Below, piece by piece: positions 1 to 64,000 of a DNA stretch of 64,000 nt. The stretch is taken from positions 4,095 to 68,094 of the forward strand of contig CAZHGD010000005.1 of assembly GCA_964531735.1 (NCBI GenBank), written 5' to 3'. The notes below the pieces were generated by a model. It was not told where the DNA came from and ran no database searches. It was given only the letters and a program-made list of their open reading frames with translations. Every line of letters starts with the position of its first letter. Positions within the stretch are counted from its first letter, which is position 1. The position numbers were made by a program, and so were the translations under genes. The DNA is from an uncultured Fimbriimonadaceae bacterium. Lineage in GTDB: Bacteria; Armatimonadota; UBA10988.

Positions 1-991
1 AGCCGTAGTCGCAGACCAGTGACCCGCGGTCGCCTTCGAACTGCGCGCCGATGCCGCGCCCGGCAGCGCCGGGCACGTTCGGGGCGTCGCTGCTCCAGTG
101 GATGGTCAGGTTGTCGAACGTGTAGGTGGCGCGGATGTCGCGGGGCGTCTCGGCGATGCCGTCGTGCGGCACCGTGCCGCCGGCCACCACGGTCCGCACC
201 GGACCCGGCTCCAGCGCCCACCAGACGACATCGGCGATGTGGCACCAGAAGTCGCCATAGACACCGCTGGAGTAGTCCCAGAAGTAGCGGAACGTGCCGT
301 GAGCGCGCGCCGGGTTGTACTGGTGCCAGGGCGCCGGCCCGAGCCACATCTCCCAGTCGAGGGTCGGCGGCGGCGCGCCGTCGGGCGGATAGCCCATGCC
401 GGGCGTGCCGCCGGTCTTCCACAGGCGGACCGTGTGAATGCGACCCAGCGCGCCCGAGCGGACCAGCTCCACCACGCGGTGGTAGTTGTCACCGGCGTGG
501 ATCTGCGTGCCGAGCTGGAACACGCGCCCGTAGCGGCGAGCCAGCGAGAGCATCGCTTCGGCCTCGCCATAGGTGCGTGACAGCGGCTTCTCGCCGTAGA
601 CGTCCTTGCCGGCCTGGAAGGCCAGCAGCGCCACCAGCGCATGCCAGTGGTCCGGCGTGGCACAGGTGATCACGTCGATGTCGGGCCGGTCGAGCACCTC
701 GCGGAAGTCGCGATAGCCCTTGACGTGGCCCTGCGGCCGCAGTTGCTTGACGCGCGCCACGGTGGCATCCAGCCGCGTCTGGTCGACGTCGCAGATGGCG
801 GCGATGTCGGTATCGGGCAGACCGGCGAACCAGCCCACGTGGGCGTTGCCCATGCCACCGACGCCGATATGGGCCACGGTGACGCGGTCGTTGGCGGCCA
901 CCGAGCGGCGGCGCGTCGCCAGGGCCGCGCCGGCGGCCAGGCCCCAGCGCAGCAGATCACGACGGTTCAGCGAGCGGTCTCGAGCATCCAT
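1..991 (-). CDS. Gfo/Idh/MocA family oxidoreductase, Tat-exported. The gene is partial: the C-terminus runs off the window start. It is not in the ORF track because no stop codon lies inside the window.
   Basis: I translated the reverse strand from the ATG at 989-991: MDARDRSLNRRDLLRWGLAAGAALA (twin-arginine signal) ...DRVTVAHIGVGGMGNAHVGW (Rossmann GxGxxG) ...DVITCATPDHWHA...EKPLS (Gfo/Idh/MocA signature). The frame is open to position 2. A codon check at two places confirmed the frame. Confidence 0.8.
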   Translation of the reverse strand, partial: MDARDRSLNRRDLLRWGLAAGAALATRRRSVAANDRVTVAHIGVGGMGNAHVGWFAGLPDTDIAAICDVDQTRLDATVARVKQLRPQGHVKGYRDFREVLDRPDIDVITCATPDHWHALVALLAFQAGKDVYGEKPLSRTYGEAEAMLSLARRYGRVFQLGTQIHAGDNYHRVVELVRSGALGRIHTVRLWKTGGTPGMGYPPDGAPPPTLDWEMWLGPAPWHQYNPARAHGTFRYFWDYSSGVYGDFWCHIADVVWWALEPGPVRTVVAGGTVPHDGIAETPRDIRATYTFDNLTIHWSSDAPNVPGAAGRGIGAQFEGDRGSLVCDYG

Positions 992-1048
992 CCGGCGGTC
1001 TCACATCCGCCGGGTGGGCTTCGCGATGACTCGACGGCCTCCTCTAGG

Positions 1049-1615
1049 CTACGGCCGCTGCCACTTGGCGTGCCCGTCGAGGTAGAGGCAGTTGGCCCCG
1101 TCGTTGTGCCGATAGGACGGCGCGCGGCAGGTGGCCCCAGACTGCGAGAGCACCGACCACTGGGTCGGGAAGACGTTGAGCATGCCGCCATCGCAATCGG
1201 TCATCGTCAGCGTGCCAGCGGGCTGGTCGAAGCTGGCCATCGCGGTGCTGTTGCCGCAACAACCAGAGAACGGGTTGCGGGGCAGCGAGTAGCCCGGGTT
1301 CTGGGCGGTGTTGCTGGGGCAGATGACGATCTGCTGGTTCTTGATGTACGGCTGCAGGACGGTCTGCCAGATGGCGCAGCCGTAGGTCCAGGGACCGGAG
1401 CCGGCATAGCAGGGCTGCTGCTTGAGGTACTTCTCGTCGTAGTCCTGGGCGTACTGCATCAGGGACACACCGAGCTGCTTGGCATTGCTCTGGCAGCTCG
1501 ATTGCCGCGCCTTCTCGCGGGCTTTGGCGAAGACCGGGAACAGGATCGCCGCCAGAATGGCGATGATGGCGATCACAACGAGCAACTCGATCAGGGTGAA
1601 CGCGCGCCGCTGCAT
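1049..1615 (-). CDS. DUF1559 / H-X9-DG prepilin-type N-terminal cleavage/methylation domain protein (paralog 1)
   Basis: [47 protein letters not shown], a class-III (type IV pilin-like) leader plus hydrophobic helix. The C-terminus carries the H-X9-DG motif ([16 protein letters not shown]). GGAGG sits 5 nt upstream of the ATG at 1615. The longer ORF-track start at 2224 is an Arg-rich artefact. Confidence 0.85.
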
Positions 1616-1768
1616 CTGTGCCTCCATGGCCCAGCGGTCCCTGCGGCGACAGCGTCTGACGCCTCCGGCGGCGACCCGGGCCCACCGGCGGTCTTCTGCT
1701 GCTACCGAGACGCGCCGCGCGCCGAACAGTTCAGTCGCGCGGTCCGACCGCCTGGCGCGGGCACGCGT

Positions 1769-1797
1769 TGACCGAACCGCCGGCCCGGCGGTATAGT
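1769..1797 (+). promoter_or_regulatory. sigma70-like promoter: TTGACC, 18-nt spacer, TATAGT
   Basis: An AT-rich hexamer pair in a 70% GC background, located in the 490-bp divergent intergenic region. It would drive the small ORF at 1821 and the gene at 2106. Confidence 0.3.
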
Positions 1798-1820
1798 TGG
1801 GGCCACACGGAACCGCGGAC

Positions 1821-2051
1821 ATGGCTCTCTTGCGCGCAATCTGGCAGGCGATCAGCAAAGCTCTGATGGCCTTTGGGCACTTCATGTCCTCGTACGTGGT
1901 CACCCCGGTGCTGTACTTCGTCGTGATGGCGCCGTTCGCGCCGTTCGCCCGTCGCGGCGACCCGCTGCGCGTGAGCGCGCAGGCCGGGCCGCAGTGGCAT
2001 CCCCGCGCGACCGCGACCGATGACCTGGAGAGCGCGGCGCGAATGCACTGA
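1821..2051 (+). CDS. small hypothetical membrane protein (76 aa, single predicted TM helix)
   Basis: ATG at 1821. [48 protein letters not shown] has protein-like composition. Third codon positions are strongly G/C-biased while the amino-acid composition is not Arg/Ala-rich. The putative promoter lies immediately upstream. Confidence 0.3.
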
Positions 2052-2105
2052 GCCGCGCGGCAGGAATCGTCCTGCGCACCGCCAAGCTCGTGGGCGGAGT
2101 CGCCC

Positions 2106-5100
2106 ATGCGCAAGCTCGTCATCGCGGTCTGCCTGTTGCTCACCCCGGCCCTGGCCGAGCCCTTGCGGGTCTCGGGACACAACCTCGACGTCAGTGTCTC
2201 CGAGCGCGGTGAGTTGGCGGTCACGCATCGCCTGACCGGCCGGACCTACCGGACGACCGTGCCGCCGGCACCGCCGACCTTGACCATTCCGCAGGCCGCG
2301 CAGTCACCGGTGATCGATGGTGACCTCGGCGAATGGGCCGCCGTACCGGCCGTGCCGATCGGGTCCGACATGGTCTCCGAGCGCATCGGCGAGGGCTCCG
2401 CTCCGGTCTGCGCCGCCGAAGCCCGGTGGCTGTGGGACGCCGACCACCTGTACGTGGCCATCACGGTCAAGGACGCGCGCCTGGTCTTCCCGAGTGCCGC
2501 CACGTTGCGTTGGTGGGACTATGACTCCGCTGAGGTCTGGCTGGGCGGCACGCAGGTCGGCTTCAGCGTCACCCCGGCCGGTTGCCTGGCCAGCCGCGTC
2601 AGTGAGCCGGCGGCGGGCTGTCGCGTGGCGATGAGGCAGGCGCGCCTCCAGCGCACCAGCAACGTGCTGCCCTGTGCCGATGGCGCGCCGGCGGCGCCGC
2701 GCGGGTACACCATCGAGGCGGCGGTGCCCTGGCGGCTGATGGCGCAGCCGCCGGCGGTGGCCGTGGGGGCGCAGGTGCCGGTGGCCGTGGGCGTCAACGA
2801 TGCCGGCGCCACAGGCAAGCGCGAGGCGCAGATCTACTACCCGCGCACTTGGCGGCATTCCTCGCCCGAGACCTTTGCCCTGGCGACGCTGGGCGACGTT
2901 CGTGGGCAGGTGCCGGGCGGCGCGAAGCCGGTGGCGCCGGTGGTCAGCAACCTGCGTCGCGTGCCGCGTGGCGTCTCGTTCCGGCGCCTGCTGTCGTCGC
3001 CGCGTGGCCAGATGGTGCAGGCCGAGGTGCAGGTCACCACGGCGCGCGACGCCGACGCCATCGAGTTGACCGTCGACGTGCCCGACCGCACGGTGCCGTT
3101 CCAGGCCAGCGCGTTCCCCGGCCCGCTCGCGGCCGACCTGGAGCAAGGGCGAATCTGCTACGCGCCATACATGGACGGCATCGACCTGCCGCAGGACAGC
3201 CCGAAGATCCACCGCTGGGGGCTGGGACCGGCGCACGATCTGCCCTTTGTCGGCCTCTACGACGCGGCCAAGGGCGATGGCTACCTGCTCATCGCCGAGA
3301 CGCCGCACGACGCGCAGTTCGTCTTCCAGCCGGCCTCCGCGAAGCCGGGCGACAAGCGCCTGGTGCCGCAGATCAACTGGCTGCCCGAACTGGGCAAGTT
3401 CGGCTACACGCGCAAGGCCCGCATCGAGTTCGTGGCCGCGGGCGGCTATGTGGCCATGGCGCGGCGCTACCGGGCGCTGGCGCGCCGGCAGGGCTACGTG
3501 AAGACGCTGCTGGAAAAGCAGCGCGAGCGCCCGCAGTTGGCGCGCCTGGGTGGTTCACCCGACGTCTGGGCCGGCGACCTGAGCTGGGCGCGCGAAGCGC
3601 ACGCCCGCGGCATGGAGCAGTGCCTGCTCAACTACACGGCCAGTCGCGCCAACATGCAGGCGGTCAACGACCTCGGCTGGCTGACCAGCCGCTACGACAA
3701 CTACGCCGACCTGCTGGAGGAGAAGGACCCGGCCAAGTGGGACGCCGTCAAGGGCTCGCTCGATATGTGCTACGTCCTGCCCGACGGCAAGCTCATGCTC
3801 GGCTGGCTGACCTGGGACAAGAAGATGCAGTACTACGAGCGGTCCTCGGCCACGGCCGAGGCCGCCGCTCGCAACTACATGCCCAAGGACCTGGAGCAGC
3901 ACCCGTACCTGGCCCGCTTCCTCGACGTCACCACCGCCTCGGGGCTCTACGAGGACTACCATCCGCAGCGGACGTTCGGCCGCCGTCAGGATGTCGAGCA
4001 CCGGTTGGCGCTGTTCCGCTACACGAACAGCCTGAAGCTGGTCACCGGCGGCGAGCACGGCCGGTTCTGGGCCGTGCCGACCATGGACTACTTCGAAGGC
4101 ATGATGTCGGGCAACGTGTACTTCTCGTGGCCGGCGGGGCACCTGCTGCGGCCGGAGAAGGGCCGCGAGGGCATCAGCCAGGACTACTACACCTACGGCC
4201 TCGGCGGCGAGTACCGCGTGCCGTTGTTCGAGTTGGTCTTCCACGACTGCGTGGTCAACTACTGGTACTGGGGCGACAGCACCGACTTCCTGCACCCGCT
4301 GGACCCCAAGATCACCGATCGCAAGGACGCGCTGAACGTGCTCTACGGCACGCCGCCGATGTACTGGATCAACAAGAGCGGCTTCGGGCGCGACCCGGAG
4401 GCCGGCTGGCCGCGGCTGATGCAGAGCTATCGCCACACCTGCCGCTGGCACCGTGAAGTGGTCAACCAGGAGATGACCAACCACGAGTACCTGACGCCGG
4501 ACAAGCTGGTCCAGCGGACGACCTTCAGCGGCGGCTTCCAGGCGGTGGCCAACCTGGCGACGGAGAACCGGACCGTCACGGTCGCCGGCCGCGAGGTGGT
4601 CCTGCCGCCGGACGGATTCGTGGCCACCGGACCCGACTTCGTGCTGGAGCGGCGGGTGCTGGACGGCCGCACTGTCACCCGCATCCGGTCGGCGCAGTAC
4701 GCGTTCGTCGACGGCGGCGGCCGGCCGGTGAGCGTGCCGGGCCTGTCGTCCAGCGGTCAGGCGACGGTGCTCGTCACCGCCGCCGAACGGCTGCGGGTCG
4801 CGGCGCACAGCGCGGCCGCGGAACTGAATCCGGCGGCGCTGGTGCCCGGCTGGGACCTCGGCGGCATGCGGCTGTTCCGGCTCGACACGGGCGGCCAGCG
4901 CGTGCAAGCGCTGCCGCTGGTGGTACGCGACGGGCGCGTCAGCCTGCTGGCCACTAAGGACGTGCTGGAACTGGCCACCGGCCGCGAAACGCGCCTGGCC
5001 GACCTGGTGCTGGAGCCGGCGGCGGTGGCCGTCAGCCCGGCGGCGCCGAAGCAAGGCGAGCCGCTCAGCATCACCGCCACGGTGCGCAACGACGGCGGCT

Positions 5101-6293
5101 CCGCGGTGCAAGGTGGCGCCATGGTGGCGCTGGTGGACGGCGCCGAAGCGGCGCGGGCGCCGCTCAACGTGGCGCCGCGCGGGCAGCAGTCCGTCACGTT
5201 GTCGGTGCCGACCGCGCAGCTTGACGGCCCGCGCGTGCTGGCGGTCGTGGCGCAGACGCCGGCCGGCCAGGGCGAGCAGTTGACCGGCAACAACCGCGTC
5301 GAGCAGACCGTCCAGGTCGTCCTGGACCGCGGTCGCTTCGGCGCCCAGCCGCTACGGGTGCTGACCGTGACCAACGGGCGGCTCGCGCAGACCGACGCCG
5401 TGGTGACCACACCGCTGACGCTGCCGGCCGACGTGGCGCCGGCGAGCATTCGCGTCTGGGACCCGGCCGCCGGCCTGGCGCTGCCGGCCCAGTTCGAGCC
5501 GGCGGCGCCGAACGGCCGCGCAGGCACGCTGGCCGTGCGCCTGAGCGGCCCGCTGGCCGCCGGGGCCACGCGACGGCTGGAGGTGCTCGGCCAGACCGGA
5601 CCGGCCACCGTGCTGGCGCCCGCGGGCGGCTTCTGGCGTCCCGACAGCCAGGAGATCGTCACGCCGGCCTACGCGCTGACGCTGGCGGCCGGCGTCATCA
5701 CCGACATCCAGGTGCGCCACGCCGGGGCACCGCGCCAGCCGGTGATCCAGCAGGTGGGCTACAGCAGTGGACCCACGGGGTGGGTGCAGGAGAACGGCCG
5801 CCTGGAGGCCTTCGACGTGTTGGCCAGTGGCCCGGTGCGCACGGTCATCCGGGTGCGCCGCAACCTGGCCAACGGGACCACGGTGTACACCAAGGTCTAC
5901 GCCTTCCTGGCCGACCGGTTCGAGGTCACCTGCGACGCGCAGCCGTCGGTCAGCGGCGCGCACAACCGGGTCTACTACCTGCAAGGCGGCACCTACACCG
6001 ACAGTCGCGCGAAGACCTCACTGATTGACGGCAAGGGCGACGACGATGACCACATCTCCGGCCCGCCGGCGGCCTGGCTGGCGCTGCGTGGCAACGGCTG
6101 GGCGCACAGCGTGGTGGCCCTGGAGCCGGCCTCAGGGGTGATCTTCTGGGACTCCGGCAACATGGGCGGCCTCGGCCTGGGCGGCACCGCGGCGCGCTCG
6201 CGGCAGGCGTTCTGCTTCCATCCGGGCCAGACCGACGACACGTTCGCTCGTCAGGACACCGAGCGGCTGCTCAACCTGCCGAAGGTGCAGTAG
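2106..6293 (+). CDS. large secreted multidomain protein (1395 aa). It has an N-terminal CBM9/DOMON-like module, a central glycoside-hydrolase-like region of unknown family, and a C-terminal CARDB-like Ig domain.
   Basis: Signal peptide [29 protein letters not shown]...[14 protein letters not shown] resembles the CBM9-like family. [17 protein letters not shown]...QQSVTLSV resembles CARDB. Amino-acid composition is diverse (W/Y/F/D/E), unlike the shadow ORFs. Confidence 0.8.
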
Positions 6294-6316
6294 CGCCGGG
6301 TGAGGGAGCGTGACCG

Positions 6317-7219
6317 ATGAACGAAGCCAGGCGCGGCACGCTGTGGTCGTTGCTGGGTGACTTGCCCGAGTACCGGCCGATTGGTGCCGAACTGCTGGAC
6401 ACCCGGCAGGAGGATGGCTACCGAGTCGAGCATCTGCGGCTCGACCTCAACGGCCTGGAGCCGGTGCCGGCGTATGTGGTGGTGCCCGACGACCTGATGG
6501 CGCCGGCACCGGGCATCGTGTTCAACCACTCGCACGGCGGGCAGTACGCGGTGGGCAAGACCGAGCTGCTGGACGGCAACGTCTACCCGCTGCGCGCGTA
6601 TGCACCGGTGTTGGCGCGGCTCGGCTATGTGACCATTGCCATCGACGCCTGGTGTTTCGGCGAGCGGAGCCACACCAGCGAGGGCGACACCTTCAAGACC
6701 ATGCTGTGGCACGGGCAATGCCTGTGGGGCATGATGATGTGGGACAGCTACCGCGCGGTGGACTACCTGGCCAGCCGGCCCGAGGTGGACCCGTCGCGGA
6801 TCGGCACCATGGGTCTGTCCATGGGCTGCACCGCGTCGTGGTGGCTGGCGGCGCTCGATGTCCGCATCAGGGCCTGCTGCGGCCTGGTCTGTCTGAGCGA
6901 CTACCAGGCGTTGTTGGCCAATCGGGCGGTGGGTGGCCACGGCGTCTACTACTTCGTGCCCAGCCTGCTCAAGCACTTCCAGACCGCCGACATCATCAAG
7001 CTGATCTGCCCACGGGCGTTCCTCAGCCTCAATGGCGACCAGGATGCCGGTACGCCGCCGGAGGGCGTGGAGCGCATCCGGGCCGCGGTGAGCGGCGACT
7101 GGGCCGCGGCCGGCGTGCCCGACCGGTTGCGCATTCGCCGGTACGACGTCGGTCATGTGGAGACCGACGAGATGCACGCCGAAGTGGTGGCCTGGCTGGA
7201 GCGTCACTTGCGGGGCTGA
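6317..7219 (+). CDS. alpha/beta-hydrolase (dienelactone hydrolase / acetyl-xylan-esterase-like)
   Basis: GLSMG nucleophile elbow (GxSxG). GGGAG sits 8 nt upstream of the ATG. It is 23 bp downstream of the preceding gene, so the two are likely co-transcribed. Confidence 0.85.
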   Translation: MNEARRGTLWSLLGDLPEYRPIGAELLDTRQEDGYRVEHLRLDLNGLEPVPAYVVVPDDLMAPAPGIVFNHSHGGQYAVGKTELLDGNVYPLRAYAPVLARLGYVTIAIDAWCFGERSHTSEGDTFKTMLWHGQCLWGMMMWDSYRAVDYLASRPEVDPSRIGTMGLSMGCTASWWLAALDVRIRACCGLVCLSDYQALLANRAVGGHGVYYFVPSLLKHFQTADIIKLICPRAFLSLNGDQDAGTPPEGVERIRAAVSGDWAAAGVPDRLRIRRYDVGHVETDEMHAEVVAWLERHLRG

Positions 7220-7273
7220 CCGCGACCGGCGGGCCAGCGTAGCGGCAAAGTAACCAGCCGCGCGAAGGCGCGG

Positions 7274-7303
7274 TTGACGTTCGTCGCGCGGGCCACCTAG
7301 AAT
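7274..7303 (+). promoter_or_regulatory. sigma70-like promoter TTGACG-N18-TAGAAT, preceded by the perfect hairpin CCGCGC-GAAG-GCGCGG (7256-7272)
   Basis: Hexamers read directly in the 150-bp gap before the binding-protein/histidine-kinase operon. Confidence 0.3.
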
Positions 7304-7369
7304 CACCCCAGGTTCTCAACGCACACCGGGCCATGCCGTCTGGTTGGGGGCGGGGCCAGAGGTGACTCC

Positions 7370-8467
7370 ATGAGGCGGGTGCTCAGCCGGGCGGTCCCGG
7401 TCGTGGTGGTGGCCCTGGCGGCCGGCGCGGCCGCGCGGCTGTTGGGTTCGGGGCCGCTGCTGGTGGCGGTGGTGACCCGCTCCAGTTCAGGCTCGGTGAT
7501 CGGTTCGAGCGAGGCCAACGCCGGGGTCCTCTTCGCTGAAGAAGTGCGCGCTTCGCGGCTCAAGGTGTTCCCGCTCGACGACCACTGGCGACCGGCGGTG
7601 ACGCGGCAGCGGATCGCCGAAGCGCGGGCCCAGGGCGTGCGGTTCTTCATCACCTCGCACCCGTCGAACTGCGCCGTCGAGGTGGCACCGATGTTCGGCG
7701 ACGCCGATGCGGCGCTGATGATCGTGGCGGCATCGACCACCGATGTGCTCACCGGGCAAGACGACGGCGTGCTGCGGGTGGTGCCGGAAGTAGGCCAGGA
7801 ACAGCGTGAGCTGGCTCGCCACGTGGCCGAGCGCGGTGCGCACCGCATCCTGGTGGTGCAGGACACCGGCAACCGGCCGTACACCGATCCGGCGTTCCGG
7901 GAGTTCTCTGAGGAACTGGCGCGGCACGGCCGCTTCCAGATCGCCCGGCGCGAGGTGCTCGTTTCGAGCTGTCGGCCGGACGAGTTGAGGGAGTTCTTGG
8001 CCCAACCGGCCGACCTGCTGTACATCCTGGCGGGCAGCTACCAGCCGGCCATCGGGACCATCGCCCAGTTGTTCTGCCTGCAGTCTGAGACGGCGCCGAT
8101 CCTGCTGACGCCGTGGACGCGCTCGCCGGCGGTGATGGAGGCGGCCGGGCCCGCGGTCCGTCGCATCATTCTGCCTGCGCACTACCCGGCCCGCGGCGCC
8201 GACCCAGCCATACACAGCTACGTGACCCGGTTCCGCGCCCGCTTCGGCTACGATCCGGCCTCGATGAGCGTCAGTGTGCGCCAGGCGCTCGAACTGCTCG
8301 ACGCGGCGGTGCGAGCCGGCCACCGCACACCACGGCAGGTCAAACGCTGGCTCCTTGACCATTCACCGCACCACACCTCGCTCGGCCCGGTCTGCTTCGA
8401 TGGCTATGGCGATGCCACCACCGGTTTCTACTTCCTGACCGACCTGCGCCAGGAATTCGACGAATGA
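7370..8467 (+). CDS. periplasmic ligand-binding protein (LivK/Peripla_BP_6-like), the probable sensory partner of the downstream kinase
   Basis: N-terminal hydrophobic signal/anchor. GAGGTG lies 5 nt upstream of the ATG. The stop codon overlaps the start of the next gene (ATGA). Confidence 0.7.
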   Translation: MRRVLSRAVPVVVVALAAGAAARLLGSGPLLVAVVTRSSSGSVIGSSEANAGVLFAEEVRASRLKVFPLDDHWRPAVTRQRIAEARAQGVRFFITSHPSNCAVEVAPMFGDADAALMIVAASTTDVLTGQDDGVLRVVPEVGQEQRELARHVAERGAHRILVVQDTGNRPYTDPAFREFSEELARHGRFQIARREVLVSSCRPDELREFLAQPADLLYILAGSYQPAIGTIAQLFCLQSETAPILLTPWTRSPAVMEAAGPAVRRIILPAHYPARGADPAIHSYVTRFRARFGYDPASMSVSVRQALELLDAAVRAGHRTPRQVKRWLLDHSPHHTSLGPVCFDGYGDATTGFYFLTDLRQEFDE

Positions 8468-11040
8468 GGGGCTCCTCCGGCCGCTTCCGCGACTTCGTGC
8501 TGGCCATGGACCTGGCGGCCGCGGGCGCGGTGGTCGCGCTCCTGTTCGGCGGCCTGCTGTTCATCTACACGTTGTTCACGGCCCAGTACCTGGCCGCGCG
8601 GCACCAAGACGCCGACAAGATGCGCGTGCTGCTGGAGGAACACCTGGGCCAGGCGCGCGAGGATATGCGGCTGTTCATCGAGCTGGACAGCGCCGAACGA
8701 CAGGTGGTCAGCCGTCACTTCCTGCGGTCGGTCAGCGACCTGTACCGCCTGGACGACGAGCTCCGCATCGACACCATCTACCTGGCCGTGCCCAGGAGCC
8801 GGCTGTTTCGTGGCTACTCCTTCGCCCAGGGCAGTGTGGGCCATTACCTGCGGCAGGCGTCTGCCGCGGACGGCTGCTCGGCCATCATGAGCGGGCTCGA
8901 AGACGAGCAGCCGAGCATCTACTGCAGCTTGACGGCCGGGCCCGAGCGGTTCCTGGCCCGGGTCGAGATCGCCTACATCACCGCGCTGTTGGAGAAGATG
9001 GCCCGCTTCACCGGCCGGCCGGTACTGCTGCTGGCCCGCGACGGCTTCGTGGTTACTTCCACGGCGCCGGCGCTCCGGCTGTCCAGCCTGGCGCCGCAGC
9101 TCGCCGGGCCACCACACCGGCGCTTCACCGCTGGTGGCCAGCGGTGGATACCGCTCTTCTCGCAGAGCAAGGTGGCCGGCGTCACCGTGGCGCTGCTCAT
9201 CCCTGACCAGGTGTTCGGGCTGCTGCGGAACGTGCTCATTCTCTCAGGACTGCTGTGCGTGGTCGCGTTGGCGGCCATCACACTGCTCAAGCGGCGCCTG
9301 ACCGACCGCCTGATGCTGGCGCCGCTGGCCGCCTTTGCCGGCCGATTGGAGCAGTTCACCACTGCCGAGGCCAGGTCGCCCGCCTCACCAGGCGCCTACC
9401 GGTTTGCCGAACTGGTGCTCCTGGACCAGCGGCTGACCGACCTGACGCGGGCCGTCGCGGAGCGCGAAGAGGGGCTGCGCGCGGCGCTGGCGCAGTTGCG
9501 CGAGAGCCGGAGCTTCACCATCCAGGCGGTCGACCACGCCCGGGAGTTCTTCGGCTGGCTCAGCCCCGACGGCGTCGTCCAGTACGCCAATGCCACGGCA
9601 CTGACGCTGATCGGCCTGGCCGCTGGCGACGTGGTCGGCCGACCGCTCTGGGAGACGCCCTGGTTCGACCATGATCCGGCTGAGGCCGAACGGCTCCGCG
9701 CCGCGCTCGGGCGAGCGGCGGGCGGCGAGTCGGTCCGTTACGAGGCGACCCACGTCAGCACGGACGGTTCGCGGCGTGAGGTGGACTTCAACCTCCATCC
9801 GACCTTCGACAGCAGCGGCCAGGTCGCCTTGCTGGTAGCCGAAGGCCGCGACATCACCGAGGAGCGGTCGGCGGTGCGCCAACAGGAACGCATGGCCGAC
9901 CTGCTCCACCAAAGCCAGAAGATGGAGTCCATCGGCCGGCTGGCGGGTGGCGTCGCCCATGACTTCAACAACATGCTGGTGGTCATCATCGGCCACGCCG
10001 ACCTGGTCATGGAGCAGCTCGACCCGGCCGATCCGCGGTATGCCGAACTGGTCGAGATCCGCAACGCCGCCGAGCGCTCCGCCGATCTGACCCGGCAGTT
10101 GCTGGCCTTCGCCCGGAAGCAGACGGTGGTCCCCCGCGTCCTCGACCTCAACGCGACCGTGGCCGGCACGCTGAAGATGCTCCAGCGGCTGATCCGCGAG
10201 GGCATCGAGCTGGTCTGGCGGCCCGGTCCGGAGCTCTGGCCGGTCAACATCGACCCGTCGCAGCTCGACCAGATCCTGGCCAACCTGTGCGTCAATGCGC
10301 GCGACGCCATCGGCGCCGTCGGTACCATCACCATCGAGACGCGGAACTGCGTGCTGACTGAAGCCGGTGCCTGGACGCAGGTGGAACTGCCCGTGGGCGA
10401 CTACGTCGCGCTGGTAGTCTCCGATACCGGCTGTGGTATGGCGCCGGAAGTGCTGGCCAGCATCTTCGAGCCGTTCTACACGACCAAGGACGTCGGTGCC
10501 GGCACGGGCCTCGGCTTGGCGACCGTCTACGGTGCGGTCCGCCAGAACCGTGGCGACATCGTGGCCGCAAGCCAACTCGGCCAGGGCACGGTGTTCACGA
10601 TCTACCTGCCACGCCACCAGACGGCCGTGGACCCGCAGGCCGACGGAGCGCCGGCCGTGGCCTCGGCCAGCGACCACGCGGTCATCCTGCTGGTCGAAGA
10701 CGAGCCGGCCATCCTGCGCGTGACCGCCCGGATGCTGGAACGCGTCGGCTACGCCGTCCTGGCCGCCGGCACGCCCGGCGAGGCCGTGGCTCTGGCGGAG
10801 AACCACGACGGCCCGATCGACCTGCTGCTGACCGATGTGGTCATGCCGGAGATGAACGGCCGCGAACTGGTACAGCTCATCGCCGTGCGCCGCCCGGGCC
10901 TGAAGCACCTGTACATGTCCGGCTACACCGCCGAGGTGATCGCGCACCACGGCGTGGTCGACACGGGCGTGCAGTTCATCGCCAAGCCGTTCAGCGCCGC
11001 GGCCCTGACCGCCGCGGTCGAGCGCGCGTTGGAGCGGTGA
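8464..11040 (+). CDS. hybrid sensor histidine kinase / response regulator: TM, PAS, HisKA, HATPase_c, then a C-terminal REC domain
   Basis: H-box HDFNNMLVVIIGHADL. G-boxes DTGCGM...GAGTGLGLA. Receiver LLVEDEPAIL...DLLLTDVVMPEMNG...K. The start is translationally coupled to the binding-protein gene. Confidence 0.9.
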   Translation: MRGSSGRFRDFVLAMDLAAAGAVVALLFGGLLFIYTLFTAQYLAARHQDADKMRVLLEEHLGQAREDMRLFIELDSAERQVVSRHFLRSVSDLYRLDDELRIDTIYLAVPRSRLFRGYSFAQGSVGHYLRQASAADGCSAIMSGLEDEQPSIYCSLTAGPERFLARVEIAYITALLEKMARFTGRPVLLLARDGFVVTSTAPALRLSSLAPQLAGPPHRRFTAGGQRWIPLFSQSKVAGVTVALLIPDQVFGLLRNVLILSGLLCVVALAAITLLKRRLTDRLMLAPLAAFAGRLEQFTTAEARSPASPGAYRFAELVLLDQRLTDLTRAVAEREEGLRAALAQLRESRSFTIQAVDHAREFFGWLSPDGVVQYANATALTLIGLAAGDVVGRPLWETPWFDHDPAEAERLRAALGRAAGGESVRYEATHVSTDGSRREVDFNLHPTFDSSGQVALLVAEGRDITEERSAVRQQERMADLLHQSQKMESIGRLAGGVAHDFNNMLVVIIGHADLVMEQLDPADPRYAELVEIRNAAERSADLTRQLLAFARKQTVVPRVLDLNATVAGTLKMLQRLIREGIELVWRPGPELWPVNIDPSQLDQILANLCVNARDAIGAVGTITIETRNCVLTEAGAWTQVELPVGDYVALVVSDTGCGMAPEVLASIFEPFYTTKDVGAGTGLGLATVYGAVRQNRGDIVAASQLGQGTVFTIYLPRHQTAVDPQADGAPAVASASDHAVILLVEDEPAILRVTARMLERVGYAVLAAGTPGEAVALAENHDGPIDLLLTDVVMPEMNGRELVQLIAVRRPGLKHLYMSGYTAEVIAHHGVVDTGVQFIAKPFSAAALTAAVERALER

Positions 11041-11044
11041 GCCG

Positions 11045-12424
11045 CTACGCGGCCGAGGCCGGGTCCCACATCGAGCCGAGCGTCTGCACCGTCAGCTCCA
11101 CGACCGCCAGCGTGCCGTCCGCCACGGCCAGTGACAGCGGCGCGGCGCCCGGCAGCGGCGGAGCGGTGTTGGTGTACGACCGCCGGCCACCATCGACGAA
11201 GGTCTCGACCGACAGCCGGTCGACCAGCAGGCGGAGCGACAGCTCGCTCTGCTCGGCCGACCAGGACCACGGACAACCGAGCACCGTGCCGGTGCGGGCG
11301 GACAGATCGGCGATGATCTCGTGACCGCGGGCGCTCAGCCGGAAGCTGCGGCAGGTGGACCGGGCCAGGTCGAGCCGCAACCGGACATCGAGCGCGTCGT
11401 GGGTCACCGCTGCCAACGGATCTTCGTCGCCGGCGCTGAGGCGCAGGTCGGTGCGCTGCCAGGTGCCGGTGACCAGTTGGGCGATCTCGGGTGCCGGCCA
11501 ACGCCACAGGCGCACGCCCTCGGGCTCAGCGTGCAGCGACAAGTCGCACGGGAAGCTGAGCTGCTGGCTGAACGGCAGGTCCAGCGGCGGCAGGTCACCG
11601 GTGGCCATCCAGGCGAGCTGGATGCGCCGCCAGGGCTGGCCGGGCAGGTCACCCCAGGTCATCGTCGCGTAGAAGTTGCGCCCCAGGTCAGCCTGGAGCG
11701 TCTCGGAGACGGGCGTGAAGGTGTGCCCGTCGAACTCGCCCAGGCGGTAGCGGCCGTCGCCGTTGACGATCACCCACAGCCGGCGGTCGGCGTCGCCGTC
11801 CACGGGCAGCTCGAACATGTCGGGGCACTCGTAGAAGCCGGGCAGCGACTGCAGCTTGGTCCAGTGCAGCAGGTCGGGCGACTCGAAGAGAGTGTAGTAG
11901 CGCTCGCCGCCCTCCTCTGGCCCGTAGAGCACCATCACCCATTTGCTCTGCGGGGCATACCAGAGCACCCGCGGGTCGCGGCAAGGGTGCGACAGCACCG
12001 GGTTGCCGGCCCACTTGGTCCAGGTGCGGCCGCGGTCGTTGCTGTAGGAGAGGCACTGGCGGCAGTTGTCGGTGCTGCTCCAGAAGGCGACCATCACCGG
12101 CGTCTCACCCGTGGCCAGCCCCGAGGTGTTCCGCGCGTCGATCACGCCGCCGCCCGACTGCGTGCCACCGAACGCCTCATCCTGCCCGAACGCCGGCGGC
12201 AGTTCGGTCCAGCGCACCAGATCCTCGCTGACCGCGTGCAGCCAGCAGGTCCACCACCGCTGCGCGAACAGGTGGTACTCGCCGTCCAGCCAGGTCAGGC
12301 CGTTGACGTCGTTGATCCAGCCCTCGTCGAAGCGGTCCGGGTTGAGCGTGGGCCGGTCCCAGTAGCGGGCCGTGAAGTGGAACTGCGGCCGCAGCGGCTC
12401 CTGGTAGAGCGGATAGTCGGGCAT
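11045..12424 (-). CDS. glycoside hydrolase family 32 (beta-fructofuranosidase / sucrose-6-P hydrolase / inulinase-like), cytoplasmic
   Basis: WINDVNG (the WMNDPNG nucleophile motif), RDP (HPCRDPRV) and EC (FYECPDMF) motifs are all present. There is no signal peptide. The start was refined to MPDYPLYQ at 12424, with AGGAGGG 6 nt upstream. Confidence 0.85.
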   Translation of the reverse strand: MPDYPLYQEPLRPQFHFTARYWDRPTLNPDRFDEGWINDVNGLTWLDGEYHLFAQRWWTCWLHAVSEDLVRWTELPPAFGQDEAFGGTQSGGGVIDARNTSGLATGETPVMVAFWSSTDNCRQCLSYSNDRGRTWTKWAGNPVLSHPCRDPRVLWYAPQSKWVMVLYGPEEGGERYYTLFESPDLLHWTKLQSLPGFYECPDMFELPVDGDADRRLWVIVNGDGRYRLGEFDGHTFTPVSETLQADLGRNFYATMTWGDLPGQPWRRIQLAWMATGDLPPLDLPFSQQLSFPCDLSLHAEPEGVRLWRWPAPEIAQLVTGTWQRTDLRLSAGDEDPLAAVTHDALDVRLRLDLARSTCRSFRLSARGHEIIADLSARTGTVLGCPWSWSAEQSELSLRLLVDRLSVETFVDGGRRSYTNTAPPLPGAAPLSLAVADGTLAVVELTVQTLGSMWDPASAA

Positions 12425-12527
12425 CGGGCGCCCTCCTGATGGTCTGCTGGTTCGCCGCCGACAGCCGACCGACCTGCCGGCGCAGGACTGGCCGGGCGAC
12501 ACCGAATGCTACCGACGGAGGACCGCC

Positions 12528-15500
12528 ATGCCGTGGTTGAGTCTGCTGGTCGTGCTGGCCGGGGATCCGGCGTGGGCGCAGGTGGCGCCGGCGCAACTGC
12601 CGCCGGTCTCGGTGCGGTGGGTCGATCCGGCACAGCAAGCCACCGTCATGGTGCAGGGCGCGCGCTACCAGTGTACCGTCGAGACCATGCCGCTGCGCCT
12701 GTCGTCGTTGCGTGTGGACGGGCGCGAACTGCTCGGGCCGCAGGGCCTGACCCCGGCGGTGCTCGATGCCCAGGGCCGGCGGCTGCAGCCGGCTCCGGCC
12801 GATCTGAAGCCGGCCTGGGACGTCTGGCGCGGCCAGCGCTGGCGGCCGGCCACCTCGGCGCGCGCGCGGATGAACGTCTGGAGCGCCGGGCCGTACTACT
12901 GGGACTGCCACCTGCTGGACATCCCGCTGCTGGCCGCCGACGAGGCGGCCCGCTACCGCACGCCGGCCGGGCCGCCGTTGCAGACCTGGGATTTTAGCCG
13001 CGAACACCCCGGTTGCGTGGCCCAGAACCACACGCAACTCAGCCGCGCCGCCGACGGCGCCCTGCGCATCACGCTGACCGGCGACGATCCCTACGTGGGT
13101 TTGCCGCCCTGTGATCTGCCGGCGCCGGTCCACCTCACGCTCCGTGTGCGCAGCAACGTCGGCGGCGACGGCGCCATCTACTACGGCGTCGACCGCCGCG
13201 GCATCACCGGCCAGCAGGTGGTCACCTTCCCGGTCAGTGGCGACGGCGCCTGGCATGAGTACGAGGTCACCGTCGGCAACGCCGGCCAGCGGCTGACTGC
13301 GCTGCGGTTCGATCCGCCGGGCGAGAGCGGCGTCGTCGATGTCGCCTGGATCAAGCTGAGTCGGCCACTGGACACCGGCGTCCGGCCGCGTCCGGCGCGC
13401 GGTGAGCTGGTGCTCCATGCGCAACCCGATCGATTGGCCATCGAGCTGCGCGTCGAGCCGGTGGCCGAGCGGCCGGCGCCGGCCAACGTGGTGTTCGACT
13501 TCGGCCGCGAGTTGGCCGGCGTGACCACCGTAGACAACCGGCCGTTGGCGATGCTCGACGGCGCGGCGCTGCTCGGCTCGCCAGGCGCCAAAGTGGCCGG
13601 CGGGCAGCTCACGGCGCCGGTCGGCGGGGCGCGGCCCGGTGCCTGGCTGGTGCTGCGTCCGAGCGAGGCGGCCGGCCCGGCGCAGACCATGGCCGACGAT
13701 CTGCACCCCTTGCCCGCCAGCGCGGTGAGCCTGGTCGACGGCCACTGGCTGGGCTATGACCCGGCCAGCGGCCTGTACCGCGCCGAACTGGAGCACGAGG
13801 CCGCGGCCTTCGGCTTCGATCCGGCGTTCCACAACCCGACCCGCCGCATGTCGCTGCGCCTCGACTGGCGCAACGACGCCCAGCCGCGACGCCTGCTGGT
13901 CAAGGTGCTGGCGGGCAACGGCAACCTGGAGGCCGCCACGTTGACCGATGCCCACGGCTTCATGCTGCCCACCCCGGCGTTTGTGGCCAAGAACTTCGCC
14001 GGCGAGATGGAGGAGCCGGACGACACCGCCTATGGCGATGTCTACTTCCCGGTCAGCCTGGCGCCGGGCGAGACCAAGGGCTGCACCGTCCACCCCCTGA
14101 CGGCCAACTGGGGCCTCTGGCCGCTGAAGCAGGTCTCGTCGATCCGGTTCTTCCTGATCTACTGGCACTGCTCCACCGGGCCGTCGGAGACCACCTGTTG
14201 GTCCATCGACCACATGGCCACCAAAGGCGCCGTGTTCCACATTCCCGACTTCCGGCCGATGTCGGGGCCGTTCTGGTCGGGCCAGCCGCAGCACGACTGC
14301 CAGCACTGGCCCGGCTGGCTCCAGTACAACGGCGCCCGCGGCAAGCTGTGCTACGAGCGCACCACCTTCGACAGCATCGCCCCCAGTCTGGCGCGGTTCA
14401 CCAACCACTACCACACCAGTGACGACACCGCGACGGCGCGCGTCACCGCCTGGGAGGCGCCGCAGCGCGACGAGCTGCGGACGATGGTCCGGCTGCGCTA
14501 CGATTGGACCCGGCCCTGCGTGATTGAGGGCGACGCGCGGCGCAACTTCCGCTGGCTCAACCTGAGCCACTTCCGCGGGCGCAATGCCCAACTGCTGTGG
14601 ACCGGGCCCGATGGTCAGACGCAGCGCCGTGAGGTGCCACCGAAGACCGACTTCGTGCTGCTCGGCGAAGCGCTGTCCGCCGCCTCGCCGTTCATGAGCA
14701 GCGAGGGTCCGGGCGACAAGTACGGCGTGCTGACGCTGGTGCAGCGCTTCGCCGCGCGCCTGGGTGGCCGCAGCTACGACCGGCCGGCCGTGTCGGCCGC
14801 GTTCGACGCGCAGGACGCCAGCACGTGGCTGACCGTGGCCACCGAGAGCCTGCGCCTGGAGCCGGGCGACTGGCTCGAAGCCGACGTCCTGCTCATGCCG
14901 CACGGTGAGCCGAGCCCGTCCGGCTTCAAGGCCGAACGCGAGCGGCGGCGCTTCGGCCTGCAGCCGGTCAAGCTGACCGTCAAGACGGGCACCAAGCTGG
15001 CCGACTACCCGCCGCAGGTGCGGGCCGACGACGACGTGGCCGCGCTCCACCTGTCCGGCGGCCATGGCGACCTGCCGCTGCTGATCGACGGGCTGAGCGG
15101 CTGGAAGCTGCCGCTGCTCTGGACCAACGGCATCTGGCAGGACCACCAGGTGCACGGTGGCGACGGCTACCAGGTGCAGCCGGATGGCAACGGTGGCTAC
15201 CGGGCCACCTTCGTGCTGCCGCACCGCGACGGCCAGAGCTACGACCTGCTGGTCACGCGCGCCGAGTGCTCCGGTGACATCGCCCGGGCCCGTGACCGCA
15301 ACGGCCGCTTGGAGCTGACCGCCGCCACACCGGGCCACTGGCGGCTGAAGGCCCCGGCGCCGTTCGGACCGGGCACCAACCGCGCGCGGCCCGGCCAACC
15401 GGTGCTGGAGTTCGCCGGCGACGGCGCCACCGTACGGCAACTGCCGCTGAGCATCCGCGCCGGCGTGCCGGTGTCGGTTACGGTCACGGAGTGGGCGCCG

Positions 15501-15674
15501 GCCCGGATCGCCCTGCGCGCCACCGCACCGACCGAACTGACCATCGGCGGCCTGCGCGGTGGCGGGCGCTACCGGCTGTCGCTCGACGGCCGCGCCGAGA
15601 CCCGCGACGCACGCGGCGGCAGCCTGATGGTCAAGCTCGCCGCGGCGGCGAGCGTGGAAGTCACACCGGAGTAG
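12528..15674 (+). CDS. large secreted hypothetical protein (1048 aa), family not recognised
   Basis: Signal peptide MPWLSLLVVLAGDPAWAQ. GGAGG SD. Protein-like composition. The overlapping 1378-aa minus-strand ORF is Arg/Ala/Gly-rich shadow. Confidence 0.7.
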   Translation: MPWLSLLVVLAGDPAWAQVAPAQLPPVSVRWVDPAQQATVMVQGARYQCTVETMPLRLSSLRVDGRELLGPQGLTPAVLDAQGRRLQPAPADLKPAWDVWRGQRWRPATSARARMNVWSAGPYYWDCHLLDIPLLAADEAARYRTPAGPPLQTWDFSREHPGCVAQNHTQLSRAADGALRITLTGDDPYVGLPPCDLPAPVHLTLRVRSNVGGDGAIYYGVDRRGITGQQVVTFPVSGDGAWHEYEVTVGNAGQRLTALRFDPPGESGVVDVAWIKLSRPLDTGVRPRPARGELVLHAQPDRLAIELRVEPVAERPAPANVVFDFGRELAGVTTVDNRPLAMLDGAALLGSPGAKVAGGQLTAPVGGARPGAWLVLRPSEAAGPAQTMADDLHPLPASAVSLVDGHWLGYDPASGLYRAELEHEAAAFGFDPAFHNPTRRMSLRLDWRNDAQPRRLLVKVLAGNGNLEAATLTDAHGFMLPTPAFVAKNFAGEMEEPDDTAYGDVYFPVSLAPGETKGCTVHPLTANWGLWPLKQVSSIRFFLIYWHCSTGPSETTCWSIDHMATKGAVFHIPDFRPMSGPFWSGQPQHDCQHWPGWLQYNGARGKLCYERTTFDSIAPSLARFTNHYHTSDDTATARVTAWEAPQRDELRTMVRLRYDWTRPCVIEGDARRNFRWLNLSHFRGRNAQLLWTGPDGQTQRREVPPKTDFVLLGEALSAASPFMSSEGPGDKYGVLTLVQRFAARLGGRSYDRPAVSAAFDAQDASTWLTVATESLRLEPGDWLEADVLLMPHGEPSPSGFKAERERRRFGLQPVKLTVKTGTKLADYPPQVRADDDVAALHLSGGHGDLPLLIDGLSGWKLPLLWTNGIWQDHQVHGGDGYQVQPDGNGGYRATFVLPHRDGQSYDLLVTRAECSGDIARARDRNGRLELTAATPGHWRLKAPAPFGPGTNRARPGQPVLEFAGDGATVRQLPLSIRAGVPVSVTVTEWAPARIALRATAPTELTIGGLRGGGRYRLSLDGRAETRDARGGSLMVKLAAAASVEVTPE

Positions 15675-15744
15675 CGCGCGGGCGCAGGGTCGCGCAGGCG
15701 CATCCCTGCGGTTCCGCCCGGCTTGGCGCCGGCGCGATTCCCAT

Positions 15745-15774
15745 ATTGCATGGCAAGATGCAATCGTGTATGCT
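15745..15774 (+). promoter_or_regulatory. candidate IclR operator: the inverted repeat ATTGCAT-N6-ATGCAAT. It overlaps the -35 and spacer of the putative promoter TTGCAT-N17-TATGCT.
   Basis: Perfect 7-bp arms in an AT-rich patch about 20 bp upstream of the IclR start. The predicted transcription start site would make the ATG at 15780 leaderless. Confidence 0.35.
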
Positions 15775-15779
15775 GATAA

Positions 15780-16646
15780 ATGGAGGCAGTCAAGGTGGCC
15801 AGCTCGGGCAATCTGGTGCAGTCGGTGGAGCGGTCGCTGGACGTGCTGGAGGCCGTGGCCTCGGCGGGCGAAGTGGGCGTGACCGAGTTGGGGCGCACGC
15901 TGGGCTTGCACGTGGCGACGGTCCACAACCTGCTGCGCACGCTGGCGGCGCGGCACTATCTGCTGAACACGGGCGGACGCTATCGGCTGGGTCCGGCGGC
16001 GACGTTGTTGGCGGCCCGGTGGGACCCGCTGCAGGTGCTGCCCGACCGCGTGCAGCCGAAGCTGGTGCAGATCAGCGAGGCGTGTGGCGAGGCCGGCTCG
16101 GCGACCGTGCTGGTGGGCCACGACGCGCGGCTGATCGGGTTCCAGCCCGGCACCGAGGCGATCACCATCCACTTCCCGCAGTGGGTCTGGCCGCAGGCAC
16201 TGAAGCTGGCCACCGGGCGCTTGCTGGTGGCCCTGGGCGACGAGCAGCGCTGGGACGAGTTCATCGCCCGCAGCCCGCAGGTGCGGCCGGAGTGGTCGCC
16301 TGAGGACTGGCACGCCGAGCTGAGCCGCTTACGCGAGCTGGGCTACTGCGCGCTGCGGACCAACCGCGACGGCGGGCAGACGCTGGTCTCGTTCCCGCTG
16401 ATCACGCGGGGCGGCCAGGCGGTGGCCACCATCGGCGCGGCCTGTCCGTCGTTCCGCGCCACGCCCGAGCGTGGCGAAGCGATGACCCGTGCGGTCTACC
16501 GCGCGGCGGCGGAGCTGTCCGCCGAACTGGGCGGCAGCCTGCCGGCGCCGCCGCCGGTCATCGACTGGGCCGCGCTGCCCGTGGACCAACAAGCTGACGA
16601 AGCGTCGGTGCCCCCGTTCGGCGGGGCGCCAGGAGACAAGTCGTGA
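15780..16646 (+). CDS. IclR-family transcriptional regulator
   Basis: HTH VTELGRTLGLHVATVHNLLRTL and a C-terminal effector domain. The alternative GTG start at 15795 has GGAGG 8 nt upstream. The stop codon overlaps the start of the next gene. Confidence 0.85.
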   Translation: MEAVKVASSGNLVQSVERSLDVLEAVASAGEVGVTELGRTLGLHVATVHNLLRTLAARHYLLNTGGRYRLGPAATLLAARWDPLQVLPDRVQPKLVQISEACGEAGSATVLVGHDARLIGFQPGTEAITIHFPQWVWPQALKLATGRLLVALGDEQRWDEFIARSPQVRPEWSPEDWHAELSRLRELGYCALRTNRDGGQTLVSFPLITRGGQAVATIGAACPSFRATPERGEAMTRAVYRAAAELSAELGGSLPAPPPVIDWAALPVDQQADEASVPPFGGAPGDKS

Positions 16647-17818
16647 AGATCACCGCGGTCGAGACGCACCTCTGTCACTGCTACCGCGCCAACTGGGTGT
16701 TCGTGCGCGTGCTGACCGACAGCGGCCTGCACGGCATCGGCGAAGCCACGCTGGAGATGCGAGAGCCGACGGCGGCCGCCGCGGTGCAGGAGCTGGAGCG
16801 GCACCTGATCGGCCGCGACCCGCACGATATCGAGGCCATCTGGCACGAGTCCTACCGCGACAGCTACTGGCGCGGCGGGCCGGTGCTGATGACCGCGCTG
16901 TCCGGCGTCGAGATGGCCTTGTGGGACATCAAGGGCAAGGACCTCGGCGTGCCGGTCTGGCAACTGCTCGGCGGGCGCTGCCGCGACCGCGTGCCGTGCT
17001 ACGCCAACGGCTGGTTCTCGCCGGCCAAGACGCCCGATGAGTTCGCCGAGAAGGCGCGCCTCGCCGTGGCGCAGGGCTTCCAGGGCCTCAAGTGGGACCC
17101 GTTCGGCAAGTCCTACCGCACCATCAGCAAGCCCGAGTTCAAGCAGGCCATCGCCTGCGTGCAGGCCGTGGCCGAAGCGGTGGGGCCCGAGATCAACATC
17201 CTGGTGGAGGGACATGGCCGGTTCGACGTGCCGACCGCCATCCGCATCGCGCATGCCCTGGAGGACTTCGACATCACCTGGTTCGAGGAGCCGATCATGC
17301 CGGACCATCCCGAGGGCATGGCCGAAGTGGTGCGGCGCTCGAACGTGCCGATTGCCGGCGGCGAACGGCTGTATAGCCGGTGGGACGCGCGAACCTACCT
17401 GGAGCAGAGCTGCGCCGACATCCTGCAGCCGGATGTCAGCCATGTGGGCGGTCTGGGCGAGCTGAAGAAGATCGCCGCCATGGCCGAGACCTACAGCCGC
17501 ATGGTCTGCCCGCACAACCCCATCGGCCCGGTGGCCAACGCGGCGACGCTGCACCTGGCGGCGTGTGTGCCGAACTTCTGGCTCCTGGAGACCATGAACA
17601 CGGACGTGCCCTGGCGGCGCGACGTGACCACCGAGCAGGTCCGCATGGCCAACGGCGAGATGCTGATTCCGACCGCGCCCGGCCTGGGCCTGGACCTCGA
17701 CCTGGAGGCCATTGCCGAGCATCCGTACGAGCGGCGCAACCTGCGGCACTACGTCGGCACGCTGACCGAGATTCGGCCGCCCGACGCGGTGAACTGGTTC
17801 GAGCGGGTGGATGGCTGA
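16643..17818 (+). CDS. enolase-superfamily sugar-acid dehydratase (D-galactonate dehydratase / mandelate racemase-muconate lactonizing enzyme family)
   Basis: MKITAVETH...VRVLTDSGLHGIGEA...ALWDIKGK...GLKWDPFG is strongly DgoD-like. GTG start with GGAGA 7 nt upstream. Confidence 0.9.
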   Translation: MKITAVETHLCHCYRANWVFVRVLTDSGLHGIGEATLEMREPTAAAAVQELERHLIGRDPHDIEAIWHESYRDSYWRGGPVLMTALSGVEMALWDIKGKDLGVPVWQLLGGRCRDRVPCYANGWFSPAKTPDEFAEKARLAVAQGFQGLKWDPFGKSYRTISKPEFKQAIACVQAVAEAVGPEINILVEGHGRFDVPTAIRIAHALEDFDITWFEEPIMPDHPEGMAEVVRRSNVPIAGGERLYSRWDARTYLEQSCADILQPDVSHVGGLGELKKIAAMAETYSRMVCPHNPIGPVANAATLHLAACVPNFWLLETMNTDVPWRRDVTTEQVRMANGEMLIPTAPGLGLDLDLEAIAEHPYERRNLRHYVGTLTEIRPPDAVNWFERVDG

Positions 17819-18693
17819 TGAGCCTGTGCGCCGCGGTGCTGGTGGGGCTGGTCGCGCTGTGGCTGCTGGCCTCGGCCGTGGGCGCGGCGTTCGTCCTGCG
17901 CCCGTGGACCTGGCCGGTGCGTGAGCGAGCGATGCCGGCGGGTCAGGTGGGCCAGTCGGTGCAGTTCACCGCGGCGGACGGCACCGCACTCGACGGCTGG
18001 TACTTCGATGCGCCGGCGGCCCGCGGGGCGGTCGTGCTGGCCCATGGTGCGTTCGAGAACCGTCTGGGCGTGCTCGACTGCCTGCCGCCGCTGGCCGCGG
18101 CGGGCCTGGCGGTGCTGTCGTTCGACTTCCGGGCGCGCGGCCGCAGCGGTGGGCGCCGCTCGACCATCGGCTGGCGCGAGACCGACGATCTGCTGGCCGC
18201 GGTGGCGCGGGCGCGCGAGCTGTGCTCCGGCCGGCCAGTCGGCATCATGGGCTTCTCGCAGGGCGCCGCGGCGGCGCTGATGGCCGCCGCGCGCGACGGC
18301 GCCATCGCCGGGGTGGTCGCCGACAGCGCCTACGACCGGCTCGACCGCACGCTGGACCGGCACCTGCGCACCATCTTCCCGGTGGCGACGGCCCTCCTCG
18401 GAGCGCCGAGTCGGTGGCTGATCGTGCGCGGGCTGGGCGTCGATCCGGCCACGGTCTCGCCGCTGGCGGCGGCGGCCACGCTGAGCGGTCGTCCACTGCT
18501 GCTGATCCACGGCACCGGCGACTTCATGTGCGAGCTGGCGGGCAGCCAGCGCCTGCAGGCGGCGGCGGGCCCGTCGTGCGAGCTGTGGACGGTGCCGCGA
18601 GCCCGGCACACGAAGGCCCGGCAGCGGTGCCCCGCGGACTACTGGCAGCGCGTCGGCGCGTTCTGGGAGCGGGTCCTCAGGCCCGCGGGTTGA
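17818..18693 (+). CDS. membrane-anchored alpha/beta-hydrolase
   Basis: The start was refined to MSLCAAVLVGLVALWLLA (ATG overlapping the enolase gene's stop). GFSQG nucleophile elbow. The ORF-track extension back to 17380 overlaps the enolase gene. Confidence 0.75.
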   Translation: MSLCAAVLVGLVALWLLASAVGAAFVLRPWTWPVRERAMPAGQVGQSVQFTAADGTALDGWYFDAPAARGAVVLAHGAFENRLGVLDCLPPLAAAGLAVLSFDFRARGRSGGRRSTIGWRETDDLLAAVARARELCSGRPVGIMGFSQGAAAALMAAARDGAIAGVVADSAYDRLDRTLDRHLRTIFPVATALLGAPSRWLIVRGLGVDPATVSPLAAAATLSGRPLLLIHGTGDFMCELAGSQRLQAAAGPSCELWTVPRARHTKARQRCPADYWQRVGAFWERVLRPAG

Positions 18694-18709
18694 GAGGGAG
18701 ATGCGAGTG

Positions 18710-19483
18710 ATGCGCTTCACCGGACAGCGGGTGCTGGTCACGGGCTCTTCGCGCAATACGGGGCTGGGCATCGCGCGGCGGTTCGCCGCCGAAGGGGCCA
18801 GCGTGGTCATCAACGGCACCGTGCCCGAGAACGTGGCGGCCGCGGCGGCAGCGGTTCGTGCCGCCGGCGGGCGGGCCGTGGAGGCCGTGGCCGATCTGGG
18901 CAGCCTGGCCGGCGTGGAGCAGCTCTTCGCCGTGGTGGACGCCGAGCTGGGCGGGATCGACATCCTGGTCAACAATGCCGTTCATCTGGGCCTCAGTCCG
19001 ACGTTCGTGGACGTGCCCGATGAGCTGCTGGTGGCGGTCATCACGGTCAACGTGCTGGGCTACCACCGCTGTGGCCAGGCGGCGGCGCGGCGGATGATCG
19101 CGCAAGGCGGTGGCGGCGCCATCGTCAACGTCGGTTCGAACACGGCTGACCGGCCGGTACACGGACGCACGGCCTACTGCGCCTCGAAGGGCGCCATCGA
19201 CGCCCTGACGCGCGCCATGGCGCTCGATCTGGCGCCGCACCGCATCCGGGTCAACACCGTGGCGCCGGGGTACATCTGGACCGACCGCTGGTCGACTCTG
19301 GACCCGGCTGTGGCAGCGCGGCGCCGGGCCAACACGCCGTTGGGCGAACCGGCCAGCGCCGACGACGTGGCCGCGGCGGTCATGTTCCTGGCCTCGGCCG
19401 AGGCGGGCAACGTCACCGGAGCGCGGTTGGTGGTGGACGGCGGTGTCACCTCGCAACTGGTGCCCGCGGACGTGGACGGCTAG
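18710..19483 (+). CDS. SDR-family short-chain dehydrogenase/reductase
   Basis: VLVTGSSRNTGLG (TGxxxGxG), NNA, and the YCASK catalytic dyad. GAGGGAG lies 9 nt upstream of ATG 18710. The upstream in-frame ATG at 18701 has no spacing to this SD. Confidence 0.9.
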   Translation: MRFTGQRVLVTGSSRNTGLGIARRFAAEGASVVINGTVPENVAAAAAAVRAAGGRAVEAVADLGSLAGVEQLFAVVDAELGGIDILVNNAVHLGLSPTFVDVPDELLVAVITVNVLGYHRCGQAAARRMIAQGGGGAIVNVGSNTADRPVHGRTAYCASKGAIDALTRAMALDLAPHRIRVNTVAPGYIWTDRWSTLDPAVAARRRANTPLGEPASADDVAAAVMFLASAEAGNVTGARLVVDGGVTSQLVPADVDG

Positions 19484-19501
19484 ACACCGGGAGAGCTTGC
19501 G

Positions 19502-21541
19502 ATGCGGACCTGGATCGACAACACGCTGGGCCATCCGCGGCTGATGATCGACGGGCAGCCGACGCCGGCCTTCACTTACCGCTCGTTTCGCCCGCAGCAG
19601 CGCTACGTGACGGAGTTCAGCGAGCTGGGCCTGCCCATCGTCAACTGCCAGGTGTCCGGGCGCGTCTGCACTCTGGACGTGCCGTACAGCACCTATGGCG
19701 GCGCCTGGGTGGGGCCCGACGCCTACGACCCGGCGCCGATTGACGCGCAGATGGCCGATCTGGCCGACTGGTCGGGCAACCGGCCGGTGCTGATGATGCT
19801 CGACCTCAACCCACCCACCTGGTGGCTGGAGGCGCATCCGGGGCACCCCGATCCGTTTGTGGAACTGGCCGAGGCCGCCAGTTCGGCGGCCTGGCGGGCC
19901 GACGCCGACGCCTATCTGCGCTGGGCACTGGAGTACTGCGAAGGCCGTTACGGTGAGCGGACCATCGGCTACGCGGTCCTCGGCGGGCGCACCCATGAGT
20001 GGTTCTGCCACCAGGACGTCAACGACCATCCGCTGAAGGTGGCCGCGGCCGAAGCCGCCACCGGCCGGGCCTGGCCGTCGCGGGCGGAGCGCGAGACGGC
20101 GTTTGCCTGGGGGCAGTTCCGCGACCCGGTGGCGCAGGCCGACGCGGTGGCCGCCTGGTGCTTCCACAACGAGCAGATCGCCGATCTGCTGCTGGGCTTC
20201 GCCGCCACCGCGCAGGGGGTCCTGCAGCACCGCAAGCTGGTCGGTGCGTTCTTCGGCTACCTGCTCCAGTTCGGCGGCCGGCAACTGCTGTTTGGTGGCC
20301 ACCTCGGCGCCGACCGCGTGTTCGCCAGCGACGACCTCGACTTCTTCCTCTGTCCGGCCAACTACAGCCATCGGCGCTCCGACCAGGTGAGCAGCTTCAT
20401 GATGCCCATCGACGCCTTGCGCCGCCGGGGCAAGCTGGCGCTGCTGGAGTTCGATCACATCACGCCGACGGCGGTGGCCAGCGTGGAGGGTCACCCGATC
20501 CCCGGCCACGACTCCCGGCTGGCCACGGTCGACGAGGCCGCCGGGCTGATGGGGCGCGACGCCTGCCTGGCGCTGGCCAAGGGCGAAGGGTTGTGGTGGT
20601 TCGACATGTTCGGCGGCTGGTTCGACCACGACCGCTTCCGCGCCGTCGCCGGCGCCACCGAGCGGGCCGCCGAGGCGCTGCTCGACCAGCCGTACGAGTC
20701 GGTGGCCGAGATCGCCGTGGTGGTGGACGCCGCGTCGCTCTACTACGTCGACAGCCGCGGCGAGCTGGCCCACAGTCTGTTGCTCGAGCAACTCGACGGT
20801 CTCGGCCGTTGTGGCGCGCCCTACGACATCATCCTGACTGGTGACCTGCTCGACCCGGCGTTCTCGTCTGAGCGCTACCAGTTGGTGGTGTTCCCCGACG
20901 CGTTCCGCGTCACACCGGAAGCGCGCCGGGTGATCGAGCAGATGCAGCGTGGGCGCACGCTGGTCTGGGTCTACGCGCCGGGTCTGGTGGGCGAAGGCGG
21001 GCTCGACGTCGACGCCATGACGGCGCTATGCGGGCTGCCGTTCACCCCGGTGGACGCGGTGCAGACCGTGACGCTGTCGGATGGTGCGGCGTACGGCTTC
21101 CGCCGGCCGCAGGCGCCCGGGTTCGAGGTGACCGAAGGTGCCGGACTGGAGACCCTCGGCCGCACACCGAGCGGCGGTGCCGGGCTGGTGTGGTCCGAGC
21201 GCGACGGCGGTCAGACGGTCTACTCAGCCGTGGGACCGCTGCCGGGCTGGCTGCTGCGCCAACTCGCCGCGCGCGCCGGCGTGCATCTCTACTGCACCGA
21301 TGACGACCCGCTGTACGTGAGCAATCAGGTGCTGGGCCTGCACGCCCCGCGGGCGACGGTGCGCCGCGTGTGGCTGCCGGGCCAGCGGGCGCTGCAGCCG
21401 TTGCTGGCCACGCGCGAGGGCGGTGCCGAGGCGGCGGGCACGCCGGTGGCGCAGCTCGATGTGGCCAGCGGGCGCTGGTTTGTCGATGTGCCGCTGGAAG
21501 CCTATGAGGCGCGGCTGCTGGCCTGGCAGCCGGCGGAGTAG
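19502..21541 (+). CDS. hypothetical cytoplasmic protein (679 aa), possibly a glycoside-hydrolase-like TIM barrel
   Basis: GGGAGA SD. Protein-like composition and no signal peptide. The functional family is not recognised. Confidence 0.65.
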   Translation: MRTWIDNTLGHPRLMIDGQPTPAFTYRSFRPQQRYVTEFSELGLPIVNCQVSGRVCTLDVPYSTYGGAWVGPDAYDPAPIDAQMADLADWSGNRPVLMMLDLNPPTWWLEAHPGHPDPFVELAEAASSAAWRADADAYLRWALEYCEGRYGERTIGYAVLGGRTHEWFCHQDVNDHPLKVAAAEAATGRAWPSRAERETAFAWGQFRDPVAQADAVAAWCFHNEQIADLLLGFAATAQGVLQHRKLVGAFFGYLLQFGGRQLLFGGHLGADRVFASDDLDFFLCPANYSHRRSDQVSSFMMPIDALRRRGKLALLEFDHITPTAVASVEGHPIPGHDSRLATVDEAAGLMGRDACLALAKGEGLWWFDMFGGWFDHDRFRAVAGATERAAEALLDQPYESVAEIAVVVDAASLYYVDSRGELAHSLLLEQLDGLGRCGAPYDIILTGDLLDPAFSSERYQLVVFPDAFRVTPEARRVIEQMQRGRTLVWVYAPGLVGEGGLDVDAMTALCGLPFTPVDAVQTVTLSDGAAYGFRRPQAPGFEVTEGAGLETLGRTPSGGAGLVWSERDGGQTVYSAVGPLPGWLLRQLAARAGVHLYCTDDDPLYVSNQVLGLHAPRATVRRVWLPGQRALQPLLATREGGAEAAGTPVAQLDVASGRWFVDVPLEAYEARLLAWQPAE

Positions 21542-21577
21542 TGGCGTGGCGCGCGGTGGCGCGCCGGGGAGAGAACC

Positions 21578-22987
21578 ATGCCATCGGACGCTTTGGTGGA
21601 GTGCGTATCCGGCGGGCTGACGCCGGTGGGTCGGTTGGCCACGAAGACGTCGGCCGAGATTGGCGCCTCGTGCTTCTCGGTCGGCGTCGAGACGCTCGAC
21701 CGCGGCATGTGGGACTTCGACCGCGGGCTGCCGGCCATCGTGCCACTGGGAGCCAAGTGGGCTCGGGTGCAGACCGGCTGGGGCAAGTGCGAGACCACGC
21801 GCGGCGTCTACGACTTCGCCTGGCTCGACCACATTGTCGATGCCCTGCTGGCGGCCGGCATCGAGCCGTGGTTCAACGTGGGCTACGGCAACCAGCTCTA
21901 CCTGCCGGACGCGCCGCACCCCACCGCGGTCGGCTGGACGCCGATCCACGACGAGGGCGCGCGCGCCGGCTGGGCCGGCTTCACCGCGGCGCTGGCGCAG
22001 CACTTCGCCGGGCGCGTGAGCTGGTACGAGGTGTGGAACGAGCCGGACATCTCGGCCTTCTGGACGCCTTACGAGTCCACGCCGGAGAGCTACACCGACC
22101 TGGCGATCCTGACCGCGCAGAGTCTGCGCCGCGGCGATCGGAACGCCAAGGTGGTCGGCGGCGCGGTGGCCGCGGCGCTCTACCACCGTGGGCTGGAGTG
22201 GATCCACGGCTGCTTCGAGCACGGCCTGGGCGAGCACATCGACGCCTTCAGCTTCCACCAGTACACGCCGACGCCCGAGCGCGAATACGAGACCATCGCG
22301 CCGTCGCTCAAGGCTCTGGTACACAGCTATCGCCCGGGTCTGCCGATCTGGCAGGGCGAGTCGGGCGCGCCGTCGAAAGCGGTGCCAGGTCAGGCGCTGG
22401 CCGACTGCGTCTTCGACGAGGATCGGCAGGCTCGCTGGAACACGCGGCGAGCGCTGCTCGACCTGCGGCACGGGATGACGCTGAGCGCGTTCTTCTGCGC
22501 CGCCGACTTCCAGTTCTACATCGTCAAGGACCAGTTGGTGGAGAAGGAGTACTACTTCGGCCTGCTGGCGGGCAAGGAGTTCCGGCCGAAGCCCTCGTTC
22601 TACGCGGCGCAGAGCCTCTGTACGCTGTTTGCCGGCGACATTCGCCGCGCCGACGAGGCCAACCCGGTGCTGCGTCTGCCGGCTGAAGCGAACCCGAGCG
22701 AGGCGCGCGCGGTGGTCTTCGAGACCAGCTACGGGCCGTTGCTGGCGTACTACCAGGCCCACCACATGATGCAGCCGCTGACGCCGGCGGCCGGTGAGCT
22801 GTCGGTCTGGCTGCCGCACCGCTGGGAGCTGCGCGAGCCGGTGCTGATCGACCCGATCAGCCAGCGCGCCTACGCGGTGCCGAGCGAGCCGGCGAAGGCC
22901 GGCGTGCAACGCTGGCGAGTGCCGGTGGGCGACTGGCCGCTGCTGCTGGGCGAACGGGCGCGGCTGCCGTTGGTGGCGAGGTCCTGA
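21578..22987 (+). CDS. glycoside hydrolase, clan GH-A (GH5/GH39-like)
   Basis: WYEVWNEPD (acid/base NEP motif) and IWQGESG (candidate nucleophile Glu). GGGGAGA SD. No signal peptide. Confidence 0.75.
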   Translation: MPSDALVECVSGGLTPVGRLATKTSAEIGASCFSVGVETLDRGMWDFDRGLPAIVPLGAKWARVQTGWGKCETTRGVYDFAWLDHIVDALLAAGIEPWFNVGYGNQLYLPDAPHPTAVGWTPIHDEGARAGWAGFTAALAQHFAGRVSWYEVWNEPDISAFWTPYESTPESYTDLAILTAQSLRRGDRNAKVVGGAVAAALYHRGLEWIHGCFEHGLGEHIDAFSFHQYTPTPEREYETIAPSLKALVHSYRPGLPIWQGESGAPSKAVPGQALADCVFDEDRQARWNTRRALLDLRHGMTLSAFFCAADFQFYIVKDQLVEKEYYFGLLAGKEFRPKPSFYAAQSLCTLFAGDIRRADEANPVLRLPAEANPSEARAVVFETSYGPLLAYYQAHHMMQPLTPAAGELSVWLPHRWELREPVLIDPISQRAYAVPSEPAKAGVQRWRVPVGDWPLLLGERARLPLVARS

Positions 22988-23138
22988 CACCGGGGCGGCG
23001 CGGGCGCCCTCGCGGGAGGGCACCCGCGCCACCGCCGTGATGGACGAGCAGAATCTCGCCGGCCGCCGAGATTCCACTGGAACAAACGTTCGCTTTGCGC
23101 TACCCTCCGAGCAACGCCGGGCACGGAGGGTACTGACG

Positions 23139-24059
23139 ATGATCCTCTCGGTCAGCCGGAAGACCGACATTCCGACCTTCTACGGTCAGTGGTTTCGCAA
23201 TCGGTTGCGCGCGGGCTACTGCAAGACCGTCAACGCCTACAACCGCCGCCAGCATCGGACCGTCTCGTTGCGGCCGGGCGATGTCGATGGGTACGTGTTC
23301 TGGACCAAGAACTGCGGGCCGTTCTTCGACGCGCTGGACGAGGTCCACGAGACCGGAGTGCCGTTCGTCGTCCACTACACCGTCAACCCGTACCCGCGGG
23401 CGATCGAGCGTGCGGTGGTGGACACGGCGCGCGCGGTGCGGCATTGCCACACCGTGGCGCAGCGGTACGGGCCGTTGTCGCTGGTCTGGCGGTACGACCC
23501 GGTGATCGTCTCGGAGCTGACGCCGCCCGAGTGGCATGTGCGCGAGTTCGCCAACTTGGCCGCACAACTCGAGGGCTGCTGCGACGAGGTGGCCACCAAG
23601 TTCGTCAATCCTTACCGCAAGACGCGCCGCGGTCTGGACCAGGTGGCCGCGGAGGAAGGCTGCCGCTGGTGGGACCCGCCGGCGGACGAGAAGGCGGAGC
23701 TGCTGCAACGGTTGGCCGTCATCGCCGCGCGGCACGGCCTGGCGCTGCGCACCTGCTGCCAGACCGCGCTGCTGGGCAACGGCGTGGAGCCGGCGATCTG
23801 CATCGACGCGGCCCGGCTGACCGCCATCAGCGGACGGGCCTTCGCCGCGCCGAAGCGGCCGATTCGGGCCGAATGCCGCTGCGCCGCGTCGCTCGACATC
23901 GGCGAGTACGACACCTGCCCGCACGGCTGCGCCTACTGCTACGCCGTGCAGCGGCGGCCCGTGGCCATCGCCCGGCACCGGCAACACGATCCGCTGGGCG
24001 AGTACCTGTTCCGGCCCGAGACGGTCGCGGCCGAGACGGAGCAGTTGGCGCTGTTCTGA
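23139..24059 (+). CDS. DUF1848-family protein with a C-terminal radical-SAM-like Cys cluster
   Basis: MILSVSRKTDIPTFYGQWF is the canonical DUF1848 N-terminus. C-terminal CPHGCAYC (Cx3Cx2C). GGAGG lies 9 nt upstream of ATG 23139. The ORF-track start at 23037 is an N-terminal extension. Confidence 0.8.
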   Translation: MILSVSRKTDIPTFYGQWFRNRLRAGYCKTVNAYNRRQHRTVSLRPGDVDGYVFWTKNCGPFFDALDEVHETGVPFVVHYTVNPYPRAIERAVVDTARAVRHCHTVAQRYGPLSLVWRYDPVIVSELTPPEWHVREFANLAAQLEGCCDEVATKFVNPYRKTRRGLDQVAAEEGCRWWDPPADEKAELLQRLAVIAARHGLALRTCCQTALLGNGVEPAICIDAARLTAISGRAFAAPKRPIRAECRCAASLDIGEYDTCPHGCAYCYAVQRRPVAIARHRQHDPLGEYLFRPETVAAETEQLALF

Positions 24060-24080
24060 GCCGCCTCGGCCGCGCGCGGG

Positions 24081-24665
24081 CTACAACAGCAGCTCGATCT
24101 CCGCCTTCAGGTCGCCGTCGAGCAGCGCCCACAGGCGCCGGCGCGCGGCCCGCAGGCGACCTTTGGCCTGCCCGTCGGTCAGCCCCGGCGCCGCCGCGCG
24201 CCGAGCCGCGGGCCCGGCGGTGCACGCCAGCAGCAGCGCCCGGTCATCAGCCGACAGCCTCGCCAAGGCCGCCTCGAGCCCCTGCGCCAAGGCACGGCCG
24301 GCCACCTCCTCGTCCGGCGGCCGCGCCGAGTCCACCACCTCGCCTTCCAACAAGTCAGGGCATTCCTCCACTATCGTGGCGAGAGTCTCCAGCGACAGAG
24401 TCCGGCCGCATGGCTCGCGAGCCAGCGTCGTCTCACGCCGGCGGCCCGCCAGGCGCCACGCGCGGCGACGCAGCCAGTGGTGCGCCGCCGCCGGCTCAGC
24501 GGGCATGGCGCCCTTGACCACCTCCTCCGCCAGATCGGCCACCACCTCCTGCGCCTCGCTCCAGCGGCCCAACCGCCGCACCACCAACCGCAACAGCCCC
24601 GCCCGGTGCCGCTCGAACAGCGCCGCCCGCGCCAACACGGCCGAGTCCGTCTCCTCCAGACGCAT
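24081..24665 (-). CDS. ECF-type (sigma-70 family) RNA polymerase sigma factor
   Basis: Region 2 (ALFERHRAGLLRLVVRRLGRWSEAQEV) and region-4 HTH (LSADDRALLLAC...GLTDGQAKGRLRAARRRL). The start was refined to MRLEETD, with GGAG 7 nt upstream. No anti-sigma gene lies downstream. Confidence 0.75.
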   Translation of the reverse strand: MRLEETDSAVLARAALFERHRAGLLRLVVRRLGRWSEAQEVVADLAEEVVKGAMPAEPAAAHHWLRRRAWRLAGRRRETTLAREPCGRTLSLETLATIVEECPDLLEGEVVDSARPPDEEVAGRALAQGLEAALARLSADDRALLLACTAGPAARRAAAPGLTDGQAKGRLRAARRRLWALLDGDLKAEIELLL

Positions 24666-24767
24666 CAACCATCTCCATGGGGTCGGCGACCCACCGTCAC
24701 CATAGAACATCTGTTTGCACTTCGTCAAGAGCCAATTCCCAACAACATGGTGGTTGCGACCAATCGT

Positions 24768-24796
24768 GTTGACACGGTGGCGGCGAGGTGGTACGG
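24768..24796 (+). promoter_or_regulatory. sigma70-like promoter TTGACA-N17-TACGGT in the divergent sigma/LexA-like intergenic region
   Basis: Hexamers read directly, about 40 nt upstream of ATG 24835. Confidence 0.3.
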
Positions 24797-24834
24797 TAGG
24801 CCGCTGCGGGGATGGGTCGGTAAGGTGCCAAGCG

Positions 24835-25566
24835 ATGGGTGAAGAGGCCAACGGCGGCGACCTGCATATCGGGCGGAACATTGACTCGCTGCAGCGGCAG
24901 TTGGGGGTCAGTGACGAGGATATGCTGGCGGAGCTGGGGCTGAGCTACAACCGCTTCTGGGACATGAAGCGACGGGAGTGGGCCCAGAAGCGCACCGTGG
25001 CGCAGGTGGCGGCAGCGCTGTCGCGCCTGTCGGGGGTGGCGGTGCAGCCCGACCAGGTGATGACCGGGCGGCTACGGCCGGAGGACTTCGGCCGGCGGGC
25101 GGTGGCCGAGTTCCTGCGCCGGGCGCAGGAGCTGGACCCGGCGGACGGCCTGCCGAACGGCGATGGCGTGCGCCTGCCGCGGCTGCATCTGGGCTCGTTG
25201 CCGGCGGGTCCGGCCGAGACGTTCCAGGCAGCCGGCTCCGACCTGGTGGTGCGGGCCGATCCGGGCGACTTCGTGGTCACCGCCGACGGCGACTGCATGT
25301 TGCCCACGCTGGGCCACGGCGACGAGCTGGTCTGCGTGTTCACCGAGCAGGCCGACGACGGGCAGTTGGCCGTGGTCAGCTACGCGGATGAGGGCGGCCT
25401 CTGGCAGAGCGGCGTCAAGCGGGTCCGCCGCGATGGCGACCGGCTTTGGCTGTCGTGCGACAATCTCGGCGCCGATTCGCTGGGCCAGCGCCGCTATCCG
25501 GACATTCATCCGGCGGAGCTGCGAATTCATGGTATCGTGGTTGGACTTTGGCGCGCGCTGCGCTAG
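24835..25566 (+). CDS. XRE-HTH / S24 (LexA/UmuD/CI-like) autopeptidase-family regulator with Cys at the nucleophile position
   Basis: The C-terminal domain aligns to UmuD/LexA: GDCM (versus GDSM), LGHGDELVCV, GVKRV (the catalytic Lys), and IHGIVVGLW. The N-terminal HTH is IDSLQRQLGVSDEDMLAELGLS. The Cys codon is TGC at 25294-25296. Confidence 0.75.
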   Translation: MGEEANGGDLHIGRNIDSLQRQLGVSDEDMLAELGLSYNRFWDMKRREWAQKRTVAQVAAALSRLSGVAVQPDQVMTGRLRPEDFGRRAVAEFLRRAQELDPADGLPNGDGVRLPRLHLGSLPAGPAETFQAAGSDLVVRADPGDFVVTADGDCMLPTLGHGDELVCVFTEQADDGQLAVVSYADEGGLWQSGVKRVRRDGDRLWLSCDNLGADSLGQRRYPDIHPAELRIHGIVVGLWRALR

Positions 25567-25599
25567 CAGTGGCGCCCAGTGCCGCGCGAAACGAGGTGC

Positions 25600-26367
25600 G
25601 CCATGCCAGGGCCTGTGGTAGGTATCCAGCCGATCATCTTCGGTGACCGCAAGTTCGAGGACCCGACCGGCTGTCTCGACGAGGTGCGTGAGGCCGGCTT
25701 CTGCGGCGTCGAAGCGCCGAACTACTTCCAGCGCTTCGAGCCCGACAAGGTCAAGCACTGGTTCAACGACCGCGGTCTGGTGGTCCCGGCCACGCACGGC
25801 GGCTACCACGACATCGAGGACCCGGAGAAGCTGACCGCCAATCTGGACTTCGTACAATCGTTCGGCGGGCGCTACATCATCGTCAGCGGCACCAAGGACC
25901 AGACCCTCGAAGGCTACGATGAGTCCATCGAGGTCTTCAACATGGCCGGCGAGATCTGCCGCTCGCGCGGGCTCCGGTTGCTCTATCACAACCACGCCTG
26001 GGAGTTCAAAGAGATCGCTCCGGGCGTGCGCGGCATCGACCGCATCATCGAGCGCACCGATCCGTCGCTGGTGGGTCTGAACATCGATGTCTACTGGGTC
26101 CACGTCGGTGGCGTCGATCCGGCCGAGTTCGTCTACGACTACGGGCACCGCTCCGGCTACTACCACTTCAAAGACGGCGGCGTCGGTGACGATGGCCAGC
26201 CGTACTTCGCGGAGCTGGGTCAAGGCACGGTCGACCTGGCGGCGGCGCTGGAAGCGGCCAAGGAAATGGGCGCGCAGTGGATCGTCTACGAGCAGGATCG
26301 CACCGAGCGCGACACCTTCGATTCGTTGACGATGAGCCGCGAGCACCTGCGCGCCATCGGCGTCTGA
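25600..26367 (+). CDS. sugar phosphate isomerase/epimerase (xylose-isomerase-like TIM barrel)
   Basis: Typical AP_endonuc_2 / XylA-like TIM signature (HFKD, YYHFKDG). AGGTG lies 5 nt upstream of ATG 25600. Confidence 0.85.
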   Translation, partial: AMPGPVVGIQPIIFGDRKFEDPTGCLDEVREAGFCGVEAPNYFQRFEPDKVKHWFNDRGLVVPATHGGYHDIEDPEKLTANLDFVQSFGGRYIIVSGTKDQTLEGYDESIEVFNMAGEICRSRGLRLLYHNHAWEFKEIAPGVRGIDRIIERTDPSLVGLNIDVYWVHVGGVDPAEFVYDYGHRSGYYHFKDGGVGDDGQPYFAELGQGTVDLAAALEAAKEMGAQWIVYEQDRTERDTFDSLTMSREHLRAIGV

Positions 26368-26389
26368 CGGCGGCGGCAGTCTCTTTCCA

Positions 26390-26416
26390 CAGGCCACCGG
26401 CCGCGCCGGTGGCCTG
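26390..26416 (+). terminator. hairpin with a perfect 11-bp stem (CAGGCCACCGG / CCGGTGGCCTG) and a 5-nt loop, followed by TCTGGTG
   Basis: Located 22 bp after the isomerase stop codon. The stem is GC-rich and the U-tract is weak, which is common in high-GC genomes. Confidence 0.4.
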
Positions 26417-26558
26417 TCTGGTGAGGTTGGGCGCTCGGCTGCTCGGGTGGGCGCTGGCCCTCCGCGCGAGGAGCTGGGCCGGCCCGCGATGAGCAAGCGC
26501 CCACGCGACGGGGCCGTTCGCGACCCCCACGAGTTGACGGCCTGGCTGAGGTACAGAC

Positions 26559-27681
26559 ATGGTTGACGCCCTGAAGCAACGGTACGACGCCCTGACCCAC
26601 CGCACCGCGGAAATGGGAGGGTATCTTTGACCTGGCTTCACGCCGGGCCCGGATCGACGAACTGAATGAGCGCACGCTGGCGCCCGGGTTCTGGGATGAC
26701 CAGCAGGCGGCCCAGGACACGCTGAAGGCGTTGGCCAAGGACAAGGCCTACCTCGAGCCTTGGGATGAGCTGGCCGGCCACCTCGACGACGTGGCGGTGA
26801 TGATTGAGTTGGCCGAGGAGGACGCCGAGGAGGCGACCGAAGCCGAGGCCGAGGCCGAGTTGACCGTCGCCGAGCAGTTGCTGGCGCAACTCGAAGTCGC
26901 GGCCATGCTGGGCGGCCCCTACGACGACCACGACGCGATTGTGGAGCTCTCCGCCGGCGCCGGCGGCAACGACGCCTGTGACTGGGCCGAGATGCTGTTC
27001 CGCATGTACACGCGCTGGGCCGAGCGCCAGCGGTTCAAGCCCGAGGTCATCCAGGTCTCGGAGGGTGAGGAAGCCGGCCTACGCTCGGCCACGCTACGCA
27101 TCTCGGGCCGCAACGCCTACGGCCTGTTGCGCGGCGAAGGCGGGGTCCATCGGCTGGTGCGCATCAGCCCGTTCGACTCGAACGCCCGGCGGCACACCTC
27201 GTTTGCCGGCGTCACCGTCATGCCCGATGTGGCCGACGACATCAACATCGAGATCGACGAGGCCTACCTGCGCGTGGACACCTACCGCAGCAGCGGCGCC
27301 GGTGGCCAGCATGTCAACAAGACCGACAGCGCGGTGCGGTTGACGTACCAGCCGCCGGAGCTGGACCGGCCGCTGGTGGTCTCGTGCCAGAACGAGCGCA
27401 GCCAGCACAAGAACAAGTCGACCGCGATGAGCGTGCTCAAGGCGAAGCTCTACGAGATCATGCAGCGCCAGCAAGCCGAGCACCTGTCCGACCTGCGAGG
27501 CAAGGTGGAGGAGTTCGCCTGGGGCAACCAGATCCGCAACTACGTGCTGCACCCCTACCGCATGGTCAAGGACTTGCGCACCGAGGTGGAGACCGGTGAC
27601 ACCGACGGCGTCCTCGACGGTGACCTCGACCGGTTCATCGAGAGCTACCTGCGCCAGACCGCCGGGCAGCACGCGGACTGA
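26559..27681 (+). CDS. prfB: peptide chain release factor 2, requiring a programmed +1 ribosomal frameshift: join(26559..26627, 26629..27681)
   Basis: Frame 0 reads MVDALKQRYDALTHRTAEMGGYL then TGA. The site is GGGAGGG-TAT-CTT-TGA-C at 26615-26631, the canonical RF2 autoregulatory shift site with an SD-like element 3 nt upstream. The +1 frame continues DLASRRARIDELNERTL... through SPFDSNARRHTSFA and GGQHVNKTDSAVRL. Confidence 0.92.
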
Positions 27682-27710
27682 ACCTGAGGCGGCGGCGCCG
27701 GATCGACCGC

Positions 27711-27776
27711 AATTGGGGACAGCATCAATTGGGGACAGTATACTTAACTGCGTGCAGTCAAGTATACTGTCCCCAA
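27711..27776. repeat. conserved palindromic element, copy A: a partial direct repeat AATTGGGGACAGCATC, then TTGGGGACAGTATACTTAA - CTGCGTGCAG - TCAAGTATACTGTCCCCAA
   Basis: 19-nt arms with one mismatch. It is AT-rich (GTATAC core) in 70% GC DNA. It lies between convergent prfB and DUF1559 paralog 2. Copy B at 29701-29753 has the same arm sequence. Confidence 0.5.
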
Positions 27777-27828
27777 GTGCGGTCGCCAATCGCCGCTCTG
27801 GCGCCGCTCTGGCCGGAGCGCGTCGGGC

Positions 27829-28539
27829 TCAGTCGGCGGCTGACGTCCAGTTGGCGTAGGCCATCACGCGGGCCGTGGTGGTGCCCGCGGTGCCGGCGGC
27901 GATGCGCTGCCACTTGACGTGGCCATCCACAAAGGCGATGTTCATGCCTTCGTTGTGCGGGAAGACCAGGTTCCGGGTCTGGTCCCAGGTGTACCCGCAG
28001 CACATGCGGCAGTTCATCTCCAACACCGTGATGGTGCCGGCCGGGTCGCCGATGCTGGCGTCCTTCTGCGGCGTCTCGGGCCGCGCTGCGATCGGCCCTT
28101 GGTTGGCCTGGGCCAGCACGGCGCCGGCGGCGTCCAGCCGGTTGGTGTTGACCCCGTAGCCGGGCGGCGTCGTGCCGGCGCCACGCCCGGTGGTGCCAGG
28201 CTCACAGCTCGCCGCCGGCAAGCCGTAGTTGGTTGACGGACACGAGAAGATCTGGATGTTCTTGATGTACGGGCTGGCCACTTCGCGCCAGTTGGTGTTG
28301 GCGCGCGGGTCTGGCGACACGGTACAGCCCTGCCACCACGCCTTCATGAAGGTCTGGTCGTAGTCGCTCACGTACTGCAGAATGGCCAGCGCCATCTGTT
28401 TCTCGTTGGACTGGCAGCTCGACTGCCGCGCCTTCTCGCGCGCTTTGGCAAACACGGGGAACAGGATGGCTGCCAGAATCGCGATAATGGCGATGACGAC
28501 CAGCAGCTCGATCAGCGTGAAACCGCGTCGGTTTCTCAT
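27829..28539 (-). CDS. DUF1559 / H-X9-DG prepilin-like protein (paralog 2)
   Basis: [48 protein letters not shown] and [21 protein letters not shown] lies 6 nt upstream of ATG 28539. A TTGAAA-N17-TACAAC promoter-like pair sits at 28600-28628 on the minus strand. Confidence 0.85.
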
Positions 28540-28820
28540 CACCGTCCTCCTCTGGGCTCACCGGACCGAGGTCCGGCCGATCGTCCCTGCGCTGCCACGG
28601 TTGTAACCCATCGGCGACCACGTTTCAACACAAATCGGAAGGGCGCCTCCCGACCGCGCCGGGTCCGGCAACGCCGTCGGCACCCGGCGCCCGGTGTCGG
28701 AGCGGCTGCCGGGGGCCTGGCCGACCCGCAGCGTGCCTGACCCGGACCAGACGATCGTGGCCGGAGCGCCGACGCCAAGACGTCAGTCGAGTACCATAGC
28801 CCAGACGTGAGCAAACTCCC

Positions 28821-29720
28821 ATGGGCCTCGTCTACGCCGCCGTCCTGCCGCACGGACCGGGTGTCATCGCCGAGCTGGCCGCCGACCCCGCGGTCATGGC
28901 CGCGACGCGCGACGCCATGACCGTGGCCGGTGGGCGGTTCGCCGCGGCACGGCCGGACGTGGTCCTGCTGCTCGATCCCCACTCGGTGCACGAGGCGCAG
29001 GGCGTCGCCCTGGCCGAGGTCCGCGAAGGCCGGCCGACGGCCTTCCCGAACCTGGGCTCAAGGCACATCGCCGTCTGCACGGCCAGCCGCGCCGGCGGTA
29101 CCATGGGGGGTGCCGGTGGCGGCTCGGTCACGGACACCTACGCTGGCGCTCCGGGCTTGGCCGCGGAGATTCTGGCGGCGGGGGCCGGCCTGCCGGTGGT
29201 CGCCGAGCCCGGCGGCGACGGCGGCCTGCGCCTCGCCGGCGGCGCACTCATCCCCCTTTGGTTCACGCTTCGGATGCTACCCGAGCCACGTCCGCCGCTG
29301 CTGGTGATCGACGCCGGTCCGGCGGTGGCGCGGACCGACCTGTGGCGCTTCGGTGCTGTGCTGACCGAGTGGGCGGAGCGGTCAGGTCAGCGCGTGGCCC
29401 TGCTGGCCTCGGCCGATCAGGGCCATACCCACGACCCGGGGCACGAGCGCTTCGGCTACTCGCCCGCCGCCGCCGAGCACGACCGCTGGTACTGCGCAGC
29501 CATCCGCGACCAACGCCTCGACCGCCTGCTGTCGGTGGCCGACGACCTGCTCCGCGGCTCGTGGTCGGATTCGCTTTGGCAGACGCTGATCCTCGCCGGC
29601 GCGGTCGAGGCGGCGGGCCTGCACGGCGATCTGCTGTCCTACGCCGTGCCGACCTACTACGGCCTGGCGGTGGCGGTGTATGACGACGCTGAGTGGTCCA
29701 ATCGGGGACAGTATACTTAA
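28821..29720 (+). CDS. LigB/DODA-type (class III extradiol dioxygenase-like) family protein. The assignment is tentative.
   Basis: VLPHGPGV and LLLDPHSVHE resemble the His-containing motifs of Extradiol_dioxy proteins. The last six codons and the TAA stop lie inside palindromic element copy B. Confidence 0.55.
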   Translation: MGLVYAAVLPHGPGVIAELAADPAVMAATRDAMTVAGGRFAAARPDVVLLLDPHSVHEAQGVALAEVREGRPTAFPNLGSRHIAVCTASRAGGTMGGAGGGSVTDTYAGAPGLAAEILAAGAGLPVVAEPGGDGGLRLAGGALIPLWFTLRMLPEPRPPLLVIDAGPAVARTDLWRFGAVLTEWAERSGQRVALLASADQGHTHDPGHERFGYSPAAAEHDRWYCAAIRDQRLDRLLSVADDLLRGSWSDSLWQTLILAGAVEAAGLHGDLLSYAVPTYYGLAVAVYDDAEWSNRGQYT

Positions 29721-29753
29721 CCGCGCCGGCAGTTACGTATACTGTCCCCAATC
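29701..29753. repeat. conserved palindromic element, copy B: ATCGGGGACAGTATACTTAA - CCGCGCCGGCAG - TTACGTATACTGTCCCCAATC
   Basis: The same GGGGACAGTATAC(T/G)TAA arms as copy A with a different loop. The left arm supplies the C-terminal codons and stop of the LigB-like CDS. It lies about 65 bp downstream of the DUF1559 paralog 3 stop codon. Confidence 0.5.
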
Positions 29754-29816
29754 AACTCGCGGCTTCGCCGGTACTCAGGCCAGGCCGGCGTGTGGTCAGC
29801 AACCAGCCTGGTGCGT

Positions 29817-30503
<687 letters not shown>

Positions 30504-30715
30504 GACTGCACTCCTTCCATGCTGTCACGGCACGATGTCACACCCAAGCCCCGTCCTGCGAGTTCACCATTGTGCGCACGGTATTCCGGCGCTGTCTACC
30601 GGTTACCTGCCCGGGACGCCACGATTTCGACACCTTTGTACGTGCCGTGCCGCATCTGAGCCGACGGGAGGATCCCCAGGCCGGCAACCGAACGCCGTGG
30701 GCAGGAGACTGGGCC

Positions 30716-32875
30716 ATGCCCGACTGCCTGCCCGGCACCGCACTGCTCGACGGCAACAGCGATCGCGCCACTGAGATGGTCGCGGGCATCGACCGCTACC
30801 TGTTGCGCGCCCTGGCCGCATCGGTCGCCGAGCGGCGCGGTGACCTGCCGCTCGCGGAGCGGCGAGCGAAGCTCCGGCGCATCGTCGGCGCGGCCGACGC
30901 GCGCGTACCGGTGGCCATGGAGTACGTCGCGCCGGTCGGCGCGGCCGAGCCCGGGCTGGTCGGCGTCGGCGCCGGCTACCGGGCCCAGGCCGTGCGGTGG
31001 GCCGTCTTCGGCGAACTGGCGGCCGAGGGCCTGCTGCTGGTGCCCGACGGCACGCCGGTGGCCGATGTGATCGCCCTGGGCGATTGCGCCCAGACGCCCG
31101 AGCTGGTGGCCGGCGCCTGGGCCCGCCGGTTGGCCGAATCGGGTTGCCGGGTGCTGATCCCGACGCTGGTCGACCGTGAGACCGGTCTGGCGGGTGTGCC
31201 TGGCGGCCGCGTGGCCGCGGTGCCGCACCGCGAGTTCATCTACCGCGCCGCCTACGAAATGGGCCGGCACCTCATCGGCATCGAGCTCCAGGCGGTGTTC
31301 GCGGCCATCGACTGGCTGAGCGCCGCTGCGGCGCGGCCGCTCGGTCTGGCGGGCTGGGGCGAAGGCGCCTGGCTCGGGCTGTTTGCCGCCGCGCTCGACG
31401 AGCGGCTCCAGGCCACCTGGCTCAGCGGGCACTTCGGGCCGCGCGAGACACTGTGGCAACAGCCCATCGACCGCAACGTGTGGTCGTTGCTGAAGCACTT
31501 CGGCGACGCTGAGCTGGCGGCGATGGTCGCGCCGCGCACGCTGGTGATCGAGGCGGCGCGGGCGGCGGAGCTGGTTGGCCGGCCCTACTCGGGCACCGCG
31601 CAGGGCCCGACGCCCGGCGACATCGCCACCCCACCGCTGGCGACGGTGCAGGCCGAGGTCGCGCGTGCCGCGGCGCTCTACCCCGGCTGGTCGCCGCTGC
31701 TGTGTGGTGACGGCGCGGGTGAACCCGGTGGCGACGCCTCGCTGGCGGCGCTGGTGGGGGCGCTGGGCGGCAGGCTGGCGCCGGACAGCGGGACGGCACT
31801 GGAACTGGTCGGCGGCGCGCCCGACGCCGCCGAGCGTCAGCGGCGGCTGGTCACGCAGGCCATCGCGCTCACACAGCGCTGGCTGGACGAAGGCGAGGCG
31901 CGACGCGCCGAGCTGTGGGCCAAGGCCGAGGCCGACGCGGGCTCGGTCGACTCCTTCGTGGTCGCCGCGCGCGCCTACCGCGAGCACTTCCATCGCGAGG
32001 TGATCGGCGCGCTGCCCGAGCCGACGATGCCAGCCAACCCGCGCTCACGCCGGCTGTACGAAGCCGAGCGATACACGGCTTGGGAAGTGCAGCTCGACGT
32101 CTTTGACGACGTGTTCGCCTACGGCATTCTGTTGGTGCCCAAGGACCTGCGGCCGGGCGAACGGCGGCCGGTGGTGGTCACGCAGCACGGGCTGGAAGGG
32201 CTGGCCGAGCACGCCGCGATGGTCCGTGACGACCCGGCCTACCGCGGCTTCGGCTGCAAGCTGGCCGAGCGGGGCTTCGTGGTCTTTGCGCCGCAAAACC
32301 CCTACCGCGGGTTCGATCTCTTCCGCACGCTCCAGCGCAAGGCCAACCCGCTCGGGCTGAGCCTGTTCTCGTTCATCGTTCGCCAGCATGAACGGATCGT
32401 CGCCTGGCTGGGCGAGCAACCGTTTGTCGATGCGGCTCGGATCGGCTTCTACGGCATCAGCTACGGCGGCAAGACGGCCATGCGGGTGCCGGCCATCGTC
32501 GAGGGCTACGCGCTCTCGATCTGCTCGGCCGACTACAACGAATGGGTGCGCAAGAACGCCTGGGTCCGCTATGGCGCCGGCTACCTCTGGGCCAACGAGT
32601 ATGAGATGTTCGAATTCGACCTGGGCAACACCTACAACTACGCCGAGATGAGCTGGCTGATCTTCCCGCGCCCGTTCATGGTCGAGCGCGGCCACCACGA
32701 CGGCGTGGCCACCGATGACTGGGTGGGCTACGAGTACGCCAAGACGTTCCGGCGCTACAACCTGCTCGGCCTGCCCGACCGCTGCGAGATCGAGTGGTTC
32801 GACGGCCCGCACACGATCAACGGGCAGGGCAGCTACCAGTTCCTGCACCGGTGGCTCGACTGGCCGGAGCGGTAG
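30716..32875 (+). CDS. cytoplasmic two-domain protein: an N-terminal region of unknown function and a C-terminal alpha/beta-hydrolase (dienelactone-hydrolase/esterase-like)
   Basis: The start was refined to MPDCLPG, with AGGAGA 7 nt upstream. FYGISYGG nucleophile elbow and a C-terminal GHHDG. The 48-codon extension to the GTG at 30572 is unlikely. Confidence 0.7.
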   Translation: MPDCLPGTALLDGNSDRATEMVAGIDRYLLRALAASVAERRGDLPLAERRAKLRRIVGAADARVPVAMEYVAPVGAAEPGLVGVGAGYRAQAVRWAVFGELAAEGLLLVPDGTPVADVIALGDCAQTPELVAGAWARRLAESGCRVLIPTLVDRETGLAGVPGGRVAAVPHREFIYRAAYEMGRHLIGIELQAVFAAIDWLSAAAARPLGLAGWGEGAWLGLFAAALDERLQATWLSGHFGPRETLWQQPIDRNVWSLLKHFGDAELAAMVAPRTLVIEAARAAELVGRPYSGTAQGPTPGDIATPPLATVQAEVARAAALYPGWSPLLCGDGAGEPGGDASLAALVGALGGRLAPDSGTALELVGGAPDAAERQRRLVTQAIALTQRWLDEGEARRAELWAKAEADAGSVDSFVVAARAYREHFHREVIGALPEPTMPANPRSRRLYEAERYTAWEVQLDVFDDVFAYGILLVPKDLRPGERRPVVVTQHGLEGLAEHAAMVRDDPAYRGFGCKLAERGFVVFAPQNPYRGFDLFRTLQRKANPLGLSLFSFIVRQHERIVAWLGEQPFVDAARIGFYGISYGGKTAMRVPAIVEGYALSICSADYNEWVRKNAWVRYGAGYLWANEYEMFEFDLGNTYNYAEMSWLIFPRPFMVERGHHDGVATDDWVGYEYAKTFRRYNLLGLPDRCEIEWFDGPHTINGQGSYQFLHRWLDWPER

Positions 32876-32896
32876 GCTGCCGCCCGGCGGGTCACC

Positions 32897-33550
32897 TCAG
32901 TAGGGCAGCCAGAGCACGGTGCTGAAGTCGGCCTGCTGGGTGGTCAGCTTGGTGATCTCGAACCACTTGGCATGGCCGTCCACGAACACCGAGTTGGCGC
33001 CGTTGTTGTGCCGCGGGTTGGCGGTGTCGGTGTACAGCGTGCCGCTGGTAGGCACTGCCGCACCGTCGGGCCAGGCCCAGTCATCGGCCCAGTGGCCCAG
33101 CGTGGCATTGTTGCCGGTCAGCGGCGGGAAGCGCACCCACGGATCGTTGTTGAGCGCGCGGCCCTTGCCGTTGTCGACCACCATGATGCACTGGGCCGGC
33201 ACGGTCACCGTGGCCAAGGCCAGCGTGCCGGCGTTGAACACGCCGGTGTAGTTCACGCCATAGGTGGTCAGGTTGCTCGACGGGCAGGTGTAGACCTGGT
33301 TGTTCTTGACATACGGCTGGGCCACCACCAGCACCCCGAGGTTCGAGACGTTGTACACCGGGAACAGCTCGTCGTAGTCCTGCAGGTACTGGAGCAGACT
33401 CAGGCCGATCTGCTTGACGTTGCTGGAGCAACTGGATTGCCGGGCCTTCTCGCGCGCTTTGGCGAACACCGGAAACAGAATTGCGGCCAGAATCGCAATG
33501 ATGGCGATCACCACCAGCAGCTCGATCAGAGTGAAGGCATGTCTGCGCAT
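32897..33550 (-). CDS. DUF1559 / H-X9-DG prepilin-like protein (paralog 4)
   Basis: [47 protein letters not shown] and [16 protein letters not shown]. The ATG at 33550 was verified. The upstream Trp/Arg-rich extension is an artefact. Confidence 0.85.
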
Positions 33551-33915
33551 CTGTCGATCTCCCACTGCCATCGTAGGCGACGCGCGGTGGTCGGCGCAAG
33601 TCCAACACGGCGCCCATGTGGCCGCACGCCAGTTCGGCCACGCCAGGCGGGCCGGGGAAGTCGGCCGCCACCTGCTCGGTCTGGGTGCCCACCACGGCCA
33701 CCAGACCGACCGGCCAGAAGCCGCCGCCCGCGATGACATCGACCAGGCCGCCGGCCAGCAGGCGAGCGAGCCACCGCGCCGCTCCGTTTTCGGGACGGTG
33801 AACGCTTCGTGTCGGTTACGCGAAGGCTTTACGGACGCGACACCGCTGCGAAATGAAGCGGTCCTAGCCTGTCTACGAGGCCGCCCCGAGCCGTGGTGGC
33901 CTGAGGAGGCAGAAG

Positions 33916-35223
33916 GTGAACAGGCTACTGCGAGCCACGCTGGGCGCCCTGGCGGTGGCGATGCTGGCGTCGCCCGCGCTGGCGCAGAGCGGGCCGGCCG
34001 CCGGCACCAAGATCGATAGCGGAGATACCGCCTGGCTGCTGGTCAGCACCGCCATGGTGATGCTGATGACGCCGGGTCTGGCGTTGTTCTATGCCGGCAT
34101 GGTGCGCCGCAAGAACGTCCTCGGCACGCTGATGCACAGCTTTATCGCGGTGGCCGTGGTCGGCGTCATGTGGGTCGTGGTGGGCTACTCGCTGGCCTTC
34201 GGCAAGGGCGGCGCGTACCTGGGTGACCTCAGCCTGCTGGGCCTGGCCGGCGTGGGTCAGGAGCCGTGTGACTACGCCAAGACGGTGCCGGCGCTCGCGT
34301 TCATGATGTACCAGGGCATGTTCGCGATCATCACGCCGGCGCTGATCTCCGGGGCCGTGGCCGAACGGATGCGGTTCGGCGCCTACGTGCTGTTCATCGG
34401 CCTGTGGTCGCTGCTGGTCTACTGCCCGGTGGCGCACTGGGTCTGGGGCGGTGGCTGGCTGCAACAGATGGGCGCACTCGACTTCGCCGGCGGCAATGTG
34501 GTGCACGTCAGCTCGGGCATCTCGGCGCTGACGCTCTGTGTCCTGCTCGGCCGCCGCAGCAACGCCGACGAGGACATCCCGGCGCCGCACAACCTGACGC
34601 TGACCGTCATCGGCGCCGGCATCCTGTGGTTCGGGTGGTTCGGGTTCAACGGCGGCAGCGCGCTGGCCTCGAACGGTCTGGCCGCGCTGGCCTTTGTCAA
34701 CACCAACACCGCGGCGGCGGCAGCCACGCTGGGCTGGCTGCTGGTGGAGTACCTGCGGCACGGCCGCCCGACGGTGCTCGGCGCGGTGTCGGGCGCGGTG
34801 GCCGGCCTGGTCTCCATCACGCCGGCCGCCGGTTTCGTCACGCCGATGGCGGCGCTGGCCATCGGCCTGCTGGGCGGCGCCATCTGCTTCACCGCGGTGG
34901 AACTGAAGGGCCGGCTCGGCTATGACGACTCGCTGGACGCGTTCGGCGTCCACGGGGTCGGTGGCTCGTGGGGCGCGTTGGCGACCGGGCTGTTCGCCAT
35001 CAAAGCGGTCAACGACGCCGGCAACAACGGGCTGTTCGCCGGCCACCCCGGTCAGTTCGCGGTGCAGGCCATCTCGGTCGCGGGCACCGCCGTCTACGCC
35101 GCGGTGATGACGGTGATCATCGTCAAGGTGCTCGGCGCGCTGATGCCGTTGCGGCTGGAAGGCGAAGAGGAACTGGACGGTATGGACCTCGTGCTGCACG
35201 ACGAGGTGGGTTACCGGCTGTAG
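33916..35223 (+). CDS. amt: ammonium transporter (Amt/MEP family) with a cleavable signal peptide
   Basis: GTG start with GAGGAGG 5 nt upstream. Multi-TM protein with Amt motifs (DFAGG, GAxSGAVAG, FGVHG). No glnK/PII gene is adjacent. Confidence 0.9.
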
Positions 35224-35299
35224 CGGCGGGGCGGGTGACAACGCAGCGCGGGGCGGTCACCTGGACCACCCCGCGCTACGGGTTCGGGTGCACCGGCCG

Positions 35300-36472
35300 C
35301 TACGGCGCGTTGAGCGCGGCCATCATCTTCAGCTTCCAGATGAGGTCCGTCGAGCCCGCGAGCAGCATGCCCAGATCGGCTTCGGCCCGCCAGTCGCCGC
35401 CGGCGGCTTTGGCCTTCAGCGTGGCGGCGCGGGCCATCAGGTCCACGGCCTGCGGCCGGTAGGTGGCCGCGTCGTCACCCGCCTGGGCCAGCAGTTGCTC
35501 GGTCTCCGCCTTGAACGCCGCCGGGTCGAACCGGGCGATGGACTGCGGGCGGAAGTCGGTCTCGCGCAGGCGGGCCACATCGGCCGCGCCGTGCGCGGCG
35601 AAGTAGTCCAGCGCCTTGGCGTTCGGCGAGCCGGTGAAGTCGTAGACGGCCAGGCGGCCCTGACCGGCGGCCGGATCGAAGTGGAACGAGCTGACCACGG
35701 CATAGCCGCCGATGTCGATCCGGCCGCCCTTGAGGCCCTCGGGCGCCACCAGCGCCGCGCACGGACCGTCGCCTTCACCCTTGGCCGGGTCGAAGACCGT
35801 GTCGTAGTAGCACAACCAGTTGTCCTGGTCCGGCACGATTTGGAGCGGCTCGCCTTCCTTCTTGTCCACGCGCGGCGTGCGGACATGCCGATCGCCCTGG
35901 CGGTGCCGCGCGGCGGTGAAGAAGCTCGGGTAGCAGGTCAGCTTGACGGTCACCGACTTGAGCGTCACGCCGGGCTTCGGCCGCCAGGTGACCAGCATCT
36001 GCACGTGGTTGGCGTCGGCTGGCAGCACCAGGCGCAGGCCCACCTCGGCGTCGGGATGAGCGAACAGCGCCTGGAAGCCGCCGCGGCCGCCGCTCTCGTA
36101 CGGCCGCATCTCGATCTGCCGGTGGGCCAGGGCGTCCTTGCCGTTGATCATCACCGACAGGAAGCCGCCCCAGTACCAGTTGGCCGGCGTCGGGTCGGGC
36201 ATGCCGAAGTTGCCCTCGGCGCACGGCCGCTCCTCACCGTGTGAGGGGTCGACGCAACCAGCGTACCGGAAGCCGTAGCGCACCGAGCCGTTGGCCAGGC
36301 TGATCAGGTGCAGCGCCCGCTTGTGCCCCGACCTGCACTCGAAGGTCACCGGCGCCACCTGCTCGCCCTGGTCCAGCACCGTGACGGTGGCGTCTTCGGC
36401 CAGCAGCGGCCACGCCGCCAGCAGTCCGCCGAGCACCGCGAGCCGGACACCGAGTCTGCTCTGCTTGAGCAT
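35300..36472 (-). CDS. secreted hypothetical protein (391 aa)
   Basis: The start was refined to MLKQSRLGVRLAVLGGLLAAWPLLA (signal peptide), with AGGAGG 7 nt upstream. The 169-codon Arg/Gly-rich upstream extension was rejected. Confidence 0.65.
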   Translation of the reverse strand: MLKQSRLGVRLAVLGGLLAAWPLLAEDATVTVLDQGEQVAPVTFECRSGHKRALHLISLANGSVRYGFRYAGCVDPSHGEERPCAEGNFGMPDPTPANWYWGGFLSVMINGKDALAHRQIEMRPYESGGRGGFQALFAHPDAEVGLRLVLPADANHVQMLVTWRPKPGVTLKSVTVKLTCYPSFFTAARHRQGDRHVRTPRVDKKEGEPLQIVPDQDNWLCYYDTVFDPAKGEGDGPCAALVAPEGLKGGRIDIGGYAVVSSFHFDPAAGQGRLAVYDFTGSPNAKALDYFAAHGAADVARLRETDFRPQSIARFDPAAFKAETEQLLAQAGDDAATYRPQAVDLMARAATLKAKAAGGDWRAEADLGMLLAGSTDLIWKLKMMAALNAP

Positions 36473-36498
36473 CGCCGTTCCTCCTGACGACTGCGCCG

Positions 36499-39400
36499 TC
36501 AGCGCACGGTCCACGTGGCCTCGGCCGAGCGGCCGCTGAACAGCTCGGTCGCGGTGAGCCGCCACCGGCCGGGCTGGTCGTTGTGCGCCACCGGCACGCG
36601 CACCTCGCCGGTGCCGTTCTTCAGTAGCAGCGTCTGCCGGCCCCACAGCGGTTGCCGGCCGGCCGGATCGGTGACCGTCACCCAGACCGCGTGCTGTTCG
36701 CCGCCGCCGGCCGGCACCCGCAGCTTGAGGCCGGCGGTGACCGTGGTGCCCACCGCCGGCTGCGCGCTGCTCAGGCTCAGGTCGAGGCCCTGGATCGCGT
36801 AAGGCAGCGCCAGGTAGAAGCTCGCCCGGCCCCAGCGCAGGCTGGTGTCGATGGTGCGCACCTGGCCGAGGTAGCGCCCGCCGCGCAGGTCGTAGACGTG
36901 CATCGGCGCCGGCAGCGTGACGCGCGCCGGCACCGGCTCGCCGGCCACCGTGCCCGACGCCGGGCTGAACCAGGCGCACTGCATCTGCCGCCAGAGCCCG
37001 AACATCAGGCCCTGGCCGTTGCGCCAGACACGGGTCTCGACCAGCGGCAACGGGCCGCCGTCGGGCGCCGTGGCCTTGATCGGGCTCTTCACCTGGGCCA
37101 GGTCATAGACGAACCGCCAGACCTTGCGCAGCGCGATGGTGTCCGGATCGTCCGGCTTCGGTGCCGGTGCCTGCCAGTTGAGCAGCAGCGCCTGCCCGGC
37201 GCCGACCTTGTTGACCAGGAACAGCGGCGTCTGACCGGCCTTGCTCAGCGCCGTCGCGCCGGCCGCCGCCACGCCGCCGTCGACGTGCGCTTCCTTCACC
37301 TGCAGGTCGAGCTTGGCGCCCTGGGTGGCGATCTTGTCGCTCAGCGCGGTTCGGGTCGCCTTGACCGCGGGCTTGTGCTTGATGCCGAACAGGTCGTCCA
37401 ACATGCCGGCGGGCACCGGCTTGCAGTGGCCGTCGAACACGCCGGGCCGCACATCGGCCACCACCGTGCCGCCGGCCTCGACAAACTGCCGGATCGCCTT
37501 GGCATCGGACGGCGTGAGCGCCTGGCACTTCGGCAGCACCAGGATGTTGAACTCCTGGCGCGTCAGCGCGCCGCGCGCCAGCATGTCGCTGGTCAGGTAG
37601 CGAAAGTCGAGACCCAGGTCGTAAGTGAGCTGGGTGAAGGTGTTGTGGGTGACCTCGGGGGTCAGGAAGTCGAGGCCGGGCTCGATCTTGTCGGCCAGGG
37701 CCGACGCCACCGAGTAGTAGACCGCGATGCCGCTGTGCGCCACCGGGTTGGCGATCACCAGGTCGCCCAGCCCGTGCCGCACCGGCTCCATCTCGCGGGT
37801 GACCTCGGCGGTGGCCGGCCAGAAGCTCAGCGTCGGCGTCAGGTAGCCGCGCCAACTGCCCACGCCCGACCACATCCAGTACCAGGCGCTGTCCATGCCC
37901 TTCATGACCATGCGCCACGGCGCGTCGGACAGGGCATCGGCGGTCTTCGAGTAGCCGAACCAGTTGGAGCGGATCAGCGAGCGCGGCGCCACCGACCGCA
38001 CCAGGTCGTCGCCGATGCTCGGGTACGGGCCGTAGAACGTGTTGACGTTGCACAGGCCGTCGTAGTCGTCACCGAAGCCGCCGGTGCCCTCGAAACCGCA
38101 GATGGCCTCCGGGTCGATACGCAGGTAGTCCTCGCGGAAGCGCCCGGCGAACTGCATCAGGTTGTAGCGCGCGAACGCCTGCCGGTCGTACCAGCGCGCC
38201 GGCGACTTGGGCAGGGCGCCGTTCTCCATGTTGTCCTTGTGGTCGAGCAGGTCCACTTCGCCGAACGACCCGTAGGTGCTGCCCCACGAGGCGTTGAGCT
38301 GGCCGATGTCACCATACTGCTTCTGCAGCCAGCGGCGGTAGGCGGCGAGGCAGTCGGGATGCACGCAGCAGCCCAGCGTGACGCCTTCGTCGCCCAGCGA
38401 GTAGGTGAACACGCCGGTCTCGCGGAGCTGGCGCTGGTTGTTGACGATCTTCTGGACGTGGTTGGTGACGTCCGGCTCGTGGTTCCAGCAGACCGGCAGC
38501 ATGTGGCCTTGAGGGTTCTTGTCGTCCAGGATGCGCGTGCTGTAGGGCACCAACGAGATATCGCAGGCCTTGAGCACCGCGGGCGTCGGGCGCTCACCGA
38601 AGCTGCCGAGCAGGCAGGTGTTGTAGCCGGCCAGTTGCATCTGCCGCTGCGCCCAGTAGCCGAGCACGTCCGTCGGCGTGTCCCACATGACGAAGTTGTG
38701 CTGCCCGCGCCGGCGCTTCGGCACGGTGAACGAGGCGTCCTTGAGCTCGAGTTCCTGGCCGCCGGCCAAGAGCACGGCCTCGACACGCATCAGGATGGTG
38801 GCGAACTCGTCGGCACGGTAGTCGAACTCGCTGGCGGCCGCCGCCAGCTGATCGCGCTGGAGCAGCACGCGGTCCCAGGAGTCGCGGAAGCGCAAGCGCA
38901 GCACAGCGCCCGCCGGCGGCGCGCCGCGTAGCGTCACCTTGCCATGGATGGTCCGGCCACGCTCGACGTAGCGCTCGTCGAGCGTCACCTGGTCGATGCC
39001 GGCGGCGCTGGTGATGGTCAGGTTGCCGGCGCCGCAGGCTTCCACGCCGCGGTCGCTGCGCACCACGGCATCGACGAAGTAGTCACCGGCACGCAGGTTG
39101 GCCGGCAGTCCGAGCGGCAGGTTGGTCACCGTGTTGGCGGGAATCGTGACGGTCTTGTCGCCCAGCCGCGTCGTCTGTCCGTCGTGGACGCGCCGAAGCT
39201 CCAGGGCCACGGTCACCTGGCGCGGCGCCGGGCCGAAGTTGCCCACCAGCGCCTGCTTCGCGCCCGGCTGGTCCGGCACCAGTTGCGGGCCGCCGACGGT
39301 GGTGGTCACGGCCAGGTCGCCCAGCCGATTGGCCGCCCAGAGCGCGGCGCGCCCGACGATGAGCTGCCGGTAGTCGTACTCGGCCAGCGCGCGGTAGCTG

Positions 39401-40068
39401 AACTCCTTGAACGGAGTCAACGAGTTGGCCTGGTAGTTGAGGTGAACGCCCCGGCCCTTGCCCAGCTTGTAGGCCGCCGCGTAGTCCTGGACGGCTCGAC
39501 CGTCCAGCGCCGGCAGCCCCTGCACCAGATTGCCGGGCGTCGGCGTCAGGCGGCGCTTGGCGGTCATGGCCTCTTTGGCGATGGGGCCGCAGCAGACCAG
39601 ACCGGCCCCCTTGGCCACCTCGGCGATCATCAGGTACTGGAGCTTGGCCGGCAGCTTCTCCATCGGCACACCGGCCAGAATGTAGAGCGGATAGGGCTTG
39701 GCCAACAGGCGCTCGGCGCGGCGCTGGCCGAACTCGTTGCCCTGGAAGTTCCAGGTGGCCAGGTTGCCCGCGCCACCGACCAGGACGGCGTCGACGTCGA
39801 TGTCGAACCGCTGGCGCAGCTCGACCACCTCTCTCAGGCGCGTGCCCAGGTCGCTCCACGAGCCGTCGTACGGACCCATGTTGACGAAGCACAGCGCGCG
39901 CACCGGTCCGCCGGCCAGGCCCTTGGCCCAGGGCTTGTGGGGTGTGACCAGCTCACTGGTGGTGGCGTGGTCCTCTTCCACTTCCTGAGCGGTGGTGGCC
40001 GCGAACGCCGGCACAGCGACGAACAACAGCGACAGAGCGACGCAACGGAGCAGCGAGCACCCGAACAT
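36499..40068 (-). CDS. giant secreted protein (1189 aa) with a GH42-like (beta-galactosidase-type) catalytic region
   Basis: Signal peptide MFGCSLLRCVALSLLFVAVPAFA, with GGAGG 8 nt upstream. GQHNFVMWD...CVHPDCLAAYRRWLQKQYGDIGQLNASWG resembles the GH42 Cys-cluster and 'WL..YG.I..LN.AWG' region. Confidence 0.7.
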   Translation of the reverse strand: MFGCSLLRCVALSLLFVAVPAFAATTAQEVEEDHATTSELVTPHKPWAKGLAGGPVRALCFVNMGPYDGSWSDLGTRLREVVELRQRFDIDVDAVLVGGAGNLATWNFQGNEFGQRRAERLLAKPYPLYILAGVPMEKLPAKLQYLMIAEVAKGAGLVCCGPIAKEAMTAKRRLTPTPGNLVQGLPALDGRAVQDYAAAYKLGKGRGVHLNYQANSLTPFKEFSYRALAEYDYRQLIVGRAALWAANRLGDLAVTTTVGGPQLVPDQPGAKQALVGNFGPAPRQVTVALELRRVHDGQTTRLGDKTVTIPANTVTNLPLGLPANLRAGDYFVDAVVRSDRGVEACGAGNLTITSAAGIDQVTLDERYVERGRTIHGKVTLRGAPPAGAVLRLRFRDSWDRVLLQRDQLAAAASEFDYRADEFATILMRVEAVLLAGGQELELKDASFTVPKRRRGQHNFVMWDTPTDVLGYWAQRQMQLAGYNTCLLGSFGERPTPAVLKACDISLVPYSTRILDDKNPQGHMLPVCWNHEPDVTNHVQKIVNNQRQLRETGVFTYSLGDEGVTLGCCVHPDCLAAYRRWLQKQYGDIGQLNASWGSTYGSFGEVDLLDHKDNMENGALPKSPARWYDRQAFARYNLMQFAGRFREDYLRIDPEAICGFEGTGGFGDDYDGLCNVNTFYGPYPSIGDDLVRSVAPRSLIRSNWFGYSKTADALSDAPWRMVMKGMDSAWYWMWSGVGSWRGYLTPTLSFWPATAEVTREMEPVRHGLGDLVIANPVAHSGIAVYYSVASALADKIEPGLDFLTPEVTHNTFTQLTYDLGLDFRYLTSDMLARGALTRQEFNILVLPKCQALTPSDAKAIRQFVEAGGTVVADVRPGVFDGHCKPVPAGMLDDLFGIKHKPAVKATRTALSDKIATQGAKLDLQVKEAHVDGGVAAAGATALSKAGQTPLFLVNKVGAGQALLLNWQAPAPKPDDPDTIALRKVWRFVYDLAQVKSPIKATAPDGGPLPLVETRVWRNGQGLMFGLWRQMQCAWFSPASGTVAGEPVPARVTLPAPMHVYDLRGGRYLGQVRTIDTSLRWGRASFYLALPYAIQGLDLSLSSAQPAVGTTVTAGLKLRVPAGGGEQHAVWVTVTDPAGRQPLWGRQTLLLKNGTGEVRVPVAHNDQPGRWRLTATELFSGRSAEATWTVR

Positions 40069-40254
40069 GGCGCGAACCTCCGCGGTTGACGGCCCCAGGC
40101 GAGTCGGCCGTCTATCGCGCCGGTCTTCGGCGGCCGCTGGCGGTGTCCTGCCGGCCGCGTCAGATGGATTCGCCACCGGTCACCAACGCACAACCTGCGA
40201 TGGCGACAGGAATGTGGCGCGGCGCTGCGAACGACCGCTCTTGCGGAGACGTCC

Positions 40255-43200
40255 ATGCGCCTGCTACGAACCGGCTTGCTTCTGTTAGCCTGCGCCACGG
40301 CCGGCGGTGCCCAGGTACCCGCCGGCTCGCCGCTGGCACCATTCCAGCCCGATGAGCACACGCTGCTGCTCTACCACTGCGACGAGGGCAGCGGCACCGT
40401 GGTGCACGACAGCAGCCGCTACGGCTACCACGGCGAGCTCCGTGGCGCCAAGTGGGCACCGGGCCGGTTCGGCGGCGGGCTGCGGTTCGACGGGCGGCAC
40501 GACAGCGTCTTCCGCCACCTGACCGAGGCCATCTGCGGGCTGAAGCAGATCACGCTCGAATGCTGGTTCCGCCCGGACAATCCCGAGGGCCGGCAGTTCC
40601 TGATGGGCAAGGACGTCAGCTTCCATTTCGATGTCACCGACGGTGGCGCGACCTCGCTGTCCATCTACAACGAGGGCGGCGGCAAGCCGAATGCCGAGGG
40701 CAAGCCGCACCAGCATCTCGGCTTCGGCGGCCTCAGTCTGCGCCCGCGAACCTGGCACCACAACGCGGTCACCTACGACGGCCGCTTCATCAGCTTCTTC
40801 GTCGACGGCGTGCTGCGGCACCGCGTGGCCGCGGCCAAGGACTTCCTGCTGGGCACCAACAGCCGCGGGCTATGGCTGGGCTGCTACGTGGGCACCGACT
40901 TCTGGTTCAGTGGCCAGATGGACGAGGTCCGCATCTCCGGTTGCGTGCGCTACGACGCCGAGCGCAAACTCGCCGTGGGTGGAAAGGTGTTCGCCATGCC
41001 GGGTCACACGCAGCCGGCCAAAGCCGTGCGCACGCCCGTCCGCACCGGTTTGGCCCAGGTCGAGGTCACGCTCCGCAAGCGTCACGGCAAGGACGCGGCC
41101 GGCTGGGTCTGGCTGCAGCCACCGGGCGGCAAGGCGGCCGTCGTCGGCCGTTACGAGCTGCGCGGCCTGGCCGACGGCGCCCCGCAGACGGTGCGGTGCG
41201 ACGTCTCCGACGAGGTGGCCGGCGACGGCACCTACATCCTGGCGCTGGAGCCCACCGACCAGGCGGGCTACTTCGCCGTCACCAAGGCCACGCTGACCGC
41301 CGGTGGGCGCCAACTGGCCGACTGGAGCGGCGCGGTGCAGTCGCGGCGCACCTTCGAGCCGCCGCTGCTGGTGCCGCTGTGCGCCGGGGCGCCGACGGCG
41401 GCGCCGGCCGGGCGCATCACGCTGCTGCCGAAGGGCGCGGCGCGTCTCGGCGGCAGCCTGGAAATCGTGGCCGAGGATCCGGCCGAACCGCCGCTGCTGT
41501 CGGGTGACGGCTTCGCCGAGTACTGGGTCGAGGTGCCGCAGACCACCACCTATCGGTGCTACCTGCGCTACACCTCCGCGGCGCTGCGGCCGTGTGACCT
41601 GGTCATCGACGGCGACGACCTGCACGACTACCACATGCTGGCGCGCGAGCGCACCGAGACCGGCACCACCGCCGACGCGCTATGGCGGTATCAGGGCACC
41701 AAGACGCTGTCGGCCGGCTTGCACTGGCTGCGACTACAGGACGTGCTGCCCGACATTGCCGGTTTGCGGCTCGATCCAGTGGCCGCGGCGCCGGCCGCCG
41801 CGGTGCCGTGGGCGCGGTTCGGCGTACCGGCCGAGGACTTCCTGGCGCAGGCGGGCACCTGGCGCGCGGAGCCGCTGCACGGCGCACCGGGCGGTGCCGC
41901 GGTGACCAACGCCGGTGGCGCGCTCCGGTTCACCACGGCGTTTGGCAACCAGAACCCGGCCGACCTCGACGCCGGTGACGCCGTGCGTCTGCGCCATGCC
42001 GGTCAATGGGACCTGGAGCCGTTCGGCCGGCTGACCTGCCGCTTCGACGGCCAGGGCACGGGGCACTGCGTGGCGCTGCGGCTGGTCGATGCGAAGGGCG
42101 ACGAGAAGCTGCTCTGGATCGGGCGCGACAGCGAGGCCAAGCCGCGGCAGGTGACTGTGCCGGTCTCGTTCGAGGGCAACGACGTCTTCGATCCGGCCCA
42201 TGTGGTGGCCGTCTGCCTGGACCTGGACGAGGGCAACCAGCAGCCGACGCAGGCCCACACCTTCGCCGGCGCTCTCGCCGAACTGCGGTTCCACCGCCGC
42301 GACGCGGTGGCCCTGCCGGCCGGCTACGAGGGTGATCTGACCCGCGCCAAGGAGGCCCTGGCGGCTCGCGTGGCTCAAGCGCCAGCCAGCGAGGCACTGC
42401 GTTCGCCGGGCTACCGGCCCTGGACGAAGCCGGTGGTGCCCGAAGAGCACCCGCTCTACGCGACCACCGAACCGAAGCCGGTGACGCGGGCCACGCTGGG
42501 CTACCAACTCCATGCCACCGGTGCCCGCGGCATCTCGCCGGAGACGCTGGACGACTACCACCGGCACTACGACTTCGGTGATGTCTGCTGGCCGCATATC
42601 GGCATCTGCCCGCTGCGGGCCAACTACCCGGACGACGCGGCCTACCAGGCGGCGCTGAAGGAGTTCGAGCGCCAGTTGGTCGCCGTGCGCGAGCGTGGCC
42701 TGCTGCTGTTCGACATCTGGGGCTATGTGCCGTATGAGGCTGGCTTCCCCTGGACGGTGGCACCGGAGCACAAGGCGATCCTGCTGCGCGTATTCGGTGA
42801 CCGCTTCCTGGGCTTCGATAACGGCGAGCAGGACGGCCGCTACATCGGCAGCTACGCCCACCGTGGCAAGGCCAAGACGCGGCGCGAAGGCTGGTCTGAC
42901 TTCGTGGCCTGGGACGAGAAAGTCTGCGGCGACAACGGCCACTACATGAACGCCACCGGCTCGCTGAACTACTCGCACTACTACGGCGAGCGCGGCGCGC
43001 GAATGCTCGGCCTGGAGACCGCCCAGGGCCTGCCGAGCGACACGCTGATGTTCAGCTTCCTGCGCGGTGCCGGCAAGCAGTATGGGCGGCTGATCTACCA
43101 GGCCACCTCGGTCTGGAACCGCTTCGGCTACAACATCCACAGCGGGCGCAAGACCGACGGCGGCCAGGGCTACGGGTTCGGGCCGCACAAGGGTTGCTCG

Positions 43201-44352
43201 CTGAGCCTGCACAAGCGGCTGTTCCTGTCCGGCTTCCTCGGCGGCCACAGCATCGTCGGCACCGAGACCGCGCAGTTCACCGCCGACCGGCTGGCCGACG
43301 GCGCGCCGGAGCTGAGCCCGCTGGGCCGGCAGCATGTCGACCTGCTGAAGTGGACCCAGAACAACGTCGACCGCGGCGTGCAGTACACGCCGGTGGCGTT
43401 CATGCTCGACTTCCACAACGGCTGGAACATGCCGCGGCACCTCTATCGTGGCGACCGCTACAAGATCTGGGGCAAGTTCCCCTACGAGAAGGGCGACTAC
43501 CTGATCGACCAGGCTTTCCGCATGGTATGGCCGGGCTACGAGGACGCCAGCTACCTGCGCAACGAGCGCGGCTTCCTGACGCCGACGCCCTATGGCGACC
43601 TGTTCGACGTGCTGAACAACCGCTGCCACCCGGACGTGCTGAAGCAGTACACCAGCGTGATGCTGCTGGGTGACGTGGAACTGACCGCGAGCGTGGTGGC
43701 CAACCTGACCGCGTTCGTGCAAGGCGGCGGCGACCTGCTGCTCGACGCGCGGCACGCGGCACTGCTGCCGGCCGCGATGACCGGCGTGAGCCTCGGGGCC
43801 GCGGGCAAGGGCCTGACCTCGCTGGTGCTGAAGGGCCGCCGGACCTTTGGCGAGCTGCCCTACACCTACCGGCAGATGACCGCCGCCGGTGCCACGGCGC
43901 TGGTGCTCAACGAGCTGGGTCACCCGCTGCTGACGGTCAACGCCCACGGTCGCGGGCGCGTGATCGTCTGCGCGGTGGACCACTGGCTGACCGACAACGT
44001 CACCTACCGCACGCCCGAGATCGTCAACCTGGAGCCGCCGTACCAGTGGGTCCGCGGCGTGCAGGCGGTGCTGGACGAGTACTTCGCCTCGTTCAGCCCG
44101 GTGGTGGTGGAGCCGGCCGGGCTGGGTATCCAGATCACCGACAGCGACGACGGGCGCTTGCTGGTGGGCCTGTTCAACAACGACCTGTTCGCGCCCTGGC
44201 ACGGCGCGGTGCGACTGCGGGCCGGCACCTTGGCCGGCGCCGCGGAGCTGCGCTCGGGCCGCGCGCTGCCGACCTCCGCCCCGCTGACGTTGACGGTGGC
44301 CGCCGGCGACGTGGCCGTGCTGGAACTGCGGCCCCAGACGAAGCGGCGCTGA
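40255..44352 (+). CDS. giant secreted protein (1365 aa) with an N-terminal LamG/concanavalin-A-like jelly-roll domain
   Basis: Signal peptide MRLLRTGLLLLACATAGGAQ. LLLYHCDEGSGTVVHDSSRYGYHGEL...GGGLRFDG is typical of the Laminin_G_3 family. It is divergent from the GH42-like gene across a 186-bp gap. Confidence 0.75.
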   Translation: MRLLRTGLLLLACATAGGAQVPAGSPLAPFQPDEHTLLLYHCDEGSGTVVHDSSRYGYHGELRGAKWAPGRFGGGLRFDGRHDSVFRHLTEAICGLKQITLECWFRPDNPEGRQFLMGKDVSFHFDVTDGGATSLSIYNEGGGKPNAEGKPHQHLGFGGLSLRPRTWHHNAVTYDGRFISFFVDGVLRHRVAAAKDFLLGTNSRGLWLGCYVGTDFWFSGQMDEVRISGCVRYDAERKLAVGGKVFAMPGHTQPAKAVRTPVRTGLAQVEVTLRKRHGKDAAGWVWLQPPGGKAAVVGRYELRGLADGAPQTVRCDVSDEVAGDGTYILALEPTDQAGYFAVTKATLTAGGRQLADWSGAVQSRRTFEPPLLVPLCAGAPTAAPAGRITLLPKGAARLGGSLEIVAEDPAEPPLLSGDGFAEYWVEVPQTTTYRCYLRYTSAALRPCDLVIDGDDLHDYHMLARERTETGTTADALWRYQGTKTLSAGLHWLRLQDVLPDIAGLRLDPVAAAPAAAVPWARFGVPAEDFLAQAGTWRAEPLHGAPGGAAVTNAGGALRFTTAFGNQNPADLDAGDAVRLRHAGQWDLEPFGRLTCRFDGQGTGHCVALRLVDAKGDEKLLWIGRDSEAKPRQVTVPVSFEGNDVFDPAHVVAVCLDLDEGNQQPTQAHTFAGALAELRFHRRDAVALPAGYEGDLTRAKEALAARVAQAPASEALRSPGYRPWTKPVVPEEHPLYATTEPKPVTRATLGYQLHATGARGISPETLDDYHRHYDFGDVCWPHIGICPLRANYPDDAAYQAALKEFERQLVAVRERGLLLFDIWGYVPYEAGFPWTVAPEHKAILLRVFGDRFLGFDNGEQDGRYIGSYAHRGKAKTRREGWSDFVAWDEKVCGDNGHYMNATGSLNYSHYYGERGARMLGLETAQGLPSDTLMFSFLRGAGKQYGRLIYQATSVWNRFGYNIHSGRKTDGGQGYGFGPHKGCSLSLHKRLFLSGFLGGHSIVGTETAQFTADRLADGAPELSPLGRQHVDLLKWTQNNVDRGVQYTPVAFMLDFHNGWNMPRHLYRGDRYKIWGKFPYEKGDYLIDQAFRMVWPGYEDASYLRNERGFLTPTPYGDLFDVLNNRCHPDVLKQYTSVMLLGDVELTASVVANLTAFVQGGGDLLLDARHAALLPAAMTGVSLGAAGKGLTSLVLKGRRTFGELPYTYRQMTAAGATALVLNELGHPLLTVNAHGRGRVIVCAVDHWLTDNVTYRTPEIVNLEPPYQWVRGVQAVLDEYFASFSPVVVEPAGLGIQITDSDDGRLLVGLFNNDLFAPWHGAVRLRAGTLAGAAELRSGRALPTSAPLTLTVAAGDVAVLELRPQTKRR

Positions 44353-44364
44353 CGGAGCAAACCT

Positions 44365-45321
44365 ATGAGAATTCTGGTCATCGGTGGTACGGGCCACATC
44401 GGCAGCTATCTGGTGCCGCGTCTGGTGCGCGCCGGGCACGAAGTGACCGTGGTGGCCCGCCATGCGGCGCCGCAGTACACGGATCCGCGGCTGGCCTGGC
44501 CGCAGGTCACCTGGGTGCCGGCCGACCGCGCGGCGGAGGAACAGAGCGGCACCTGGCGCTCGCGCATGGCCGGGCTGTCGGCCGACGCGGTGATGGACCT
44601 GATCTGCTACACGCCCGAGCAGAGCCGCCTGATGGTCGAGGTGTTCGGTGGCCGCATCACGCACTTCCTGCACTGCGGCACCATCTGGTCCTATGGCCCG
44701 CCTGAGCGCTGGCCCTACCAGGAGAGCGATCCGCGGCGCCCGATCACCGACTATGGTCGCAAGAAGGCGGCTATCGAGGCCGACCTGATCGACCGCTACC
44801 GCACCGCGGGCTTCCCGGCGACGATCATTCACCCCGGCCACATCTCGGGCCGCAAGTGGCTGCCCATCGACCCGCAAGGCACACGCAACGGAGTCGAGGT
44901 GTACCGCAAACTGGCCCATGGCGAACCGGTCCACCTGCCGGCGCCCGGCCTGCAGACGATCCACCATGTGCACGGTGACGACGTGGCGCAGTTGTTCGAG
45001 CGGGCGCTGACCCAGCGCGCGCCGGCCCTCGGCGAGTCCTTCAGCGCCGTCGCGCCCTACGCGCTCAGCCTGATCGGCTGCTGCCGCTTCGTGGCCGGCC
45101 TGTTCGGGCGCGAGCCGAACCTGGTGCTGGCTGACGAGTCGGGGATGGCCGCCGCGCTCGGGCCGGCCTGGTCGGGCACGCTGGAGCACATTACGCACTC
45201 ACCGTGCTGCAGCATCGAGAAAGGCCGGCGCCTTCTCGACTACCAGCCGCGCTTCACCACCGAGGAAATCTACGCCGAAGCGATCGAGTACCTGCTGGTG
45301 AGCGGGCAGTTGGTGGTCTGA
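44365..45321 (+). CDS. NAD-dependent epimerase/dehydratase family protein
   Basis: MRILVIGGTGHIGSYLV (GxxGxxG Rossmann). GGAG SD. 12 bp downstream of the preceding gene. Confidence 0.85.
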   Translation: MRILVIGGTGHIGSYLVPRLVRAGHEVTVVARHAAPQYTDPRLAWPQVTWVPADRAAEEQSGTWRSRMAGLSADAVMDLICYTPEQSRLMVEVFGGRITHFLHCGTIWSYGPPERWPYQESDPRRPITDYGRKKAAIEADLIDRYRTAGFPATIIHPGHISGRKWLPIDPQGTRNGVEVYRKLAHGEPVHLPAPGLQTIHHVHGDDVAQLFERALTQRAPALGESFSAVAPYALSLIGCCRFVAGLFGREPNLVLADESGMAAALGPAWSGTLEHITHSPCCSIEKGRRLLDYQPRFTTEEIYAEAIEYLLVSGQLVV

Positions 45322-45343
45322 AGCGCCGGCCGGCGGCCGCGGC

Positions 45344-46129
45344 TCAGTCCTCGCGCCGGCAGCCGAACAGCCACTTGTAGAGCCCGTCTTCCCAGTAGGC
45401 CTTGTGCCAGGAGTCGTGGCCGGTCTTCGGGTACTCGGTGTACTTCGGTGAGCCACCGGCGGCCTTCATGCCCGCGATCATCTCGCGCGACCGGCGCGCC
45501 GGCACCACCATGTCATCAGCGCCGTGGAACGCCCACAGCGGCACCTTGGCGAAGCGGGCGGCGTGGTTGGGATTGCCACCGCCGCAGACGGGCGCCGCCG
45601 CGGCGAACAGGTCGGGCTGCGCGGCCAGGAGCACGAAGGTGCCCAGGCCGCCCATCGACAGGCCGGTGACGTAGATGCGGTGCGCGTCGATGGGGAACTC
45701 GCGCCGGATGGCCGCGACCAGCTCCAGCACCGCCACCAGCGCCGGCGTCGGCCCGGTCAGGCGCTCGCCGGGAATCGTCCAGTCGGCCCAGACGCGGTTG
45801 TTCGGGCACTGTGGCGCCAGCAGGTAGCAAGGGTACTGGCTGCGCAGCGGCTCGTTGACCAGGCGGCGGCAGGCCACCGGCTGATCGGCAATCTGGCCGC
45901 GGTTGTTGTCGCCGCGCCCGCCCGCGCCGTGCAGGAACAGCACCAGCGGGTACTTGGCGTGCGGCGCAGCATTCGCCGGCTTGAGCAGCCGGTAGGGCAA
46001 GCGGATGCTGTTGCTGGCGGCGAAGTGGCGGGCCTCCATCGCCTCCAGCGGATCCACCTCGGCGGCTTCGACGGCGGGACCCAGCAGCATTGTGCCCAGC
46101 ATCGGGGCGACCCAGCGCAACGTGTTCAT
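45344..46129 (-). CDS. secreted carbohydrate-esterase-family-1-like alpha/beta-hydrolase (feruloyl/PHB-depolymerase-type)
   Basis: MNTLRWVAPMLGTMLLGPAVEAAEV signal peptide. LFLHGAGG and GLSMGG motifs. The ORF-track N-terminal extension is Arg/Ser-rich and was rejected. Confidence 0.8.
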   Translation of the reverse strand: MNTLRWVAPMLGTMLLGPAVEAAEVDPLEAMEARHFAASNSIRLPYRLLKPANAAPHAKYPLVLFLHGAGGRGDNNRGQIADQPVACRRLVNEPLRSQYPCYLLAPQCPNNRVWADWTIPGERLTGPTPALVAVLELVAAIRREFPIDAHRIYVTGLSMGGLGTFVLLAAQPDLFAAAAPVCGGGNPNHAARFAKVPLWAFHGADDMVVPARRSREMIAGMKAAGGSPKYTEYPKTGHDSWHKAYWEDGLYKWLFGCRRED

Positions 46130-46254
46130 CGGCACACCAACTTCCTCTCGACGAGACAGTCTACCACCGCGGCGAAACACGCTATAGTACGGGGCGGCAG
46201 TGGTCAGGGCTGACCGAGGGCCACAGCTCGGCAGCCGCGGCCCCGGAACCGCCA

Positions 46255-46351
46255 GCGCTGAGGAGGCCGTAGGCCGTCTCGAAGCGCGGCGATGGGGCGC
46301 AGCCCACCTGGCCGCGCTTCGAGACGGGGCCTGCCGGCCCCTCCTCAGCGC
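46255..46351 (+). promoter_or_regulatory. ~97-nt near-perfect palindrome. Outer arms are 12 bp (GCGCTGAGGAGG / CCTCCTCAGCGC), inner arms 17 bp (CCGTCTCGAAGCGCGGC / GCCGCGCTTCGAGACGG), and the central spacer is 20 nt.
   Basis: Read directly. It lies in the divergent esterase/GRE intergenic region, about 75 nt upstream of the GRE start codon and downstream of a TATAGT box at 46182. Confidence 0.4.
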
Positions 46352-46424
46352 CGGCGGTTCGGGTGGGACCGGCCTGGTTGCGGCTCCGATCTCGACCCGC
46401 CGCAGTGGTCCGCCGGAGAGTTGC

Positions 46425-48566
46425 ATGGACGTCAACCGGTTCTGGCAGTTGGTGCATGTTTCGCGCCTGGAGGCGTGCCGCGAGGAGACGGGCCGGCCGG
46501 TACCGTTGAGCGAGGCGGCGGCGTTCGCGCGCGTGCTGCAACAGTTGCCGATTGCCGTCGGTCCGGGCGAGCGCCTGGCCACGCGGTTCGGCTGGGAATG
46601 CGCCGACGCCGACGAGCAGGCGCGGCTCCTGAAGCGCATCGAGGCCCTGCCGCCGGCACCCGCAGCCGAACCGGCGCCCGAGCTGTGGGCGCAGTTGCGG
46701 CAGTGGTACCACAGCTACCCCAGCGACGGCGGCGCGGCGCACACCACGGTGGACTACGAACAGGTCGTCAACCGCGGCGTGGTCGGCCTGCTGACCGACC
46801 TGAGCGCCGACCTGGCCGAGGCCGAGGGCGAGCGGCGGGTGTACCTGGAGGCCATGTGGCTGGCACTGTCGGCGCTGCTCGACTGGGCCGAGCGTTACGC
46901 GCGCTGGGCCGAAAGCGCCGCGCGCCGGGCGGCGCCGGACGAGGGCGAACGGTTGCGGGGCGTTGCCGACCGGCTGCGCGCGGCGCCGCGCGGCCCGGCG
47001 CGCACGTTCACCGAGGGCCTGCAAGCGGTCTGGCTGGTCCACGTGGCCGTGGGCATCTCGGAGCTCGCCGGTTGGTCGCTGTCGCTCGGGCGGCTCGACC
47101 AGTACCTGTTCGGTCTGTATCTGGCCGACCTGGCGCGCGGCGTGCCCGAATCGGCGCTGGCCGCTGACCTGGGCGAGTTCTTCCGCGCACTGAACAGCTT
47201 CTTCAGCGATCCGGCCTGCAACGTCAACCTTGGCGGCGCCGACGAGGCCGGACGCGACCAGCTCAACCCGCTGTCGGAGCTGATCGTGCGCGTGGCGCAG
47301 CGCGAGCGGCTCGAAGGGCCGATTCTGGCGCTGCGCGTGCACGACGGCCTGGCCGACGAGGACCTGGCGCGGTTCATCGATCCGGACCTGTTCGCGATGG
47401 GCCAGCCGACGTTCTATGGCGAGGAGCCCTGCCGCGCGGCGTTGCGGCGGCGCGGCGTGCCGGCCGACGAGGTCCACCAGTGGGTGGCCAACAGTTGCAT
47501 GGGCCTGATGATGCCGGGCCAAGAGTGGTCCGACATGTGGGGCTCGGTGGTCAACGTCCTGCTGCCGCTGGAGCTGGCGCTCAACGGTGGCGAGCCGTTC
47601 GCCCACCCGGCACCGTTTGCGTTGCGCACGCCGACGCCCGACAGCTACGCCGACTTCGAGGTGCTGTTCGAGACGGTGGCCGCGCACCTCGACCAGTACA
47701 TCGATCTGCTGTGCGTGGAGACCGAGGCGCGCACCGCGCGTCACGGCCGCGAGCAGCCGAACCCGTTCGTCTCAGCGCTGCTGGCCGACTGCCGCCAGCG
47801 CGGGCTCGATCGGTTGCTCGGCGGCTGCCGCTACCGCACGGTGATCGTCGAGGCGTTCGGCCTGGTCAACGTGGCCGATGCGCTGTACGCCATCGAGCAG
47901 TTGGCCTTTGTCGAAGGGCGCTTCACGCTGCCCGAACTGGTGGCCGCGGCGCGCAGCGACTATGCCGAGCGGCCCGACATCCTCCACGCAGTGCGGCGCT
48001 TGCCCAAGTACGGCAACGGCGAGCCGGCGGTGGATGCGATGGCGCGGCGGCTGGCGGCGCGGTTCGCCGCCGCGGTGGCGCGGCACTCGCGCGAGCGCGT
48101 GACCTACCTGCCGTCGTTCCACACGCTGGCCGCGCACCTCTCGGCGGGCGCGCTGCTCGGCGCCAGCCTGGACGGTCGGCGCGCCGGCGAGCCCCTCGCC
48201 AAGAACGTCGGTTCGACGCCGGGCCGGGCCACTCACGGCCACACCGCGCTGATGGCCTCGGCAACCACCATTGACCAGGCCGCGTTCGGCGGTGGCCAGG
48301 CGCTGGACATCTCGGTGTCGCCCGACTTGTTGCGCACGCCGACTGACCGGGGCAAGTTCGGCGCGCTCTTGCGCGGGTACTTCCGTCAAGGCGGCCTGCA
48401 GGTGCAGGTGAACGGCGTCACCGCGGCGCAACTGCGCGCGGCGATGGCCGAGCCGGCAGCGCACCGCGACCTGCTGGTGCGCAAGGCGGGCTACACCACG
48501 CGCTTCGTGACGCTGGGGCGCGTGGAGCAGGAAGAGCTGACGCGGCGGCTGGAGGCTGGGCTGTAG
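46425..48566 (+). CDS. glycyl radical enzyme, PFL2/glycerol-dehydratase-like family, divergent (713 aa)
   Basis: The C-terminus GGLQVQVNGVTAAQLRAAMAEPAAHRDLLVRKAGYTTRFVTLGRVEQEELTRR matches the Gly-radical domain (…RDLIVRVAGYSAYFVELS…QDEIISRT pattern; radical Gly at codon 689, 48489-48491). TFTEGLQAVWLVHVA is also GRE-like. Variant motifs: the Cys-loop reads NSCMG (no Glu two residues after Cys), and GNGEP replaces GNDDD. The start was refined to MDVNRF, with GGAG 6 nt upstream. Confidence 0.8.
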   Translation: MDVNRFWQLVHVSRLEACREETGRPVPLSEAAAFARVLQQLPIAVGPGERLATRFGWECADADEQARLLKRIEALPPAPAAEPAPELWAQLRQWYHSYPSDGGAAHTTVDYEQVVNRGVVGLLTDLSADLAEAEGERRVYLEAMWLALSALLDWAERYARWAESAARRAAPDEGERLRGVADRLRAAPRGPARTFTEGLQAVWLVHVAVGISELAGWSLSLGRLDQYLFGLYLADLARGVPESALAADLGEFFRALNSFFSDPACNVNLGGADEAGRDQLNPLSELIVRVAQRERLEGPILALRVHDGLADEDLARFIDPDLFAMGQPTFYGEEPCRAALRRRGVPADEVHQWVANSCMGLMMPGQEWSDMWGSVVNVLLPLELALNGGEPFAHPAPFALRTPTPDSYADFEVLFETVAAHLDQYIDLLCVETEARTARHGREQPNPFVSALLADCRQRGLDRLLGGCRYRTVIVEAFGLVNVADALYAIEQLAFVEGRFTLPELVAAARSDYAERPDILHAVRRLPKYGNGEPAVDAMARRLAARFAAAVARHSRERVTYLPSFHTLAAHLSAGALLGASLDGRRAGEPLAKNVGSTPGRATHGHTALMASATTIDQAAFGGGQALDISVSPDLLRTPTDRGKFGALLRGYFRQGGLQVQVNGVTAAQLRAAMAEPAAHRDLLVRKAGYTTRFVTLGRVEQEELTRRLEAGL

Positions 48567-48579
48567 AAAGGGGCCAGGC

Positions 48580-50154
48580 ATGGCGCGATGGCTGGGTGTG
48601 TGTCTGCTGCTGCCGCTGGTGGCAATAGCGGCTGAGAGGACCGTGCGACCGGCGCTGACCGCCGACACCGCGCCGCAGTGGCGGTTCGTCAGCGGGCGCT
48701 GGCAACTGGCCGACGGCGTGCTGCGCCAGACGCAGCCCGACCGGCTCGGCGCCGCGGTGCTGGCCGGTCCGGCGTTCACCGACAGCGAGCTGTCGGTCGA
48801 GTTCCGGATCGCGGCCGAGGGCCAAGGCGTGCGCGCGGCGGCGGTGCTGTTCCGCGCCACCGGCACGCTGACCTACTACTGGCTGCACCTCGACTCGAAG
48901 CACAGCCAGGCGATCCTGGTGCGCCGCACGCCGCACAACCCGTGGATCGAGATCACGCGCCGCCGCGGCGTGGCCATCGCGTCGGAGCAGTGGCACCGCG
49001 TGCAGGTGGGCTGCGTGGGTGGTCACGTTACGGTGCGACTGGACGACCGCGAGATCCTGCAAGCCGACGACACCAACCTGCCGGCCGGCTACGTCGGCCT
49101 GGGCACCAGCCAGGGCCAAGTGGAGTTCCGCACGCTGGTGGTGAAAGGACAGACCGCCATGGACACACCGCTGCGCGACGAGCAGCCGCCGTTCCGCGTC
49201 ATCTCACTGGGTGCTGCGGCCGGGCCGTACCAGGCGTTTCCCGATGTCTGCCGCTGCGCCAACGGCGACCTGTTGGCCGTGTTCTACGCCGGCTATGGCC
49301 ATGTCTCGCTGCCGACGGCCGCGTGGCCGAAGGGCGGCCGCATCGGCATGGTGCGCTCCAGCGACGACGGCCGAACCTGGACCGAGACGGCGGTGTTGTT
49401 CGACAGCGACCTGGACGACCGCGATCCGCACATCGCGCAGATGAGTGACGGCAGCCTGGTGTGTACGTTCTTCCAGTACTGGCGCGACGGCAACCAGACG
49501 CGGTTCGTCACCTGCCTGACGCGGTCGCGCGATGGTGGCCGCACGTGGGACACCACCGCACAGCGGATCAGCCCCGAGGGCTGGGCGGTCTCGGCACCGG
49601 TGCGTGAGTTGCGCGATGGCACCTGGCTGCTCGGCGTCTACACCGAGTCGGGCGGCCACGCCTGGGGCGGTGTGCTGCGCTCCACCGACCGCGGCGCCAC
49701 CTGGAGCGCACCGATCCCCATCGGCCAGGAGGCCAACCTGCCGCTGGACGCCGAGACCGACGTGATCGAGTTGCGCGACGGCACCATCCTGGCGGCGCTG
49801 CGCAGCAGCAAGGTCAATCTGCACGTGGCCACCAGCGCCGATAAGGGCCTGACCTGGACGCCGGTCAAGGACGCCGGCTTCCCCGGCCATGCGCCGCACC
49901 TCTACCGTCTGAGCACGGGCGAGATCCTGATGACGCACCGGCTGCCGGCCACGGCGGCGCACCTCAGCCGCGACGACGGCCGCACCTGGCAAGGGCCGTA
50001 CCAGCTCGACAGCGTCGGCGGCGCCTATCCGTCTTCGGTAGAGCTGCGCGATGGGAGCGTGTTGGTCATCTACTACGAAGAGGGCGAAGGCAGCGCGATC
50101 CGGGCACTGCGGGTGCGGGTGACCGCCCAGGGCGTGGAAGTGGCGGGGCCGTAG
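48580..50154 (+). CDS. secreted DUF1080 (3-keto-glycoside hydrolase-like jelly roll) plus BNR/Asp-box sialidase-like (GH33-type) protein
   Basis: Signal peptide MARWLGVCLLLPLVAIAA. Five Asp-box repeats (SSDDGRTW, SRDGGRTW, STDRGATW, SADKGLTW, SRDDGRTW). 13 bp after the GRE stop codon, with AAAGGGG SD. Confidence 0.85.
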   Translation: MARWLGVCLLLPLVAIAAERTVRPALTADTAPQWRFVSGRWQLADGVLRQTQPDRLGAAVLAGPAFTDSELSVEFRIAAEGQGVRAAAVLFRATGTLTYYWLHLDSKHSQAILVRRTPHNPWIEITRRRGVAIASEQWHRVQVGCVGGHVTVRLDDREILQADDTNLPAGYVGLGTSQGQVEFRTLVVKGQTAMDTPLRDEQPPFRVISLGAAAGPYQAFPDVCRCANGDLLAVFYAGYGHVSLPTAAWPKGGRIGMVRSSDDGRTWTETAVLFDSDLDDRDPHIAQMSDGSLVCTFFQYWRDGNQTRFVTCLTRSRDGGRTWDTTAQRISPEGWAVSAPVRELRDGTWLLGVYTESGGHAWGGVLRSTDRGATWSAPIPIGQEANLPLDAETDVIELRDGTILAALRSSKVNLHVATSADKGLTWTPVKDAGFPGHAPHLYRLSTGEILMTHRLPATAAHLSRDDGRTWQGPYQLDSVGGAYPSSVELRDGSVLVIYYEEGEGSAIRALRVRVTAQGVEVAGP

Positions 50155-50328
50155 GCGTGAGGCGCCGCGGACTCTGTGGTGTCAAGGTCTGACGGATTGA
50201 GCTGATCGGTCGGATCTGTCGGGTCGGCCCGGTCCACGAGGCCGCCCGTGACCAGCGTTGTGTGCCGCCAGCTTGCCCCGCACGCCGGCATGTGCTACAC
50301 CTTCGGCGACGTCCACAGGAGCCTGCTC

Positions 50329-51576
50329 ATGCCGTGCGACTGCTCACCCGGTGACACCTCGCGACGCGAGTTCCTCCTCACCGCCGGCGCGCTGATGGCC
50401 ACGGCGGCGGGCGGCTTCGGGGCCGACCTCCCGGCGCGCGTCAAACAGGAGGGCCAGCGCACCTGGCTCGAGGGCAACGAGCCCTATCGGGTGCTGGAGC
50501 CGCTGTTCGAGGCCGTGCGCGTAGCGCTGGCCTACCGCGGCGAGCGCTACTCGCCAGCCTACGTGCAGGGCCTGTCGGGCGCGGCCTTCCGCATTGCCGG
50601 CATCTGCCCGTGCGCGCCGACGTGCAACAGCGCCATGGCGCCGGAGAAGCTGGCCGAGCTGCTCGGGTACGAGGTCAAGCTGATGATGCTCGACGAGCCG
50701 CAGCCGGGGCAGATCAAGGCGCTGGCCGACGCCATGCGCGCCAACCGCGGCGCCCTGCCGAGCGATGAGCAACTGGCCAAGCCCGAGTTGCGCGAACTGC
50801 GGCGGCGACTGCTGGCCATCCTCGCGGCCGTCAAGGACGAGGTCCGGGCCGGCCGGCCGGCGGTCGTCTGGAACGCCTTCACCAAGGCCGAGTTCGACGT
50901 GGTCACCGGCTTCGACGACGCCAAGGGCACCTTCGTCGGTCGCGGGTCGTACGCCGGGCTGGGCGGCGAGCCGGCCAGCGCGCCGCAGACGGCCACGCTG
51001 GGCGCGGTCTACATCGGCGGTCCGCCCGGGGCCATCCTGATCGGGGCCAAGGTGCGTGAACTGGAGGCGCGCACCGCCGAACTGGCTGCGCTCAAGGAAG
51101 CGGTGCGGCACGGCCGGTCGGACCTCAACCAGGACAGCCTCGGCACCAAGAAGTGGGCCATGCTGGAAGGACTGCGCTGCTACGACCGCTGGATCCAGGA
51201 CTTCCGCAGTCCGACCAAGAAGCGCGACCTGGGTGACTCCTACTGCTTCAGCATCTTGTGCAGCACGCGCGCGGCGGCGGCCGAGTTTGTACGCGGGATT
51301 GCGCCGCGCCACCCGGCCATGCAGACCGACCTGGCGGCCGCGGCCGAGCGGTTCGCCGCTGAAGCCGCGGCCCTCAAGCACGGCGCGCCGTTGCTGGGCT
51401 GGAAAGCGCCGGCCGGACCGGACGCCCGGCGCAATGAGCAGGTCGTCGACGTGCTGTTCGCCGCGCGCGAGCACTACGCGGGCGGCATTGTCTGCCTGGA
51501 GCGGGCGCTGGGCCTGCCAGCCCCGGTCGCCAACGGTCGGCGCCGCAGCTTTGGTCTGCGGACGCGCCGCCGGTAG
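50329..51576 (+). CDS. Tat-exported hypothetical protein, Cys-rich (CPCAPTC)
   Basis: SRREFLLTAGALMATAAG twin-arginine signal. AGGAG lies 7 nt upstream of ATG 50329. Function not recognised. Confidence 0.65.
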   Translation: MPCDCSPGDTSRREFLLTAGALMATAAGGFGADLPARVKQEGQRTWLEGNEPYRVLEPLFEAVRVALAYRGERYSPAYVQGLSGAAFRIAGICPCAPTCNSAMAPEKLAELLGYEVKLMMLDEPQPGQIKALADAMRANRGALPSDEQLAKPELRELRRRLLAILAAVKDEVRAGRPAVVWNAFTKAEFDVVTGFDDAKGTFVGRGSYAGLGGEPASAPQTATLGAVYIGGPPGAILIGAKVRELEARTAELAALKEAVRHGRSDLNQDSLGTKKWAMLEGLRCYDRWIQDFRSPTKKRDLGDSYCFSILCSTRAAAAEFVRGIAPRHPAMQTDLAAAAERFAAEAAALKHGAPLLGWKAPAGPDARRNEQVVDVLFAAREHYAGGIVCLERALGLPAPVANGRRRSFGLRTRRR

Positions 51577-51591
51577 GCGCGCGGCGGTGGT

Positions 51592-51620
51592 TTGACCGGT
51601 GGCTGACCGGTGGGTACACT
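51592..51620 (+). promoter_or_regulatory. sigma70-like promoter TTGACC-N17-TACACT, whose spacer holds a tandem direct repeat GACCGGTGG-ct-GACCGGTGG
   Basis: Read directly. It ends about 20 nt upstream of the ATG of the FAD oxidoreductase gene. Confidence 0.3.
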
Positions 51621-51641
51621 GCGGGCCAACCGGAGCCGCCG

Positions 51642-54323
51642 ATGTTGGCCACCTATGCGCTTGCCCTGTTGCCGCTGCTGGCTGCCCTGCCCGACCCGCA
51701 GGCGGCCAGTGTGCTGGTTGAGGCCGAACGGTTCGACCAGCCCGGTGGCTGGCTCATCGACGCGCAGTTCCGGATGCAGATGGGCTCGACCTATCTGCTG
51801 GCCGCCGGCATCGGCACACCCGTGGCCGACGCCACCACCACCGTCAAGCTGCCGCGCGCGGGCACCTACCGCCTGTTCGTGCGCTGCAAGGACTGGGACC
51901 GGACCTCGCCCGGCGCGTTCCAGGTGCTGGTGGGCGGCCGGGCCAGCGAGGTGCGCTTCGGCACGCAGCGGCAGGGCTGGGCCTGGATTGCCGGCGGTGC
52001 GTTCGAGCTGCCGGCCGGCGCGGTGACCGTGGCGCTGCACGATCTGACGGGCTACTACGGCCGCTGCGACGCCGTGCTGCTGACCACCGACGCCAACTAC
52101 ACGCCGAGCAACGATGCCGCGGCGGTGGTGGCCTTGCGCCAGCAGTTGCTGCCGCCGCCGGCGCCGGTCACCTCGCAGTGGGACCTGGTCGTGGTCGGCG
52201 GCGGTTACGGCGGCGTCTGCACGGCGCTGCAAGCCGCGCGCCTGGGTCTGAAGACCGTCCTGGTGCAGAACCGGCCGGTGCTGGGCGGCAACGCCAGCGA
52301 CGAGATCCGCGTCGGCCCCGGCGGTGCGTCGCCGCACACGTCGCGGTTCCGCGAGACCGGCCTGTGCGAGGAGATTGCCGAGGGCCGCGTGCGGCCCAGC
52401 ATGAAGGGCTTCAGCGGTGCCATCGACCTGCTGGTGGCCGCCGAGAGCAACCTGACCGTGCTGCTCAACACCGAAGGGCAGCGCGCGGTGATGGACGGTC
52501 AGCGGCGCATCGCGGCCGTCGAGGCCGAGAATGTCATCGACGGCCGCCGCTACGTGCTCCGCGCGCCGCTGTTCGCCGACTGCACCGGCGACGGCCACCT
52601 CGCGTTCACCGCCGGCGCCGCGTTCCGCGTGGGCCAGGAGGCGCGGGCCGAGTATCACGAGAGCTACGCGCCCGAGCAGGCCAATCCGCACACCATGGGC
52701 ACGTCCATCCTGCACGGCTCCAAGCCGATGGACACCCCGCAGCGCTACGCGCCGCCGGCGTTTGCCGTGCGGTTCACCAAGGAGCACTTCCAGCACCGCA
52801 CCGAGACCATGCTGCACGGCAACTGGTGGGTCGAGTACGGCGGCCTGCGCGACACCATCGGTGACGCCGAGGAGATCCGCGACGAGCTGTTGCGAGTGGT
52901 CTTTGGCGCGTTCGACTACGCCAAGAACCACGACCGGGCCAACCGCGACCGCGCCGCCAACTACCGGCTGACGCACGTGCCCACCGTTGGCGGCAAGCGC
53001 GAGTCACGCCGGTTCATGGGCGACGTGGTGCTGACGCAGAACGACCTGGAGACGGCGCGGCTGTGGCCCGACCGCGTGGCCTGGGGCGGTTGGTCCATTG
53101 ACCTGCACCCCTCGCCGGGCATCTACGGCAAGGAGATTCCACCGTTCACGCCCTACGCGCTCAAGCAGCCGTACAGCATCCCGTACCGCATCCTCTTCCC
53201 CAAGGGCCTGGACAACCTGTTCATGGCGGGTCGCCACGTCAGTGTGACCCATGTGGCCCTGGGCTCGACGCGGCTGATGCAGACCATCGGCACCATGGGC
53301 CAGGCCTGCGGCGCGGCGGCCTTCCTGTGCCGGAAGTACGCCTGCGACCCGCGCGGTCTCTACCCCGAGCGCATCGGTGAGTTGCAGCAACTGCTGCTCA
53401 AGTGGGACGCCTACCTGCCGCAGGTGAGCAACGAGGATCCCGGCGACCTGTGCCGCGGCGCGAAGGCCACGGCGTCGAGCACCGCGCCGGTGTCGGTCTC
53501 GGTCTACGGCGCCGAGCCGCCGTGGACCAAGGACGCCCCCCTGACCATGGCGCGCGCCCAGACCATCGTGGCGGCCAAGGCTGGCGTCACCGCGGTGCAG
53601 GTGCTGCTGGCGAACCGCGGCGAGCAGGAGCAGACCGCGACGGTCCACCTGGAGCAGGGCCCGCTGGGCGCGGATGGCAACAAGCCGCTGTGGCAGGTCG
53701 AGGCCAAGGTCAAGCCGGGCGCGTTCCGCTGGATTGAGTTCAAGCTGCCGGAGGCGCTGCCGGTGATGAAGCCGTACCTGCTGTGGGTGGCGCCGAGCCC
53801 GGGCCTGGTGATGAAGATCGCCGAGGACGCCGACGGTGAACGCGCCTGGGGCAAGCCCGGCGCTTGGACTCATTCGCACGGGCTCTACGCCATCCGGCCG
53901 CTGAGCCGGTTCCAGGAGCTGGGCAACGTCGGTCCCAGCGCGGCAGTGGACGGGCTGAAGTGGCCGCTGGCCGGTGAAGGCCATCAGTGGCGCAGCGATG
54001 CCACGCAGGGGCTGCCGCAGTGGCTGGAGATCGACCTCGGCCGCCAGGTAGCGCTGAACACGGTCTACCTGACCTTCGACACCAACATCTACGGCCGCTT
54101 CGCGACGGCGCGGCCCGGTGCCGAGGTGACCGCGCAGGACTACCGCCTGCTCTACCGCGTCGGCAACGACTGGCGGCAGGCGTGCAGCGAACAGGGCAAC
54201 CGGCGCCGCTTCCGCCGGCACCGCTTCGCAACGGTGACCACCGACCGCCTACGGCTGGAGATCACCGCCGCGCGCAACGGCCAAGAGGCCCGCGTCTACG
54301 AGATCCGCGCCTACCACGAGTGA
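51642..54323 (+). CDS. secreted FAD-dependent oxidoreductase (FAD_oxidored/PF12831-like) with a C-terminal F5/8 type C (discoidin) carbohydrate-binding domain
   Basis: DLVVVGGGYGGVCTALQAARLGLKTVLVQNRPVLGGN (GxGxxG dinucleotide fold). A C-terminal beta-sandwich-like region. Signal peptide. Confidence 0.8.
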   Translation: MLATYALALLPLLAALPDPQAASVLVEAERFDQPGGWLIDAQFRMQMGSTYLLAAGIGTPVADATTTVKLPRAGTYRLFVRCKDWDRTSPGAFQVLVGGRASEVRFGTQRQGWAWIAGGAFELPAGAVTVALHDLTGYYGRCDAVLLTTDANYTPSNDAAAVVALRQQLLPPPAPVTSQWDLVVVGGGYGGVCTALQAARLGLKTVLVQNRPVLGGNASDEIRVGPGGASPHTSRFRETGLCEEIAEGRVRPSMKGFSGAIDLLVAAESNLTVLLNTEGQRAVMDGQRRIAAVEAENVIDGRRYVLRAPLFADCTGDGHLAFTAGAAFRVGQEARAEYHESYAPEQANPHTMGTSILHGSKPMDTPQRYAPPAFAVRFTKEHFQHRTETMLHGNWWVEYGGLRDTIGDAEEIRDELLRVVFGAFDYAKNHDRANRDRAANYRLTHVPTVGGKRESRRFMGDVVLTQNDLETARLWPDRVAWGGWSIDLHPSPGIYGKEIPPFTPYALKQPYSIPYRILFPKGLDNLFMAGRHVSVTHVALGSTRLMQTIGTMGQACGAAAFLCRKYACDPRGLYPERIGELQQLLLKWDAYLPQVSNEDPGDLCRGAKATASSTAPVSVSVYGAEPPWTKDAPLTMARAQTIVAAKAGVTAVQVLLANRGEQEQTATVHLEQGPLGADGNKPLWQVEAKVKPGAFRWIEFKLPEALPVMKPYLLWVAPSPGLVMKIAEDADGERAWGKPGAWTHSHGLYAIRPLSRFQELGNVGPSAAVDGLKWPLAGEGHQWRSDATQGLPQWLEIDLGRQVALNTVYLTFDTNIYGRFATARPGAEVTAQDYRLLYRVGNDWRQACSEQGNRRRFRRHRFATVTTDRLRLEITAARNGQEARVYEIRAYHE

Positions 54324-55228
54324 GGCGCTGCCTCGTGACGAGCGATGAACGCCGCGATGCTCGCGATGGCGTCGCGCGCCTCAGGCAGTAGCGGCTCGTG
54401 CGACTGGAAGACGTGGAACAGACCGTCGTACACCTCGAGCTGGACGTCGACGCCCTGCCCTTGCGCCTTGGCCGCCACGCGAACGCTGTCGTCGCGGATG
54501 ATCTCGTGCTCGCCCACCTGGATCAGCAGCGGCGGCAGACCGGCGTAGTCGCCGAACACCGGTGAGGCCAGCGGGTGGCGCCAGTCGTCCTCGGCCGCGT
54601 AGAGCCGCACGAAGTCGGGCAGGCAGCGCGGGTGCATGATCGGGTCGAGTTCGCCTGCGGTGCAGATCGAGTCGCCGCTGAGCGTCAGGTCGGTGAACGG
54701 CGAGAGGGCGATGCCACCGTCCGGCAGCGGCTGGTCGCGGTCGCGCAAGGCGAGCAGCGTGGCCAAGGTCAGCCCGCCGCCGGCCGAGTCGCCGGCGATG
54801 AACAGCGAGCGGGCTGGCTCAGCGCGGTGCGGCCCGTGCTCGCGCAGCCAGGCCGCGGCGCGCAGACAGTCCTCCAGCCCGGCGGGGAAGCGGTGCTCCG
54901 GCGCCAGCCGGTAGTCGGGCAGCAGCACCGCGCACTGGGCCGCCGCCGAGAGGTGGGCGGCCAACGCCAGGTAGAACGCGCCCGCTCCGGAGACGTAGCC
55001 GCCACCGTGCAGGTAGAGCAGGCGCCGATCCGGGTCGGCGCCCTCGGCGAGCACCCACTCAGCCGGCAGGTCGCCCAGGTCGACGGTCGCGCCGGTGACG
55101 CCGGCGATGGTCGGTGGCCGGCGCGTGGCCATGCAGGCGCGCAGCTCGGCGAGGTCGAACCCGTTGGCGCCGAAGGCCGGCGTCTCGTGCAGCATCCGGA
55201 AGTAGGCCTGGCTGGCGGGCGAGGTCAT
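54311..55228 (-). CDS. alpha/beta-hydrolase fold-3 esterase/lipase (HGGG family)
   Basis: LHGGGYVSG oxyanion motif and GDSAGG nucleophile elbow. The start was refined to MTSPASQ. The 3' end overlaps the FAD oxidoreductase gene by 13 nt (convergent). Confidence 0.8.
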   Translation of the reverse strand: MTSPASQAYFRMLHETPAFGANGFDLAELRACMATRRPPTIAGVTGATVDLGDLPAEWVLAEGADPDRRLLYLHGGGYVSGAGAFYLALAAHLSAAAQCAVLLPDYRLAPEHRFPAGLEDCLRAAAWLREHGPHRAEPARSLFIAGDSAGGGLTLATLLALRDRDQPLPDGGIALSPFTDLTLSGDSICTAGELDPIMHPRCLPDFVRLYAAEDDWRHPLASPVFGDYAGLPPLLIQVGEHEIIRDDSVRVAAKAQGQGVDVQLEVYDGLFHVFQSHEPLLPEARDAIASIAAFIARHEAAPHSW

Positions 55229-55301
55229 CGCGCAGACTCCGCGGCAGACGGCGGTAGTGTACCCGTCCGGCGCGGCGCTGGCGAGTGTCGGCCCGGTGGC
55301 C

Positions 55302-56675
55302 TCAAGCCGTGGCCGGCACAGCCGTCGGCGGATACTGCCGGTAGACCTTCGCCATGGTCCAGACCGCCAGCAGCAGGCCCAGAGCGTCGGCCACGGGTTG
55401 GCTGGCATAGGCGCCCAGCACGCCCCAGTAGGCCGACATGACGTAGACCAGCGGCAGCACCAGCACGGCGCCGCGCGAGACGGTCAGCCACATGGCCGCC
55501 GCGCCCTTGCCCATGCCCTGGAGCGTGAAGACCGCCATCATCTGCGGCTCGACCAGGAAGAAGGTGCTGATCTGTAGGCGCAACGCCAGCACACCCAGCC
55601 GCTGCAACTCCGCGTCGTGGGCAAACGGCTTGATGATCCACGGCGCGAAGAGGATCACCAGCACGCCGAGGATGAACCCGCCCGTGCCGGTCCAGACTGC
55701 GGCGAAGCGGTAGGCGTACCACATGCGGCGGTAGTCGCGGGCGCCGAACGCGTAGCCGACGATGGGCGTCAGCGCCTGGTTCACGCTGCCGCCGAGGCAG
55801 GCGATGATCAGGAACATGACCCGGTTGCCCAGGCCGACCCCGGCAATGGCGGCGGCGCCGAAGCCGCCCAGCACATGGTTGATCAGCGAGGCGACAATGC
55901 CGCGCAGCACCATGGTCGCCGCTGCCGGCGCGCCGACTTCGAGGATGTCCCACATCACCTGCGGCCGCAGCCGCAGGTGGTGCCAGCGCAAGTGGTAGCC
56001 GCTGCGCGGCCCGCACATGTAGCGCGCGGCGACGTAGGCGGAGACGAGCTGCCCGCAGATGGTGGCGATGGCGGCGCCCTGCATCTCCAGACGCGGGCAG
56101 CCGTACCAACCGTAGATGAGGAACGGGTCGAGCACGGCGGTGACCAAGGTGCCGCTGAGCGTAATGACCATCGGCGTCCAGGTGTTGCCCGCGCCGCGGA
56201 ACAGGCCACCCAGCGCGCCGCCGCTCATAGCGAAGGGGAAGCCGAGTGAGACGGTCTGCAGGAAGACCACCGACGGTCCGATCACCTCCGGCGTGGCGCC
56301 GAGCGCGCGGACCAAGGGGTGGGCCGCGACCAGCCCGACGACCATGAACACGAGGCCCATGCCGACCGATAGGAGGACGCCTTGCCCGGCAGCCTGGTTG
56401 GCCTCGTCGACGCGCGTGGCGCCGAACCGCCGCGACACCAGCGACATGACCCCGGCACTGACGCCCATGCCCACCGCGCCGGCGATCATCATGAACGGCA
56501 TCAGCACCGTCAACGCCGCAATCGCTTGCGTGCCCGTGGGCAGACCAGCCACCCAGTAGGCGTCGACGATGTTGTAGAGCGCCATGCTGACCATGCCGAC
56601 CATGCCGGGAATGCTCAGCTTGACCATCAGCGGACCGAGTGCGGCCGAGCCCAGGTCGGTCGTTCGTTGGTCCAT
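55302..56675 (-). CDS. MATE-family efflux transporter
   Basis: 12-TM pattern with a typical MATE N-terminus (KLSIPGMVGMVSMALYNIVDAYWVAGL). Start at the first ATG (MDQRTTD). The TTG at 56723 is an alternative. Confidence 0.85.
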   Translation of the reverse strand: MDQRTTDLGSAALGPLMVKLSIPGMVGMVSMALYNIVDAYWVAGLPTGTQAIAALTVLMPFMMIAGAVGMGVSAGVMSLVSRRFGATRVDEANQAAGQGVLLSVGMGLVFMVVGLVAAHPLVRALGATPEVIGPSVVFLQTVSLGFPFAMSGGALGGLFRGAGNTWTPMVITLSGTLVTAVLDPFLIYGWYGCPRLEMQGAAIATICGQLVSAYVAARYMCGPRSGYHLRWHHLRLRPQVMWDILEVGAPAAATMVLRGIVASLINHVLGGFGAAAIAGVGLGNRVMFLIIACLGGSVNQALTPIVGYAFGARDYRRMWYAYRFAAVWTGTGGFILGVLVILFAPWIIKPFAHDAELQRLGVLALRLQISTFFLVEPQMMAVFTLQGMGKGAAAMWLTVSRGAVLVLPLVYVMSAYWGVLGAYASQPVADALGLLLAVWTMAKVYRQYPPTAVPATA

Positions 56676-56832
56676 GGTGCCCGATTCGGGCGGCGCCAGG
56701 GCAGTGTCGTCGGCCACGTGCAACTCCAGTCCGCCGGTCGTGTGATGGTTACAACGCGCAGCAGTTGCAACAGGTTACCACTGGTGCGCGCGCCAGGGGA
56801 CCTTTGGGCAGACGTTGAGCGCGCGGCAACGT

Positions 56833-57912
56833 TCAGCGCCAGGCGCGGCGACCTTCGTCGAGGACCAGCAGGTACTGCGACACGGGCATGTAGTCGGTCA
56901 GCGAGTTGCCGGTGCCCAGCGCCCAGTAGCCGCCGGCGGTGCAGCGGGCGATCTTCTCGCGCGCATAGGCTCGCAGGTGCGGCTCGTCCAGCCGGCAGAT
57001 GGCGTCCACGTCCAGCCCGCCGAGCGGCGTCACGCGCCGGCCGTACTGCGCCTGGAAGTCCTCGACGGGCAGGATGCTGTCCTCGAACGAATGCTTGGCG
57101 TCGATGCGGCAGGTGTCGATCAGGTCGTCGTAGATGGCGCCCAGGTTGCCGCACGAGTGCAGGATGAACGGCTTGCCGGCCGCGTGGGCCGCCGCGGCCT
57201 GCGCGGTGTAGATGGGCAAGACCAGGCGGCGCAAGGCGTCGGGTGGCAGAAAGGTGGCGGTGCGGAAGCCCAGGTCGTCGCCCTGGCGCAGCGCGCCCAC
57301 CGCGTCCATGGTGGCCAGTTGCCGGCAGGCGCTGACGTGCAGCCGGCCGAGCTGGGCGAACACGCGCTCGAGCAGCTCCGGGTTGTCGTGGAGCAGCAGC
57401 GACAGGCCCATCACACCGAGCAGATAGGTGGCCCACTCGAACGGCCCGGCGCAGACGCCGCCGACGATCTTGGCGCCGTCGGGCAGCAGCGCGGCGACGG
57501 TCTCGAAGTGGCGGAACTCGATCGGGTCGGCTTCGTCGGGCCAGGGATAGGCCGCGAAGTCGGCCAGGGAGCGAATGCACACGGTGGCCTCGCTCTGGTG
57601 CGAGACCGCGCCGGCCACGTGGTGGGCCGTCGGCAGCGTCAGCCGCGGCGGAATCTCCATCGGCACACAGTCGAAGCCCAGGCCGAGCCAGAAGTCGACG
57701 TAGATGCGCCAGTACTCGGTGTCCTGCGGCGACATCCGGTCGAACGCCGTGCCGGTGCGCCGCGCGATGAAGCCCGGGCTGGCCAGGTGCTCATAGCACG
57801 GCAGATGCGTCGGCGTGCCCTCGCGGCGCAGCACCTTGAGGAACTGGTCGAAGTCTGGTTGGTGAGCGGTCACACGCGTCTCCCGTCGATCAGGGCAGTT
57901 CCAGCAGACCAC
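56833..57912 (-). CDS. uroporphyrinogen-decarboxylase (URO-D)-fold protein of the MtaA/CmuA methyltransferase-like family
   Basis: QFLKVLRREGTPTHLPCYEHL matches the family N-terminus (…EGKPVDRVPV…). TIM-barrel length about 360 aa. The GTG start overlaps the upstream beta-helix gene by 23 nt. Confidence 0.7.
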   Translation of the reverse strand: MVCWNCPDRRETRVTAHQPDFDQFLKVLRREGTPTHLPCYEHLASPGFIARRTGTAFDRMSPQDTEYWRIYVDFWLGLGFDCVPMEIPPRLTLPTAHHVAGAVSHQSEATVCIRSLADFAAYPWPDEADPIEFRHFETVAALLPDGAKIVGGVCAGPFEWATYLLGVMGLSLLLHDNPELLERVFAQLGRLHVSACRQLATMDAVGALRQGDDLGFRTATFLPPDALRRLVLPIYTAQAAAAHAAGKPFILHSCGNLGAIYDDLIDTCRIDAKHSFEDSILPVEDFQAQYGRRVTPLGGLDVDAICRLDEPHLRAYAREKIARCTAGGYWALGTGNSLTDYMPVSQYLLVLDEGRRAWR

Positions 57913-60562
57913 CGCCGTCGAGGTTGGTCGTGGGTCCCAGCGCGCCGGCCCAGACCAGCCACTCGCCGGTCTCGGTGCGCAGCGCGCCTAGGTTGAAGCC
58001 CAGCTTCAGGCCCGGCCGCGGCACGATCCTGGCGGCCGCGAGTGGAATCGCCCACTCGGCGCTCCACTGCCCGCGTTCGACGCGCGCGGCGTAGTGCGTC
58101 TGCCGCGCCAGGTCGGCCAGCAGGTCGGCGGGCGCGCCGGTCTCCGGGTTGGCTTCGTGGCGGCCGTTCGGATAGGCGCGGAAGCCGAAGGTCGGCCCGG
58201 GCCGGCTACCGGAGGCCTCGCGGAAGCACACTTCGGCGCCGTCCACGCCGCCCCAGGCGCCGCCGACCTTGAGCTTGTCGGCATCCGACAGCGGCACGGT
58301 CACCCGCACGTGGAGCCGGGCGCCGTCGAAGGCCACCTGCGCGGCGGCCGGTCGGCTGGCGATGGGCTGTCGTCCCGGGTCCTCGGCCAAGGCCAACGGC
58401 GTGCCGGACCAACCGGCGGCCACCGGCGCGGTAACGCGCACGGCCTTGACCCGCGCCTTCGGGTGCAAGGCCAACGGCGGCGGTGGTGGCGGCGCGGGCG
58501 GCGCGGGCCGCACCGTGTGCTGCACCGGCCAAGTGGCCCGCGTGTCGCTGGCGTAGAGGCCGATCCGCTCCACCGGGATCCGCTTGAAGCCCAGCTTCCA
58601 GACCGGCGAATCGGGCCCCAGACGGTAGTCGTCGCGGGCCGCATCCACGAAGCGCGGATCGCCGTCGCTGAAGTTGTCCTTGACCACGGCCGTCTGGGCG
58701 GCGCGGCCCTCCAGCTTCAGCCACTGGCCACCGGCGCGCACGTTGCGCGTGACCTGGTTGTACTTGGCGAGGCCCGGCTCGTCGTCGAGGATGTCGGCCA
58801 GGTGCGGGTACCGCCCACGCCAAAGGTCGCTCTGGTAGGGCACCGCGGCCAGGCCCTGCAACAACTGGCCCTTCTCGGCGGGCCAGAACCCGGTGGTGGT
58901 CACGTTCACGGCCGGCGTGCAGTCGACAAACACGTTGTTGTCAATCACGTTGTCGCGGCCACCATGCACGAACACCGCGCCGGCGCCGCCGCGGACCCGC
59001 GCGAGGACATTGCCGTAGACGGTGGTGCCGCTGATGAAGTTGTCCAGGTAGATGCCGTTGCAGCCCTGGCCGAGGTGGCCGTAGATGTCATGGAGGTAGT
59101 TGTGCCGGAACACCTGGCCGCGCCGGGTCCAGTCGTGGTAGGCGTAGATGACGCCCGCGTCGTTCGAGTGGTAGACCACGCTGTGGAACTCGCAGAACTC
59201 GATCACATGGTCGTTGCCCGAGAACAGCACGGCGGCGTGGGGTCCGTCGTGGATCAGGCAGTGGCGCAGGAGGTTGCCGACGCCTTCGAGCGCCACGGCC
59301 GGCTTGTACATCGGGTCCCACCGGCCATAGCGGTGGATGTGGCAGTTGTCCGCCACGTGCCGCGCCGGGGTCAGCGTGCGGCGGTCGCCGCCGTCGAGCA
59401 GAACACCGCCGTCGCCGGTGTCGACCACATCGCAACCGAGCAGCAGATGGCGTTCGCCACCGGCCACGCGCACGCCCCAGCCGCCGACGTTGCGGATCGT
59501 GCAGCCGACCAACTGGCACCGCGCGCCACCGCTCACCTGCACGCCGGTATCCTGCGCGCATTCGAGCGTCAGGCCGCGCAGCGTGACGTAGGAGACGTCC
59601 TTGGTGGTGACCAGGTTGGGCAGGACCGAGACCTGCACCGAGGTGTCGTCGAGCGCCGCGGGCGGCAGGAAGTAGAGCAGCCCCCGAGCGCGGTCGAGGT
59701 ACCATTCGCCCGGCTCATCCAGCTCGCAGAGCAGGTTGTAGGCATAGTACCACTGGCCTTTGCGCCAGCCGAACTCGTGCGCGCGGCCGTCGAGCGTCAA
59801 CTCGTGAGTGGCCGGGTCGATGGCCTTGACGCGGTAACGCTGGTCGGCCCAGTCCCAGAACCAGTAGCCATGAACCATGGCGTCCGGCTCGCCGGCCCAG
59901 CGCGCGGGGCGGTCGCCGTCGTAATGGAATCGCGGCACCTTGCTGCCCTTGATGCCGAAGATGTTCCAGCCGTCGGCGACGCTGATGTCGGCGATGTGAG
60001 TGAAGCCCTGGTTCGGCCAGCGCGCCAACGTCATCGGCCGACGATCGCAGAACAGCTCCAGGCCGGCGTCGGAGTTGGCCCAGGTGTCGGCCGACTTCAT
60101 GGCGCCGAACTGGCGGAGGCCCAACGCCGTCAGGTCCGCCTGGCGCACCCGCTGGCGCACCGCCGGGTCGAGGCGGGCCAGTACCGCCGGAGCCTTGACC
60201 GGCTGCCAGCCGGTGACCACCTTGCCGCCGATGACGCGCACGGTGGCGCCGGGCGCCGCGCGGTAGCAGATCGGCGCGTCGGCGGTGCCCGAGTCCTGAA
60301 CCTCCAGTGCCAGGGGCGCGGACAGCTCGTAACGGCCCGCCGCCAGTTGGATGGTGACGCCGCCGCGTGGCAACGGCCCGGCCGCCTTCAGCTTGCGGAC
60401 GGCGTTGCGAGCGCCGAGCGGCGTGGCCAGCGGGCCGTCGGTGCGGGCCGCGTTCGGCGTGTCGGCGCGACCCGACCAGGCGTCGTTGCCCGTCGGCGAC
60501 ACATAGAGCCGCTGCGGCGCCGGCGCCAGCCAGCACAACGCAGCCAGGAGAGCCGTGGTCAT
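57890..60562 (-). CDS. secreted right-handed parallel beta-helix protein (pectate-lyase-fold polysaccharide lyase/hydrolase-like)
   Basis: MTTALLAALCWLAPAPQRLYVSPTGNDAWSGR is the characteristic N-terminus of the family. Repetitive GxxxG/N beta-helix coils. GAGGA SD. Confidence 0.8.
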   Translation of the reverse strand: MTTALLAALCWLAPAPQRLYVSPTGNDAWSGRADTPNAARTDGPLATPLGARNAVRKLKAAGPLPRGGVTIQLAAGRYELSAPLALEVQDSGTADAPICYRAAPGATVRVIGGKVVTGWQPVKAPAVLARLDPAVRQRVRQADLTALGLRQFGAMKSADTWANSDAGLELFCDRRPMTLARWPNQGFTHIADISVADGWNIFGIKGSKVPRFHYDGDRPARWAGEPDAMVHGYWFWDWADQRYRVKAIDPATHELTLDGRAHEFGWRKGQWYYAYNLLCELDEPGEWYLDRARGLLYFLPPAALDDTSVQVSVLPNLVTTKDVSYVTLRGLTLECAQDTGVQVSGGARCQLVGCTIRNVGGWGVRVAGGERHLLLGCDVVDTGDGGVLLDGGDRRTLTPARHVADNCHIHRYGRWDPMYKPAVALEGVGNLLRHCLIHDGPHAAVLFSGNDHVIEFCEFHSVVYHSNDAGVIYAYHDWTRRGQVFRHNYLHDIYGHLGQGCNGIYLDNFISGTTVYGNVLARVRGGAGAVFVHGGRDNVIDNNVFVDCTPAVNVTTTGFWPAEKGQLLQGLAAVPYQSDLWRGRYPHLADILDDEPGLAKYNQVTRNVRAGGQWLKLEGRAAQTAVVKDNFSDGDPRFVDAARDDYRLGPDSPVWKLGFKRIPVERIGLYASDTRATWPVQHTVRPAPPAPPPPPPLALHPKARVKAVRVTAPVAAGWSGTPLALAEDPGRQPIASRPAAAQVAFDGARLHVRVTVPLSDADKLKVGGAWGGVDGAEVCFREASGSRPGPTFGFRAYPNGRHEANPETGAPADLLADLARQTHYAARVERGQWSAEWAIPLAAARIVPRPGLKLGFNLGALRTETGEWLVWAGALGPTTNLDGGGLLELP

Positions 60563-60577
60563 AGCGTCCTCACCAGG

Positions 60578-62974
60578 TCAGTCGGCCGCCTGGTACAGGG
60601 CCAGGTCGTCCACGTACACCTTCTCGCCGGGCTTGAACCCGTTGATGATAGCCACCAGCAGCGCGCGGGTCACCTTCACCTGGTTGACCTTCTCGGGCAC
60701 GGTCAGCGGGCAGGCGATGGTGACCCAGGTGCCGGGTGTCGGCGTCACCTCGGTCAGCGGGCTGGGCAGGTTCTTGTCGTCGTCGCCACGCATGGTGGCG
60801 GCCACCGCGACCGTGCCGGTGCTCTGCTGCCCCTCGGGGATCAGGAAACTCGCCACCGACACATACCGGCCCGGCCGGATCGGCACCGTCTGGTGCGGCC
60901 CGCCGCGGGCCAGGCCGTCGCAGAGCACCGCCGACTTGCCCGTGTGGGCCGCTGCGGTGGTCAGCTTGACCGCGCCGGTGGACGCGACCCACAGGCCCCA
61001 GGGCGCCACCCCGTCCTCGAACGAAGGGTTCGGGTTGAGCCGCTTGGCCCGGCCGTCCACCACCTGCAGCACGGTACGGGCCTGCTCGGCCAGTGACCCT
61101 TCGCGCCGGGCGGCCAGGGCCTCGACGCGCGCGCGCACGGTGGCGCTGCGCGCGATCCAGTCGTAGACCTGCCAGATGGAGCCGGTGCCCCAGTTGGTGC
61201 CGCTGACGCCGCCGTACTGGCTAGCCGACAGCGGATGCGCCAGGACCGGATGGTCGCGCCACTGCTCCAGGAGCTGCAAGCGGCGCTGGCCCATGGCGGT
61301 CCGTTCCTCGGCCCGCTCCAGCAGCGCCGCGGCATCGGTCTCGGTGCGGATGGTCCGGCCGCGCGCCGCGGCGTCGGCCTGGTAGGCAATAGCCGAGGCC
61401 TCGTAGTAGGCGAAGGCGTCGCGCAAGAGCGCCGCGCGGGCCTTCTGCGGCGGCGTCTGAGCCTTGGCCAGGCACTGGTCCAAGAGCTCGCGGCTGCGGC
61501 GAACGTCGCTCTCCTTGGCGTCGGCCAGATAGCCTGGCGCGGCGAAGTTGAGGTACTGGCCCGACACCGTGAACCACTTCGACCGCAACACGTCGACGGT
61601 CCAGAAGCGCTCCCAGATGGCGTAGTACTCAGCCAGCAGCGGCGCGGCCTCCGGCCCCACGCAGCGCCGGTACCAATCGTCGAGCAGCGCGTCGACGTCG
61701 GCGTCCGGGTTCCACTGCAACTTCAGGAAGACGTACGGCTTCGGGCCTTCGCCCCAGTTCGGGTAGATCTCCGCATAGTGCGCGCGCACGCCGTGATCGC
61801 GGCCGAACTTCAGGTAGCGGGCCATCTGGTGCGGGTAGACGCGGGGCAACAGGTAAGGTGAGCCGTAGGTGTAGTCATACCAGCCGAGCGTCGGCGACAT
61901 GGCCTGCCAGCGCCGCGTCAGCTCCTCGCCGTGCGCGCGCACCTCGTCGTGGATCCACTTGTGGCGGTCGTAGGTCATGTAGGGAATCAGCCGCGGGTGC
62001 AGCTTGACGCGCGTCGGCGGCTCGACCACGTTGTTGTAGGCGAGCAGGCCGAACCACTTGTCCGGGTACTCCTTGAGCACCTCCGTGACCACCTCGTTGC
62101 ACCACGAGTAGTAGCTGTCGGACACGTCACGCTGGCCGAGGAAGTTCTTGCGGCCGGTCTCGCGCGCCAGCGATTCGGGCGACTCGTCGAACCGGTGCGT
62201 GTCGTTGATGCCCAGCGAGTAGCTGGTGACGTCGGGGTGCGTGCGGAAGAACTCCTTGATGTTGCGCGCCCCTTCGGCCGCGATGCCCGGCGCCGCGAAG
62301 TTGGGCTGCCAGGTGTGGTCGTCGTCCTTGGTGGGCAGGTAGCGCTGGCCGCCGTAGACCGGGAAGAACTCCGGATGGGTCTTGGTGTACCGGCTGGCCG
62401 GGAACAGGTTGAGCAGGTTGTGGTGGAACGAAACGCGCCCGTGCATGCGGTTGCGCCGCGCCCACTCGCCTTGCGCCGGACCACGCAGGCCCGACAGCAG
62501 GCGCGAGAAGAACACCGGCTGCTGGCGTACTTCGTCGGGCGGCACCTCGAGGCGCTCGCGCTGGGGCACATCGCAGCCGTCGGCGCCGGGCAGCAGCCAG
62601 CGCACGCCGACGTACCGCTCCAGGAATTCGCAGACGCCGAACTCGGTGCCCCATTCGGTCGGCCCGGCAACCACGTAGGTCCGCGCGTCGAGCCCCCGCA
62701 GCACGAAGCCGTCCTCATCGAGCCCGGCCAGCGACACGCTCGGCGTCGGACCCAGGCGAATCGCGGTCCGGCCGGCCGGATCGTCGGCGACTGGCAGTTC
62801 CTGGCCGGTGCTCTGCTTGACCAGACCCTGGAGGAGCTTGGCGGTCGCCAGCCGCGCCGGGTTGCGGTCGCCCGGCACAATGACGGCCGGTGGCTGTCCC
62901 GGCGCGACGATGACCAGCGCCTCCGCGCGGGGCAGCACGGCCAGTAGCAGGACCAACCAGGTCAACGGGCGCAT
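60578..62974 (-). CDS. secreted DUF4838-like putative glycoside hydrolase with a C-terminal carbohydrate-binding (CBM4/9-like) module
   Basis: Signal peptide MRPLTWLVLLLAVLPRAEA. The C-terminal NPNPSFEDGVAPWGLW...KVYVDDLALYQ segment is CBM-like. 15 bp upstream of the beta-helix gene on the same strand. Confidence 0.6.
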   Translation of the reverse strand: MRPLTWLVLLLAVLPRAEALVIVAPGQPPAVIVPGDRNPARLATAKLLQGLVKQSTGQELPVADDPAGRTAIRLGPTPSVSLAGLDEDGFVLRGLDARTYVVAGPTEWGTEFGVCEFLERYVGVRWLLPGADGCDVPQRERLEVPPDEVRQQPVFFSRLLSGLRGPAQGEWARRNRMHGRVSFHHNLLNLFPASRYTKTHPEFFPVYGGQRYLPTKDDDHTWQPNFAAPGIAAEGARNIKEFFRTHPDVTSYSLGINDTHRFDESPESLARETGRKNFLGQRDVSDSYYSWCNEVVTEVLKEYPDKWFGLLAYNNVVEPPTRVKLHPRLIPYMTYDRHKWIHDEVRAHGEELTRRWQAMSPTLGWYDYTYGSPYLLPRVYPHQMARYLKFGRDHGVRAHYAEIYPNWGEGPKPYVFLKLQWNPDADVDALLDDWYRRCVGPEAAPLLAEYYAIWERFWTVDVLRSKWFTVSGQYLNFAAPGYLADAKESDVRRSRELLDQCLAKAQTPPQKARAALLRDAFAYYEASAIAYQADAAARGRTIRTETDAAALLERAEERTAMGQRRLQLLEQWRDHPVLAHPLSASQYGGVSGTNWGTGSIWQVYDWIARSATVRARVEALAARREGSLAEQARTVLQVVDGRAKRLNPNPSFEDGVAPWGLWVASTGAVKLTTAAAHTGKSAVLCDGLARGGPHQTVPIRPGRYVSVASFLIPEGQQSTGTVAVAATMRGDDDKNLPSPLTEVTPTPGTWVTIACPLTVPEKVNQVKVTRALLVAIINGFKPGEKVYVDDLALYQAAD

Positions 62975-63049
62975 CGCTCTCTCCGGGTCACGGCGCCGAA
63001 CGACGGTGGCGGGCGTGCACTTCGAGCGACAGCGCCAGGGACCTTCCGC

Positions 63050-63712
63050 CTATCGGTCGGCGGTCCACCGCAGGCCGCGGGCCAGCACCTCGCGGAACTG
63101 CGGGTGGTCGAAAGCGCCGGCGCCGTGACCGGACTGCCAGCAAAACACACGGGCGGCCCGGAACTGCCGCGTCCAGGCCAGCGTCGGCACGCTCCGCGGA
63201 TGGTCGGTGGTCAGCAGCACGTGGTTGCCCGCGGCGGCGTCGACGCCGGGCATCAGGTAGGTCTCGTCGACCATGGTCCAGGGCGCCAGGCCGCGCGTGA
63301 TCGGGTGGTCAAGATCGACCGGCGTGAGGGTCACGGTCTGGTCGAAGTCCCACTCCACAACGCGCTGCTCGGCGCCCACCAGCTCGGACCAGAACGGCCA
63401 GTCGGGAAAGGCCACCAGCGAGTGGTGCAGCAGCACGATGCCCTGCGACGTCTCGCCCAGCGACGACAGCGCGCCGATGAGCTGGGCCTCGTACCAGGGC
63501 CGCGCGGCCTCCAGCGGCTCGCTATACATGTGGTAGAAGCAGACCGCGTCGTACTCGCCGCGGCGTCCGCCGACGTCGGTGACCCAGTCCTCCATGTGCA
63601 TGACTTCGGGACATACGCCGTCTAGGCCGCGGAGCATCGCGTGGAACGGTCGCACGTCGAACGGGTGGTGTCCGGTCACCACGGCCACCTGCAACGGGCG
63701 TGTCTCGGGCAT
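63050..63712 (-). CDS. ThuA-family protein (trehalose-utilisation ThuA-like class-I glutamine-amidotransferase fold)
   Basis: MPETRPLQVAVVTGHHPFD...VLLHHS is typical ThuA. It is usually partnered with a Gfo/Idh/MocA (ThuB-like) dehydrogenase. Confidence 0.8.
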   Translation of the reverse strand: MPETRPLQVAVVTGHHPFDVRPFHAMLRGLDGVCPEVMHMEDWVTDVGGRRGEYDAVCFYHMYSEPLEAARPWYEAQLIGALSSLGETSQGIVLLHHSLVAFPDWPFWSELVGAEQRVVEWDFDQTVTLTPVDLDHPITRGLAPWTMVDETYLMPGVDAAAGNHVLLTTDHPRSVPTLAWTRQFRAARVFCWQSGHGAGAFDHPQFREVLARGLRWTADR

Positions 63713-63732
63713 GATCGCTCCTTCGGGTCGGC

Positions 63733-64000
63733 TCAGCGGTCCCAGAGCAGTTTGGTCTGCACGCTGTCGGCGCCGGCGAGGCCCGACTCCAGCCGCGCCG
63801 ACCAGGCGGCCGGGTCCAGCGCCGGCAGCAATTCCTCGAACGCGCCGCTGATGGTCTCGGCCGTCTCATCGTGCCAGATCATGCGCTGCTGGGCCGTGGC
63901 GAACGGGTAGGTGCCGCCCTGCGTGATGCGCTCGAAGGCCGGCGGATGGTGAATGAAGATCAGGTAGGGCGTGTCGCTGTAGATGGCCATGCTGGCCGGG
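63733..64000 (-). CDS. hypothetical protein, probably partial. Its N-terminus may lie beyond the window end.
   Basis: An open frame to the window edge with protein-like composition (…YLIFIHHPPAFERITQGGTYPFATAQQRMIWHDE…). The Met at 63990 has no SD. Confidence 0.35.
   Translation of the reverse strand, partial: PASMAIYSDTPYLIFIHHPPAFERITQGGTYPFATAQQRMIWHDETAETISGAFEELLPALDPAAWSARLESGLAGADSVQTKLLWDR

Follow-up and report, generated by a model that had tools for sequence, protein, structure and literature searches.

A cI-like S24 regulator with Cys at the nucleophile position, divergent from an ECF-type sigma gene whose promoter carries an SOS box

Introduction

S24 proteins such as LexA, UmuD and the phage repressors are textbook self-cleaving switches that operate through a Ser-Lys dyad, and they are targets for drugs that block the SOS response. 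Can the same fold work with a Cys in place of the Ser, and what would such a switch control? This question is raised by a locus from an Armatimonadota lineage, in which the gene for an S24 regulator whose nucleophile position holds Cys lies divergent from the gene for an ECF-type sigma factor. A stable natural clade combining Cys, Lys and the Ala-Gly bond would show thiol chemistry working in the S24 fold, which, if true, opens redox- or electrophile-sensitive autoproteolysis. Our literature searches returned no paper on a natural Cys in S24, on ECF-S24 pairs or on LexA in Armatimonadota. We analyzed the 64-kb stretch of DNA that holds the pair (henceforth the window) together with orthologous loci. 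The best explanation overall, to which we give a probability of about one half, is that a Cys-Lys self-cleaving repressor sits beside the sigma gene of a LexA-type DNA-damage regulon.

The regulator resembles a phage cI repressor

The features of the locus are collected in Table 1. The start of the regulator gene was placed at the ATG at 24835 on the basis of orthologues and the RBS; the mechanical ORF begins at a TTG at 24715. Pfam Peptidase_S24 (PF00717) matches the protein at 33 bits (cut-off 23.3) and is matched by all 19 family members, the 18 orthologues being 57-70% identical to the protein of the window. Residues 12-242 match the PHROG family phrog_4, annotated as "transcriptional repressor" (E 2.8e-11). 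In the AF2 model the C-domain matches LexA C-domains at TM 0.73, and Foldseek returned the C-domains of LexA, UmuD' and cI with E down to 1e-7 and TM 0.64-0.74. The N-domain is modeled as six helices (pLDDT ~88-93) and has weak sequence matches to the HTH protein 7t5u, while full-length fold matches comprise lambda cI (3bdn), the 186 repressor (2fjr) and ClgR/HTH_3. A Pfam search found no LexA_DNA_bind domain (PF01726) in the protein, and TIGR00498 scored 22.6 bits against a cut-off of 110.95, with the C-domain alone matched. The HTH segment LGLSYNRFWDMKRR is nearly invariant across orthologues. Judged by these profile matches and the predicted fold, the product is a chromosomal, phage-cI-like two-domain repressor with an XRE-type HTH and an S24 domain. 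An exhaustive profile search of 1.84 billion representatives placed the family in one isolated cluster, beyond which the next score falls from 434 to 51 bits.

Table 1. Coordinates of the features at the sigma-S24 locus (positions in the window).
Feature	Position	Strand	Basis
Second SOS box, TGGAACAAACGTTCGC; overlaps the DUF1848 promoter at its -35 region	23078-23093		PSSM, 21.5 bits
DUF1848 gene, radical-SAM-like	23139-24059	+	Pfam, 282 bits; one UniRef source gives the name "DNA repair photolyase"
Highly diverged ECF-type sigma factor gene, 194 aa, sigma2 and sigma4	24081-24665	-	Orthologue profile against PDB
Sigma-S24 intergenic region, 169 bp	24666-24834		
Sigma gene promoter, sigma-70-type: TTGACG (24728-24723), 18-nt spacer, TATGGT (24704-24699)	24699-24728	-	Promoter call
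Cheo-type SOS box, TAGAACATCTGTTTGC, in the sigma promoter spacer	24703-24718		Top conserved intergenic 12-mer; PSSM
Imperfect inverted repeat, TCCCAACAAC-atg-GTGGTTGCGA	24737-24759		
S24 gene promoter: TTGACA (24768-24773), N17, TACGGT (24791-24796)	24768-24796	+	Read from sequence
S24 regulator gene, encoding 243 aa; the positions include the stop codon	24835-25566	+	XRE/cI-type HTH and S24 self-cleavage domain
N-terminal all-helical domain, residues ~10-99, XRE/cI-like helix-turn-helix	24862-25131	+	AF2 model; fold and weak sequence matches
GCG-GGT codons of Ala124-Gly125, putative scissile bond (LPAGP)	25204-25209	+	Orthologue conservation; xPAGx alignment
TGC codon of Cys154, nucleophile position (LexA Ser119)	25294-25296	+	hhalign to E. 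coli LexA; orthologues
Codon of Cys167 (ELVCV), second conserved Cys in the S24 domain	25333-25335	+	Nearly invariant in the family
AAG codon of Lys195, general-base position (LexA Lys156)	25417-25419	+	Alignments to LexA
Codon of Cys208 (LSCDN), third conserved Cys	25456-25458	+	Nearly invariant; aligns with LexA Pro167
TIM-barrel gene, xylose-isomerase-like, 36 bp beyond the end of the S24 gene	25603-26367	+	Pfam AP_endonuc_2, 75.6 bits

A Cys-Lys dyad is fixed in most of the family

Profile-profile alignment with E. coli LexA sets Cys154 on Ser119, Lys195 on Lys156 and Cys208 on Pro167, and an HMM alignment with P. aeruginosa LexA concurs on the Cys154 and Lys195 positions. With the LexA proteins of E. 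coli, P. aeruginosa and M. tuberculosis (MEROPS S24) the regulator shares the C-domain fold, the Lys base, the placement of the Ala-Gly bond and the GDxM and VKR motifs, which align residue for residue; it differs in having a Cys where these proteins have the Ser nucleophile, and a six-helix XRE/cI-like bundle where they have the winged-helix LexA_DNA_bind domain. In a first-pass annotation of this DNA the protein was already described as an S24 regulator of the LexA/UmuD type that has kept the Lys but carries Cys as its nucleophile residue, and Pfam, the LexA alignments and the orthologues all agree with that call.

Among the 19 orthologues the nucleophile position holds Cys in 17, Ala in two and Ser in none. 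The Cys codon is TGC in nine independent assemblies (the window and eight other loci), that is, in every Cys-bearing locus checked. Lys occupies position 195 in all 17 Cys-bearing members and is replaced by Arg in both Ala-bearing ones (P0017 and P0018), whose codon at the nucleophile position is GCG. Position 125 is always Gly, and at least 90% of the 19 orthologues have Ala124. The 17 Cys-bearing proteins form a monophyletic clade, 55-85% identical overall, in which Cys, Lys and Ala-Gly are kept without exception, and in the two deep-branching non-Cys members the Lys is also gone, one of them being without the Ala-Gly as well. A closer homologue with Ser was sought in the same profile search, whose sole cluster had no Ser-bearing member. 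From this distribution, the Ser nucleophile has been stably replaced by Cys in the clade, rather than the Cys being strain-specific or pseudogenic, as the first-pass annotation had allowed. An invariant Cys-Lys with PAG also occurs outside the family, in an unrelated lineage of XRE-S24 proteins (the P0090 cluster, P0061 and P0097; 35-38% identity).

We infer thiol catalysis from this arrangement and propose that the regulator still self-cleaves at Ala124-Gly125 by means of the Cys154-Lys195 dyad. The predicted bond lies 30 residues upstream of Cys154; in LexA, UmuD and cI the scissile bond lies 35-38 residues before the nucleophile. The xPAGx of distant S24 relatives aligns with LPAGP, a stretch that the hhalign match to LexA did not cover and that falls in a region of the AF2 model with pLDDT <50. 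The engineered LexA Ser119Cys mutant likewise brings Cys and Lys together in the active site of an S24 protein and, as reportedly found by Slilaty and Little in 1987, cleaves at a significant rate. That protein is a laboratory mutant, whereas in the clade described here the Cys occurs naturally and is fixed, and the conserved Cys167 and Cys208 accompany it. Cleavage is not essential for retention of the gene, because the two Ala/Arg members persist in the same locus.

The divergent partner is a fast-evolving ECF-type sigma factor

The sigma factor of the window on its own stays under the Pfam cut-off (Sigma70_r2, 20.5 bits versus 24) and also misses the NCBIfam cut-off. When a profile of seven sequences was compared with the PDB, it matched SigL (E 9e-10) and SigE (E 5e-9) with both sigma2 and sigma4 covered, profile positions 8-183 corresponding to SigL residues 9-169. 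Sigma70_r2 was detected in all seven orthologues and r4 in three. The gene evolves fast and by these profile matches is of the ECF type, with only sigma2 and sigma4. ECF sigma factors typically, though not universally, have a co-transcribed anti-sigma. No anti-sigma gene was found at this locus, where the next gene downstream is convergent (rluD in the other loci, DUF1848 in the window). The earlier description of a divergent ECF-type partner without an anti-sigma gene is upheld by the SigL/SigE profile and the flanking genes. Defence-system libraries gave no match for either the sigma factor or the S24 regulator.

The divergent pair is present in each of the 12 loci for which upstream sequence exists. 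Its two genes are inserts specific to the lineage and lie between rluD and prfB, and the flanks consist of housekeeping genes (rmlD, a dksA/traR-type gene, lspA, rluD and prfB). Because the whole neighborhood from rluD to prfB is syntenic within a narrow lineage, the pairing is weak evidence of coupling.

An SOS box lies in the sigma promoter

The first-pass annotation had placed a TTGACA-N17-TACGGT promoter in the 169-bp intergenic region. Both are found in the sequence, and this promoter of the S24 gene is kept in orthologous loci as TTGAC-N17/18-(TG)nTAtgCT (L001, L003, L004 and L007-L014). The promoter of the sigma gene, on the opposite strand, is the sole promoter-like site called in 22950-25700, and in the orthologous loci it keeps its -35 (GTCAAGAG on the + strand) and a -10 of the form TAnnnT.

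What is new here is that this sigma-70-type promoter of a sigma gene contains an SOS box. Apart from this box, of pattern GAAC-N4-GTTY, the intergenic region has no strongly conserved operator. In a PSSM scan of 13 loci, eight had the box at the same position of the sigma promoter and at no other place within the locus; in the other five it is gone from the sigma promoter. The pattern GAACNNNNGTTY gives seven strand-hits in the window versus 1.1 expected. A second box, at the DUF1848 promoter of the window, lies 1.6 kb from the first. DUF1848 orthologues on other Armatimonadota contigs (L015, L016 and L017) have the box at their own promoter, and it also precedes tcmP elsewhere in the lineage. 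Scanning ~190 kb with the box PSSM gave no match of at least 16 bits beyond the sigma, DUF1848 and tcmP promoters. One MAG has the box at DUF1848 (L015) and not at its sigma promoter (L001). Occurrence of the same box at the DUF1848 and tcmP promoters suggests that the sigma gene was ancestrally part of a DNA-damage (LexA-type) regulon.

Two other readings of the intergenic region were considered and rejected. The GAAC...CGTC on the + strand might be taken for an ECF-type promoter, yet its spacing is just 13-14 nt and both halves of the palindrome are conserved. A private palindromic operator between the promoters was the second: the imperfect inverted repeats, of which one lies in the window and others in L007, L011 and L013, have neither a common sequence nor a common spacing and do not clearly exceed what chance would give. 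The comparative search of intergenic regions identified no operator for the Cys-S24 protein.

A canonical LexA is the probable binder of the box

The locus points to a damage-induced sigma cascade. In the mechanism that we propose, the sigma gene would be transcribed from an ordinary sigma-70-type promoter with a Gram-positive-type SOS box in its spacer, and DNA damage would lift repression and set the sigma-factor cascade in motion. Canonical LexA of Gram-positive-type lineages binds GAAC-N4-GTTC. From the box we infer damage inducibility and its binder, which is probably a canonical LexA encoded elsewhere in the genome, more likely than the neighboring Cys-S24 protein. If so, the Cys-S24 protein, presumably made constitutively from its strong promoter, would provide a second cleavable input. 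A global LexA-type regulon fits better than a local repressor-operator pair because the box stands at unlinked promoters and has been lost in five of 13 loci while the HTH is nearly invariant.

SOS control of a sigma gene would not be unprecedented, UviA of C. perfringens being an SOS-controlled alternative sigma factor. In M. tuberculosis, SigG is likewise an ECF-like sigma factor under a DNA-damage-responsive promoter, in a two-step cascade (PMC3776920). It has no sequence relationship to the present sigma factor beyond the ECF fold, and the locus described here adds an adjacent gene for a presumably cleavable S24 regulator.

Other roles for the S24 regulator

A major question is whether the Cys-S24 protein could itself be the SOS repressor of the lineage, that is, a non-canonical LexA that binds the GAAC-N4-GTTY boxes at sigma, DUF1848 and tcmP and self-cleaves after DNA damage. 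We consider this possible, though rather unlikely. The box falls within the intergenic region upstream of the regulator's own gene in eight of 13 loci, a layout that comparative genomics usually reads as autoregulation, and the proximity of the second box in the window suits a local regulon. Neither the 64-kb window nor the other loci contain a canonical LexA, but this span is far too small to show its absence from the genome. The best canonical LexA outgroup, P0022, has the operator CCATACAAATGTATGG of its own. XRE/cI-type S24 proteins do run SOS regulons in Bacteroidetes, as does HdiR in Streptococcaceae (PMC8565304), and these proteins share with the regulator a cI-like HTH joined to S24 and a chromosomal location. 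However, they have a Ser-Lys dyad, and the Bacteroidetes proteins bind the unrelated operators CTAA-N5-TTAG and GGA-N5-TCC (PMC8565304), whereas the motif found here is of the winged-helix LexA type; the SOS role of the Cys-S24 protein is putative, and its family is one tiny, separate and isolated cluster. Moreover, the SOS box of a canonical LexA overlaps the gene's own promoter, whereas the box in the window stops 50 bp short of the S24 promoter's -35, on its upstream side and without overlap.

By contrast, the S24 domain may have lost catalysis altogether and serve only in dimerization or in sensing a ligand or partner, with Cys154 not acting as a nucleophile. In keeping with such a pseudo-peptidase, no family member has Ser, and the Ala/Arg proteins P0017 and P0018 remain at the same locus, P0017 with a faint Pfam match. 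We nevertheless hold this to be unlikely: 17 members strictly keep Cys154, Lys195 and Ala-Gly as a set, in the others the loss is joint, Cys-Lys-PAG recurs in independent lineages, and LexA S119C is reportedly cleavage-competent.

The first-pass annotation had suggested that the protein substitutes for an anti-sigma factor or represses the sigma gene, as in a cI/Cro- or PrtR/PrtN-like switch. The architecture and layout have parallels: lambda and 186 cI, PrtR of P. aeruginosa and IrvR of S. mutans combine the same HTH and S24 domains, and PrtR and IrvR are likewise encoded divergently from a positive transcription factor, PrtN and IrvA, respectively (for IrvR/IrvA, PMC7101444). IrvR shows that such proteins can function without RecA (PMC7101444). 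These systems differ from the present one, in which an ECF-type sigma factor is the partner, Cys stands in the place of the nucleophile and the conserved operator resembles that of a global SOS regulon rather than a private one. A dedicated local repressor would accord with the divergent pairing kept in 12 of 12 loci, with the arrival of both genes as inserts at the same place and with the missing anti-sigma gene. Yet the pairing may be no more than inherited gene order in a syntenic region, and the sole conserved operator also stands at the unlinked DUF1848 and tcmP promoters and has disappeared from five of 13 sigma promoters while the HTH stayed constant. The suggestion is therefore doubtful as it stands.

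It is also conceivable, as a long shot, that Cys154, through its redox or alkylation state, acts as a gate on self-cleavage, perhaps through a disulfide or metal site with Cys208 or Cys167. Cys208 is the predicted cross-strand neighbor of Lys195 in a beta-hairpin, with the register taken from DSSP strands 190-200 and 203-207. In a biased sample of distant S24 relatives, Cys at the 208 position occurs alongside a Cys or Gly nucleophile and never alongside Ser. With such a gate, a LexA-like switch would integrate oxidative or electrophile stress with DNA damage and control an ECF sigma cascade. Replacement of LexA by the Cys-S24 protein as SOS master repressor in this Armatimonadota lineage is somewhat more likely than the redox gate.

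A prophage or prophage-remnant repressor is very improbable: a cI-like architecture and a phage repressor PHROG as the family that best matches the whole length would suit it, but every locus has housekeeping flanks and no phage genes, and the position is conserved across the lineage with proteins only ~52-60% identical. That the Cys codon is a one-base sequencing or assembly error, as the first-pass annotation had considered because AGC and TCC are each one substitution from TGC, or that the gene is a pseudogene, can be dismissed because TGC recurs in all Cys-bearing loci checked, Cys is fixed in 17 of 19 orthologues from different samples, and the ORF is intact under strong purifying conservation.

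A Cys-Lys self-cleaving repressor beside the sigma gene of a LexA-type regulon remains our preferred reading. The finding extends the known S24 family by a real but modest variation, without overturning anything established. The locus also gives an initial glimpse of an SOS-type regulon of Armatimonadota, in which ECF sigma, DUF1848 and tcmP genes share a Cheo-type box.

Neighboring genes

DUF1848 had earlier been noted as a convergent neighbor of the sigma gene. This holds in the window, and the operator motif is shared, but DUF1848 adjoins the pair in no other locus, and we rejected it as a member of the module despite the common operator. The TIM-barrel gene downstream of the S24 gene, with which it is possibly co-transcribed, is kept in L002, L004, L006, L007, L011 and L014 and absent from L003 and L013. 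It was rejected as an endonuclease IV-type repair enzyme, its nearest relatives being sugar-phosphate isomerases and IolE.

A Cys-Lys pair conserved across an S24 regulator family

The first-pass annotation had placed a Cys at the nucleophile position of an S24 peptidase-like regulator with the catalytic Lys retained, and both residues are confirmed. The mechanical ORF starts at a TTG (24715-25566, + strand), while orthologues and the ribosome-binding context put the true start at an ATG at 24835, giving 243 residues. In a profile-profile alignment, Cys154, Lys195 and Cys208 fall on Ser119, Lys156 and Pro167 of E. coli LexA, and an HMM alignment made independently against the LexA of P. aeruginosa is concordant. 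A search of 5.8 billion proteins revealed 18 orthologues (57-70% identity), the named ones all from Armatimonadota/Fimbriimonadaceae MAGs. Across the 19-member family alignment, the nucleophile position is Cys in 17 proteins, Ala in two (P0017 and P0018) and Ser in none. The Lys position is Arg in exactly the two Ala members, and P0018 has also lost the Ala-Gly. Nine independent assemblies have TGC as the Cys codon, and both Ala variants have GCG; in a midpoint-rooted NJ tree the Cys members form a single clade, and both Ala/Arg proteins branch deeply. The one-base error that the annotation had allowed for is thus ruled out by the 17 Cys members and the nine TGC assemblies; a strain-specific or pseudogenic Cys, to be betrayed by Ser orthologues, is excluded by the alignment, the codons and the tree. 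Cys and Lys are kept jointly and lost jointly, the pattern expected of residues that would act together, and P0017 and P0018 are presumably forms of the regulator that cannot be cleaved. Both retain the same locus and sigma partner, and P0018 also lacks the other two conserved Cys.

The architecture is cI-like, an XRE-type HTH with an S24 domain, and not that of a canonical LexA. Indeed, the protein matches Peptidase_S24 at 33 bits (Pfam cut-off 23.3), whereas its C-terminal half alone matches the NCBIfam LexA equivalog, at 22.6 versus a cut-off of 110.95. An AlphaFold2 model built from the family alignment (mean pLDDT 74.5) has an N-domain of six helices, predicted with confidence, and a C-domain rich in beta structure; the linker and cleavage-site region between them is of low confidence. 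Its Foldseek matches in the PDB are LexA, lambda cI, the 186 repressor and UmuD', with LexA C-domains superposing at a TM of 0.73, and a PHROG 'transcriptional repressor' family covers residues 12-242 (E 2.8e-11).

A profile search covering all 1.84 billion representative proteins returned one family cluster at 434 bits, followed at 51 bits by ordinary LexA/S24 proteins. Among 148 distant S24 relatives, 128 have Ser-Lys and eight a Cys nucleophile (six of these with Lys), a Cys frequency inflated by the underlying profile, which favours Cys. The seven-member P0090 cluster with P0061 and P0097 (35-38% identity), in which Cys, Lys and PAG are invariant, is by sequence comparison a real Cys-Lys lineage, so natural S24 regulators with Cys-Lys arise more than once. 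The same three features also occur in metagenomic XRE-S24 proteins unrelated to the window family (P0090, P0172-P0177, P0061, P0097, P0033, P0088 and P0073). Our literature search found no paper on natural Cys-Lys S24 regulators. In 1987, Slilaty and Little reportedly found that LexA with the Ser119Cys change retains a significant rate of cleavage, and thiol catalysis is plausible on that ground.

Two further cysteines, Cys167 and Cys208, are near-invariant in the family. DSSP assigns strands 190-200 and 203-207 of the model to a hairpin, which would make Cys208 a cross-strand neighbour of Lys195. Position 208 is Cys in five cases within the biased sample of distant relatives, with a nucleophile of Cys in three, Gly in two and Ser in none; within the second Cys lineage, P0061 alone has it. 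This co-occurrence hints at a redox or metal feature, a reading of low probability.

A divergent ECF sigma gene in an old chromosomal locus

The annotation had also described a divergent ECF sigma gene without an anti-sigma partner, and this description holds. The 194-residue product alone falls below family cut-offs, and a word search found one homologue only. A profile built from its counterparts in orthologous loci (25-40% identity; 81% for P0021) matches the structures of ECF SigL (E 9e-10) and SigE (5e-9) across both sigma2 and sigma4, and all seven members of the set have a Sigma70_r2 match. By homology, the product is a genuine, fast-evolving ECF-type sigma factor. It carries no extra domain and the locus no anti-sigma gene. 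The convergent DUF1848 neighbour noted earlier holds for the window only, the other loci having rluD there instead. In the orthologous loci, the convergent rluD and sigma 3' ends overlap as called, by 47-107 bp, leaving no space for a terminator.

The sigma gene is divergent in 12/12 loci with upstream sequence, within a kept order of rmlD, a dksA/traR-type gene, lspA, rluD, sigma (-), S24 (+), a TIM-barrel gene and prfB. This order shows that the module is chromosomal, old in the lineage and not a prophage; since all the surroundings are conserved too, the pairing is weak evidence of coupling. The xylose-isomerase-like TIM-barrel gene lies 14-72 bp 3' of the S24 gene in most loci (absent from L003 and L013) and may be co-transcribed with it, with no functional link evident; it is sugar-phosphate isomerase/IolE-like, not endonuclease IV.

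An SOS box marks the sigma promoter and a dispersed regulon

The S24 promoter proposed earlier is real, being conserved as TTGAC-N17/18-(TG)nTAtgCT. On the sigma side, a consensus scan of 22950-25700 called one promoter-like site only, and its spacer holds TAGAACATCTGTTTGC, the top-conserved 12-mer among the intergenic regions. Its GAAC-N4-GTTY palindrome with an A/T-rich centre is that of the Cheo-type SOS box, to which canonical LexA binds in lineages of Gram-positive type. It occupies the same site in eight of 13 loci (the window, L003, L006, L008, L009, L011, L012 and L013) and is absent from L001, L002, L004, L007 and L010.

The only other strong PSSM match in the window, TGGAACAAACGTTCGC, overlies the DUF1848 promoter at its -35 region; the two further GAAC-N4-GTTC matches lie inside genes, have G/C-rich centres and are probably due to chance. 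The promoters of DUF1848 orthologues on three other Armatimonadota contigs carry the same box, and none of these genes adjoins a sigma/S24 pair. Because the box recurs at this promoter, DUF1848 is likely DNA-damage-inducible in the lineage. Among PADLOC models, RTasDUF1848 (DRT-associated) is matched by the DUF1848 protein of the window. On two of the contigs (L016 and L017), DUF1848 is divergent from tcmP, a three-Cys-motif partner protein gene (TIGR04474, 128-133 bits) lacking beside DUF1848 in the window; tcmP has its own box, followed by GTCAAG as in the sigma promoter. One MAG has the box at DUF1848 (L015) and lacks it at the sigma promoter (L001). Judged by where it occurs, the box marks a dispersed regulon.

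Coordinates of features in the window and in loci from other contigs
Feature	Locus	Position	Strand	Basis or remark
S24 promoter TTGACA-N17-TACGGT	window	24768-24796	+	
Sigma promoter TTGACG-18-TATGGT	window	24728 to 24699	-	consensus scan
Sigma gene	window	24081-24665	-	
Box TAGAACATCTGTTTGC	window	24703-24718		inside sigma promoter spacer
Ala124-Gly125 codons GCG GGT	window	25204-25209	+	sequence
Cys154 codon TGC	window	25294-25296	+	sequence
Lys195 codon AAG	window	25417-25419	+	sequence
P0017	L004	6001-6720		Ala/Arg orthologue
P0018	L006	1076-1825		Ala/Arg orthologue
rluD/sigma 3' overlap	L004	5217-5263		
rluD/sigma 3' overlap	L007	5176-5243		
rluD/sigma 3' overlap	L012	2209-2315		
Box TGGAACAAACGTTCGC	window	23078-23093		
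DUF1848 gene	window	23139-24059		radical-SAM-like
DUF1848 box	L015	1596-1611		
DUF1848 box	L016	1526-1541		
DUF1848 box	L017	1640-1655		
tcmP	L016	507-1442	-	box 1493-1508
tcmP	L017	636-1556	-	box 1607-1622
P0022 promoter TTGACC-N17-TATGGT	L019	1308-1336		
TIM-barrel gene	window	25603-26367		also L002, L004, L006, L007, L011, L014
prfB (RF2)	window	26560-27681		
Frameshift site CTTTGAC	window	26626-26632		GGGAGG ahead
Prepilin-motif protein gene	window	27829-28542	-	
Prepilin-motif protein gene	L003	7969-8877	-	

Canonical LexA is the probable binder of the box (about 0.6-0.7)

We favour canonical LexA as the protein that would bind the box, at a probability of roughly 0.6-0.7. The motif is exactly that of LexA, the sites are unlinked (one lies upstream of DUF1848, named 'DNA repair photolyase' in one UniRef source), and the box makes no contact with the S24 gene's own promoter. 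It is lost at five of 13 sigma promoters while the HTH segment LGLSYNRFWDMKRR is near-invariant, as in the normal turnover of a global regulon and odd for a private repressor-operator pair. No canonical LexA was found within the 64-kb window and the retrieved loci. The closest non-family match to the S24 domain is P0022, a canonical LexA outgroup. In its promoter, the spacer and -10 are covered by a palindrome, CCATACAAATGTATGG, whose left half has the same sequence as the box of the L012 sigma promoter.

That the Cys-S24 protein itself binds the box is less likely, even though one box lies within its own upstream region and a second is nearby in the window. A precedent exists in Bacteroidetes, where cI-like S24 proteins run SOS regulons, but their operator motifs are unrelated to the box found here (PMC8565304). 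The dedicated repressor-operator pair that the annotation had envisaged at the sigma gene fits poorly with the box losses, the constant HTH and the unlinked sites, and no private operator for the Cys-S24 protein was found, the inter-promoter inverted repeats being weak and variable. The annotation's observation is confirmed and its interpretation upheld in part only.

We propose that the sigma gene is ancestrally SOS-repressed and that DNA damage would switch it on and start a sigma cascade. The Cys-S24 protein, made from a strong housekeeping-type promoter, would be a dimeric HTH repressor, probably inactivating itself by cleavage at Ala124-Gly125 via Cys154 and Lys195, and would contribute another input, which may be thiol-sensitive. 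A clade of S24 regulators with a natural Cys-Lys pair, placed in an ECF sigma module under SOS-box control in a phylum that has received little study, is a variation on a known kind.

Downstream genes

The prfB gene of the window has a classical programmed +1 frameshift site, and in L003 and L013 it is a single uninterrupted ORF of 372-373 residues; the lineage thus seems to have either lost or gained the autoregulatory frameshift. A gene 3' of prfB, conserved in at least two loci, encodes a protein whose N-terminus bears a methylation motif of the prepilin type.

Follow-up and report, generated by a model that had tools for sequence, protein, structure and literature searches.

Two near-perfect palindromes of about 54 nt each were detected at 27726-27779 (copy A) and 29699-29754 (copy B) of the 64-kb stretch of DNA analyzed here (the window). 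Copy A lies between prfB, encoding release factor 2 (26560..27681, plus strand, with a +1 frameshift site at 26616-26632), and a DUF1559/prepilin-type gene on the minus strand (27829..28539). Copy B lies between a LigB-like gene (28821-29720, plus strand) and another DUF1559/prepilin-type gene on the minus strand (29817..30503). The gap between convergent genes is the feature common to both sites. A half copy preceding copy A begins 28 nt past the prfB stop codon, and the stop codons of the two DUF1559 genes are located 50 nt from copy A and about 65 nt from copy B. The original prediction had placed both copies in convergent gaps, 50-65 nt from DUF1559 stop codons (27829 and 29817), and it was correct on both points.

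Copy A reads CAATTGGGGACAGTATACTTAACTGC-GT-GCAGTCAAGTATACTGTCCCCAAGTG. Its two 26-nt terminal-inverted-repeat (TIR) arms, separated by 2 nt, display 92% complementarity. The left arm (27726..27751, plus strand) is CAATT GGGGACAGTATAC TTAACTGC and the right arm (27754..27779, minus strand) is, as reverse complement, CACTT GGGGACAGTATAC TTGACTGC. In copy B the 24-nt arms 29701-29724 and 29729-29752 are 88% complementary, and the element extends over 29699-29754 when the CAAT and AATCA flanks are included. Read with these flanks, the left arm (29699..29724, plus strand) is CAATC GGGGACAGTATAC TTAACCGC and overlaps the end of the LigB-like gene, and the right arm (29729..29754, minus strand) is TGATT GGGGACAGTATAC GTAACTGC as reverse complement. 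Each arm is arranged as a lineage-specific outer flank (CAATT here), GGGGACAG, TATAC and an inner TTAAC-type segment. The predicted extra half copy beside copy A is present at 27710-27725 on the plus strand, directly before the left arm. It is a 16-nt tandem unit, CAATTGGGGACAGCAT, composed of CAATT, GGGGACAG and CAT, and repeats 27726-27741 with one mismatch. Copy A alone is bracketed by a 6-bp inverted repeat, CGACCG (27704..27709) and its partner CGGTCG (27780..27785), which forms the outer stem in an 82-nt fold. This bracket was absent around copy B and is possibly a small palindrome that already existed at the insertion site.

The alignment of copies A and B from end to end showed 87% identity over 53 nt with one 2-nt indel, and the differences were mostly central. 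The consensus of the four arms was itself palindromic, therefore nearly the whole element consists of two arms, each about 27 nt long, that abut each other. The 19-nt arm consensus proposed earlier was exact in two arms, while the right arm of A (TTGAC) and the left arm of B (TCGGGG) each carry one mismatch. The loops had been described as different, but the centers of A and B are homologous, so the formula of arm conservation with loop divergence was overstated. A small hairpin inside a single arm, pairing the outer AATT with the inner AATT, was also considered and was dropped because it fails across lineages.

GGGGACAGTATAC was present in all four arms and had no other occurrence in the window. 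GGGGACAG occurred five times in the window, once in each of the four arms and once in the half copy of A; like all four occurrences of GTATAC, these were inside the elements. Only 0.45 matches to GGGGACAGTATAC with at most two mismatches are expected in the window, and none of 100 shuffles reached the four observed, which agrees with the earlier judgment that chance similarity is unlikely. The G+C content of the window is 70.5%, therefore the arms are AT-rich for this genome, as had been predicted. The energy of single-stranded DNA folding was -20.4 kcal/mol for copy A (z -8.6) and -16.8 and -20.3 kcal/mol for the two strands of copy B, with z-scores for both hairpins ranging from -7.3 to -8.6. 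The two-copy palindromic element is real.

At the 3' end of the LigB-like dioxygenase gene, the final six codons and the stop codon have been replaced by copy B. Positions 29700-29720 (plus strand) read AAT CGG GGA CAG TAT ACT TAA, that is NRGQYT followed by a stop, and all of these codons lie in the left arm of this copy. In LigB homologues the conserved domain stops at ...VAVY[ED] and is followed by unrelated tails of 0-17 aa. The comparison bears out the suggestion that the element replaced the 3' end of this gene, the tail beyond VAVY[ED] being unconserved, and the NRGQYT tail is explained as element-derived. An RGQYT tail also terminated long ORFs in three other genomes (L021, L027 and L089). 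As far as we could find, such recurrent RGQYT gene tails have not been described before.

The same arms were found around a transposase gene in other genomes. Inverted GGGGACAGTATAC arms 710-830 bp apart enclosed an ORF of about 230 aa at three loci (L084, L080 and L047, the last with a frameshifted ORF), and at two further loci (L032 and L049) the ORF was likewise enclosed, with one arm diverged. The enclosed ORF matched Pfam Y1_Tnp (PF01797) with E values of 1e-8 to 3e-14. The ORF carried NHVH (HUH), YVENNP (Y---NP) and a WSSA serine motif, and NHVH, RYVENNP and WSSA were invariant in alignments of the enzymes from related loci. The top PDB match was TnpAREP on a REP hairpin (4ER8; sequence E 1.5e-4). 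Foldseek gave E 3.4e-6 and a target-normalized TM of 0.69 against 4ER8, and E of about 1e-4 against the Y1 HUH fold of IS608/ISDra2 type. The score for the NCBIfam model REP_Tyr_transpos (NF047646) was 66 bits, under the cutoff of 80 bits.

These properties correspond to a described group of elements. TIRYTs and TIRtrons were named by Di Nocera et al. (2013), who gave the TIR motif as GGGGWSAS and reported that TIR repeat families occur singly, as dimers and in clusters (PMC3733652). Most TIRYTs were later placed in TnpAY1 subclass 2.1, with the consensus GGGG[AT][CG]A[CG] (Quentin et al., 2018; PMC6006769). GGGGACAG agrees with both motifs. The hallmarks of subclass 2.1 are HuH, the Y---NP signature of class 2 and a serine motif downstream of the catalytic Tyr (PMC6006769), and all three were present in the enzymes of the related loci. 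The subclass is also reported with a C-terminal HTH-like extension (Bac_DnaA_C, HTH_23 or HTH_28) (PMC6006769). Pfam searches of four proteins for a C-terminal HTH gave Y1_Tnp alone at E values up to 5, and the AlphaFold model displayed extra C-terminal helices at 141-215 with a pLDDT of about 53-82.

The association of arms and enzyme was also seen in a sample chosen by protein, consisting of the 80 best TIRYT-like metagenome loci picked independently of the DNA motif. Most of these loci carried a core of the type GG[GT]GACA[CG]nnTAC about 40 nt upstream of the ATG, and most carried the inverted partner core 15-50 nt past the stop codon. TIR core and protein may have diverged together (Spearman rho -0.34), but the pairs compared are not mutually independent and shared ancestry predicts the same pattern. 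TIRYT-type proteins were very common, with at least 7557 clusters at E <= 1e-20 among 8000 candidates scored. On plasmids only distant 'transposase' matches were found, with 29-44% identity and none spanning 80% of the protein. A text search of the literature for the exact string GGGGACAGTATAC gave no match.

The distribution of the arms was analyzed at 120 genome loci matched by the exact core string (L001-L120). Gene-less head-to-head arm pairs were identified at about 50 of the 120 sampled loci, in at least eight phyla. A partner arm, defined by at least 19 of 28 positions, was detected for 93 of the 172 arms in these loci and for none of 43 exact matches from viral contigs; the viral matches are therefore chance matches and give no sign of phage carriage. 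The offsets between arms clustered at 22-24, 43-60, 75-99, 141-155, 265-271 and 710-822 nt, which forms a deletion-size series, and a 274-bp Pirellulales element (L052) retained the first 37 TIRYT codons. Dimers and arrays were both seen at related loci, and the window contains two head-to-head dimers and one half copy. The AT-rich core was kept in other hosts with 68-73% G+C (L016, L060, L076, L084 and L120). A 13-mer that seemed invariant across phyla proved to be an artefact of the exact-string search, as the loci chosen by protein showed many core variants.

These results suggest that the palindromes are very probably gene-less head-to-head TIR pairs of a TIRtron, in which TIRs flank an IS200/RAYT-like HUH/Y1 TIRYT gene. 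Like the TIRs of TIRtrons, the arms contain GGGGWSAS, enclose in other genomes, as an inverted pair, a RAYT-like Y1 gene at the distances given above, occur as singles, dimers and clusters, and are spread widely but patchily among taxa. They differ from the TIRs described so far in the GGGGACAGTATAC variant, in the CAATT outer flank and in their host, a genome of 70% G+C with planctomycete-type genes. Unlike full TIRtrons, the window contains gene-less dimers only, and no TIRYT gene was detected in the 64 kb by tblastn or by a profile search at maximum sensitivity. The putative cognate TIRYT is known from the sequences of other genomes.

Several other explanations were weighed. Canonical REPs or REPINs that depend on a standard GTAG-type RAYT (TnpAREP subclasses 2.2 or 2.5) are likewise short extragenic hairpins of inverted units in convergent or co-directional gaps, as in the REPINs of Pseudomonas, and the RAYT is a single-domain HUH/Y1 enzyme of the same fold whose gene lies between copies of its own repeats. 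The position of both hairpins between convergent genes and the closeness of the cognate enzyme family to TnpAREP, including the sub-threshold REP_Tyr_transpos match, fit this explanation. However, REP hairpins are defined by a GT[AG]G tag located 0-2 nt to the 5' side of their foot (PMC6006769), and GTAG and GTGG were absent from the flanks of both hairpins, which have CAATT or CAATC before GGGG and AAGTG or AATCA after CCCC. The missing tag largely refutes it. Moreover, the repeated unit, a TIR arm, does not form a palindrome by itself, the TIRYT-type transposase remains under the 80-bit cutoff and has the additional C-terminal helical region, and the arms fit GGGGWSAS, which is kept apart from REPs in the literature (PMC6006769; PMC3733652). 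REPs also reach hundreds of copies, whereas moderate numbers of TIR copies per genome are reported. A canonical REP or REPIN is therefore very unlikely. Classical MITEs mobilized by DDE transposases (e.g., those of the Correia type) share with copies A and B the small size, the terminal inverted repeats, the lack of a gene, the often intergenic location and the occasional donation of gene ends, and two copies within 2 kb might also suggest local segmental duplication. No target-site duplication was found, though, as the borders are CGACCG...CGGTCG for A and GTGGTC...ACTCGC for B, and the sole gene found between such arms encodes a Y1 HUH tyrosine transposase. The flanks of A and B have nothing in common except conserved parts of the DUF1559 genes, and the unrelated spacers between hairpins and stop codons rule out a segmental duplication of the hairpin together with its DUF1559 gene. 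Both variants of this explanation appear extremely unlikely.

The hairpins could also act as RNA elements, that is as two-way 3'-end hairpins that stop or stabilize the convergent transcripts of prfB/DUF1559 and LigB/DUF1559. Their location in convergent gaps 28-65 nt from the stop codons and the RNA folds of hairpins with flanks (-35 to -53 kcal/mol, z -6.4 to -8.4) would suit such a role, and effects of REPs on mRNA stability and termination are reported in PMC3733652. An intrinsic terminator has a G+C-rich stem and a T/U run, but the tails AAGTGCGG / AATTGATG and AATCAACT / GATTGGAC contain no U-tract on either strand, and neither element received a terminator-like call. In Rfam only sub-threshold chance matches to miRNA hairpins were obtained. 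The need for a stem alone also leaves unexplained the AT-rich core shared with the transposase ends. A primary role in RNA is improbable, and an effect on mRNA 3' ends would be at best secondary and co-opted. The earlier view of a sequence-specific element of the REP or MITE kind, and against a generic terminator, agrees with the missing T-run and with the arms flanking a Y1 transposase elsewhere. The last explanation holds the palindromes to be operators or regulatory sites specific to DUF1559 prepilin-like genes, since both are located 50-65 nt downstream of such a gene. Of the four DUF1559 genes in the window, only two are followed by the element, the spacers between hairpins and DUF1559 stop codons are mutually unrelated, and the sites are at 3' ends rather than at promoters. 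As judged from sequence matches, the element also occurs in Proteobacteria, Nitrospiraceae, Elusimicrobia, Campylobacterota and many other non-planctomycete lineages, and this distribution is an argument against a link with a planctomycete-type gene family. The proposed association with DUF1559 genes thus did not hold, and the probability of such an operator is close to nil.

The preferred explanation, TIR pairs derived from a TIRtron, would involve the following steps. A full element of about 0.75-0.85 kb may lose its gene, leaving two abutted arms, which would fold into a 20-24-bp hairpin in single-stranded DNA. A TIRYT supplied in trans may then cut and rejoin these hairpins on single-stranded DNA without target-site duplication, by analogy with the closest characterized relatives, E. 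coli TnpAREP, which acts on REP hairpins, and the TnpA of IS608/ISDra2. IS200/IS605 elements (IS608, ISDra2) and their gene-less palindromic derivatives resemble copies A and B in the Y1 HUH fold, in the absence of a visible target-site duplication and in single-stranded hairpins as likely substrates. Unlike TIR arms, however, the two ends of an IS200/IS605 element form subterminal hairpins that differ and are not inverted repeats of each other; the transposases are shorter (about 130-150 aa), and these elements typically reach high copy numbers as whole elements. The two copies would have inserted into gaps between convergent genes, where insertions are presumably tolerated, and copy B within the 3' tail of the LigB-like gene, which is not conserved. 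With 87% identity between them and unrelated flanks, the two copies represent independent and probably old insertions. Arm pairing of 88-92%, the identity between the copies and the lack of a transposase gene in the 64 kb also indicate that both are probably old relics. A related genome with an empty site was not found (the closest LigB homologue was 69% identical), and each window protein looked up was the sole member of its 90%-identity cluster; mobility at the two sites is therefore what we infer.

As TIR dimers, copies A and B are further examples of a known, little-studied mobile element in its gene-less form. They should be annotated as TIRtron-derived TIR dimers, and not as terminators or regulators of pilin genes. 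For the window itself this would be ordinary biology, with decaying relics of selfish DNA between convergent genes. No biochemical test of any TIRYT was found in the searched literature on the family (PMC3733652; PMC6006769), and the half-copy break point and the hairpin dimers offer concrete substrates for a first one.

Extra outer half copies were detected within 100 nt of 27 of 157 arms, vs. none of 139 controls. The commonest break was after core position 8 (GGGGACAS), the same as in copy A. Outer half copies are thus a family-wide trait with a fixed break point, for which we could find no earlier description. A tentative and rather unlikely explanation is that they are footprints of the TIRYT reaction, with the nick and join between GGGGACAG and TATAC and with GGGGWSAS as a separate binding or guide unit that is re-copied in each event. 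If so, this would be the first concrete cleavage-site prediction for a very large and biochemically unstudied transposase family, and copy A would be a one-unit example. A TIRYT gene of this element in the source genome, or a remnant of one, would be expected to be bracketed by CAATTGGGGACAGTATACTTAAC.

Two AT-rich palindromes, each a pair of inverted arms, were present in the window, where the G+C content is 70.5%. Copy A (27726-27779) reads CAATTGGGGACAGTATACTTAACTGC-GT-GCAGTCAAGTATACTGTCCCCAAGTG, and is preceded in tandem by a 16-nt half copy (CAATTGGGGACAGCAT, 27710-27725), while copy B (29699-29754) reads CAATCGGGGACAGTATACTTAACCGC-GCCG-GCAGTTACGTATACTGTCCCCAATCA. According to the repeat finder, the arms measure 26 nt in copy A (92% complementary) and 24 nt in copy B (88% complementary). 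The 13-mer GGGGACAGTATAC occurred four times in the 64 kb, confined to the arms of the two copies. Allowing up to two mismatches, 0.45 matches are expected in the window and none of 100 shuffles attained four. Every GGGGACAG and every GTATAC of the window likewise falls within copies A and B. Folded as single-stranded DNA, the hairpins reached -20.4 kcal/mol (copy A) and -16.8 and -20.3 kcal/mol (the two strands of copy B), with z-scores from -7.3 to -8.6. The palindromic pair of the original prediction is therefore a real, sequence-specific element and not a chance similarity. The shared 19-nt arm is exact in two of the four arms and one base off the consensus in the other two. The loops had been described as diverged; however, the centres are homologous, as copies A and B are 87% identical from end to end, with a single 2-nt indel. 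Since the four-way arm consensus is itself palindromic, each copy consists essentially of two abutted arms of ~27 nt. A 6-bp inverted repeat, CGACCG / CGGTCG (27704-27709 and 27780-27785), brackets copy A but not copy B; it is possibly a pre-existing small palindrome that served as insertion site of copy A, or due to chance.

A scan for GGGGACAGTATACNT over 596 Gb, with one genome per species, returned at least 120 loci. Chance alone would give about 4,400 single matches in a search space of this size (uniform-composition estimate), so single matches mean little alone. For 93 of the 172 arms at these loci, an inverted partner that agreed at 19-28 of 28 positions lay no more than 1.5 kb away, and none of the 43 matches in a viral-contig control had a partner above 18 of 28. 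Partnered arms were found in ~50 of the 120 loci listed, and were distributed among Gamma-, Alpha- and Zetaproteobacteria, Desulfuromonadales, Bacteriovoracaceae, Myxococcota, Nitrospiraceae, Elusimicrobia, Campylobacterota, Ca. Hatepunaea and a Pirellulales MAG. The AT-rich core was retained in other hosts of 68-73% G+C.

Arms located 710-830 bp apart enclosed one ORF of ~230 aa (loci L084, L080, L047, L032 and L049 of the scan). This ORF encodes an IS200-like Y1 transposase (PF01797) with the motifs HUH (NHVH), Y---NP (YVENNP) and WSSA. It scored 66 bits against the NCBIfam RAYT model, below the cutoff of 80, and its closest solved structure, by sequence and predicted fold, is E. coli TnpAREP with a REP hairpin (4ER8). 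A Y1 HUH enzyme of RAYT fold was the sole gene found within such arms. The protein family is very large: of only 8000 candidates scored, at least 7557 clusters reached E <= 1e-20, and most bear the label "transposase".

The names TIRtron and TIRYT were introduced for RAYT-like genes that have long terminal inverted repeats (TIRs), not REPs, on their flanks; their TIRs share the motif GGGGWSAS, and the moderately abundant repeat families comprise single copies, dimers and clusters (Di Nocera et al., 2013, PMC3733652). Subclass 2.1 of TnpAY1, the second largest, takes in 20 of 26 TIRYTs and displays a patchy distribution, an HTH-like C-terminal extension and the TIR consensus GGGG[AT][CG]A[CG] (Quentin et al., 2018, PMC6006769). 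The GGGGACAG of the window satisfies both published motif definitions, and the window arms are TIRtron ends. In the literature searched, TIRYTs were mentioned only in these two studies and the exact 13-mer appeared in no paper. The window elements thus belong to a described but neglected family, with a variant core and in a new host lineage.

A sample independent of the string was obtained by protein similarity only: among 600 pattern-matched metagenome stretches, a relative was encoded in 570, of which the 80 best were retained. Most of these 80 loci carried a TIR ~40 nt upstream of the ATG and its inverted partner 15-50 nt past the stop codon. Their cores included GGGGACAC[AC]ATAC, GGGGACAGTATAC, GGTGACAGT[GT][CT]AC and others; because these cores vary, the apparent invariance of the 13-mer across phyla is an artefact of the exact-string search. 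The family consensus is approximately GG[GT]GACA[CG]nnTAC with a TTAATT-like stretch after it, and the window core is one of the commoner variants. Core divergence tracked protein divergence weakly (rho -0.34, the pairs not being independent). In a minority of TIRtrons, about 5 of 68 (L139, L159, L165 and L187 among them), the TIRYT gene had on one or on both flanks an end formed by a self-complementary hairpin, for example GGGGACAGTTACTAGTAACTGTCCCC, a REPtron-like arrangement. A consensus scan also called sigma-70-like -35/-10 pairs made of element sequence at 27716-27744 (+) and 27789-27761 (-), the plus-strand call taking its -35 GGGACA from the outer half copy and its -10 TATACT from the arm. 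Given the position of the left TIR before the ATG, TATACT may be a candidate -10 box of the transposase gene in TIRtrons.

Arm offsets at the loci of the genome scan formed a series of 710-822 (full element), 265-271, 141-155, 75-99, 43-60 and 22-24 nt, and a 274-bp Pirellulales locus (L052) still encoded the first 37 TIRYT residues. Internal deletion of a TIRtron would produce such a series; fold-back is a possible alternative origin for the shortest class, into which copies A and B fall. The established systems IS608 and ISDra2, together with E. coli TnpAREP, were drawn on for the mechanism: by analogy, the dimers would fold into hairpins on single-stranded DNA, and a TIRYT provided in trans would cut and rejoin them. 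Folded single-stranded REPs are substrates of E. coli TnpAREP in vitro (PMC8266576). No target-site duplication was detected at the borders of copies A and B. The decay of the arms, the 13% divergence between the copies and the failure to find a TIRYT gene in the 64-kb window suggest that both are old relics. They may also act as RNA 3'-end hairpins, but only in a secondary role, as both copies lack a U-tract, a terminator call and an Rfam family match.

Extra copies of the outer flank plus the first 8 core bases were detected within 100 nt outward of 27 of 157 TIR arms vs. 0 of 139 control windows; the additional CAATTGGGGACAG of copy A is a family trait and no local oddity. Fourteen of 35 half copies, from seven loci including the window, ended exactly after core position 8, and two more, from two further loci, stopped at position 9. 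The most extreme case was the TIRtron of a Qipengyuania MAG (L084), with arrays at 1720-1835 and 2569-2700: outside the right TIR, on its right, CTGTCCCCGAAAC is repeated in tandem at least eight times, and several TTCCGGGGACAG units lie on the left. The unit repeated in these half copies matches the 8-nt motif in the literature and can be read either as a nick-site mark or as a binding module amplified by slippage. This break point is the one lead of possible import beyond annotation.

Both elements occupy gaps between convergent genes. Copy A lies between prfB (release factor 2; 26560-27681, +) and a DUF1559/prepilin gene (27829-28539, -), and copy B between a LigB-family gene (28821-29720, +) and another DUF1559/prepilin gene (29817-30503, -). 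In prfB, the ATG is at 26560, the PCRF and RF-1 main frame ends at 27681, and a classic programmed +1 frameshift site (GGGAGGG TAT CTT TGA C) is located at 26616-26632. The window encodes four DUF1559/prepilin-type paralogues, all on the minus strand (also 1049-1615 and 32897-33550), with an almost identical N-terminal stretch of ~30 residues and divergent bodies. The REP-like or MITE-remnant reading of the original prediction was right in kind, but its link to DUF1559 is incidental, as two of the four genes have no similar element downstream. Joint copying of hairpins with DUF1559 genes was ruled out, because the hairpin-to-stop-codon spacers are unrelated and the two adjacent genes are similar only in the conserved N-terminal and HNxG...DGH regions.

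Reading the sequence bore out that the left arm of copy B supplies NRGQYT and the TAA stop of the LigB-like gene, whose product ends VAVYDDAEWS-NRGQYT. In LigB homologues, the conserved domain ends ...VAVY[ED] and is followed by unrelated tails of 0-17 residues. A TIR-encoded RGQYT(F) tail and stop also end long ORFs in unrelated genomes, of 470 aa (L021, ~4325), 251 aa (L027) and 511 aa (L089), and a crude ORF survey detected further long ORFs with the stop codon inside the element. Insertion at extreme 3' ends therefore appears to have been repeatedly tolerated. The survey also found many sites where 3' ends face the hairpin from both sides. Elsewhere in the window, an unrelated inverted repeat (CCGTCTCGAAGCGCGGCGATGGGG / CCACCTGGCCGCGCTTCGAGACGG, 46274-46327) has 24-nt arms, 88% complementary, separated by a 6-nt gap.

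Follow-up and report, generated by a model that had tools for sequence, protein, structure and literature searches.

A long GC-rich palindrome in the presumed leader of a glycyl radical enzyme gene lies within a 174-bp block that is absent from a close relative

In the 64-kb window (the whole stretch of DNA analysed here), a real and statistically exceptional palindrome lies between the divergent genes for a secreted esterase and a PFL-like glycyl radical enzyme (GRE). The palindrome belongs to a block that is cleanly missing from the corresponding intergenic region of a relative, and we put the probability that it is the core of a 174-bp insertion, that is, of a mobile or once-mobile element, at roughly 0.5. 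The evidence favours a palindromic insertion that is lineage-specific, dispensable and located in the GRE leader over a regulator devoted to this gene. The main value of the analysis lies in this corrected interpretation: a conspicuous leader hairpin is not necessarily regulatory.

Genetic setting of the palindrome

The palindrome sits in a 295-bp divergent intergenic region, with the esterase gene on the minus strand and the GRE gene on the plus strand. The locus contains the following elements.

45344-46129, minus strand: secreted alpha/beta-hydrolase (esterase or peptidase S9-like) of 261 amino acids, with a signal peptide
46183-46188, plus strand: TATAGT, a -10-like box and presumed promoter element of the GRE gene, within the conserved 76-nt stretch described below
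46415-46420, plus strand: GGAGAG, the Shine-Dalgarno (SD) sequence of the GRE gene, separated from the ATG by 4 nt and conserved in the relative
46425-48566, plus strand: PFL-like GRE of 713 amino acids (Pfam PF02901, 2e-85; PF01228, 2e-15)

The first-pass annotation had named the gene a GRE and placed its start codon at 46425. Both statements are correct: the two Pfam domains identify a PFL-like glycyl radical enzyme, and the ATG follows its SD at the proper place. The TATAGT box that it had reported is present as well, though at 46183-46188 and not at 46182; a consensus scan found no full sigma-70 consensus promoter. A 713-residue protein that is 100% identical to the GRE and has the identical start exists in the public protein collection (P0001), and the closest relatives of the enzyme are encoded by metagenome-assembled genomes (MAGs) of Armatimonadota, Lentisphaerae and Planctomycetota.

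The window also encodes several DUF1559/N-methyl proteins and many carbohydrate-active enzymes. Downstream of the GRE gene lies that of a BNR/sialidase-like protein with a 3-keto-disaccharide hydrolase domain (window 46425-50154). A radical SAM activating-enzyme gene is not located beside the GRE gene, and none of the 37 window ORFs scanned with Pfam matched a radical SAM family. GRE homologues at 56-58% identity are found in quite different gene neighbourhoods.

Structure and stability

The perfect inner (17 bp) and outer (12 bp) arms that had been reported at 46255-46351 are confirmed, and the symmetry extends beyond them. The repeat finder delimits an imperfect inverted repeat of about 121 nt at 46243-46363, and a gapped arm-to-arm alignment yields arms of about 48 and 53 nt that differ by about 10% substitutions and four small indels. 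About 90% of the aligned arm positions are matched, with perfect runs of 17 and 12 nt. The GC content of the palindromic element is about 75%, that of the whole window about 70%. The parts of the structure are listed below, with a strand where one applies.

46202-46242, plus strand: extra small hairpin (GGUC..AGGGCUGACCGAG..CUCGGCAGCC..GGCC) 5' of the big palindrome and mostly within the 174-bp block, present in both the MFE and the centroid fold of the leader
46243-46266: left outer arm CCGGAACCGCCAGCGCTGAGGAGG, 24 nt, 92% complementary to 46340-46363
46255-46266 and 46340-46351: perfect 12-nt outer runs
46264-46274: mini-palindrome GGCC-GTA-GGCC between the outer and inner arms on the left side, with GTAG at 46268-46271; it forms a side hairpin when the minus strand is folded
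46274-46297: left inner arm, 24 nt, 88% complementary to 46304-46327, with the perfect 17-mer CCGTCTCGAAGCGCGGC at 46274-46290
46304-46327: right inner arm, with the perfect 17-mer GCCGCGCTTCGAGACGG at 46311-46327
46325-46340: mini-palindrome GGGGCC-TGCC-GGCCCC at the junction of the right inner and outer arms, from the fold and the arm alignment
46340-46363: right outer arm CCTCCTCAGCGCCGGCGGTTCGGG, 24 nt, partner of 46243-46266

The perfect 17-nt inner arms are separated by a 20-nt spacer. GGCC-GTA-GGCC and GGGGCC-TGCC-GGCCCC appear at first sight to be asymmetric inserts, but in the gapped arm-to-arm alignment they are homologous to each other with small indels. Since both inserts are themselves mini-palindromes, the palindrome has a four-way junction as an alternative fold. 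No perfect inverted repeat in the window is longer than 17 nt, a length at which the palindrome ties with an unrelated one at 27729-27776.

Folding bears out the earlier description of a very stable hairpin. As RNA, the plus strand of the palindrome reaches -107.7 kcal/mol (z -7.5) and the minus strand -113.1 kcal/mol (z -9.0), and in neither case was any of 200 shuffled sequences equally stable; as single-stranded DNA, the palindrome folds with -61.1 kcal/mol (z -6.4). Among 3,757 sliding 136-nt RNA windows (mean -60.9, s.d. 9.2) it is the most stable, the next best elsewhere having a value of -93.2. The second most stable 136-nt RNA fold, at 5424-5610 (about -93 kcal/mol), is located inside a 1,395-residue ORF at 2106-6293.

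A relative without the block

Via a 95%-identical cluster mate of the esterase, we found a 1,629-bp JGI metagenome contig, here termed L120 (JGI 3300022664), on which the divergent gene pair recurs, the GRE with its N-terminal part, at about 90% nucleotide identity to the window. Coding identity between the two is 90-91%, and identity at third positions (synonymous sites) is about 80.5%. The intergenic region, however, measures 121 bp in L120 as compared with 295 bp here, and the difference is a single clean gap of 174 bp: window positions 45336-46205 (91.3% identity) and 46380-47071 (89.2%) align without gaps to adjacent stretches of L120. The indel and the short repeat that flanks it are as follows.

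46201-46211, plus strand: left copy of an imperfect 11-bp direct repeat, TGGTCAGGGCT, matching 46375-46385 at 8 of 11 positions
46206-46379: presence/absence block of 174 bp with the whole palindrome and the small 5' hairpin, absent from the L120 intergenic region
46375-46385, plus strand: right copy of the imperfect 11-bp direct repeat, TGGTTGCGGCT, matching 46201-46211 at 8 of 11 positions

The flanking repeat, which occurs once in L120 (TGGTCGCGGCT), allows the limits of the block to shift by up to about 6-11 nt. An 8/11 match at this place has a chance probability of about 0.003, and its longest perfect run is 4 nt. The repeat could represent a target-site duplication or, equally, the substrate of a deletion.

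The two flanks of the block are conserved to different degrees. The left 76 nt of the intergenic region (46130-46205), which include the esterase SD and the TATAGT box, are 93.4% identical to L120, clearly more than the roughly 80% seen at synonymous sites; the 45 nt before the GRE ATG are, apart from the SD, 77.8% identical. On this evidence, the promoters lie upstream of the block. The distance from the TATAGT box to the GRE ATG is 68 nt in L120, as is normal between a promoter and a start codon; in the window, the block begins about 18 nt after the box. We infer that TATAGT is the -10 element of the GRE gene, which would set the transcription start near 46195 and the block at about +10 of the leader. 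It is reasonable to suppose that the palindrome is transcribed as part of this leader.

The GRE frame stays open upstream to a GTG at 46200, running through the palindrome block, and with 174 nt corresponding to 58 codons the indel preserves the frame. The possibility that the GRE extends further at its N-terminus (ORF 46200-48566) was considered and rejected: the homologues and P0001 all start at 46425, the GGAGAG SD precedes that ATG, and the upstream substitutions relative to L120 are mostly non-synonymous.

Origin of the block

We favour an insertion because miniature transposable elements typically leave behind just such a palindromic block bounded by a short duplication. Across the 22 nt of the flanking repeat, the three differences are compatible with background divergence. 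Insertion is also favoured by the state of the arms, which differ from each other by about 10% as compared with about 20% neutral divergence between the lineages; an older palindrome free of selection would be more decayed. The palindrome thus looks younger than the lineage split, unless something has maintained it. In addition, an unrelated dispersed palindromic repeat with the motif GGGGWSAS occurs in the same genome, which suggests that palindromic mobile DNA is present in this lineage. Several observations count against insertion. No second copy of the element was found, and the copies of the putative duplication differ at 3 of 11 positions. The extreme ends of the block are not inverted repeats, an additional hairpin of about 30 nt being present on the left. 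Finally, without an outgroup a deletion in L120 explains the indel equally well; the next homologues after L120 share 59% (esterase) and 58% (GRE) identity, so that parsimony does not separate the two directions.

On the insertion reading, we propose that the 174-bp lineage-specific block is a non-autonomous, hairpin-forming MITE/REPIN-like element, or an orphan remnant, and that it would have entered the short divergent esterase/GRE promoter region, about 10 nt downstream from where GRE transcription presumably begins. As a consequence, the GRE mRNA would possess a leader of about 230 nt instead of about 55 nt, containing an imperfect hairpin of about 50 bp. The hairpin would not serve as a dedicated sensor, and its effect on GRE expression, if any, would be a by-product. 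By analogy with Correia and ERIC elements, candidate by-products are RNase III-type cleavage (or protection), an altered mRNA half-life and a pause of RNA polymerase. The insertion event, past or present mobility, transcription, and RNase III or stability effects are all what we infer from the nucleotide sequences.

The single comparison with L120 indicates that the hairpin is dispensable and was probably inserted. If the block is mobile, it would offer a way to study palindromic mobile DNA in an uncultured, high-GC lineage about which little is known, and the two loci would form a natural with/without pair for the effect of a 50-bp leader hairpin on GRE expression. As a single orphan element, its consequences are modest. 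More far-reaching versions, in which the block is the first copy of an undescribed GC-rich MITE/REPIN-like family of an uncultured Armatimonadota/PVC-like lineage, possibly with an 11-bp duplication, or a recently acquired leader that controls the GRE via double-strand-specific RNA processing, would be speculative, and we regard them as unlikely.

A possible, albeit rather doubtful, origin is the reverse one, namely that the block is an ancestral and possibly functional leader element, acting in the stability or processing of the GRE mRNA, and that a slipped-strand deletion removed it from L120. Slippage between flanking repeats is a known route by which long palindromes disappear, and the direct repeats around the palindrome could have acted as such a deletion substrate; as noted, parsimony without an outgroup favours neither direction of the indel. 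The arms are also matched better than about 20% neutral divergence would allow if the palindrome were old and unselected, which would fit selection for pairing, and the position in the presumed leader suits a cis-acting RNA. However, beyond one A-C/G-U position the arms display no G-U pairs or compensatory pattern, and the symmetry therefore looks DNA-level and recent. Flanking repeats whose longest perfect run is 4 nt are a poor substrate for slippage, and L120, which is devoid of the element, keeps the SD and the promoter box intact. Distant GRE homologues have no such leader, and no Rfam family corresponds to it.

It is improbable that the palindrome formed locally, by template switching or inverted duplication followed by drift, and is non-mobile and functionless. 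Such an origin would agree with the single-copy state in all data searched and with a weak symmetry that reaches into the conserved right flank (46216-46239 versus 46380-46400, 17 matches in 23 columns with two gaps). This weak outer symmetry, however, is within chance for 70% GC, and nothing else in the window resembles either arm. Moreover, L120 lacks both arms, which argues that neither was copied from the sequence of the ancestral site.

Regulatory readings and the leader

Action at the DNA level, as a cruciform or long operator through which a bound regulator or nucleoid protein would control the two divergent promoters, is very unlikely. Palindromic DNA in a divergent promoter region would suit such a role, as would the stability of the single-stranded DNA fold (-61 kcal/mol, z -6.4). 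The palindrome is, however, far longer than known operators and is absent from L120, whose promoter region is otherwise conserved, and no regulator gene is adjacent.

The first-pass annotation had considered a transcription attenuator, a thermo- or redox-responsive element and, in the case of conservation in synteny, a cis-regulator of the GRE gene. The location of the palindrome between a conserved -10-like box and the start codon would be in line with such classical cis-regulatory RNAs (attenuator, riboswitch, RNA thermometer or redox switch), and each half can fold on itself (GCGCU...AGCGC), so that alternative pairings are conceivable on paper. When the presumed leader of 251 nt is folded, the centroid structure retains both the large hairpin and the small one 5' of it, and leaves SD and AUG unpaired. 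An attenuator finds no counterpart in the sequence: a terminator scan of 45900-46700 detected neither a U-tract nor a terminator-like site, the stem is followed by GGUUCGGGUGGGACC, and the long hairpin dominates the ensemble. With about -108 kcal/mol, the stem cannot realistically melt or switch, and SD and AUG, which remain free in the centroid, are 50-60 nt away; these features speak against a thermosensor or redox sensor. The GAGGAGG/CCTCCTC motifs, previously described as an SD/anti-SD-like pair, simply belong to the outer stem, and GAGGAGG is not followed by a start codon.

The closest relative, L120, has no such hairpin before its GRE gene, and the four nearest retrievable GRE homologues have upstream gaps of -31, 22, 100 and 48 bp, different neighbours and no comparable leader; these gaps indicate that the gene family has no conserved leader. 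A search of the whole window against Rfam gave no match at the gathering thresholds. At permissive E-values, 46100-46450 matched miRNA precursors alone (at most 32 bits, with thresholds of 46-197), which means merely 'long hairpin'. Taken together, we hold a classical cis-regulatory RNA of the GRE gene for a remote prospect.

A fold-back chimera created during assembly would accord with the source of the sequence, a MAG, and with the end of the Logan contig L121 (SRR9860463_184169) inside the right arm at about 46340, but this independent assembly matches the window at 100% identity over 45183-46340, a stretch that takes in the left arm and the entire inner hairpin, the arms are imperfect with indels, in contrast to fold-back artefacts, and the esterase-GRE join is seen in L120 too, so that we attach next to no weight to an artefact. 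The break in L121 may result from a drop in coverage at the GC-rich hairpin or from strain heterogeneity. The GRE gene is spread over several Logan contigs.

Search for further copies

Within the 64-kb window, neither a search allowing up to 3 mismatches nor short-word blastn or nhmmer detected a second copy of either arm. A scan of genome contigs with the 17-mer arm returned at least 117 single-arm chance matches in unrelated taxa, and none of the matches listed was palindromic. For the metagenome scan we used a pattern of both inner-arm cores (12+12 nt) with a spacer of 10-30. In the JGI metagenomes, which hold a close relative, 10 contigs matched this pattern, and none of them was homologous beyond it. 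IMG/VR, plasmids and phages yielded no further copy. Translated searches were directed at ORFs called over other copies. The six open stretches of the element, one per frame, had no match among 5.8 billion clustered proteins; with HMMER, frame +1 gave two marginal multi-stretch matches (E about 1e-4) to long proteins among 1.84 billion representatives, which we judged to be compositional. Pfam found no transposase among the 37 window ORFs scanned, and there was no RAYT among them.

The first-pass annotation had also offered the remnant of a mobile palindromic repeat as an explanation, with many dispersed copies as the sign of mobility. Of its proposals this one fits best, inasmuch as the palindrome lies in a presence/absence block with an imperfect flanking repeat, but the dispersed copies did not turn up in the window, the JGI metagenomes, IMG/VR, plasmids, phages or translated ORFs.

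An integron attC site was considered as well and rejected: GTTCGGG (46357-46363) does not fit GTTRRRY, and no integrase is encoded nearby.

Relation to known palindromic elements

ERIC/IRU elements are imperfect palindromes of about 127 bp that occur in transcribed intergenic regions, vary among strains and affect mRNA stability, and MITEs carry terminal inverted repeats and target-site duplications. The element described here resembles both in its size, its filled/empty polymorphism and its position near a gene start, L120 supplying the clean empty site. In contrast to ERIC elements and MITEs, it shows no sequence similarity, has neither a parent IS nor a copy family, and is flanked by an imperfect putative duplication (8/11). 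Multiple copies or a parent IS, as found for MITEs, were not encountered in the window, plasmids, JGI metagenomes, IMG/VR and phages searched. With respect to terminal repeats, the element is an inverted repeat nearly throughout, but the ends beside the putative duplication do not pair.

Correia elements (CREE/NEMIS) of Neisseria are, like the block, palindromic intergenic inserts (about 100-155 bp) that are present or absent between related genomes. They differ in being richer in AT and in having terminal inverted repeats of a defined 26 bp, a TA duplication and hundreds of copies. The element in the window, by contrast, has about 75% GC and no sequence similarity to them, is bordered by an imperfect 11-bp repeat and has been seen once. 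Like the block, Correia elements often lie just upstream of genes; they are co-transcribed with these, and their RNA hairpins are bound or cut by RNase III (PMC2649163). They also create promoters, bind IHF, are cut or protected by RNase III and in this way affect neighbouring genes (PMC2649163).

REPINs are inverted REP doublets mobilised by RAYTs (PMC3337134). They share with the element the character of GC-rich, extragenic, imperfect palindromes of about 70-120 nt that insert without a clean duplication (PMC3337134, PMC3116915, PMC3733652). The element also has the architecture of a REPIN: a spacer is flanked by two inverted units that together form one long hairpin, and each half can form a small one. 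GTAG (46268-46271) and CGTC (46275-46278) are located beside the stems. REPs, however, are units of 20-40 bp with stems of 6-13 bp, loops of 2-5 nt, an unpaired GTAG/CGTC tag at one end, a high copy number and a RAYT gene (PMC3733652), whereas the stem here comprises 17-24 bp and the loop 20 nt, no second copy was found, and no RAYT is among the ORFs scanned. The element thus falls outside the definition of GTAG/CGTC-tagged REPs and also departs from the rule for the CGTC family (A/T in the first two stem positions). It is probably an orphan within the broad class of miniature insertions that form hairpins, and not a member of any named family.

Other palindromes

A nested-palindrome family with the core GTTCGCGCTGAGCTTGTCGAAGCGCGGCC (variant CCGTTCATCCTGAGCCTGTCGAAGGATGG) is dispersed in JGI metagenome contigs, sometimes with several copies per contig or metagenome (L129:3114-3193, L129:3279-3350, L132:1591-1692 and L131:1855-1945). 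L129, L131 and L132 are three of the ten contigs returned by the metagenome scan with the inner-arm cores. A full-text literature search found no paper on the core sequence. The family and the element in the GRE leader have the modules CGCTGAG and TCGAAGCGCGGC in common, in the same order and within a nested palindrome. The shared 12-mer, however, is forced by the search pattern, and outside it the likeness is marginal, 5-21 of 500 shuffles scoring equally. The modules are spaced by 4-5 nt in the family versus 16-21 nt in the element, and blastn yields no overall alignment. The family has a sub-threshold Rfam match to RF02901 AaHKsRNA41 (43-45 bits compared with a gathering score of 97).

A second, unrelated palindromic family is present in the window itself, as hairpins of about 50 nt with the structure (A)ATTGGGGACAGTATACTTAAC-loop-GTTAAGTATACTGTCCCCAA at 27711-27779 and 29700-29752. 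Each copy occupies the gap between convergent genes, immediately 3' of a DUF1559/N-methyl gene, and GGGGACAGTATAC of this family has 4 exact matches where 0.45 would be expected. Its sequence GGGGACAG fits GGGGWSAS, a motif known from the inverted repeats on either side of TIRYT/RAYT tyrosine-transposase genes (PMC3733652). These features suggest that the second family is a REP/TIR-like mobile family of this genome.

Follow-up and report, generated by a model that had tools for sequence, protein, structure and literature searches.

An orphan glycyl-radical enzyme from a glycan locus of Armatimonadota as a probable member of an uncharacterised subfamily with an N-S-C-M-G cysteine loop

We analysed a glycyl-radical enzyme (GRE) gene in a 64-kb stretch of DNA (the window) and find that its product is most likely an enzyme that is intact and probably functional and that belongs to a distinct GRE subfamily, uncharacterised by experiment and defined by an invariant N-S-C-M-G loop; we give this reading a probability of roughly 0.65. 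The variant motifs of this enzyme are shared by a coherent family, within which the window gene is an unremarkable orphan. GREs catalyse chemically demanding anaerobic reactions, and to our knowledge every newly assigned GRE clade has so far led to new metabolism (choline to TMA, hydroxyproline, sulfonates, and anhydro-sugars).

The open reading frame spans positions 46200 to 48566 on the forward strand. The ATG at 46425, which fits the N terminus and length of the homolog family, yields a 713-aa protein (46425 to 48566 including the stop codon). An NCBI record with the identical protein exists, and the closest homologs share 58% identity over 100% of its length. Pfam matches to PFL-like (PF02901; 2.1e-85) and Gly_radical (PF01228; 1.9e-15) were obtained, and an AlphaFold2 model (pLDDT 92.3) was matched by Foldseek to more than 40 GRE chains with TM scores of 0.84 to 0.91, about 0.9 for propanediol dehydratase (PD) and glycerol dehydratase (GD). 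Because the Pfam domains and the predicted fold agree, the C-terminal glycyl-radical match is not spurious, and the identification of this CDS as a GRE in the preliminary description holds. Sequence and model together show a full GRE barrel with a radical-storage glycine, G689, and a thiyl cysteine, C358.

All the motifs quoted in that description were found where it had placed them, including EGLQAVWLVHVA at aa 197-208 and HRDLLVRKAGYTTRFVTLGRVEQEELTRR at aa 680-708. The Gly loop, V-R-K-A-G689-Y-T (48477..48497, forward strand), aligns with VRVAGYS of PD and GD. This domain had been called textbook, which does not quite hold for the loop: it reads R-K-A-G-Y rather than the canonical R-V-x-G-Y. 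Lys687 is a minority state, present in 9 of 114 homologs, with Ile in 95. The Cys loop, N356-S-C358-M-G360 (47490..47504, forward strand), aligns with G-C433-V-E435 of GD and with C438/E440 of PD: the catalytic cysteine is kept, while Gly360 takes the place of the Glu of C-x-E. The G-N-G-E-P sequence at aa 530-534 (48012..48026, forward strand) aligns with KYGNDID of PD; this stretch, GNGD in the family consensus, stands where other GREs have GND[DI]D, and Gly532 is found in 84 of the 114 homologs. The two landmark motifs reported as altered are both present, but as family signatures and not as quirks of one gene, the NSCMG loop and the radical glycine both being invariant in 114/114 homologs.

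Compared with GD, the pocket appears remodelled, with some residues kept; the residue matches come from a profile-PDB sequence alignment (21-26% identity). His106 (46740..46742, forward strand), which is invariant in the family, corresponds to His164, the proposed general acid of glycerol dehydratase (PMC13450708), and Ser218 to Ser282. Two further invariant residues depart from GD: Trp372 (47538..47540, forward strand) stands at the position of Asp447, and His566 (48120..48122, forward strand) at that of Tyr640, making His566 a candidate replacement base on alignment grounds. The Glu of C-x-E hydrogen-bonds or deprotonates the substrate hydroxyl in eliminases and isomerases; it is kept in every characterised member and is catalytically essential where tested (PMC13450708). 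The C-x-E motif of the 1,2-eliminases and isomerases (GD, PD, HypD, CutC, IslA/IseG, HpsG, HplG, YbiW, and PflD) is absent from the window protein, as the preliminary description had noted.

These residues bear directly on whether the protein could be a divergent known 1,2-eliminase or isomerase (a diol or glycerol dehydratase, choline or isethionate lyase, or anhydro-sugar-phosphate isomerase) that applies the C-x-E mechanism of that class to a related substrate. The retained His164 and Ser282 equivalents are consistent with such an enzyme, as is the finding that its top hits by sequence and by fold are propanediol and glycerol dehydratases and PflD. Among NCBIfam models, TIGR01774 (PFL2/GDH) likewise scored highest, in agreement with the earlier placement as a divergent PFL2-like GRE, yet the score of 290.6 bits falls far short of the 678.2-bit cut-off, and all equivalog models gave at most 250 bits against cut-offs of at least 1000. 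With no curated cut-off reached, Gly for the essential Glu in all 114 homologs, and an invariant Trp for Asp447, we consider a known eliminase or isomerase mechanism unlikely.

The subfamily is large. About 200 relatives were found among species-representative genomes, and the clade counts at least 190 clusters at 90% identity; members occur in Armatimonadota, Lentisphaerota/Victivallales, Planctomycetota, Kiritimatiellia, and many gut Clostridia (Ruminococcus, Blautia, Faecalibacterium, and Oscillospiraceae). In a neighbour-joining tree, the [NST][ST]CM[GN] sequences all form one clade, apart from PflD/YbiW and from co-located paralogs, and the window GRE lies on an ordinary branch of the tree. 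Many members come from strict anaerobes, including Victivallis, Ructibacterium, and gut Clostridia.

The preliminary description had reported that no activase, microcompartment shell (BMC) or autonomous glycyl radical cofactor (GrcA) gene lies within the 64 kb, and we obtained the same result in two ways. When about 40 high-GC3 open reading frames of the window were scanned with Pfam, none of these domains turned up, with no BMC or EutN match. In tblastn of the window, the queries were E. coli PflA, PflC, and YbiY, GrcA, EutM/N/K/L, and four activases cognate to the family, and the C terminus of the GRE itself was the one match below E = 0.27. A Logan contig that reaches about 6.8 kb beyond the right end of the window also lacks activase, BMC shell, and GrcA genes. 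In relatives, a PflC/YbiY-type activase is encoded near the GRE in 31 of 83 loci, directly adjacent to it in 19 and often immediately downstream; because of this linkage, we regard the family as genuinely radical-activated. In locus L029, the neighbour scored 322 bits against TIGR02494 (cut-off, 174), and such an activase immediately downstream in relatives marks the family as a normal activase-dependent GRE. The missing activase had been presented as an oddity, but it is ordinary here: in the environmental branch, orphan copies are the majority (35/44 loci).

A rival reading takes the gene for a non-catalytic relic, as had been suggested earlier, or for a pseudo-enzyme, left behind in an aerobic host that has no activase. 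The lack of an activase in about 71 kb, the solitary copy without a partner paralog, and the unusual Lys687 in the Gly loop would all fit such a history. However, we judge it improbable because Gly689 and Cys358 are conserved in 114 of 114 homologs. In an alignment of 48 sequences (39-58% identity) that spans phyla and includes the window protein, 66 columns are invariant, these two and 64 others. The full-length frame is intact, with native codon usage (GC3 of 0.90, like that of its neighbours), and the other orphan loci of the environmental branch are equally conserved. Moreover, Lys or Arg at position 687 also occurs in activase-linked members from Clostridia (loci L043, L065, L074, L084, and L087).

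The host is a member of Armatimonadota, as indicated by 79% identity of RF2 to proteins of Armatimonadetes and Fimbriimonadaceae MAGs, which sets aside the description of the locus as planctomycete-type. Cultured Armatimonadota are mostly aerobes, a habit that sits awkwardly with an O2-labile GRE; nothing in the window points to an aerobic lifestyle, although its setting had been described as aerobic-looking.

Immediately downstream of the GRE gene, at 48580..50154 on the same strand, lies a gene for a 524-aa protein with a signal-peptide-like N terminus, a DUF1080 domain (3keto-disac_hyd, 3-keto-disaccharide hydrolase-like), and a BNR_2 beta-propeller. As originally described, the two are 13 bp apart; the spacer (48567..48579, forward strand), AAAGGGGCCAGGC, contains a purine-rich, Shine-Dalgarno-like AAAGGGG, and no terminator was predicted between the genes. 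This arrangement suggests that they are probably co-transcribed. On the other side, a divergent intergenic region (46130..46424) with a 121-nt hairpin at 46243-46363 separates the GRE from an esterase gene that starts at 46129 on the reverse strand. The window carries further glycan-related genes (GH129, GH32, GH39, GH42-like, DUF4838, beta-helix, and esterases).

Such close spacing would be expected if the two proteins formed a pathway in which the exported sialidase-like enzyme frees a sugar, for instance a sialic acid derivative, which the GRE then transforms. We consider this unlikely. None of the 82 other loci has a homolog of the BNR protein at up to 10 kb from the GRE; in one other locus, P0026, BNR_2 genes are found on the opposite strand at a distance of 6-10 kb. 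GRE neighbourhoods are highly variable: beyond the activase, no gene family is common to more than about 8 of 83. They include glycoside hydrolases (GH2, GH38, GH43, GH78, and GH127), genes of sugar metabolism (FGGY kinase, DeoC aldolase, GFO/IDH/MocA, SDR, and Zn- and Fe-ADH), and AraC/DeoR/IclR regulators. In CAZyme islands, transcripts commonly mix genes for cytoplasmic and for secreted products, which also counts against a dedicated pair. The GRE-BNR pairing is thus probably an incidental result of packing in a CAZyme island rather than a conserved functional unit, and its absence from the 82 other loci leaves no basis for the sialic acid-derived substrate proposed earlier. Activation by a non-canonical partner, such as the DUF1848 protein encoded 22 kb upstream (22848-24056), whose C-terminal CPHGCAYC is the only radical-SAM-like CX3CX2C motif in the window, or else an oxygen-tolerant GRE variant, is very improbable, since DUF1848 is missing from all 90 other loci, adjoins an S24/LexA-like peptidase gene, and has no similarity to GRE activases, which it is not, and since relatives use ordinary TIGR02494 activases.

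For the intact NSCMG-type GRE that we favour, we infer activation by an activase encoded elsewhere: a PflC/YbiY-type radical-SAM enzyme from another part of the Armatimonadota genome, possibly shared with other GREs, would, when oxygen is absent or very low (anoxic or micro-oxic conditions), install the glycyl radical. From the glycine the radical would move to C358, which would abstract hydrogen from a small substrate in the cytoplasm, most likely one derived from glycans broken down by the surrounding locus; the likely role is to activate, by radical chemistry, a C-H bond in a small molecule that comes from glycans. With the Cys-loop Glu and Asp447 lost (to Gly and Trp), His106 and Ser218 kept, and His566 in place of Tyr640, acid/base assistance would be organised differently from that in known eliminases and isomerases, and candidate reactions are C-O cleavage or isomerisation with assistance from His, or different chemistry altogether. 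The earlier proposal of uncharacterised GRE chemistry is plausible. More tentatively, the NSCMG clade may be a new mechanistic class, marked by loss of the Cys-loop Glu and Asp447 and gain of the invariant His566 and Trp372. It would then act on a sugar or sugar acid of glycan origin through a radical reaction not yet described for GREs, and in Armatimonadota and PVC bacteria a distal, shared activase would activate it in trans; if true, GRE chemistry would reach into polysaccharide degraders of the environment. The clade unites environmental glycan degraders with abundant gut Clostridia and breaks the C-x-E rule behind current motif-based prediction of eliminase and isomerase functions. Activase-linked orthologs in cultured Victivallis vadensis and Ructibacterium gallinarum are ready experimental handles, and assignment of the substrate would probably reveal an unrecognised anaerobic step in carbohydrate catabolism.

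Among known systems, PD of Roseburia inulinivorans (PDB 5I2A/5I2G) and GD of Clostridium butyricum (PDB 1R8W) stand closest in both sequence and structure (phmmer, 1e-71; profile, 1e-124; Foldseek TM, about 0.9). The window GRE shares with them the 10-stranded barrel, Cys and Gly loops in register, residues that align with the His164 and Ser282 of GD and are conserved, and, in its relatives, a PflC/YbiY-type activase. It differs in being only 22-26% identical and about 80 residues shorter on the N-terminal side, in having C-M-G where GD has C-V-E, in changes of GD Asp447 to Trp, Tyr640 to His, and His281 to Ala/Trp, in a Tyr339 loop shorter by 11 residues, and in having no microcompartment genes. 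A GRE-associated microcompartment (GRM) locus was rejected, with no BMC-H/BMC-P shell genes near the GRE, as was a formate lyase (PFL, TdcE), with S357-C358 in place of the two adjacent cysteines (ACCVS in PflB) and 60 bits against a TIGR01255 cut-off of 994. The isomerases YbiW and PflD (1,5-anhydroglucitol-/anhydromannitol-6-phosphate; PDB 8ID7, 8ID0, and 8YJO) have a similar fold (TM, 0.87-0.89) and are the closest precedent for a sugar GRE, acting on sugar-derived substrates and encoded in carbohydrate-catabolic loci with aldolases and kinases. They fall outside the NSCMG clade, however, and keep both an adjoining activase and C-x-E, neither of which the window GRE has; YbiW Glu443 and PflD Glu433 bind the C2-OH (PMC13450708). 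The aminoacyl radical enzymes (AAREs) are recently recognised, non-canonical, functionally unassigned PFL-like branches with variable contexts that have little in common beyond the activase (PMC11528403). In AAREs the radical Gly is replaced by Ala, Ser, or Thr, whereas the NSCMG family keeps it, and membership is ruled out by Gly689 and by the Gly present throughout an alignment of 124 sequences from the family and its paralogs. What the NSCMG family shares with the AAREs is that it, too, forms a non-canonical PFL-like branch with a variable context.

The glycyl-radical enzyme (GRE) gene lies in an open frame at 46200-48566 on the forward strand, in which translation from the ATG at 46425 yields a protein of 713 aa whose N terminus (M-x5-W) and length agree with those of its homologs; the identical protein is recorded in NCBI on a contig of 100,954 bp. 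All four motifs quoted in the preliminary description were found in the sequence where it had placed them. Pfam searches returned a PFL-like domain (2.1e-85, profile positions 150 to 644) and a Gly_radical domain (1.9e-15), and an AlphaFold2 model computed from 48 homologs (mean pLDDT, 92.3) superposed on propanediol dehydratase, glycerol dehydratase (GD), PflD, CutC, HypD, and others with TM scores of 0.84 to 0.91, at an identity of only 20 to 26%. The C-terminal glycyl-radical match is thus real, and given the domain hits and the predicted fold, assignment of the protein to the GRE superfamily is solid. The barrel, the Gly loop, and the Cys loop that characterize the superfamily are all present in the protein itself, while the activase is found at the level of its family.

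Beyond the superfamily, the best NCBIfam model, TIGR01774 (PFL2/GDH), scored 290.6 bits, far under its cut-off of 678.2 bits, and the equivalogs for HypD, CutC, HpfG/HpsG, PflD-like proteins, HPAD, IAD, and PFL were every one far under threshold. A search of 5.8 billion proteins with the window GRE produced 190 matches; the best 120 of these share 39 to 63% identity with it, and the full-length ones among them are nearly all 640 to 770 aa long. The few named matches belong to metagenome-assembled genomes (MAGs) of Armatimonadetes, Lentisphaerae, and Planctomycetota and are labeled "hypothetical," "PFL family," or, automatically, with such names as "formate C-acetyltransferase." Across 114 full-length members, N356, S357, C358, M359, and G360 of the Cys loop are invariant save for one N-to-S change, and the radical G689 is invariant without exception; the Gly loop reads V-R-[I; minorities K, L, M, R]-[A/G]-G-[Y/F]-[S/T], with RKAGYT in the window GRE, and the consensus at the supposed GNDDD deviation is G-N-G-D. 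The two altered landmark motifs described earlier are therefore present, but they are signatures of a whole family, which we call NSCMG after its Cys loop, rather than deviations of one gene. The 48-sequence alignment of this family contains 66 invariant columns.

With one genome scanned for each GTDB species, about 200 relatives were identified. The 80 loci fetched include representatives of Armatimonadia, Lentisphaeria/Victivallales (including Victivallis vadensis), Phycisphaerae, Planctomycetaceae, Verrucomicrobiia, Kiritimatiellia, Binataceae, and one deltaproteobacterium, together with many gut Clostridia (Ruminococcus, Oscillospiraceae, Lachnospiraceae, Faecalibacterium, and Blautia) and the cultured Ructibacterium gallinarum DSM 107454. 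In a neighbor-joining tree of 124 GRE sequences from related loci plus E. coli PflB, PflD, and YbiW, all [NST][ST]CM[GN] sequences formed one clade with two branches: an environmental one (PVC, Armatimonadota, and others) that includes the window GRE, and one that is largely clostridial, yet in which an Armatimonadota locus (L040) also sits.

The paper on the GD structure reportedly places Tyr640, Tyr339, and Asp447 in the lining of the pocket. When GD residues were mapped to the window GRE by profile-to-PDB alignment, Tyr640 was replaced by His566, which is invariant and lies inside an invariant P-S-x-H-T-L, and Asp447 was replaced by an invariant Trp372; Tyr339 has no counterpart, since it sits in an 11-residue loop absent from the family, which in this region has FGDAACAVNLGG with D262 and N268 invariant. 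His164 and Ser282 are kept as the invariant His106 and Ser218, and Cys433 is kept as Cys358. His281 corresponds to position 217, where the family consensus is Ala and the window GRE has Trp, and Glu435 is lost to Gly360. This Glu belongs to the C-x-E motif that is retained in all characterized C-O, C-N, and C-S eliminases and in the three characterized isomerases, where it bonds to the substrate hydroxyl while, in GD, His164 protonates the leaving group (PMC13450708). Judged from the alignment, the NSCMG family would have kept the acid (His) and dispensed with the base (Glu); one may speculate that His566 is a candidate replacement base.

The absence of an activase (a radical-SAM protein of the PflA/PflC/YbiY type), of microcompartment (BMC) shell genes, and of GrcA from the window was confirmed. 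A Pfam sweep of about 40 ORFs with coding-type GC3 revealed no Radical_SAM, BMC, or EutN domain, and no tblastn match below E = 0.27 was obtained in the window for E. coli PflA, PflC, or YbiY, for any of four activases encoded in related loci, or for EutM/N/K/L; the sole match of GrcA was the C terminus of the GRE itself (E = 5e-4). Short Logan contigs (runs SRR9878565 and SRR9860463) matched by neighboring proteins widened the view by about 6.8 kb, and no activase was present in the contig that runs this far past the right end; a literature search found neither run mentioned. In plausible coding frames of the window, CX3CX2C occurs just once, as CPHGCAYC, a radical-SAM-like motif near the C terminus of a DUF1848 protein (22848-24056, forward strand; Pfam, 2e-83) whose gene precedes one for an S24/LexA-like peptidase (24706-25563). 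We rejected this protein as an alternative activase, as it is absent from related loci and has no similarity to GRE activases.

Within the family, 31 of 83 loci carry a YbiY/PflC-like gene by tblastn and clustering, and in 19 it directly abuts the GRE. One such gene, 2 bp downstream of a homolog 46% identical to the window GRE (locus L029), scored 322 bits against a cut-off of 174 on TIGR02494, the model for "glycyl-radical enzyme activating protein." The NSCMG family is activase dependent. In the clostridial branch the activase accompanies 22 of 39 loci (10 of 21 among those flanked by 5 kb or more on each side), and in the environmental branch 9 of 44 (4 of 19 with the same flanks). Since so few environmental loci carry it, a GRE without a neighboring activase is the usual state for the branch of the window. 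Its absence thus gives no support to a noncatalytic relic, and the radical Gly and thiyl Cys are equally conserved in orphan and activase-linked copies.

Several Victivallales/Lentisphaerae loci contain tandem arrays (L020, 3350-17508; L046, 7775-21390; L048, 2077-14144; also L017 and L031) in which 3 to 7 divergent GRE paralogs are found per single activase, so that a single activase may well act on several GREs whose genes lie apart from its own. The Cys loops of these arrays include NSCMG, VGCYE, STCVE, GGCTE, GGCQE, and VGCCR; an NSCMG gene and a VGCYE paralog share a locus in 11 cases, abutting in most. Tandem paralogs that escaped our first Gly regular expression all have the Gly once aligned and were rejected as aminoacyl radical enzymes (AAREs). 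In Clostridia, a separate paralog family has a Cys-Cys pair outside the PFL context (S-A-C-C-T-F-D), its Gly loop is the unusual V-R-[LM]-Y-G-F-S-E, and an activase usually comes directly after it (L039, 5411-7201; L071, 12893-14899; L076, 14479-16485; also L078, L079, and L085). A sister subclade (L052, L061, L062, L067, and L069, with the GRE at about 10 kb in each) combines the Cys loop [ST]-[ST]-C-M-N with the Gly loop V-R-I-G-G-H-S-R, so that the radical Gly is followed by His instead of the Tyr, Phe, or Trp of other GREs; the activase is immediately downstream in all five.

The locus had also been described as planctomycete-type and aerobic-looking. The best named matches of the window release factor 2 (RF2; 26596-27678, forward strand) are RF2 proteins of Armatimonadetes and Fimbriimonadaceae MAGs (79% identity), and the nearest GRE homologs are likewise from Armatimonadota and Lentisphaerae; the RF2 matches place the window in Armatimonadota, and the locus is therefore not planctomycetal. 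The planctomycete reading probably arose from three scattered prepilin-type N-methylation and DUF1559 (pseudopilin-like) genes (1052-2245, 27832-28557, and 29820-30524, all on the reverse strand), here in an Armatimonadota genome. At 316 aa (88% of the open frame), the RF2 product recorded by NCBI is shorter than its homologs (350 to 375 aa), consistent with the programmed +1 frameshift usual for prfB or with another start call. As for oxygen, the window contains nothing that would tell an aerobic from an anaerobic way of life, and the aerobic label is unsupported. Genes clearly of anaerobic metabolism occur beside related orphan loci; in L004 they encode FlpD/FrhB and Fe-S proteins, and in L005 RACo.

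By its predicted gene content, the window is a CAZyme island, with GH129+CBM9, GH32, GH39, GH42-like, DUF4838, and beta-helix proteins, several esterases, GFO/IDH/MocA, xylose-isomerase-like TIM barrel, enolase-superfamily dehydratase, and SDR enzymes, a FAD oxidoreductase with an F5/8 type C domain, and an IclR regulator. Related loci encode GH2, GH38, GH43, GH78, GH127, FGGY kinase, DeoC/LacD aldolase, GFO/IDH/MocA, SDR, and Zn- and Fe-ADH enzymes and AraC, DeoR, and IclR regulators. Besides the activase, each neighbor family is shared by about 8 of 83 loci at most, and conserved neighbors were therefore rejected as a route to the substrate. A reasonable reading is that the GRE performs radical chemistry in the cytoplasm on a small molecule derived from glycans, one that the neighboring genes either do not reflect or do not disclose. 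A URO-D/MtaA-like (methylcobamide:CoM methyltransferase-like) gene is found at 56836-57987 on the reverse strand, and another at 17324-18442 of the P0026 locus, 5 kb from the GRE homolog P0026.

Immediately downstream, the spacing and domains previously noted were confirmed: 13 nt containing AAAGGGG, with no predicted terminator-like site, separate the GRE stop from a gene (48580-50154, forward strand) with DUF1080/3-keto-disaccharide-hydrolase and BNR_2 domains and a signal-peptide-like N terminus, MARWLGVCLLLPLVAIAAE. A counterpart of this gene adjoins the GRE in no other locus compared, which argues against the pair as a functional unit; the operon can reasonably be read as carrying no specific functional message. 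Between the BNR and FAD-oxidoreductase genes lies a 415- to 442-aa ORF (50248-51576, forward strand) with a twin-arginine-like N terminus, SRREFLLTAGALMATAAGG, and no match in Pfam or NCBIfam. Upstream, 62 nt before the GRE start, the divergent intergenic region contains two nested 24-nt inverted repeats that form a 121-nt near-perfect hairpin (46243-46363; RNA dG, -107.7 kcal/mol; z = -7.5 against shuffles), with no further copies in the window or in related loci. An intrinsic terminator was ruled out because there is no T-run, and Rfam detected no riboswitch or other known RNA upstream of the GRE at the gathering threshold, with only generic hairpin (miRNA-precursor) matches below it. The hairpin could be a leader/attenuator structure or an operator.

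In the literature accessible without subscription, we found no paper on the NSCMG clade or on GREs in Armatimonadota/Lentisphaerae glycan loci; a 2026 review says only that whole GRE clades are still unannotated. Specialists on GREs should find the family of interest for its size, its noncanonical catalytic loop, and its experimentally tractable activase-linked orthologs, although neither it nor the window GRE is categorically new. The window GRE differs from eliminases and isomerases in their defining C-x-E and falls below their curated cut-offs, differs from formate lyases in lacking the Cys-Cys pair and from the GREs of microcompartment loci in its genomic association, and is distinguished from AAREs by its radical Gly.
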